A stretch of 24,000 bases of DNA from Bdellovibrionota bacterium (GTDB taxonomy: Bacteria; Bdellovibrionota; Bdellovibrionia; Bdellovibrionales; Bdellovibrionaceae), in assembly GCA_040386015.1 (NCBI GenBank), contig JAZKGG010000007.1:160153-184152 (forward strand), given 5' to 3'. Position numbers and translations under genes: made by a program. Of this stretch, positions 1 to 24,000 are shown piece by piece; positions within the stretch are counted from its first letter, which is position 1, and every line of letters begins with the position of its first letter. Below the pieces are notes generated by a model. It made no database searches. It was not told the origin of the DNA and worked only from the letters and a program-made list of their open reading frames with translations.

Positions 1-2091
1 GTGAAGCAATCTAACAATGCGATTTAAAACATGCGCCATCACTAATTGCGTCGCGTGTTTTTGTTCGACATTTTGGCCAGATACGATTGGTTTTGTAAAC
101 TCAATGTACCAATCGCAAAACTGATTCCAGATAAATTGATAAAGTTCTAAAGCGGCTTCAGAAAACTTTTCAGCCTCTAGCGCTTCTTGCACTTTTTTCT
201 CTGTAGCACCTAGTTTTGAAATAATCCATTGGTCAAACAAACTGATATTCGCTTTAGCAGGCATAGCCTTTAAGCCTTCAGCCGGAATCGGCATATCTGC
301 AATATTAGATAATACAAAACGTGATGCATTCCAAACTTTATTCATAAAGTTACGGTAGCCCTCTAAACGTTGCTCAGAGAATTTAAAATCTTTACCGCTA
401 AATAAATGCGCTAAAAAACTGAAGCGTAAAGCATCGGCTCCGTATTTATCGATCATATCGATCGGATCAATCGAGTTACCTAAAGATTTAGACATCTTAC
501 GGCCTTGAGCATCGCGAACGAGGCCGTGAACATAGACTGTTCTAAACGGCACATCTTTTTTAAACTCAACTCCCATGACGATCATTCTAGCAACCCAGAA
601 GAAAATAATATCGTGACCAGTTACTAAGTAATTTGTTGGGTAAAACGTTTTTTGCGTTTCAAGAGCGTGCTGATCTTCATTTGGCCAACCCATTGTTGAA
701 AATGGCCAAAGGGCAGAAGAAAACCAAGTGTCTAATACATCGTCTTCCTGAGAAATTTTAGTGCTGTTACAGTGATCGCAGTGCGCAGGCGCAGTTTCAG
801 CCACCGTGTGTTTTTCACAATCATGACAGTGCCATGCAGGAATGCGATGACCCCACCATAATTGGCGCGAGATACACCAGTCTTCAATGATATTCATCCA
901 GTGAAGATAAACCTTGGTCCACGATTCAGGTTCAAAACGGATAGTGCCAGATTCAACCACGCGTTTAGCTGGTACTGCTAGCTCTTCCATTTTAAGAAAC
1001 CATTGCTCAGACATAAATGGTTCAACGACTGCGTCTGTGCGCGAGCAGTGACCCACTGAATGCATGTGTGGTTCTTCTTTTACAAGCAATCCTAAAGCTT
1101 TTAAATCTTCGCAAACTTTTTTACGTGCTTCTTGAACTTTTAAACCTTGGTAAACACCAGTGTTTTCATTCAATAGCGTTTTTTTAGTTAGAATATTAAT
1201 AAATTCTAATTTGTGAGTTTTACCGATTTTGTAATCGTTAAAATCATGCGCCGGAGTAATTTTCACAACTCCAGAACCAAATGTAAGATCCACATAAGCG
1301 TCAGCGATGATTTTAATTTTACGATTGATCAACGGCACAGTAACAGTTTTACCAATCAAATGTTGGTAACGAGTATCATCAGGGTGAACACAAAGGGCTG
1401 TATCACCTAACATCGTTTCAGGACGAGTCGTTGCAACGGTTAGCATTTCACCTGTGCCATCAACAGGGTAGTTGATGTGGTAAAGAGTTCCTTTAACTTG
1501 TTTGTGCTCTACTTCAAGATCTGAAATTGCAGATTCTAAAGGCCCTGACCAGTTAACTAAGCGTTGGCCTTTATAAATTAAATTCTTTTTGTATAAAGAT
1601 ACGAAAGTTTTACGAACGGCTTTTGATACGCCTTCATCTAAAGTAAAAGTCGCGCGATCCCAATCACATGAATCACCTAAGCGGCGCATTTGATTGTAAA
1701 TACGATCGCCGTATTCGTTTTTCCATTCCCAAACTTTTTCTACGAATTTTTCACGGCCTAAATCATGACGAGTAACGCCGCCATTTTTCTTTAATTCTTT
1801 TTCAACTACAGTTTGTGTGGCGATACCTGCGTGATCAGTTCCTGGTAACCACATGGCATTAAAGCCAGACATACGTTTCCAACGAATTAATAAATCTTGA
1901 ATGGTGTGATCAAGCGCGTGGCCTAAATGTAAAAAGCCAGTGACGTTTGGAGGAGGTAAAATAATTGAAAACGGAGGCTTTGTTGATTGATCTTGGGCTT
2001 TAAAATAGCCTTTGTCTTCCCACTGTTTATAAACAGTAGCTTCAACGTCTTGTGGATTATATCTGTCGGCTAACGTACTTGGATTTGTCAT
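1..2091 (-). CDS. valS: valyl-tRNA synthetase, N-terminal 697 codons (C-terminus lies beyond the window start)
   Basis: Absent from the ORF track because it runs off the window. My minus-strand translation from the ATG at 2089-2091 reads MTNPSTLADRYNPQDVEATVYKQWEDKGYF... It contains PPPNVTGFLHLGHA (HIGH-type), TTRPETMLGDTA, KITPAHDFNDY and GRKMSKSLGN (KMSKS), which are hallmark ValS blocks. Confidence 0.93.
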   Translation of the reverse strand, partial: MTNPSTLADRYNPQDVEATVYKQWEDKGYFKAQDQSTKPPFSIILPPPNVTGFLHLGHALDHTIQDLLIRWKRMSGFNAMWLPGTDHAGIATQTVVEKELKKNGGVTRHDLGREKFVEKVWEWKNEYGDRIYNQMRRLGDSCDWDRATFTLDEGVSKAVRKTFVSLYKKNLIYKGQRLVNWSGPLESAISDLEVEHKQVKGTLYHINYPVDGTGEMLTVATTRPETMLGDTALCVHPDDTRYQHLIGKTVTVPLINRKIKIIADAYVDLTFGSGVVKITPAHDFNDYKIGKTHKLEFINILTKKTLLNENTGVYQGLKVQEARKKVCEDLKALGLLVKEEPHMHSVGHCSRTDAVVEPFMSEQWFLKMEELAVPAKRVVESGTIRFEPESWTKVYLHWMNIIEDWCISRQLWWGHRIPAWHCHDCEKHTVAETAPAHCDHCNSTKISQEDDVLDTWFSSALWPFSTMGWPNEDQHALETQKTFYPTNYLVTGHDIIFFWVARMIVMGVEFKKDVPFRTVYVHGLVRDAQGRKMSKSLGNSIDPIDMIDKYGADALRFSFLAHLFSGKDFKFSEQRLEGYRNFMNKVWNASRFVLSNIADMPIPAEGLKAMPAKANISLFDQWIISKLGATEKKVQEALEAEKFSEAALELYQFIWNQFCDWYIEFTKPIVSGQNVEQKHATQLVMAHVLNRIVRLLH

Positions 2092-2133
2092 CTGTTTGAT
2101 GCTCACTTTCAGTAAGACAACTACGATAGCAAA

Positions 2134-2463
2134 TTAGCCTCGATCAGTCACCATTTGCTGATAACCGCCATCAATCAGATAGACGTTTGTATAACCTTTT
2201 TTTTCTAAATCTTCGGCGATTCGCACAGATTGCTTGCCATCAGGGCATAATAATAAAACCGCAAAGTCTTTAGGGATCTTACGGCTGTCTAATTCGGCTT
2301 GGATTTGGCTCTCATCAAGCATAACCTGCCAAGCTTCGACGTGCAGTTTTTGAATAGATTTGTACCAAGGGCCCACATCAGGCCCAAAATTAAAAAATAA
2401 AAACGGAACGCGGTTTTCGATCAGGTTATTGAGCTGGTAGTAGCCGATTTTATTGTAGCTCAT
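2134..2463 (-). CDS. single-domain rhodanese-like sulfurtransferase (109 aa)
   Basis: C-terminal pattern LLLCPDGKQSVRIAEDLEKKGYTNVYLIDGGYQQM matches the rhodanese active-site Cys loop plus the GG..W/M tail. The start overlaps the upstream MFS stop by 4 nt (ATGA). Confidence 0.75.
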   Translation of the reverse strand: MSYNKIGYYQLNNLIENRVPFLFFNFGPDVGPWYKSIQKLHVEAWQVMLDESQIQAELDSRKIPKDFAVLLLCPDGKQSVRIAEDLEKKGYTNVYLIDGGYQQMVTDRG

Positions 2464-3677
2464 CCAACCACCTTTTTACCGTGATCAGGAAGACTTTGGT
2501 AAATCATATAAACAATCGATAACGCAAAAAATGTAAGACCACCGGCTAATAAAAAAGGCGAGTTTTTTGCGGCACTCTGAAATAAAAAGCCACCCACCGC
2601 AGGGCCAATCACGCGGCCTAAAGCCGATAAACTCTGTGTTGTGCCCATCGCCACGCCTTGTTCTTCGGCGGGAACAAGTAAAGACACACTTCCTAAAATT
2701 GCCGGGTTTGTTAAGCCATTTCCTAACGATAAGAACGTCATCACGACGCCCATCATCGGAATACTTTCTGCTAAGCCAATGCCGACAAAACCAACGGCCA
2801 TTAAAAATAAACCAACGCGTAAAAGATTTTTTTCTCCAAAGCGGGGAATCAATTTTCTGACTAAATAACCTTGCGTGAAAACGATGATAACGCCGATGTA
2901 GGCAAAGCCAAAGCTGACTTCTTTGATGCTCCAGTTGAAGCGATCTTTCATATACAGCACAAGCGTGGCTTCCATCATGGCCATCGACAATGTTGTTAGT
3001 GCAAAACCTGTAATCAGCGGGCTGATCACAGGAGTTTTGAAATAATGCAGCATATTTGAAATGCGTTTACTTTTAATGGCGCTGTTTTTGGCGCGCACTT
3101 CAGCACTAATTGATTCTGTTAAATTAAAATAAGCAAAAATAAATGTGCCCAAACAAAGTAAGGCCACACCGTAAGATGAAAAGCTGGCGATAAAGCCTAG
3201 ATCAGTTGAAATGCTTTCGGCAAAAACAGTTAAACCTCCGCCGATAGCTGGGCCAAATAAAAATCCTAAACCAAAAGCTGCTCCAATGAGGGCCATACCT
3301 TTTGAACGATCTTGCTGAGTCGTCACATCAGAAACATACGCCGATGCTGTCGAAATCGAAGCGCCAAAAAAGCCTGTTAAAATTCGGGCGACAAAAAGCA
3401 TTTCTAAAGAACGTGATGAAGCTAAGACTAAATATGAAATCACTTCGCCGAATAGACAAAATAGTAATATGGGGCGGCGGCCATAGCGGTCAGAAAGTTT
3501 TCCCCAAAAGGGTGCAAAGACAAATTGCATTAAAGAGTACGAAGACATTAAAAGCCCAGCTTCCCAAGCCGTGGCCCCGTAGTGGATGCTCAATAGCGGA
3601 AGCACCGGAATAATCATTCCAAAACCCAGAAGGTAAATAAATACGGTAAAGAAGATAACGATTAGTGGTTTTTTCAT
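2460..3677 (-). CDS. MFS transporter (drug/H+ antiporter, Tet/TCR-like, 405 aa)
   Basis: About 12 hydrophobic segments. MFS motif A is present as GKLSDRYGRRPILL after TM2. Glycine-rich TM helices are typical of DHA1-type MFS proteins. Confidence 0.8.
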   Translation of the reverse strand: MKKPLIVIFFTVFIYLLGFGMIIPVLPLLSIHYGATAWEAGLLMSSYSLMQFVFAPFWGKLSDRYGRRPILLFCLFGEVISYLVLASSRSLEMLFVARILTGFFGASISTASAYVSDVTTQQDRSKGMALIGAAFGLGFLFGPAIGGGLTVFAESISTDLGFIASFSSYGVALLCLGTFIFAYFNLTESISAEVRAKNSAIKSKRISNMLHYFKTPVISPLITGFALTTLSMAMMEATLVLYMKDRFNWSIKEVSFGFAYIGVIIVFTQGYLVRKLIPRFGEKNLLRVGLFLMAVGFVGIGLAESIPMMGVVMTFLSLGNGLTNPAILGSVSLLVPAEEQGVAMGTTQSLSALGRVIGPAVGGFLFQSAAKNSPFLLAGGLTFFALSIVYMIYQSLPDHGKKVVG

Positions 3678-3731
3678 TCGGACCTAGACCTTTGACATCT
3701 GCTCTTCATATATAAACTCGGTTACACTGGT

Positions 3732-4940
3732 GTGGCTATGAAAAAAACATCAAATACACTACGTTCTAAGGTAAATTTCATCGTTCTATCGCTGACACTT
3801 TTTTCAACTGCTCAAAGCTGGGCGTTTTTTGATCCTTATCAGGTCTATCGCCCGCAACGGTTTGATTTGGCCGTAGACACGCAATTTTATAAAACCACGG
3901 CCAATTTTGATTCTGGCGGAGAGAAAACAGATCTAGCCTTTGAAAATAGCTTTCAAATTGTCGATGTGAGCCCGCAATTACGTTGGGGAATGTTTCGTGA
4001 TCTTGGCGTGCGTTTAGGCGGAAACGTTGGCTCTTCTGAGTCTGTTGACCCAATTAATACCCGCAATAATTCAACGTTTAATCGTCTGGATGTGGGCGCT
4101 GACTACCGATTGCTAAATTATGAAAGTTTTCAAACGATCCTGGATTTTGAGTATTCACATGCAATAGAAAAAGTACAAACCGCTACTGATTCTTCATTGA
4201 ACAGCAACGGAGCCTCTGAAATTAAATCCACACTGATCATGAGATTGGATTTAGGAAGTTTTTATCCCTACACCTACATCGGCGCAAATATTCGCTCAGA
4301 GGGTTTATCAACTCTTTTAACTTACGGGGTGGGCGGAGAATTTCGCTTTTCTGAACTAGGCCTTGGAGCCGTAGTTGAAGGTTTTAGTTCTGTAAAAGAT
4401 GATGAGTTCACGAACTCGGCGTCTCGTCGTGATTTAATCACGACACGTGTAAACGGTGGCAGTAGAAAGTTTTATTCAATTAATCCAAATGCATTAGCTG
4501 CAGAAGTATTTTTAAATTTTGCGATGACTGAGTGGATTAAATTTAAAGCCTACGGCGGTGCTGATGTGACAGGTTCAAATACGTCACAGGGTTTTTTCGT
4601 TGGCGGTGCACTGACCTTTACACTAGATTACGGCAGTGGCGGTGATGATCTTGAAGAGCAACGAGTGATTCGTCGTTCGCAACGTGCAAAAAAAGTTAAA
4701 AAGCCTGTGGATAACAGTTTTAAAGAAAGCACTGACGATGGTGTAGATCAAAATTATTTTAAATCAGTTGATCCAAGTAACGATGATTACGTTCAACCCA
4801 TTGAAGAAGAAGAAGAGCAACAACCCGCGCCCCAAAATGGAACTGGCTCGAGCGTGAACCCTAGTACACAAAGCGATTTGGATCAGTTGGGCTATCAAAT
4901 CAAATTAAAGAAGCTTAAAAAGAAAAAGAAGAATCAGTAG
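3732..4940 (+). CDS. secreted/outer-membrane beta-barrel-like protein with a long charged disordered C-terminal tail (402 aa)
   Basis: Signal peptide MKKTSNTLRSKVNFIVLSLTLFSTAQSWA|FF; ATG 3738 is probably the real start rather than GTG 3732. The body has alternating beta-strand-like G/Y/F-rich segments. The last ~100 aa are acidic and then basic (IEEEEEQQ...KLKKLKKKKKNQ). Confidence 0.6.
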   Translation: MAMKKTSNTLRSKVNFIVLSLTLFSTAQSWAFFDPYQVYRPQRFDLAVDTQFYKTTANFDSGGEKTDLAFENSFQIVDVSPQLRWGMFRDLGVRLGGNVGSSESVDPINTRNNSTFNRLDVGADYRLLNYESFQTILDFEYSHAIEKVQTATDSSLNSNGASEIKSTLIMRLDLGSFYPYTYIGANIRSEGLSTLLTYGVGGEFRFSELGLGAVVEGFSSVKDDEFTNSASRRDLITTRVNGGSRKFYSINPNALAAEVFLNFAMTEWIKFKAYGGADVTGSNTSQGFFVGGALTFTLDYGSGGDDLEEQRVIRRSQRAKKVKKPVDNSFKESTDDGVDQNYFKSVDPSNDDYVQPIEEEEEQQPAPQNGTGSSVNPSTQSDLDQLGYQIKLKKLKKKKKNQ

Positions 4941-4982
4941 AGGATCAAAGTGGCAATTCGCTACAGTAGTGATTCTTATCAC

Positions 4983-5028
4983 AATTATCACAAAATAAAT
5001 AATGACAAGTTTTTATTTTGTGATAATT
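4983..5028. repeat. perfect 17-bp inverted repeat (AATTATCACAAAATAAA / TTTATTTTGTGATAATT) with a 12-nt spacer
   Basis: Read directly: arms at 4983-4999 and 5012-5028. With an extra direct copy at 4976-4983, the 8-mer TTATCACA occurs three times (4976, 4985, and inverted at 5019-5026). It could be an AT-rich terminator for the upstream gene or an operator overlapping the promoter below. Confidence 0.8.
5019..5027 (+). promoter_or_regulatory. candidate extended -10 promoter element (TGtGATAAT)
   Basis: The TGnGATAAT match lies ~30 nt upstream of the ATG at 5059, followed by AAAGGAG at 5046-5052. No good -35 element is present, consistent with an extended -10 type promoter. Confidence 0.35.
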
Positions 5029-5058
5029 TGTTTATATTCTTAATGAAAGGAGAATCAC

Positions 5059-5154
5059 ATGTTTACATATATAAATACACACGCCTTAGGACTTACTACA
5101 GCCGTTGAAACGATTGTTAATATGTCCGATTCTCCTATGGCACTTCAATTCTAG
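5059..5154 (+). CDS. small ORF, 31 aa (MFTYINTHALGLTTAVETIVNMSDSPMALQF), unknown function
   Basis: Below the ORF-track size cutoff; found by reading. A strong SD (AAAGGAG) ends 6 nt before the ATG, and a candidate promoter lies just upstream. I recognise no homology. Confidence 0.35.
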   Translation: MFTYINTHALGLTTAVETIVNMSDSPMALQF

Positions 5155-5345
5155 CAGAATTGTTCTAAAACAAGAGAATCCAAAAAAATTTAAAGAATGA
5201 ATCGCGATAATTAGCCTTATCGTTAAAACTCGTTGTGGGTTTTTTCAAGTGAGCCGCAAGGCGAACCAACATTCTTCAAAATTCAAAAACACATCAATTA
5301 TTTTTATTTAACCGCGCTCGGAAACGAGAGCAAAAAGGATATTTT

Positions 5346-5600
5346 ATGAAAAACGCTAAAAATTATTTAGCACTGTACGAAAATTGGGAAAACTCAAACG
5401 CGGAGGAGCTTTGGCGAATTTGGAAAAGCGTTTTGAAGTGTATTAGCCTGGTCGCTTATTCATTTCACGCTATCGTGAAACTAGCGATCAGGCTTTTATT
5501 AAATTCTAATTATTTAGTGAAACATTATGAAGTGGGAGAGCTGCCAGAAGAAATCTGCAGCAACTACCACACGAATAATCAGAACTGGTATATCAACTAA
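5346..5600 (+). CDS. hypothetical protein, 84 aa
   Basis: ORF with a weak SD (AAAAGGAT) before the ATG. Its last codons form the left arm of a terminator hairpin. No recognisable motif. Confidence 0.4.
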   Translation: MKNAKNYLALYENWENSNAEELWRIWKSVLKCISLVAYSFHAIVKLAIRLLLNSNYLVKHYEVGELPEEICSNYHTNNQNWYIN

Positions 5601-5611
5601 TACCAGTTCTG
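5580..5611. terminator. intrinsic-terminator-like hairpin between convergent genes
   Basis: Perfect 12-bp stem CAGAACTGGTAT (5580-5591) / ATACCAGTTCTG (5600-5611) with an 8-nt loop, followed by TTCTTTATC on the plus strand. It sits between the 84-aa ORF and the minus-strand lipoprotein gene. Confidence 0.65.
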
Positions 5612-5619
5612 TTCTTTAT

Positions 5620-6183
5620 CTATTTTAATTTACGAGATTGAATTACTGTTAATGTATCGACAAGTCGGCGACCTGCTAAGCTGCAATCTCCGTCAACGCC
5701 ATAAAAGTTTTGTGCTAAGTGTTTTGTCGCTGGATAAGAAGACTTCGCATTTTTAAAAGATTCATCGAGTAAGTTATTTGAATCTTCAAATAATAAAGCA
5801 TAACCAATTTTAGTTAAATCGACAACAACACCGCTTGCTGAACCACCTACATAGTTTGTTGCTGTTTTATCCCTGCTGGTACCGCTATATTCAAAGTTTG
5901 TTCCAACTGCAGTTCCTATAGAGGCAAAAGCCGAAAAAATAGGAAGTGTTTCAGCAACGCCTGTGATGACTAAGGTGTTAGTTGCTACTGGGCAGGCAAT
6001 GGTTACGCGCAAAATATTTTTACCAGCATAACCCAGTAACTGACTGTTCGTCATTTTAGCTAAATCTTGGCTATCGGCATCTGATGCTGGAAAGCGGGGG
6101 TTTGTTGGTGTTTGCGCGACTTGCTGTTGGTGAGAACAGCTAAAAGATAAAACTAACAATAAGGCAGATAATAAAAGTTTCAT
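5620..6183 (-). CDS. putative lipoprotein, 187 aa, unknown function
   Basis: N-terminus MKLLLSALLLVLSFSC has a signal peptide plus a lipobox-like LSFSC. A strong SD (GGAGG) precedes the ATG. Confidence 0.65.
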   Translation of the reverse strand: MKLLLSALLLVLSFSCSHQQQVAQTPTNPRFPASDADSQDLAKMTNSQLLGYAGKNILRVTIACPVATNTLVITGVAETLPIFSAFASIGTAVGTNFEYSGTSRDKTATNYVGGSASGVVVDLTKIGYALLFEDSNNLLDESFKNAKSSYPATKHLAQNFYGVDGDCSLAGRRLVDTLTVIQSRKLK

Positions 6184-6384
6184 AAACTTCCTCCACTTTA
6201 AATATTATCATTCACTGGAATTAACATACAGTCCAGATCAGGCCGAAGCATAACCTTTTAGTGTTCTTTATGTTGCTGACACAGCGAGGAGATGAGCCCC
6301 GAGGGGGGCTTTCCTAAGATTGTGTTGTCGTACATGTTGTAAATCGTCTTGGGAGGGGCGATTTGGTTTTAGATTTTTATTTTG

Positions 6385-6870
6385 TTATTCAAGATCCATG
6401 TTTTGCATGCGCATTTTCGGCATGTAAGTTTCAGCTTGTTCTAATAAAGACAAGTGCGCTTGAGCCATGGCTTTAAGATTTGCTTCGAACTGCATTCTTG
6501 ATTTTTTAAGATCAGAAATTTCGTTATAAATTTTACGTAAAGAATCTTTGGCGTCGCGTGTGATTGTTTCTGCCTTTTGTTGAGCGTCAGCAATAACTAA
6601 TTTACATTCGTGTTCAGCTTCTTGTTTCATTTGATCTGATAACTTAGTCGCTTGTGTGATGGCGCTACGTAAGACATTATCGCGATCACGAAACTCGTGA
6701 AGCTGTAATTCTTTTTCTTTAAGTTCTTCAGTTAATGTTTGAATTTGTTGTGCAAGATTTTCAGTTTGCGCAGCAATAATCGTTAGATAATTTACAACTT
6801 GTTCAGGATCAAAGCCCATCATCTTGCGATCGAAGGTCTTATTTACTATTTCAGTTGGGTAAAATTTCAT
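6385..6870 (-). CDS. divIVA: DivIVA-domain cell-division/polarity protein (161 aa)
   Basis: N-terminus MKFYPTEIVNKTFDRKMMGFDPEQVVNYL matches the conserved DivIVA lipid-binding N-domain (F.....GY....V..FL). The remainder is heptad-rich coiled coil. A GGAGG SD is present. Confidence 0.85.
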   Translation of the reverse strand: MKFYPTEIVNKTFDRKMMGFDPEQVVNYLTIIAAQTENLAQQIQTLTEELKEKELQLHEFRDRDNVLRSAITQATKLSDQMKQEAEHECKLVIADAQQKAETITRDAKDSLRKIYNEISDLKKSRMQFEANLKAMAQAHLSLLEQAETYMPKMRMQNMDLE

Positions 6871-6994
6871 TTAATTCCTCCATGAATCAAATTACGAACC
6901 CGTGCTTCTCTATGTTAGTATAGGCAATCCTTGCCCTAAAAAATAGTCGAGTCCAAAGAACTGTACTTAAGAAGGGTTGGGGTGAAAAAATACC

Positions 6995-7022
6995 TTTACA
7001 TATGCGCATAATGGCGTACAAT
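6995..7022 (+). promoter_or_regulatory. candidate sigma70-type promoter (TTTACA - 16 nt - TACAAT)
   Basis: The -35 element is at 6995-7000 and the -10 at 7017-7022. The predicted transcription start falls at about 7029-7031, essentially on the annotated ATG (7031) of the ATPase gene. Confidence 0.4.
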
Positions 7023-7033
7023 TTGCGCATATG
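6999..7033. repeat. perfect 10-bp inverted repeat CATATGCGCA / TGCGCATATG bracketing the -10 element and covering the start codon
   Basis: Read directly: arms at 6999-7008 and 7024-7033 with a 15-nt spacer. The right arm contains ATG 7031-7033. Confidence 0.8.
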
Positions 7034-8188
7034 ATTAAGAGAATGTGTAACCCATCAAAATCACAAAGTTTTTTCTTATTTGGCCCACGTGGTGCAGGCA
7101 AGACGACATTTCTTAAATGGTTTTTTATCGATACTGAGCCTTTATGGATCAATCTGTTAGATCAAAAAACTGAGTTTAATCTGGCACAGAATCCTGATTA
7201 TTTATTGGATCTTTGGAAAAAAGAAAAACAAAAATGGATTGTTATTGATGAAGTTCAGAAAATTCCAAGAATTTTAGACGTTGTTCATCAAGGTATTGAA
7301 GAGCATAAAATTAAATTTGCTTTGACTGGATCAAGCAGCCGAAAGCTTAAACGCGGTGGTGCTAATTTGCTGGCCGGCCGTGCGGCTTCTTTTTCGCTAG
7401 CGCCGTTTTCAAGTTTAGAATTAGGAGACCAATTTAATTTATCAAAAGCTTTGAAGTTTGGCTTACTGCCCAAATTATGGAATGAAAAACTTGATAGTAA
7501 GGATATGTCACGTTCTTTATATTCTTATGTGCAAACTTATTTGAAAGAAGAAGTGGCGGCTGAACAGCTAGTAAGAAATCTAGATCCCTTTCGCCGTGTA
7601 TTGGTCAGCGCAGCTCAAAGTAATTCAAAAATTATAAACTATGCTAAAATTGAAAGAGATGCGGGTGTTGCTCATTCACAAGCTGAAAGACATTTTGAAA
7701 TATTGTGTGATACATTAGTTGGCCGATATTTAGAGCCCCATGATCATTCTATTCGAAAAAGACAGATTAAAAAAAGTAAATTTTATTTTTTTGATACAGG
7801 AGTCGTTCGGGCGCTAAGAAATTTATTGGAGGAAGATTTAGACCCGGGAAATTTTGAATTCGGTGATTTATTCGAAACTTTTTTGATTAATGAATTTTTT
7901 AAATTAAATGAGGCCCTTGAGAAAAGATGGAACTTTTCATATTTACGAACAAAAGATGATGTTGAAGTTGATCTTATCATTGAGCCTCCACGAGGCCCGA
8001 TGATTTTAATTGAAATTAAATCTAACAAAAACATTAAGCCTGATGATGCTTCAGCATTTTTAAAAATTTCTAAAGAATTTCCTAACGCTAGAAAGTATGT
8101 ACTTTCAAACTCGCAAGATGAATTTGAACATCAAAATATACGCTTTTTAAACTGGCAAGTTGGCCTTAAAGAAATATTTGCAGTCTAA
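7031..8188 (+). CDS. AAA+ ATPase of the AAA_14/DUF4143 (COG1373-like) family, 385 aa
   Basis: Walker A is FGPRGAGKTTFL and Walker B is WIVIDEVQKIP. The C-terminal half carries the DUF4143-like YFFDTGVVRAL motif and a small C-terminal restriction-endonuclease-like fold pattern (DVEVDLII...LIEIK). Confidence 0.85.
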   Translation: MIKRMCNPSKSQSFFLFGPRGAGKTTFLKWFFIDTEPLWINLLDQKTEFNLAQNPDYLLDLWKKEKQKWIVIDEVQKIPRILDVVHQGIEEHKIKFALTGSSSRKLKRGGANLLAGRAASFSLAPFSSLELGDQFNLSKALKFGLLPKLWNEKLDSKDMSRSLYSYVQTYLKEEVAAEQLVRNLDPFRRVLVSAAQSNSKIINYAKIERDAGVAHSQAERHFEILCDTLVGRYLEPHDHSIRKRQIKKSKFYFFDTGVVRALRNLLEEDLDPGNFEFGDLFETFLINEFFKLNEALEKRWNFSYLRTKDDVEVDLIIEPPRGPMILIEIKSNKNIKPDDASAFLKISKEFPNARKYVLSNSQDEFEHQNIRFLNWQVGLKEIFAV

Positions 8189-8196
8189 GTCTGGCG
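8184..8196. repeat. 13-bp direct repeat copy 1 (TCTAAGTCTGGCG)
   Basis: Identical to 8453-8465. It covers the stop codons of the ATPase gene (+) and of the 65-aa ORF (-). Confidence 0.9.
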
Positions 8197-8382
8197 CAAT
8201 CCGCCTGAGGTATTACTGTAAGCTATGCCAGTATTTGGAGCTGTACCCATTTCCCTGTCAAACATGGTTACTAAAATATTTAAGCGAAGAAATGCGAGGC
8301 TTTCATCCACTAGAAATAGAGAGTTTCCCTTACGAAGTTCGAATTTAATAGCATCTCTTAAATAGTTCGCAAATTGTGGCAT
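8185..8382 (-). CDS. 65-aa ORF, doubtful (possible gene remnant)
   Basis: No SD upstream and no motif recognised. It ends in ...RQT-stop, exactly like proC, because its 3' end is the duplicated 13-mer. Confidence 0.25.
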   Translation of the reverse strand: MPQFANYLRDAIKFELRKGNSLFLVDESLAFLRLNILVTMFDREMGTAPNTGIAYSNTSGGLRQT

Positions 8383-8452
8383 GAGGTAGAGGCTTTAGAT
8401 AGATTCGCCCACTTTTGCAATGCGGCGCATGCCAAAAAGTAACGGCCTACCT

Positions 8453-8465
8453 TCTAAGTCTGGCG
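8453..8465. repeat. 13-bp direct repeat copy 2 (TCTAAGTCTGGCG)
   Basis: Identical to 8184-8196. It covers the last three codons plus the stop of proC (minus strand: CGC CAG ACT TAG = R Q T stop). Confidence 0.9.
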
Positions 8466-9284
8466 TGAGATTTCTCGTGAACGAAGGGCTGCTTTTTCAA
8501 AGCTGATGCGCAAAGCACGCTCGATCTCTAGTTCACGCATTGAATTTAAACCTGCAGCAGTAACGCCTTTTTTAGAAGTTACGCGTTGTTGTAACTCTTC
8601 GATGTCTACACCAACAGATTGTGCAGCTAAAAGTGATGCGCCAACAAAAGTTTCAATCGTCATTACTTTAGCCTGTTCAGGTGTAAAGCCATGCTCGATA
8701 ATCCAATCTTGCCAGTACATCATCATTTCAAAAACAAAACCTGTACCGCTTGAGCAAGAAATCATTAAAGCATCAAATTGGTCTTCGGTATCTAATTCTA
8801 AAATTACGCCAAGACCTGAAAATAAATCTTTTGTGATTTCAATAACAGCGATATCTTTTTTATGCGCAAGTAATCCTAAAACTCCGCGACCAATGAGTGA
8901 TGGCGTGTTTGGCATAAGGCGAACTAAACGACCTTGCGGAATTAATTTTTCTAAGGAGTGCATGGGGATTCCAGCAGCTAGTGAAATGATGATTTGATTT
9001 TCATCAAATGCTGATACTAAATTTGCCATCGCCGCGGGAAGATCTTGTGGTTTCATCGCTAAAATAACGATGTCGCACTCTTCAATGATTTGTTCGTTAT
9101 GTTCACGAATTTCGATTTGATATAATTCTTTTAATTTAAGTGGTTTACCCGGAGTGCGGTTTGAAACATAAATTTGATCTGGCCTGAGTAATTTTGACTC
9201 GATCATTCCTTTGATTAAAGCCTGAGCCATGTGTCCTGCGCCGATAAAACCAATTTTGTAAGACCTAAGTAAAGGATGAGTCAT
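8454..9284 (-). CDS. proC: pyrroline-5-carboxylate reductase (276 aa from ATG 9284)
   Basis: MTHPLLRSYKIGFIGAGHMAQALIKG carries the Rossmann GxGxxA/G motif. MPNTP and the C-terminal SKKGVTAAGL are typical ProC blocks. The ORF-track start at 9353 would overlap the upstream gene by 59 nt, so I prefer the internal ATG. Confidence 0.9.
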   Translation of the reverse strand: MTHPLLRSYKIGFIGAGHMAQALIKGMIESKLLRPDQIYVSNRTPGKPLKLKELYQIEIREHNEQIIEECDIVILAMKPQDLPAAMANLVSAFDENQIIISLAAGIPMHSLEKLIPQGRLVRLMPNTPSLIGRGVLGLLAHKKDIAVIEITKDLFSGLGVILELDTEDQFDALMISCSSGTGFVFEMMMYWQDWIIEHGFTPEQAKVMTIETFVGASLLAAQSVGVDIEELQQRVTSKKGVTAAGLNSMRELEIERALRISFEKAALRSREISRQT

Positions 9285-9294
9285 ACTCGTTAGG

Positions 9295-10515
9295 CTACTG
9301 TATTTTTTGCCGTTCGCCAAATAAAACCGTGCCGATTCTAATCCATGTCGCACCTTCTTTGAGAGCGATGTGATAATCGTGGCTTGTTCCCATTGAAAGT
9401 TCAGTTGCTTTTAATTGTTGGGCCAAGTTTTTTAATTTTTTAAAATGAATTTCGTTATCTTCTGCCTCGTTTTGTAGGGGCGGCATGGTCATAAGCCCCA
9501 CAATCTTAACATTTGATAGTTTTTTCAGTTGCGGCCAAGCAGAAATTACGGTGGCTTCATCAAAACCCGCTTTAGTGGCCTCGTTCGACAAATTAACTTG
9601 AATGAAAATCTTTTGCACATGGTCGATTTCAGAAGCTTTTTTTGAGACGAGTTCGGCTAATTCTAGCGAATCAATGGCATGTAAATAGGCAAAATTATTT
9701 TTTAGATATTTTACTTTGTTTTTTTGGATCGGGCCGATCAAGTGCCATTCTAAATTTAGATCTTTCAGGGCTTCGGTTTTTTCTAAAGCTTCTTGAATGT
9801 AGTTTTCACCAAAAGCACGTTGACCCTGACTAGCCAATTCGCGAATTTTTTCTAACGGCTGAAGTTTGCTGACTGCAAGCAAGTTCTGCCCAGGTAATAG
9901 TTTGGCTTTGACTGCAGACAGTACTGATTTTTCAAAATTCCAATTTTTCTGGGCAAATAATTTTTCTAAGGCGGTGAGCGGTAAGCCCACGACGTTGTTG
10001 TAGTCTCCTACAAACCTTTCTACAAACTTTCCCCCCAAACCTTGAATGGCGTAAGAGCCCGCTTTATCCATGGGTTCACCAGTTTTGATGTAATCCCAGA
10101 TGGCCTCATCAGTTAAATTTTTAAAAAACACCTGTGAAGTCTCGATATGAGACACTAAGTCTTTTGTCTGTGGGTCGAGAAGGATGATTGCAGTTTTTAC
10201 TTCATGCATTTTGCCTGAAAGTTTTTTCAAAGTATCAAAAGCATCCTGTTCGTTTTCAGGTTTTCCGATCGCTAAATTTTCTAAACAAACCATCGTGTCT
10301 GAAGCCAAAATAATATTGCCTGGATTTTTGTCAGGACATTGGTCTAGGCAGGTAAAAGCTTTTCTTTTTGCGATGTCGATTATTTGCTCGTCTAAGCTTA
10401 GGTTTTCATTCGGGATTTCCGATATAAAGACTGGGAATGAGACAAAATAATAACCGGCTTTTTTTAAAATTTCTGCGCGGCGTGGAGATTGCGAAGCTAG
10501 GACAATTTTTTTCAT
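9295..10515 (-). CDS. maf-yggS: in-frame fusion of Maf nucleoside-triphosphate pyrophosphatase (aa 1-~190) and YggS/YlmE PLP-binding protein (aa ~195-406)
   Basis: The Maf part has MKKIVLASQSPRRAEILKKAG, ILASDTMV and KAGSYAIQG. The YggS part has LLAVSK (PLP lysine), FGENYIQE, WHLIGPIQKNK and LSMGTSHDY..A...GATWIRIGTVLFG. A single uninterrupted 406-codon ORF. Confidence 0.85.
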   Translation of the reverse strand: MKKIVLASQSPRRAEILKKAGYYFVSFPVFISEIPNENLSLDEQIIDIAKRKAFTCLDQCPDKNPGNIILASDTMVCLENLAIGKPENEQDAFDTLKKLSGKMHEVKTAIILLDPQTKDLVSHIETSQVFFKNLTDEAIWDYIKTGEPMDKAGSYAIQGLGGKFVERFVGDYNNVVGLPLTALEKLFAQKNWNFEKSVLSAVKAKLLPGQNLLAVSKLQPLEKIRELASQGQRAFGENYIQEALEKTEALKDLNLEWHLIGPIQKNKVKYLKNNFAYLHAIDSLELAELVSKKASEIDHVQKIFIQVNLSNEATKAGFDEATVISAWPQLKKLSNVKIVGLMTMPPLQNEAEDNEIHFKKLKNLAQQLKATELSMGTSHDYHIALKEGATWIRIGTVLFGERQKIQ

Positions 10516-10544
10516 TCAACTAAATTTAAACCAAAAGAGGATCT

Positions 10545-11450
10545 ATGGGTAGTGCTGAACTCATGTTATTTACCGGTCTCATCTTAGCGGGTGTGGCGGT
10601 TTATCTTTTCATGACTTCCATTTTGGCGGGCAAACCCGGCGAAGCGCAACTGCAATGGGCTAGTGGTACAGAACCCATCAAATCAAAAAATGGAATCATC
10701 AATCTTTGTCGTCCAATGGTGCATCAGTTCACTCTGCAACATGCGACAAAATTTAAATCAGAACAATACCGTAAAAAAATTCGTCATCTGATCAAAACTG
10801 GCGGTATGTCGGCAGAGATGAACGAAGATGAATTTATTGGTTACCAATTATTTTTAGGAATCGCATTTCCGATTTTTCTTAACATCATGAATTTTTCTTT
10901 GGATCTTGGATTCTCGCCCTTGATTTTATGTCTGCTTGGAGTGGTTGGTTGGTTTATGCCACAAATGCACTGTAAGGCGCAGAAAAAAGCTAGAACTTTA
11001 AGTGTGCAAGCCGACATGCCATTTTTTATTGATCTATTGGCGCTATCAGTTGAAGCCGGCCTTGATTTTTTTGGCGCGATTCAAAAAATCGTAGATAAAG
11101 TGGCTGATCCGAATTCTGTTTTAGCTGAAGAACTAAATACGGTGCTTAAAGACATCAAAGTCGGTTCGTCAAAAACTGATGCGTTAAAAGAAATGGCTGC
11201 ACGCTTAGATATGCCCGAGATCACAAGTTTTGTGGCGGTGTTAATCGATGCTGAAGCAACAGGCGCTAGTATTTCACAAGTGTTAAAAGATCAATCGGTG
11301 CAAATGCGCATGGAAAGATTTGTACGTGCAGAAAAAGCCGGAGCGCGAGCTTCGCAATTAATTTTATTACCATTAATGGGATTTATTCTACCAGCGGTAT
11401 TTATCATGGTGTTTGGCCCAGTGGTTTTAGGATTCGTTTACGGAAAATAG
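10545..11450 (+). CDS. type II secretion system F-domain protein, TadB/TadC-like platform protein (301 aa)
   Basis: N-terminal TM segment. The T2SS-F pattern is MPFFIDLLALSVEAGLDFFGAIQKIV...ELNTVLKDIKVGSSKTDALKEMAARL..PEITSFV..L.DAEATGASISQVL, followed by EKAGARASQLILLPLMGFILPAVFIMVFGP. Size and single-domain layout are typical of TadB/TadC. Confidence 0.8.
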   Translation: MGSAELMLFTGLILAGVAVYLFMTSILAGKPGEAQLQWASGTEPIKSKNGIINLCRPMVHQFTLQHATKFKSEQYRKKIRHLIKTGGMSAEMNEDEFIGYQLFLGIAFPIFLNIMNFSLDLGFSPLILCLLGVVGWFMPQMHCKAQKKARTLSVQADMPFFIDLLALSVEAGLDFFGAIQKIVDKVADPNSVLAEELNTVLKDIKVGSSKTDALKEMAARLDMPEITSFVAVLIDAEATGASISQVLKDQSVQMRMERFVRAEKAGARASQLILLPLMGFILPAVFIMVFGPVVLGFVYGK

Positions 11451-11457
11451 GAAAGAA

Positions 11458-11820
11458 ATGAAAATGGCGAAACTTTATAAAATACAACACGGCGATAAAG
11501 CTGAGCTTCTGATTGAAAATCTAGAGCTGGCCGAATCATTTTTTGCTCGTGGTAAAGGTTTGCTGGGTCGAAAATCTTTAGCTGTTAATAGCGCGCTTTG
11601 GATTAAGCCCTGTAACAACATTCATACATGTTTTATGAGTTTTGCTATTGATTGCATTTTCGTAAATAAAAAAATGGAAATCGAAAAAATCGTATCAGGT
11701 GTAAAACCCTATAAGATTGTGGGTCCATATTGGAAATCAGCTTCAGTTTTCGAAACTGCAGCAGGTTGTGCGCAAAAGTGGAACCTTCAGGTAGGAGATC
11801 AGTTATATGTGGTCAGTTAG
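11458..11820 (+). CDS. DUF192 (COG1430)-like small protein, 120 aa
   Basis: The pattern AESFFARGKGLLGRKSL...ALWIKPCNNIHTCFMSFAIDCIFVNKKMEI...FETAAGCAQKWNLQVGDQLYV follows the DUF192 consensus (A.t...r.rGLmgr..l....G.lf......ihm..m.f.iD..f.d....V....vlEl.aG......i..Gd.v). The start is 7 nt after the previous stop. Confidence 0.6.
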   Translation: MKMAKLYKIQHGDKAELLIENLELAESFFARGKGLLGRKSLAVNSALWIKPCNNIHTCFMSFAIDCIFVNKKMEIEKIVSGVKPYKIVGPYWKSASVFETAAGCAQKWNLQVGDQLYVVS

Positions 11821-13471
11821 AGTATTGTCCGGCCCACAAGCCGGACAGATTTTTGATTTAAAAATGGGAAAAAACCTGCTTGGTCGGGGAATGAACTGTG
11901 ATTTCAAAATCACTTCGGGTGGTATTTCAAAAGAACACGCCGAGATTCATGTCTATAAAGATAAAGTGATCGTGGTTGATTTAAAATCAAGTAATGGAAC
12001 ATTCGTAAATGGTGTAAAAATTCAGAATTCAATTATTAAGCTAGGTGATAAAGTCAGCGTGTTCGATGTGATCATGGATGTGATTCCGTCTCCGGATATT
12101 CGTCCAAAACCAGCGGCGGCAACTCGTCCAGTAGCTTTGCGTCCTCGTCCAGTACAACAACAACGTCAAATGCCTCCACAAATGTACAACCAGCAGCCTC
12201 TTGCATATCCGATGCAAGGCGGGGCGGCGATGCAAGCGCAAATGTATCACCAGCCAATGAATGGTGCGGCTTCACAGCAGAATAATTTTACGGCTCACGC
12301 TGAATTGCCAAAAACTTTGGGTGAGCGCATTGATGATTACATGGAAAATGCAGTGATGCCGGTATTTTATAAAATGTCGGTGGTGTTTCCTTTTAAACAA
12401 GTCTTATTAGGAATGATGATTCTATTCGTGGTTTTTGTGACGATTGCTTCGATGTTTCCTTTAACGACAATTTTACGTGAATCTAATTTTAATGAAGCCG
12501 CAAAACGTGCGAAAAGTGTGGCACGTGCGATGGCGCGCATTAATGAACAGGCTTTGTTATCAGGACAAATTAATAACTTAAATGTCAGCGAAGCTTTAAA
12601 AGAAGATGGTATTAAAGAAGCTATCATTATTATGCAGTCAGATGGTTCGGTAGTAGCTCCGACTGAAAAAGTTGGCCGTGATATGTCGAAATCTTTTGTG
12701 ATTCAAGCGCGTAAAGAGCCGCGCGCAATGGCAGCTCCGGTTGATGATAACACTATCGGTGCAAGTCATCCAATCGCAGCTTATGATCCAATATCTGGTG
12801 AAACGACGGTTAAATATGTAGCGATCGTTTTTTATGATATCAGTTCATTAAATGTTGATGATGGCCGTGTGGTCAGTTTATTCATGCAAACGTTAGTGAT
12901 TTCGGCTTTATTTGGTGTTGGTTTATATTTATTGTTCTCGCGTTTAATCGAGTTTCCAATTCGTCAGTTGAACAAACAAATTGATTTGGCCTTACGTGAA
13001 AAATCAGATCGCACTGAGGTGGCCTTTGATTACCCTGAATTACAAAAAGCAGTGGCTAATGTAAATCTAATTTTAAATCGTATGTGGAATGGTTTAAGTG
13101 ATTTAGAAACAATCAAGCCAAGCCAAAATCGTGATGTTGAATTTTCACAAATGGTCAATATGTTAACCCAACCTGCAGCAGTCATTGGGGCTAACGGATT
13201 AATCATTTCTTGTAATCAGCAATTTGCAACGTTAGTGCAAACAGCTCCAGAAGTACTGGTACAGCAAAACTATAATACCATCACAGATCAGGCGATGGTG
13301 CAAAATCTTGAAAATTTAATAAGACGAGCTCATGAATTAGTTTATGAAACGCATAAAGATATAATTCCATTTTCTCAATTTGAATGTGAAATTTTCTTAC
13401 AGGCTTTCTTAGACAGTTCAGGAGCGCCAGAATACTTTTTTGTGAGTTTAACCAAGGTGAATCAGGAGTAA
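11807..13471 (+). CDS. FHA-domain membrane protein with sensor-like architecture: FHA / P,Q,M-rich linker / TM / extracytoplasmic domain / TM / HAMP-like / PAS-like (554 aa)
   Basis: The FHA signature is LLGRG...ISKEHAEI...VVDLKSSNGTFVNG. Hydrophobic spans lie at about aa 197-221 and 356-380. The HAMP-like segment is FPIRQLNKQIDLALREKSDRTEVAFDYPELQKAVANVNLILNRM. The PAS-like segment is MLTQPAAVIGANGLIISCNQQFATLV. The ORF overlaps the DUF192 gene by 14 nt. Confidence 0.85.
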   Translation: MWSVRVLSGPQAGQIFDLKMGKNLLGRGMNCDFKITSGGISKEHAEIHVYKDKVIVVDLKSSNGTFVNGVKIQNSIIKLGDKVSVFDVIMDVIPSPDIRPKPAAATRPVALRPRPVQQQRQMPPQMYNQQPLAYPMQGGAAMQAQMYHQPMNGAASQQNNFTAHAELPKTLGERIDDYMENAVMPVFYKMSVVFPFKQVLLGMMILFVVFVTIASMFPLTTILRESNFNEAAKRAKSVARAMARINEQALLSGQINNLNVSEALKEDGIKEAIIIMQSDGSVVAPTEKVGRDMSKSFVIQARKEPRAMAAPVDDNTIGASHPIAAYDPISGETTVKYVAIVFYDISSLNVDDGRVVSLFMQTLVISALFGVGLYLLFSRLIEFPIRQLNKQIDLALREKSDRTEVAFDYPELQKAVANVNLILNRMWNGLSDLETIKPSQNRDVEFSQMVNMLTQPAAVIGANGLIISCNQQFATLVQTAPEVLVQQNYNTITDQAMVQNLENLIRRAHELVYETHKDIIPFSQFECEIFLQAFLDSSGAPEYFFVSLTKVNQE

Positions 13472-13479
13472 TACACTAG

Positions 13480-14703
13480 ATGTCGACGGCTGAAAAGCTT
13501 AACCCCGCAGTTCAAATTAAATTGAAAGTGCTGAAAGGACCGCACGAAGGGCAGTCTTTTCACCTTGCAAAGAGCTCGTTTACCTTAGGACGTGGTCCTG
13601 AGAATGAGGTCGTTTTAATTAATGATCCGCAGATTAGCCGTCAGCATGCACGTTTACAAGTGGTTGGCCAAGATATCGAAATTATCAACCTGAGCAAAAA
13701 AAATAAAGTGATGGTTGGTGCAGAAGAAATTCAACGTTGGAAGTTGATCAATGATTCTACTTTCGTACTAGGCGATACAGAAATTCAAATCGCTTTTGAA
13801 ATTGAAAAAATCTCGCCAGTAGCCCCGTTGCCACAATTAGTGCGCATGGGTTTACCAGCAATTCCTACACCTCCAATAGATGTTGAAGCTTCGCCTCCGA
13901 TGCCGGCGGCGCCACAAGCAAAAGCTCCAGCACAACAGCCGGCGCTTCGTAAAAAACCAATGTCTCCGCCAGCAAATCGCCAACAGGTGCCGGCACAAAG
14001 ACACCAGCAAATGCAACCGCGCGGAGCAATGGCTCCAGGTCGCCCGATGCAACAACAGCAAATGCAGCAACGCCCGATGCCGCAACAGCAATATGCTCAA
14101 GCTAATTTAGGACAAGCAAAGCCACAAAAAGCGGGTGGTGGGTTATTAGCAGATCCAAAAGTGCGATTTTATTTAATCGTAGGTGTGGCAGTCCTTAGTC
14201 TAGTTTATTGGTTAAATATGGAAGAGCCTAAAAAGGCCGAACCGACAGAAATTAAGTCGACTTTAAAATATGAAGATGAATATCTTCTTAAACAAAATTC
14301 GGTCACTGAAAAAGAGCTAGACCTGAAACGTAAAAACCAACTCGAACAAAATAACTCGCCGACCAATTTACGTATCCGAGAGAACTTTCAAAAAGGGATG
14401 CGCGATTTTCAGTTAGGAAACTACACTCGTGCCCTAGACTTTTTTCAGGTGGTATTAAATCTTGATTCAGGTCACGTGATGGCCCGTAGGCATTTATATT
14501 TAGCAAAAATTCGCTTCGATGAAATCGTAAAAGCGAAATTAGCACTTGGAGAAAGTTATTATCAGAAGCATAATTTTAAAATGTGCCTGGCTAATTACCA
14601 GCAGGTTTTGATTATGCTTCAGGGTAAAAACAACGATCAAAGTTATCAAACAGCCCAAAGCATGTCAGAAAAGTGTCAACTGGCAGCTGAGGGAATTCGT
14701 TAA
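13480..14703 (+). CDS. FHA-domain membrane protein: FHA / long P,Q-rich linker / single TM / TPR-like C-terminal domain (407 aa)
   Basis: The FHA signature is TLGRGPENEVVLNDPQISRQHARLQ. The linker spans aa ~112-222 (QQQQMQQRPMPQQQ). The TM segment is VRFYLIVGVAVLSLVYWL. TPR-like helices include FQLGNYTRALDFFQVVLNLD and YYQKHNFKMCLANYQQVL. Confidence 0.85.
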   Translation: MSTAEKLNPAVQIKLKVLKGPHEGQSFHLAKSSFTLGRGPENEVVLINDPQISRQHARLQVVGQDIEIINLSKKNKVMVGAEEIQRWKLINDSTFVLGDTEIQIAFEIEKISPVAPLPQLVRMGLPAIPTPPIDVEASPPMPAAPQAKAPAQQPALRKKPMSPPANRQQVPAQRHQQMQPRGAMAPGRPMQQQQMQQRPMPQQQYAQANLGQAKPQKAGGGLLADPKVRFYLIVGVAVLSLVYWLNMEEPKKAEPTEIKSTLKYEDEYLLKQNSVTEKELDLKRKNQLEQNNSPTNLRIRENFQKGMRDFQLGNYTRALDFFQVVLNLDSGHVMARRHLYLAKIRFDEIVKAKLALGESYYQKHNFKMCLANYQQVLIMLQGKNNDQSYQTAQSMSEKCQLAAEGIR

Positions 14704-14705
14704 TT

Positions 14706-16778
14706 ATGTCGAGATTGAAAGTATTATTAAGGGGAGCACAACTCAGTGACTTAAACCTTAGCCCTGATCGTGAATACGTCGGTGGCCGTAAGGAAAGTTG
14801 TGATATTCGTTTGCAACCTGAAAAAGGGATCTCGCGCGAACATTTCAAATTAAAATTTGAAGAAGGCCGTTGGGTATTAACTTCACTTTCGCGTTTTGGC
14901 GAAATCTTTTCTTTAGGCCAAAGAGTTGAAGCAACACCGCTTGAGCATGGCCAAATTTTTCAAATTCCTCCTTATGAATTTACGTTTAGTGATGTTCCAG
15001 ATTCGGCCAGCGATAATGTGAACGGCAATGAGATGCCTGAAGCTGGCGAAAATGAACGCACAGTTATTGGTGTTGCTCAGCAAGTTCCTTATATCAAAAT
15101 GATGTCGTCTGACGGTGCTGTTCGCGAAATGCTTCGTCTAGAGGTAGGTGATGTATGGGCTGCGGGACGTGATCCTTCGTGCCAAATTATTATTCCAGAT
15201 CAACGGGTAAGTCGTCGTCAATTTGAAGTCAGAAAAATTAACGGCATTTACACGATTATAGATTTAACCAGTGTGAACGGAACTTTTTTAAATGGTTCTC
15301 CAATTTCAAATACTGATCCTCAGCCTTTAAAATCAGGCGATGCGATCACGGTACTTGATAACACCATGTATTTCGAACTTCATGATCCCAATTTTCAATA
15401 TCGTATGGAGCGCATCGAAGTCCCGCCGTTACAAATGGCTGGCGGAACCGCTATTGATGATGCTCAAGAAATTGCTTTAGATGATTTGCCTGAGGGTGAA
15501 TACGATCCAAACCAAGATATGAATTACCCGCAAGAAATTGATCAAGGTTATTACCAAGATCAGATAAATCCAGAGGGTAGTCCTTTTACTGGAATGCCAG
15601 CAGATCAGATGCAAGGTGATTACTACAACATGCAAGGTGGGGCGCCGCCCCAAGAACAAGGCCCGCCACCTAAACCGATCGTACAAGCTTGGAACAGATT
15701 TAAAAATAACAAACCCGTTTTCTTTTCTGTGATCGCTCTATTTTTGGTCGGAATGTATTTTTTGAGTGATATGATCAATGCGCCAGCGCCACAAAAAACG
15801 GGACAACAACAAGCGTTTAATCCAGATGACCCTTTATCTCGTTTAAAACCTGAAGAGCGCGAAAACATTAATCTTTGGTATAACAATGCTGAAAAAGCTT
15901 TGCGCCAGCAGGCCTTTACCATTGCTAAAGAAAACTTAGATAATATTCATAAGTTAATGCCACTTGGGTATAAAGATTCAAAACTTTATGAGGCTGAAGC
16001 CTTAAACGGTGAACAAACTTTATTAACTCAACAAGAAACAGAACGTCGCGAAAAAGAACAAGCTGAATTACAAGCCTTGATCAAGGCGACTTTAGAAAAG
16101 TGTGAAAAATCGATCGTGCCCGAAACAACTCCCGAGGGCTTACAAGAGTGTTTAGCGCCAGTAACTATTAATGATCCAACAAATGCCGATGTTGATAGAA
16201 TGTTAAGTCAGGTTAGAAAAACGATCGGTGATCGTTTAGCCAAAGAAGAAGCTGAGCGAACTGCTAGAACACAGCGTGAAGAATTAAAAGAAATTTTTGC
16301 GCGTGCTGAAAAAGTTCATGAAACGGGCTTTCCTAAAAAAGCTATTAAAGCTTATCGTGAGGTGATCGCGAGCGAACTGCCAGACCCAGATGGATTAAAA
16401 GATATATCAGCAACGCGTATTAGATTTATCGAGAAAAAATTAGCAGAGCGTAATGCAAATAATATTTCAAGTGCTGAACTCTATTTAAAAGACGGTAAAT
16501 TTAAAGAAGGCATTATGGCTTTACGTGCGGCCTTACAATTTGATCCAGACAATCAAACTATCAAAGATAAGATCGAGCGTTATTCGAATGATTTACGTAA
16601 TCAAGTCAAAGTCATGTACCAAGAGTCGATCATCGATGAAAACTTTGGTTATGTGGATGGTTCTGACAACCGCCCAGGCGCTAAAGATAAATGGAAAAAA
16701 ATTATCGATATTGACTTAGAAGATGGCGATTATTACCGTAAAGCCTTCATTAAACTTAAACGTTATGGATTGTTATAA
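14706..16778 (+). CDS. tandem-FHA membrane protein: FHA(divergent) / FHA(canonical) / acidic Q,P,Y-rich linker / single TM / coiled-coil + TPR-like domain (690 aa)
   Basis: FHA-1 reads VGGRKESCDIRL..GISREHFKL...LTSLSRFGEIF; the S-x-N-G element is degenerate. FHA-2 reads AAGRDPSCQIII.DQRVSRRQFEV...IIDLTSVNGTFLNG. The TM segment is PVFFSVIALFLVGMYFL. The C-terminus has EKEQAELQ coiled coil and TPR-like repeats (LKDGKFKEGIMALRAALQFDPDN). Confidence 0.85.
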   Translation: MSRLKVLLRGAQLSDLNLSPDREYVGGRKESCDIRLQPEKGISREHFKLKFEEGRWVLTSLSRFGEIFSLGQRVEATPLEHGQIFQIPPYEFTFSDVPDSASDNVNGNEMPEAGENERTVIGVAQQVPYIKMMSSDGAVREMLRLEVGDVWAAGRDPSCQIIIPDQRVSRRQFEVRKINGIYTIIDLTSVNGTFLNGSPISNTDPQPLKSGDAITVLDNTMYFELHDPNFQYRMERIEVPPLQMAGGTAIDDAQEIALDDLPEGEYDPNQDMNYPQEIDQGYYQDQINPEGSPFTGMPADQMQGDYYNMQGGAPPQEQGPPPKPIVQAWNRFKNNKPVFFSVIALFLVGMYFLSDMINAPAPQKTGQQQAFNPDDPLSRLKPEERENINLWYNNAEKALRQQAFTIAKENLDNIHKLMPLGYKDSKLYEAEALNGEQTLLTQQETERREKEQAELQALIKATLEKCEKSIVPETTPEGLQECLAPVTINDPTNADVDRMLSQVRKTIGDRLAKEEAERTARTQREELKEIFARAEKVHETGFPKKAIKAYREVIASELPDPDGLKDISATRIRFIEKKLAERNANNISSAELYLKDGKFKEGIMALRAALQFDPDNQTIKDKIERYSNDLRNQVKVMYQESIIDENFGYVDGSDNRPGAKDKWKKIIDIDLEDGDYYRKAFIKLKRYGLL

Positions 16779-16780
16779 TC

Positions 16781-17359
16781 GTGAAATCAAAAATCAACTC
16801 GCATAATGGCGAACAAAAATTTCCACAAACGCGAGTGCATAGTTTATTAAATGATAACTTACTAGTTTACATTCGCTTATGGAGTGGGCCAGAGGCTGAG
16901 CAAAAAGCTGTCGACGAGATTTCTAGATATCTATCGGCTGCGGATGCAGATTTAGAAGTCACAACACCTTTTGATTACATTGAAAGTTTATCGTCTTTAG
17001 CAAATAAAGTGCGCATAGCTTTGTTATTAGCTAATGAAGCTATATATTTGGATAACAAAGAAAAATACACACAAGGTTATGAAATTGCGATTTGTTATAA
17101 ACATCACAAAGAAATTAGTATCGGTTCAGTCGGCCGCTTTGCTTTTTCGGCAGAAAAAAAAGATAAAAACTTTACGATGTTCGAATCAGGCGCGTTTTTA
17201 GATGATTTAGTGCTTTTGCCTACAGATTTATTGGGTGTCGAACGTGAAGTAGATATTAAATGCACTTCGGTATCAACTCGCGATTTAGAGGCGATTCAGA
17301 TCAGTTCAACGTTTGACCAACATACTTATTGGCAAGCTCACATTAATCAATTCGATTAA
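16781..17359 (+). CDS. hypothetical cytoplasmic protein, 192 aa (GTG start), last gene of the FHA operon; weak degenerate PP2C/SpoIIE-like pattern
   Basis: It starts 2 nt after the upstream stop and no in-frame ATG lies near the 5' end. The segment order LLVYIRLWSGPEAE / LLLANEAIY / GYEIAICY...ISIGSVGRFAF / LVLLPTDLLG loosely parallels the PP2C blocks ADGMGG / N..IY / GTT...a.vGDSR.Y / LLCSDGL, but without the metal-binding Asp residues. The functional assignment is speculative. Confidence 0.55.
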   Translation: MKSKINSHNGEQKFPQTRVHSLLNDNLLVYIRLWSGPEAEQKAVDEISRYLSAADADLEVTTPFDYIESLSSLANKVRIALLLANEAIYLDNKEKYTQGYEIAICYKHHKEISIGSVGRFAFSAEKKDKNFTMFESGAFLDDLVLLPTDLLGVEREVDIKCTSVSTRDLEAIQISSTFDQHTYWQAHINQFD

Positions 17360-17361
17360 AT

Positions 17362-19050
17362 TTAAAGTACAAAAATAGGGTCGACAAAAATCAAAGGGTG
17401 ATACCAGGCTTTATTAGGCTGATATAAACCCCACATGTTTTCTAAAGCTAGATTCCAAATAGAGATTTTGATTTCTTCAAAGTATTTTTTACGGCTTAAT
17501 TCATAAGTTAGTTTTGCTTTTTCTGGGTTTAGGCCAAAAAGACTTGCGTGTTTAAACTTTAAATAATCAATAAATAAACTATCATGACAAGATTTCAGCT
17601 GCGAAAGGCTGGTGGGTGGTTTGCTGATCAGATTTAAACAGCCAGAGTAGGCCATATCTAGCTTCGTTAGATCTAATTTATCGATTTGTTTAGTTTTAAG
17701 CTGCTGATTTAGCCAATATAAATACAGTGGGTGATTTTCAGAAACTTTGAGTGAGAAAAAATCAGCGGCTGGTAAGGTGTTTTTTAAATAATCACGAGCC
17801 ATTGTCGTGCCATTGTCATCAATGGGTGTGATGCTCGTCATAAATAAACGACGAATGCTTGGAATATCTTGTTCGGTATTCTTTTTGTTATTCAAATTCA
17901 CCACTTCAAATCGGTCGGTGGCTAAATTAAAAATTTCGGTTTCATCTTTGCGATCAATAATTAATAACGTCGGGCTAATGATGGCAAAGTTTAATTGTAA
18001 GGGTGATTTAATCCATGCGTTAGAAGCTTCAACTAATAATTGGCGAGTACTTGCGATGCTATCTGAGGCTTCGCTATAAAATTGGTTTAGATTTAAAAGT
18101 GAAAAGCCATCAAGTGTTGAGGGCTCGTCAGAGCCAAAAAAACTTTTAAGTGTATAACCCACATCAGCCAAGTTAATCGGGATGTCGTTTTTCCAAGAGA
18201 TACCTTCATCACCTTGCATGCGTGGAGGTTTTATTAATAACGACACGAGTGTGTTTTCAGAGTGTAAATTTAAAAAAGCCGTTTCATTTAAGCGGTTATA
18301 ATTATTGCTACCGCGTAAACCCACCACGTAAACATAAGTTTTATCCCAGATGCCACGATCTTTAAGTTCGTTGATAAAGTTAAAAAGTTTTTCGTCTAAT
18401 TTTTCAAGGTTTGTCGTTGTCGTATCAAGTTCGTTTAAAGCATCAATCTCAGAATTCGTGATGACTGCAAAAAAAGGAGTTGAATCTTCTTTTTGCCAAT
18501 CAAGAAAATTTTCTGAAGTAATTTTAAAATCTTTGATAATTTGGTTTGAATACTGGGCGGCCGCAGAATCGTCAAAGGTATCAAAGTATTTTGATAAGCC
18601 AGTCTTTTTAAGTACATGCGGGTTGCCTGCAAAAAAGCCAGTGCGGTAGCCCTGGTTATAGGCGGCTTCTTGAGTGGTTCTAACTTGTGGATTTAACAAA
18701 TCAAAACTGCGATGTACACCGTGTACGAGTGGGTACTGCCCAGTCAAAACCGAGCCGATCGCCGCAGCAGGCTGTAATGAAGTGGTGTAAGCATGGGTAA
18801 AGCGCATGAACTCTTTACAAATTAGAGCGAAACCAGAATTATCGTCGTTTTTCTCTTCAGAACAGTTCAATCTTTCGTTATCGAGCTGGTCAAATGCTAG
18901 AATTAACACAGATTTTTTTGTTTCACTTTGGCAAGACGTTTGGAAAAGAAGTTGAACAAATAACAACATAATAAACAAAACAGTGACAAAAATTGGTCGG
19001 GCCCAGACTTTGGTATATTGAGTATAATTGAGATTTTTTGACCCGCTCAT
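17362..19050 (-). CDS. sulfatase-fold (alkaline-phosphatase superfamily) protein lacking the formylglycine motif, with a ~250-aa extra C-terminal domain (562 aa)
   Basis: The N-terminal anchor or signal is PIFVTVLFIMLLFVQLLFQTSC. The blocks SVLILAFDQLD, FTHAYTTSLQPAAAIGSVLTGQYPLVHGV and GYRTGFFAGNPH align with the sulfatase blocks ILLIMADDLG, FTNAY..SPVCSPSRASLLTGRYPHRHGV and GYRT...GKWH. The C-x-P-x-R positions read P-A-A-A-I. Confidence 0.65.
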   Translation of the reverse strand: MSGSKNLNYTQYTKVWARPIFVTVLFIMLLFVQLLFQTSCQSETKKSVLILAFDQLDNERLNCSEEKNDDNSGFALICKEFMRFTHAYTTSLQPAAAIGSVLTGQYPLVHGVHRSFDLLNPQVRTTQEAAYNQGYRTGFFAGNPHVLKKTGLSKYFDTFDDSAAAQYSNQIIKDFKITSENFLDWQKEDSTPFFAVITNSEIDALNELDTTTTNLEKLDEKLFNFINELKDRGIWDKTYVYVVGLRGSNNYNRLNETAFLNLHSENTLVSLLIKPPRMQGDEGISWKNDIPINLADVGYTLKSFFGSDEPSTLDGFSLLNLNQFYSEASDSIASTRQLLVEASNAWIKSPLQLNFAIISPTLLIIDRKDETEIFNLATDRFEVVNLNNKKNTEQDIPSIRRLFMTSITPIDDNGTTMARDYLKNTLPAADFFSLKVSENHPLYLYWLNQQLKTKQIDKLDLTKLDMAYSGCLNLISKPPTSLSQLKSCHDSLFIDYLKFKHASLFGLNPEKAKLTYELSRKKYFEEIKISIWNLALENMWGLYQPNKAWYHPLIFVDPIFVL

Positions 19051-19103
19051 GAACTAACATCATAATGACTAAGTAATAAATGTAAAGACTAAAGGAGCCA
19101 TTC

Positions 19104-19730
19104 ATGTTCACTGACAAAATATTCGCCGTAGCTCATTACGCAGATCAATTCGTTTTATTCGTTTTGGTTTTAATGAGTGTGATTTCAATTGCTATGATTT
19201 TTGAAAGATTTATGACTTTAAAAAAAGTCGCCGCCGAAAGTGAACGCGTGCGCGCTCGCGTACGTATGGCTTTGCAAACGGGCTCGGTCAGTGATTATGA
19301 AGATATCGCGAAAGATCCAACTTCAATCGAAGGCCGTGCGGCAGGACAAGCCTTAAAACATTTTAAACAAAACGGTGAGCCCGGTTTTACTGAAGTGTTT
19401 AACACTTTCATTTTAACTGAAAAACCTGATCTTGAAAAATTTCTTCCGGTGTTAGCGACGATCGCATCAAACGCTCCATTTATCGGTTTATTCGGTACAG
19501 TATTAGGTATCATGAAAGCGTTTAATGATTTGGCGATGTCACCTGAGGCGGGTCAACAAACGGTTATGGCAGGTATTTCGGTAGCCTTAGTTGCGACAGC
19601 AGCGGGTTTATTCGTGGCCATTCCAGCCGGTATGTTTTTTAATTATTTTACGCGTAAAGTTCGTACCATCATCAACAGCGTTGAGTCGGTTAAAGAACTT
19701 GGTATCGCATACACTAAAAGAACTAAGTAG
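19104..19730 (+). CDS. exbB: MotA/TolQ/ExbB-family proton-channel protein (208 aa)
   Basis: Three TM segments and the family signature LATIASNAPFIGLFGTVLGIMKAFNDLA. An AAAGGAG SD is present. Confidence 0.85.
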   Translation: MFTDKIFAVAHYADQFVLFVLVLMSVISIAMIFERFMTLKKVAAESERVRARVRMALQTGSVSDYEDIAKDPTSIEGRAAGQALKHFKQNGEPGFTEVFNTFILTEKPDLEKFLPVLATIASNAPFIGLFGTVLGIMKAFNDLAMSPEAGQQTVMAGISVALVATAAGLFVAIPAGMFFNYFTRKVRTIINSVESVKELGIAYTKRTK

Positions 19731-19736
19731 GTAAAT

Positions 19737-20138
19737 ATGGCTTTTAAAGCTGACCAAGACGAAATTATGTCAGAAATTAATGTCGTACCACTGGTCGACG
19801 TTATTCTGGTTGTATTGATTATTTTTATGGTTACGGCACCTATGATTATGAAGCCGTCAATTAATGTTAACCTACCGAAAGCAGCCTCTGGCGAAGCCAC
19901 GACGCCTTCTAAATTAAATATCACTATTGGTAGTGATGGAAAATTAAATTTAGATGGTGAAGCGGTTGAAGACGTGCAAGTACAAGCAAAAGCTTTAGAA
20001 GAGGTAACTAAAAATCCCGATATTCAAGCGATCATCGCGGCTGATAAAGATGTTCCGCATGGCCGAGTGGTTTCGGTGTTAGATATTGTTAAAGGCGCTG
20101 GCGTAAAAAAATTCGCCATCAGCATTGATAAAAAATAA
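19737..20138 (+). CDS. exbD: ExbD/TolR-family protein (133 aa)
   Basis: MSEINVVPLVDVILVVLIIFMVTAP is the conserved N-terminal TM segment with the essential Asp. The periplasmic domain pattern is ...I.AD.....G.VV.VLD. Confidence 0.85.
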   Translation: MAFKADQDEIMSEINVVPLVDVILVVLIIFMVTAPMIMKPSINVNLPKAASGEATTPSKLNITIGSDGKLNLDGEAVEDVQVQAKALEEVTKNPDIQAIIAADKDVPHGRVVSVLDIVKGAGVKKFAISIDKK

Positions 20139-20160
20139 TAGTTCAATAACAAATGAAAAT

Positions 20161-20193
20161 AAAAAAGGGTGATCAGTTAGATCACCCTTTTTT
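20161..20193. terminator. bidirectional rho-independent terminator
   Basis: AAAAAAGGGTGATC (20161-20174) / loop AGTTA / GATCACCCTTTTTT (20180-20193). A GC-containing stem is flanked by an A-run and a T-run, between convergent exbD and the OMP gene. Confidence 0.88.
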
Positions 20194-20216
20194 ATTCTTA
20201 GAATTTAGTTTTATCG

Positions 20217-20804
20217 TTAGTACCAGTATTTAACAGCCGCATTGAGGGCCGCTGAATCGTTTTCATCAACGTCATCTTGTTCTTCAACAAAGTTGAAACG
20301 AGCATTTGCACCGAGCGTGATATATTCTTTATTTTGATCCGTTACCGGAATATCGAAACCGATCATTGGTGAAGCTGTCAACACAGTATCGTTATCAATT
20401 AAATACGCACCAACGCCTAAAGCGACCCAACTGTGTTTAATAAGCATTGTGTCTCCACCAAACGCATAACCCGGTTTGACTAAAACATTGTGAATATCTT
20501 CTTTAGCTTCACCTTCACCGAATTGGGTGAATCCATATTCAAGCCCTAACGTGAAATTTTCTTTCGTAGGGGCATAGCCGATGTCTAAACCGATATTAGA
20601 TTCTTCTTCGCCATCACCTTCAGGATTCACAACCCCAGCTAGAAGACCGAAGTGTGGTTTATACTCTGAAGTAAACATATTAGGTTTCTTCATACTTAAA
20701 AAACCAGAATCATCTTCAGCGGCAAAGGCTGATAAACTAAAACAAGTACATGACGCTATTGTGACTATTAACTTAGTAACTAAACTAGAAATTCCATTTT
20801 TCAT
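20217..20804 (-). CDS. small outer-membrane beta-barrel protein (OmpA-N/OmpW-like 8-strand class, 195 aa)
   Basis: The signal peptide ends ...LSAFA|AEDD. Alternating G/Y/aromatic strands are present, with a C-terminal ...AAVKYWY aromatic OMP terminus. Confidence 0.7.
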   Translation of the reverse strand: MKNGISSLVTKLIVTIASCTCFSLSAFAAEDDSGFLSMKKPNMFTSEYKPHFGLLAGVVNPEGDGEEESNIGLDIGYAPTKENFTLGLEYGFTQFGEGEAKEDIHNVLVKPGYAFGGDTMLIKHSWVALGVGAYLIDNDTVLTASPMIGFDIPVTDQNKEYITLGANARFNFVEEQDDVDENDSAALNAAVKYWY

Positions 20805-20984
20805 AAACTCCTCCTCGTGGTTAACCTACAGATAAGCAGCAAATCGAAGTGCCATGTTATTTGGCCTAAAATTGTTCCAGAATGGGGCGAAATCATTAAA
20901 GTCTTGTTTTATATTGAGACACTGTGCCGAGAACAATTCCTCAACTGAGTTCAATTTCAACCAGACCAGAACCGATAAGATAAT

Positions 20985-21509
20985 GTGATTAATAATCTGC
21001 GACGCCGACATAAAAGTATAATCATAGCTGTGCTGTGCTTGATGGTGACATCAGCTGTGAGCGGTTATTATATTTTTAAACCAGATTCTCGCACGCCAAG
21101 CTTTTCAGGTCGTTCACCAGCTTCGATTCAACCCGTCGAGATTGTTCAAGATACACCTATATTTTTCTCTGTGGATGAAGTCAAAAAGCCAACGCCGTTT
21201 GAAACTACCTTAGCGTTAGATTGCCAAGAGCTGTTTGCCGAGAATTCAAAAATCAGTTCGGCGAGTGTTTCTTCTGGGCATGTGATTTTAAAACTTTCAC
21301 ATTGTGCTAAACAAATGAATCTGGTGAAAAGCATTGAGCTTATTAACAAAACGAATGGTTACAATGCACAGCTATTTAAGCTGAGTAAGACCCAATTTAA
21401 TTCAGATTTTATTCAGCTGGATAAGGGTGTAAATCACCTCGAATTTGAAATCAGCCTAAACGACGGGCAAAAAAAACTGCAAATTTTTAAAATTCAGCGA
21501 ATTCAATAG
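20985..21509 (+). CDS. hypothetical membrane-anchored/exported protein (174 aa, GTG start uncertain)
   Basis: The N-terminus has basic residues followed by the hydrophobic span IIIAVLCLMVTSAVSGYYIF. No motif recognised. An alternative start lies at the ATG about 19 codons in. Confidence 0.45.
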   Translation: MINNLRRRHKSIIIAVLCLMVTSAVSGYYIFKPDSRTPSFSGRSPASIQPVEIVQDTPIFFSVDEVKKPTPFETTLALDCQELFAENSKISSASVSSGHVILKLSHCAKQMNLVKSIELINKTNGYNAQLFKLSKTQFNSDFIQLDKGVNHLEFEISLNDGQKKLQIFKIQRIQ

Positions 21510-21576
21510 GCTAATTAGCCATTTAGACCGCTTTTTGGGTGACAGCGCCGCTGCCTTTACATAATTTTATGCAGTT

Positions 21577-22254
21577 GTGAATGACACTCAAAGTTCTCAA
21601 AATTTAAACAGTTACGCAGGTGACTTAAAAAAACGTTCTGACGTTCATATTGCTCGTAAAATCTGGCATATGACGGGCGTGAGCATTTTCTTTATCGGTT
21701 GGTCGCTATTGCCATTCTGGTTAAGTATGAGTTTATTAATTATTGGTTGGTTCGTTTTTGTCCCGGCAGATTTAATTCGTTTATACAATCCGCAATTAAA
21801 TCGTATTCTAACTCGTTGGTTTCGTCCGATCATGCGTAAGAACGAACTCGATCGCCCCGCAGGAACCACGTACTTATTAACAGGCGTTATTTTTATCGGC
21901 TTTTTGTTTCCACCAGAAATTGTAGGTTTAAGCTTATTGTTTCTAGCTTTTGCTGATCCCATTGCTAGCTATGTGGGAATTCGTTACGGTAAAGACAAAA
22001 TTTTTGGACATAAATCAGTGCAAGGTTTTCTAGCTGCATTTGCGGTTTGTTTTATTGCGACATTTATTTACTTATATTTAAAAAATATCAGCGATTACAT
22101 TCTGATTGTGAGCCTTATTGCAGGATTGATCGGCGCATTGGCCGAATTAGTTCCGATTGCTAAAATTGATGATAATTTTACGATGCCAGTATTAAGCAGC
22201 ATTGGTATGTATTTCATTTTTACTTTTTTTAATATTTTTCAGCACTTAAAATAA
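21577..22254 (+). CDS. polytopic membrane protein of the CdsA / dolichol-kinase / phytol-kinase (CTP-transferase 1-like) family (225 aa)
   Basis: Six to seven TM segments. The block LLFLAFADPIASYVGIRYGKDKIFGHKSVQGFLAAF resembles the conserved C-terminal catalytic region of this family. GTG start. Confidence 0.5.
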   Translation: MNDTQSSQNLNSYAGDLKKRSDVHIARKIWHMTGVSIFFIGWSLLPFWLSMSLLIIGWFVFVPADLIRLYNPQLNRILTRWFRPIMRKNELDRPAGTTYLLTGVIFIGFLFPPEIVGLSLLFLAFADPIASYVGIRYGKDKIFGHKSVQGFLAAFAVCFIATFIYLYLKNISDYILIVSLIAGLIGALAELVPIAKIDDNFTMPVLSSIGMYFIFTFFNIFQHLK

Positions 22255-22270
22255 CAGCATAGGATTTATT

Positions 22271-23089
22271 ATGGTTGATCAATTCGATGAACTTGAAGAA
22301 AAAACATCAACAGGCAAACGCCTGGGCATGTATGTTTACATTTTACCCAATCTAGTCACAATCGGAAATTTATTCTGCGGTTTTTTTTCAATCATCAGCA
22401 CGTTTCAAAAAGAATATAAAACGGCTGCGATCGCAATCGTGATTGCCGCCATTTTTGACACTTTGGATGGCCGCTTAGCTCGTTTAACTCGTGCCACTTC
22501 AAAGTTTGGTGCTGAGCTAGATTCATTATGTGATGCAGTCAGCTTCGGTGTAGCTCCCGGAATATTAATGTATTTTTGGGCATTACAACCATTTGGCCGT
22601 TTAGGTTACATGGCAAGCTTTCTATTTGCGGCGTGTGGAGTTTTACGTCTTGCACGCTTCAACGTGCAGGTGGGCGTGGTTGAAAAAAACTATTTCCAAG
22701 GTTTGCCGATTCCAATGGCTGCCGGCATTATCGCTTCAGCGTATTTAGCGTTTGAAGATATGGGCTGGATGGCTGAAGGCAGTATTCCTTTATTAGCCGT
22801 TACAATTTTATTAGCATTTGTGATGGTTTCTAACTTTAGATACCGTTCATTTAAAGATATCGATTTAAAACAACGTCTGCCGTTTAGGTATTTAATCGCT
22901 GGAGTGATTGTTTTATTTGTCGTCGCACTTCGTCCTGAGATGATGCTGTTTGTGTTATTCTTCGGTTACGCAGCGCTTGGCGCAGTTTTTGGAATTTTTC
23001 GTTGGGGAAAAAATCGTAAAACATTACCTGCTAGTGTTTATGCTCCAGCGAATACAAATGAACAAGATTTACAAGAAGAGGTCGACTAA
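22271..23089 (+). CDS. pssA: CDP-diacylglycerol--serine O-phosphatidyltransferase (272 aa)
   Basis: The CDP-alcohol phosphatidyltransferase motif D-G-x2-A-R-x8-G-x3-D-x3-D is present as DTLDGRLARLTRATSKFGAELDSLCD. The N-terminal PNLVTIGNLFCGFFSI is typical of type II PssA. Confidence 0.85.
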   Translation: MVDQFDELEEKTSTGKRLGMYVYILPNLVTIGNLFCGFFSIISTFQKEYKTAAIAIVIAAIFDTLDGRLARLTRATSKFGAELDSLCDAVSFGVAPGILMYFWALQPFGRLGYMASFLFAACGVLRLARFNVQVGVVEKNYFQGLPIPMAAGIIASAYLAFEDMGWMAEGSIPLLAVTILLAFVMVSNFRYRSFKDIDLKQRLPFRYLIAGVIVLFVVALRPEMMLFVLFFGYAALGAVFGIFRWGKNRKTLPASVYAPANTNEQDLQEEVD

Positions 23090-24000
23090 TGAAACCTTGG
23101 AAAAAAGCTTTAAAAGTTGGCTTAGTGGGCGCCACTGGCGTTGTCGGTGAAACTTTCATTAACATGTTAGAAGAGTATGCTTTACCTATTGAAGAGCTTC
23201 GCCCGTTTGCTTCGCTAAATTCATTGGGTGTAATGCTTGAATTAGCGGGTAAAGAATGGGCTTGTCAGGTTTTAAAACCGGGCTGTTTTGATGGCCTTGA
23301 TATGGTTTTCTTTTCTTCAGGTGATGACATCTCTAAAGAATGGGCTCCACAAGCTGTAAAAGCTGGCGCATTTGCTATCGATAATTCAAATGCATTTCGT
23401 ATGGATGAAGGCATTAACCTTGTAGTTCCAGAAGTAAATGGCAATTTACTTGATCAAAATTCTAAACCACAAATTATTGCTAACCCAAATTGTTCAACGA
23501 TTCAGCTAGTTGTAGCCCTTAAGCCATTACAAGATAAATTCGGCGTAAGTGATGTGACAGTTTCTAGTTATCAAGCGGTAAGTGGTGCTGGGCTTCCAGG
23601 TTTTGATGAATTATTAAATCAAACAAAGAATTTTCAAACTCCTGATCATGAACCTAAGATTTTTCCTAAACAAATTCTTTTTAATTGTATCCCGCAAATT
23701 GGTGGCTTTGGTGAAGATGGTTTCTGTACTGAAGAAACTAAAATCATGAATGAAACCGTTAAAATCATGGGCGATAAAGACATCAAAGTGTCTGCATTTA
23801 CAGTACGTATTCCAGCTTTAAACGGACACTCAGAAGCGGTGTGGGTTACTTTAAAAAAATCGGCTTCAAAAGAGGAAGTGATCAACGCTTTAGGATCTTT
23901 TGAAGGTTTAGCAGTTATGCAAGATGATTATCCAACAGCATTAGATGTTTCTGGAGAAGAACCAGTTTTTGTTGGCCGTATTCATCAAGATCGCAACAAT
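23089..24000 (+). CDS. asd: aspartate-semialdehyde dehydrogenase, N-terminal 304 codons (continues past the window end)
   Basis: Absent from the ORF track because there is no stop in the window. My translation reads MKPWKKALKVGLVGATGVVGETFINML... It contains IANPNCSTIQLVVALKPL (active-site Cys) and SSYQAVSGAG. The ATG overlaps the pssA stop (TAATG). Confidence 0.92.
   Translation, partial: MKPWKKALKVGLVGATGVVGETFINMLEEYALPIEELRPFASLNSLGVMLELAGKEWACQVLKPGCFDGLDMVFFSSGDDISKEWAPQAVKAGAFAIDNSNAFRMDEGINLVVPEVNGNLLDQNSKPQIIANPNCSTIQLVVALKPLQDKFGVSDVTVSSYQAVSGAGLPGFDELLNQTKNFQTPDHEPKIFPKQILFNCIPQIGGFGEDGFCTEETKIMNETVKIMGDKDIKVSAFTVRIPALNGHSEAVWVTLKKSASKEEVINALGSFEGLAVMQDDYPTALDVSGEEPVFVGRIHQDRNN

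Follow-up and report, generated by a model that had tools for sequence, protein, structure and literature searches.

The tadC operon of a Bdellovibrionales predator probably couples a Tad platform protein to a phospho-threonine module containing a degenerate PP2C-fold protein

In Bdellovibrio bacteriovorus HD100, the genes bd0470-bd0475 constitute the "tadC locus" (PMC6561027, PMC12034629, bioRxiv 10.64898/2026.07.08.737194). tadC is essential there, TadC-mCherry and RcpA are found together at the invasive pole, and the main tad locus of this species contains TadB, with TadC being absent from it; a PAS label appears among the tadC neighbours in a figure legend (bioRxiv 10.64898/2026.07.08.737194). 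A transposon mutant of Bd0470 neither attaches to prey nor kills it, and a transposon mutant of Bd0474 attaches, but prey is not rounded or killed (PMC6561027). Transposon phenotypes of the upstream genes may include polar effects. Bd0474 (~674 amino acids [aa]) binds Bd0075 in a BACTH assay via periplasmic TPR domains, and AF-Multimer gave an ipTM of 0.60 for Bd0473 (386 aa) with Bd0475 (228 aa) (PMC12034629). These predation phenotypes, the polar co-localisation and the Bd0474-Bd0075 interaction come from the literature on the B. bacteriovorus orthologues. In cluster 2 of the Myxococcus xanthus Kil system, MXAN_4648 (FHA plus TPR) and MXAN_4649 (FHA) adjoin KilH/KilG, and the FHA proteins were proposed to be contact-signalling elements (PMC8460266).

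The six-gene block in our window (the whole stretch of 24 kb that was analysed) is the orthologue of this already known B. bacteriovorus locus, with six genes of identical order and sizes (Table 1). TadC proteins of the syntenic loci from the genus Bdellovibrio (L019, L021 and L022) shared a single 90% cluster with proteins that carry the name TadC [Bdellovibrio bacteriovorus], and the ORF sizes of these loci (302/115-117/542-556/364-384/669-675/225-232 aa) agreed with those published for Bd0473, Bd0474 and Bd0475. As in HD100, tadC appears to be set apart from the main tad locus, and the chromosomal neighbourhood is the same as in Bdellovibrio-genus genomes. Unlike HD100, the lineage studied here is Bdellovibrio qaytius/Pseudobdellovibrio-like with about 39% GC; its gene 6 encodes 192 aa, compared with 228 aa for Bd0475, and carries the degenerate motif RxW instead of (T/S)xWG.

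Table 1. Genes and protein features of the block, in window coordinates
Feature	Residues or length	Position in window (nt)	Strand
Gene 1 (TadC/CpaH/KilH-type platform protein, T2SSF)		10545-11450	+
Gene 2 (DUF192, COG1430)		11458-11820	+
Gene 3 (FHA, two TM, PAS-like)		11807-13471	+
Gene 3 FHA	aa 5-85	11819-12061	+
Gene 3 P/Q/M-rich linker		between FHA and TM1	+
Gene 3 TM1	aa 199-217	12401-12457	+
Gene 3 periplasmic segment	~140 aa	between TM1 and TM2	+
Gene 3 TM2	aa ~355-381	12869-12949	+
Gene 3 PAS-like cytoplasmic domain	aa ~446-548	13142-13450	+
Gene 4 (FHA, single TM, TPR-like)		13480-14703	+
Gene 4 FHA	aa 16-104	13525-13791	+
Gene 4 P/Q-rich linker		between FHA and TM	+
Gene 4 single TM	aa 228-248	14161-14223	+
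Gene 4 periplasmic TPR-like domain	aa ~303-396	14386-14667	+
Gene 5 (2xFHA, single TM, helical/TPR)		14706-16778	+
Gene 5 FHA1	aa 16-96	14751-14993	+
Gene 5 FHA2	aa 153-215	15162-15350	+
Gene 5 acidic/P/Q linker		between FHA2 and TM	+
Gene 5 single TM	aa 339-357	15720-15776	+
Gene 5 periplasmic helical/TPR domain	~330 aa	after TM	+
Gene 6 (predicted PP2C/PPM fold, catalytic motifs lost)		16781-17359	+

An earlier, sequence-only reading had described six same-strand ORFs forming one tightly coupled unit with junctions of +7, -14, +8, +2 and +2 nt. The gene coordinates gave identical values, and the unit held: the six-ORF chain was present in the same order in 52 of the 55 Bdellovibrionales species genomes that offered sufficient sequence, the -14 overlap of genes 2 and 3 was kept in 64/70 genomes, and all sixth ORFs matched a gene-6 HMM (56/56). 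Such an ordered chain with kept junctions is far beyond chance, and the block is no one-genome juxtaposition. The T2SSF, DUF192 and FHA assignments all scored above their Pfam cut-offs. Profile searches of window ORFs of at least 80 aa found no T2SSE ATPase, second T2SSF, Flp, peptidase A24, secretin or Pkinase, again as had been claimed, and none of 80 related Bdellovibrionales loci had a Hanks kinase within 10 kb of tadC. On the left, the maf and yggS sequences reported to adjoin the block are in fact a single fused ORF. The flanking transcription units diverge from the block or converge on it, and both flanks are syntenic throughout the Bdellovibrionales (divIVA-proC-maf/yggS upstream, exbB-exbD downstream), with the block itself being a separate conserved unit.

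By homology, gene 1 (Pfam T2SSF, 60.4 bits; cut-off, 25.2) is the inner-membrane platform protein of a Tad (type IVc) pilus machine and the orthologue of Bd0470. Over 158 aa it is 77% identical to the stretch of HD100 Bd0470 printed in Seef et al., 86% to the B. exovorus protein, 44% to M. xanthus KilH and 30% to Caulobacter CpaH, with hydrophobic spans at aa 6-24, 97-141 and 272-290. In the distant locus L088 it matched TadC at an E value of 1e-50 and TadB only at 2e-9. Gene 2 (Pfam DUF192, 62.8 bits; cut-off, 27) is position-equivalent to Bd0471, and its product has no signal peptide and no hydrophobic span. DUF192 is a widespread partner downstream of tadC, as the sequence-only reading had stated for tad genes in general: it lies directly 3' of tadC in 6/7 distant loci (L083, L085, L087, L088, L089 and L091), one of which is a canonical Flp/TadV/TadE/RcpC/secretin/TadZ/TadA/TadB/TadC locus in which FHA genes are absent.

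Genes 3 to 5 had been taken for three paralogues, each with one N-terminal FHA domain, a linker, a membrane anchor and a large noncytoplasmic domain. The shared layout proved to be limited to the FHA module and the P/Q-rich linker, since the C-terminal domains differ. Pfam FHA scores (cut-off, 20.7) were 55.2 bits for gene 3, 41.1 bits for gene 4 and 103.7 bits over two stretches for gene 5, which thus has two FHA domains. All three proteins also matched Yop-YscD_cpl (48-64 bits; 54.7 for gene 4), and gene 4, position-equivalent to Bd0473, matched TPR_2 (27.2 bits). Gene 5 is the Bd0474 orthologue, with an architecture identical to that published (PMC12034629). The C-terminal domains of genes 4 and 5 are indeed periplasmic; because gene 3 has two hydrophobic spans, its PAS-like C-terminal part is cytoplasmic. 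PAS families were matched by 16/59 gene 3 orthologues (best E value, 6e-8) and Cache families weakly by 3; NCBIfam WalK aligned with aa 196-516 at a low score. We read the product of gene 3, which is position-equivalent to Bd0472, as a sensor-type protein that lacks a kinase.

The pThr-contacting Gly-Arg and Ser residues of all four FHA domains were invariant or nearly so across 62-71 species. In gene 3, G26, R27, S41, H44, N63 and G64 were invariant (59-71 orthologues); gene 4 kept G37 in 66/67, R38 in 65/67, S53 in 67/67, H56 in 60/67 and N75 in 58/67. Gene 5 FHA1 had G27, R28, S43 and H46 in 62/62, with the canonical Asn absent, and FHA2 had G154, R155, N191 and T193 in 62/62 and S169 in 60/62. 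From these sequences we infer, on good grounds, that the module is "phosphothreonine-responsive," as first suggested.

Gene 6, previously a "small unknown protein," gave no Pfam signal in the profile search. Its AF2 model (pLDDT, 92.8; pTM, 0.89) had only PP2C phosphatases, namely, tPphA, PstP, Stp1 and T6SS PppA, as top Foldseek matches in the PDB (E values, 3e-8 to 1e-6; TM scores, 0.54-0.68). We thus predict it to be a cytoplasmic pseudophosphatase of the PP2C (PPM) fold, orthologous to Bd0475; phosphatase activity is not expected, because none of the metal-binding motifs (NED, DGxGG, SDG and DN) is present. The same-position genes of the Bacteriovoracales-like loci L083 and L089 matched PP2C_2 (29.6 bits) and SpoIIE (25.4 bits), respectively, and retain NED, DGFGG, (T/S)DG and DNQT motifs. 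All Bdellovibrionales sixth genes are degenerate at these motifs, e.g., (T/S/R)xWG. The sixth gene descends from an intact PP2C. This fold, with its motifs lost in Bdellovibrionales and kept in Bacteriovoracales-like orthologues, is an addition made by the present analysis, as are the second FHA domain of gene 5, the two TM spans and cytoplasmic PAS of gene 3 and the conserved pThr pockets; the Bd0475-family fold and the Bd0472-family topology are absent from PMC6561027, PMC12034629 and bioRxiv 10.64898/2026.07.08.737194.

More distant relatives place the block within tad loci. L088 reads TadE ... RcpC, secretin, TadZ-TadA, TadB, TadC, DUF192, FHA557, FHA315, T2SSE and Pkinase, the Hanks kinase thus adjoining the module; homology of gene 3 to FHA557 runs beyond the FHA domain as far as aa 289. 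Three FHA genes come after TadC in L090, with TadZA/TadB close by, and in L088, L090 and L091 the TadC orthologue lies beside TadB/TadA. L083 and L089 keep all six genes among other neighbours (MreB/PilZ upstream, a response regulator downstream). Since TadC-DUF192-FHA-FHA of relatives lies within a full tad locus with an adjacent Hanks kinase, the module is an accessory of the Tad/Kil machine and not a separate system. The sequence-only reading, which saw a module built around a lone platform protein, had itself held that blocks embedded in tad loci would be accessory sets, and relatives carry the block in complete tad loci (L088 and L090). Of its two alternatives, the one that stands is a satellite whose type IV filament machine is encoded elsewhere, and the distinct undescribed assembly gives way to the published bd0470-bd0475. 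"Satellite regulator" was right as to satellite and wrong as to regulator: TadC is a core machine component.

Taken together, we consider it probable that this is the tadC operon of a Bdellovibrionales predator, combining TadC with a co-translated, machine-associated phospho-threonine module, a reading which draws directly on orthology, conservation, domain content, intact pThr pockets and the PP2C fold with its motif loss. Gene 1 would supply TadC as the second inner-membrane platform subunit, whose partners are TadB, the TadZA ATPase, the secretin and Flp pilins. B. bacteriovorus has the genes for these partners apart from tadC, at "tad locus 1", and the same presumably holds here; this Tad machine would be needed for prey attachment and invasion. 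Genes 2 to 6 would form the module attached to it, with gene 2 as the DUF192 partner of TadC and three inner-membrane proteins holding pThr-binding FHA domains beneath the membrane. In genes 4 and 5 these domains would be linked across the membrane to TPR domains in the periplasm, and in gene 3 to a sensor-like unit that has two TM spans and a PAS domain on the cytoplasmic side. On prey contact, a Ser/Thr kinase encoded elsewhere might mark a Tad component or a linker; by docking on these marks, the FHA proteins would, together with their periplasmic arms, license the transition from attachment to invasion. Rather than erasing the marks, the dead PP2C might bind the FHA proteins, or serve as their adaptor, without hydrolysis. 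We infer this phospho-dependent gating, and likewise the phosphorylation, its source and its target.

The FHA proteins could instead be phospho-independent scaffold or alignment parts of the Tad basal body, resembling SctD/PrgH or PilN/PilO, without kinase signalling. We regard this as possible though rather unlikely. The Yop-YscD_cpl matches of all three proteins, the missing Asn of gene 5 FHA1, the description of MXAN_4649 as PrgH-like (PMC8460266) and the binding of Bd0474 to Bd0075 through periplasmic TPR domains (PMC12034629) argue for it. Because no kinase lies near tadC (80 loci) and the only phosphatase-like gene is degenerate, phospho-signalling may be lost or rewired in Bdellovibrionales, which also fits phosphorylation no longer being used. 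The near-invariant Gly-Arg and Ser of all four FHA domains speak against a pure scaffold; SctD-type FHA folds are not known to carry these pThr-contacting residues. Furthermore, the full-length SctD model reached 26.6 bits (cut-off, 86), the searches found none of the periplasmic ring domains of Yop-YscD, and both the intact ancestral PP2C and the kinase of L088 point to phosphorylation.

Coupling of the module to division or polarity (divIVA-proC-maf/yggS) or to a Tol/Exb-type motor (exbB-exbD), as for Myxococcus GltG (2xFHA-TM) on AglRQS, seems very improbable. Flank synteny, weak NCBIfam GltG matches and the mirroring of the GltG/GltJ cytoplasmic layout by gene 5 (2xFHA-TM) and Bd0075 (GYF-TM-TPR) would be consistent with it, but the flanking genes are divergent or convergent units, L083 and L089 keep the six genes next to other neighbours, the neighbours in L088 are tad genes, and the GltG score (35.6; cut-off, 650) is confined to the FHA domain and linker, with no TonB-CTD. 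We give almost no credence to a self-contained, undescribed envelope machine built around one platform-type protein independently of the Tad pilus. Its separate conservation across Bdellovibrionales and the lack of other Tad genes in 24 kb would suit such a machine, which is largely refuted by the orthology of gene 1 to Bd0470/KilH, which works with TadB/KilG, and by relatives with TadC beside TadB/TadA in tad loci (L088, L090 and L091). In B. bacteriovorus, moreover, TadC shares its location with the secretin, and of TadB and TadC the main locus contains TadB alone (bioRxiv 10.64898/2026.07.08.737194).

Among known systems, gene 6 shares the alpha-beta-beta-alpha sandwich of bacterial PP2C/PPM enzymes (tPphA, PstP and Stp1), without the metal-binding motifs of active ones; the RssB C-terminal domain, a PP2C-like pseudophosphatase, was also among its structural matches. 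T3SS SctD (YscD/PrgH/EscD) has a similar layout, in which one TM joins an FHA fold in the cytoplasm to a domain in the periplasm, but full-length TIGR02500 scored only 13.7-26.6 bits, ring-building domains were not found, and pThr-binding residues are conserved here. The T6SS spans the envelope and is fired by cell contact, and its threonine phosphorylation pathway (PpkA kinase, PppA PP2C and Fha1/TagH) likewise joins an FHA reader to a PP2C fold; PppA is among the gene 6 matches, and the TagH model TIGR03354 was the best NCBIfam match of gene 5 (68.7 bits, below the cut-off of 120.25). Unlike that pathway, our operon has no kinase, its PP2C is degenerate and the machine is a Tad pilus. In Myxococcus gliding, GltG (2xFHA-TM-TonB-CTD) and GltJ (ZnR-GYF-TM-TonB-CTD) (PMC11761067) resemble the pairing of gene 5/Bd0474 with Bd0075 (GYF-TM), including long low-complexity linkers, but the periplasmic part here is TPR and not TonB-CTD, NF033760 scored 24-36 bits (cut-off, 650), and the context is tadC, not agl/glt. 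Kil cluster 2 as described (PMC8460266) has no DUF192 or PP2C-like gene, and Myxococcus KilH, unlike gene 1, adjoins KilG (TadB), CpaB and pilins. Nevertheless, Kil is likewise a Tad-like predation machine split over several loci, with a TadC-type gene, 44% identical to gene 1, flanked by FHA and FHA-plus-TPR membrane proteins.

The six-gene block belongs to the tadC operon family already published for BALOs and to the Kil-like branch of Tad systems, and its recovery here is a rediscovery of a published locus. In Bdellovibrio bacteriovorus HD100, bd0470 (tadC) is the first gene of an operon with bd0471-bd0475 (PMC6561027). Our block has the same layout of TadC, a small protein, two FHA proteins, a 2xFHA-TM-TPR protein and a hypothetical protein, all co-oriented and separated by tight junctions (+7, -14, +8, +2 and +2 nt). 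The view taken in the sequence-only reading, that this gene combination is not a described system, therefore falls, the same unit having been published for HD100. Its account of the six ORFs, their junction lengths and the T2SSF, DUF192 and FHA assignments was confirmed, with Pfam scores well above the curated cut-offs (20.7 bits for FHA, PF00498; 27 bits for DUF192, PF02643).

Genes of the block and of its flanks, with window positions and Pfam scores
Feature	Position	Strand	Remarks
divIVA	6385-6870	-	left flank
AAA_14/DUF4143 ATPase	7031-8188	+	left flank, divIVA/proC gap
proC	8454-9353	-	left flank
maf-yggS, fused in one ORF	9295-10515	-	left flank
gene 1	10545-11450	+	T2SSF, 60.4 bits
gene 2	11458-11820	+	DUF192, 62.8 bits
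gene 3	11807-13471	+	FHA, 55.2 bits
gene 4	13480-14703	+	FHA, 41.1 bits
gene 5	14706-16778	+	FHA, 103.7 bits, two domains
gene 6	16781-17359	+	no Pfam match
sulfatase-like gene, convergent	17362-19050	-	right flank
exbB-exbD	19104-20138	+	right flank
valS and asd-like gene			window ends

Gene 1 encodes a polytopic protein of ~300 aa with a single T2SSF/GspF domain (PF00482, aa 161-290) and hydrophobic spans at the N-terminus, in the middle and at the C-terminus. In the alignment that Seef et al. printed (PMC8460266), its identity over 158 residues is 86% to the B. exovorus protein, 77% to Bd0470, 44% to KilH of M. xanthus and 30% to CpaH of Caulobacter. When compared with the proteins of L088, a distant tadC locus, it matched TadC (E 1e-50) far better than TadB (E 2e-9). 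Together with the identity to Bd0470 and KilH, this makes gene 1 an orthologue of TadC rather than of TadB. Among named genomes, Bdellovibrio sp. qaytius and Pseudobdellovibrio sp. are the nearest; TadC is 94% identical there and the gene order from divIVA to exbD is shared. Gene 5 matches a protein of a Bdellovibrionota MAG at NCBI with 100% identity. Correspondence to HD100 was established from the printed alignment and from a 90% protein cluster: TadC of three syntenic loci of the genus Bdellovibrio (L019, L021 and L022) falls into a cluster of at least 90% identity with proteins named TadC [Bdellovibrio bacteriovorus], and the sizes of the ORFs downstream of tadC in these loci agree with published Bd0473, Bd0474 and Bd0475. 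Many distant TadC homologues (L083 228-1745, P0233, P0235, P0240, P0241 and P0246) carry an N-terminal extension of 170 to 235 aa. We considered whether such long homologues (400 to 530 aa) are FHA-TadC fusions and rejected this, no Pfam domain being found in the extensions.

For the orthologues, phenotypes, localization and interactions are available from the literature. The Bd0470::tn mutant neither attaches to prey nor kills it, while the Bd0474::tn mutant, affected in an FHA protein, retains attachment and loses prey rounding and killing (PMC6561027). Bd0474 has a 2xFHA-TM-periplasmic TPR architecture and binds the partner Bd0075, and Bd0475 (228 aa) is a predicted partner of the FHA protein Bd0473 (386 aa) (PMC12034629). 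A further study distinguishes the "tadC locus" from tad locus 1, reports that tadC is essential and that TadC-mCherry shares the invasive pole with the secretin, and mentions FHA/TPR/PAS genes as tadC neighbors, which were themselves not studied there (bioRxiv 10.64898/2026.07.08.737194). In M. xanthus, the orthologue of Bd0470 is KilH, and the FHA proteins MXAN_4648/4649 are encoded beside KilH/KilG (Seef et al., PMC8460266).

Scanning species-representative genomes with a TadC alignment yielded at least 80 loci, all of them from Bdellovibrionales among the matches listed, with TadC identities of 47 to 95%. Among the 55 loci having at least 6.2 kb of sequence after tadC, 52 contained the full chain of six ORFs of the expected sizes, and all 56 sixth ORFs matched the gene 6 family HMM. 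The 14-nt overlap between the DUF192 gene and gene 3 was exact in 64 of the 70 genomes; of the other junctions, nearly all lay within ±20 nt. This conservation of chain and junctions is strong evidence for a cotranslated operon under selection; chance juxtaposition of the genes, an outcome that the sequence-only reading had named as fatal to its proposal, is not the case.

A scan for promoter and terminator consensus sequences between 9800 and 17900 gave nothing above shuffled expectation. A terminator-like hairpin is present on the + strand at 11825-11848 (9-bp stem with 6 G-C pairs, followed by ATTTTTGATT), just past the DUF192 stop and within the first codons of gene 3, where it encodes the conserved LSGPQAGQ with invariant G9 and G13. 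On the left flank, maf-yggS is a single fused 406-aa ORF comprising Maf (aa 1-190) and the YggS/PLP-binding protein (aa 211-402). This fusion seems to be conserved, since tblastn covered 93 to 100% of the ORF in most of the 80 Bdellovibrionales loci, and it lies in a divIVA-proC-yggS cell division neighborhood. The AAA_14/DUF4143 ATPase gene is missing at the same position in B. qaytius (L002) and is thus probably a lineage-specific insertion. On the right, only 2 nt separate the gene 6 stop from the end of the sulfatase-like membrane protein gene, which is encoded on the opposite strand and has a weak LapC/YejM/PbgA match. Synteny of this gene and exbB-exbD with the operon holds throughout Bdellovibrionales and not in Bacteriovoracales-like loci.

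We inspected the neighborhoods of seven distant TadC relatives from a search of the representative library. In L088 (68% GC), the module lies inside a near-complete tad locus, in the order TadE, RcpC, secretin, TadZ-TadA fusion, TadB, TadC, DUF192, FHA protein of 557 aa, FHA protein of 315 aa, second T2SSE and Hanks-type Ser/Thr kinase; homology of the 557-aa protein to gene 3 extends beyond the FHA domain. In L090, TadC is followed by three FHA genes near TadZA/TadB. L091 has the canonical order Flp-TadV-TadE-TadG-RcpC-secretin-TadZ-TadA-TadB-TadC with DUF192 directly after tadC and lacks FHA genes. DUF192 also directly follows tadC on the short contigs L085 and L087, which, with L088 and L091, bears out the earlier statement that DUF192 genes occur beside tad genes. 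L083 and L089 have a TadC identity of 35 to 36%; their TadC is 64 to 71% identical to Halobacteriovorax/Bacteriovorax proteins, and we therefore call them Bacteriovoracales-like. Both retain the complete set of six genes, with a response regulator after it and different neighbors upstream.

From these seven neighborhoods we conclude that the pairing of TadC with DUF192 in Tad loci is old, that the Kil-like/predator branch has the FHA genes as an accessory set, and that in Bdellovibrionales the segment from tadC onwards was split off the main tad locus. Embedding in characterized tad loci had been named beforehand as the mark of an accessory of a known machine, and the relatives place the block in that class. 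Gene 2 itself covers 92 of the 96 profile positions of DUF192 (PF02643) and has no match among PDB sequences; a literature search on the function of DUF192/COG1430 returned nothing relevant. The TadZ(ParA-like)-TadA fusions of L088 (6753-8825) and L090 (1-950), loci that also have TadC and FHA genes, resemble the TadZA hybrid reported for B. bacteriovorus, and in L088 the second T2SSE ATPase and the membrane Hanks kinase come right after the FHA genes. The response-regulator genes lie directly 3' of the six-gene block (L083 7578-8819, L089 15009-15725), where the sixth gene is an intact PP2C; they hint at a link to two-component signaling, which is absent from the window.

The description of genes 3 to 5 as FHA domain, linker and hydrophobic span stands, with corrections for two of them. 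Gene 5 has two FHA domains (aa 16-96 and 153-215), and gene 3 has two hydrophobic spans (aa 199-217 and ~355-381) and a PAS-like cytoplasmic end; a single TM is present in gene 4 and in gene 5, and none in genes 2 and 6. PAS models matched the C-terminal part of gene 3 in 16 of 59 orthologues (best E 6e-8), which, with the two TMs, gives a layout of FHA(in)-TM-periplasmic segment-TM-PAS(in). By this predicted topology, gene 3 is a sensor-kinase-like input module without a kinase: no HisKA/HATPase_c match was found in it, and the WalK model scored 19.5 bits versus 725. Its periplasmic segment gave weak Cache matches in 3 of 59 orthologues, and its single-sequence AF2 model (pLDDT 38) was of too low confidence for use. 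In pairwise comparison, the likeness of the three proteins is confined to the FHA domain (~33% identity over 70 to 86 aa, E 1e-7) and the P/Q-rich linker, their C-terminal domains being unrelated to each other.

FHA domains contact phosphothreonine (pThr) through Gly-Arg, Ser-x-x-His and Asn residues. These are invariant in gene 3 (71/71 orthologues) and nearly invariant in gene 4. In FHA1 of gene 5, G, R, S and H are kept in 62/62 orthologues and the canonical Asn position is Phe/Tyr in most; in FHA2, G154, R155 and N191 are kept in 62/62 and S169 in 60/62, and His is replaced by Gln in 39/62. The predicted pThr pockets are under strict conservation.

Gene 6, previously a small unknown protein, was identified as a PP2C fold by structure prediction. 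Its AF2 model, built with 96 homologues, reached a pLDDT of 92.8 and a pTM of 0.89, and nearly all of its best 40 Foldseek PDB matches were PP2C-family enzymes with probability 1.00, including tPphA, PstP, Stp1 and the T6SS regulator PppA (E 3e-8 to 1e-6, TM 0.54 to 0.68); the RssB pseudophosphatase domain was also among the matches. No Pfam PP2C signal was obtained for gene 6 or in a scan of 96 relatives, and the family profile gave one spurious match (E 0.036) against PDB sequences, so that the PP2C link is owed solely to the predicted structure and to the more distant orthologues. The genes at the same position in L083 (PP2C_2, 29.6 bits) and L089 (SpoIIE, 25.4 bits) pass or touch Pfam cut-offs and keep the catalytic motifs NED, DGFGG, (T/S)DG and DNQT in the alignment. 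In gene 6 and all 56 Bdellovibrionales orthologues, the metal-binding motifs (NED, DGxGG, SDG and DN) are replaced, DGxGG for example by (T/S/R)xWG. Gene 6 is therefore a predicted pseudophosphatase with a PP2C fold and lost catalysis, and the ancestral operon probably encoded an active PP2C.

Two-part wiring is the best-supported reading. Gene 1 would supply the Tad machine of the invasive pole with its TadC subunit, and genes 3 to 6, perhaps with gene 2, would form a membrane-anchored pThr-reading module attached to that machine; the module would link TPR/sensor domains in the periplasm to docking events in the cytoplasm and act after attachment. The grounds within this analysis are orthology, operon conservation, domain content, predicted topology, intact FHA pockets, a PP2C fold with catalysis lost and the relatives' embedding in tad loci with a kinase. 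That phosphorylation occurs, with its kinase and targets, and that the module gates invasion, we infer. The main rival holds that the FHA proteins are an SctD-type scaffold whose role is structural and phospho-independent. The predicted dead PP2C and the lack of a kinase lend it some support: none of the 80 Bdellovibrionales loci had a Hanks kinase at 10 kb or less from tadC, the window had none either, and the L088 kinase used as a query matched nothing in the window or in any of the 82 loci. This rival is weakened by how strictly the pThr pockets are conserved and by the SctD family models, which genes 3 to 5 do not reach.

The sequence-only reading had offered, as one of two alternatives, a distinct assembly around a single platform-type protein. 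As it reported, neither a T2SSE-type ATPase nor a second platform protein was detected in the 24-kb window, and no pilin, prepilin peptidase, secretin or kinase either. TadB, TadA, secretin and Flp, none of them encoded in the window, are reported in the same genome as TadC for HD100 (bioRxiv 10.64898/2026.07.08.737194), and TadC is encoded alongside other Tad genes in L088 and L091; a distinct assembly of this kind is essentially excluded. Coupling to cell division or to an ExbBD motor takes its one argument from order-level synteny of the flanks, which is not kept in the Bacteriovoracales-like loci. We tentatively propose, as a possibility on the doubtful side, that what is linked to tadC is left over from a threonine phosphorylation pathway dedicated to a type IV filament machine. 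Its ancestral form would have wired a Hanks kinase, an active PP2C and membrane FHA readers to TadC, pieces of which are seen in L088 and the Bacteriovoracales-like loci, comparable to T6SS PpkA/PppA/Fha1. In Bdellovibrionales, the eraser would have become a pseudophosphatase serving as a pThr-mimicking or FHA-capping adaptor. Contact with the prey envelope would be reported by the sensor of gene 3 and by the TPR arms in the periplasm, which would make the Tad pilus change from attachment to invasion.

The operon bears on how an obligate predator senses prey touch and then passes from attachment to invasion, and it is among the few loci whose mutants separate the two, as Bd0474::tn attaches and does not invade. 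With the FHA pocket conservation, the intact versus dead PP2C and the kinase in related loci, the suggestion that the FHA proteins may signal is now experimentally testable. Compared with published accounts of the tadC operon and Kil, several points appear to be new, in that they are not stated in the literature consulted: the order-wide conservation with fixed junctions, the prediction that gene 3 has two TMs and a C-terminal PAS in the cytoplasm, the near-invariant pThr pockets, the descent of the Bd0475 family from PP2C and its degeneration, and the contiguous tad-FHA-kinase loci.

Among known systems, T3SS SctD/YscD does not fit genes 3 to 5, which lack its periplasmic ring-building domains and have no Yop-YscD_ppl match; TIGR02500 scored 26.6, 23.7 and 13.7 bits versus a cut-off of 86 and covered the N-terminal FHA alone. 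The GltG model NF033760 scored 24 to 36 bits versus a cut-off of 650, over FHA domain and linker only and with no C-terminal TonB-CTD; the resemblance to GltG/GltJ is one of domain logic. Gene 5 reached 68.7 bits with the T6SS TagH/Fha model TIGR03354 versus 120.25, and the block has no kinase and a PP2C-like gene without catalytic motifs; while it is not a TagH member, its working would be somewhat like that of the T6SS PpkA/PppA/Fha pathway.
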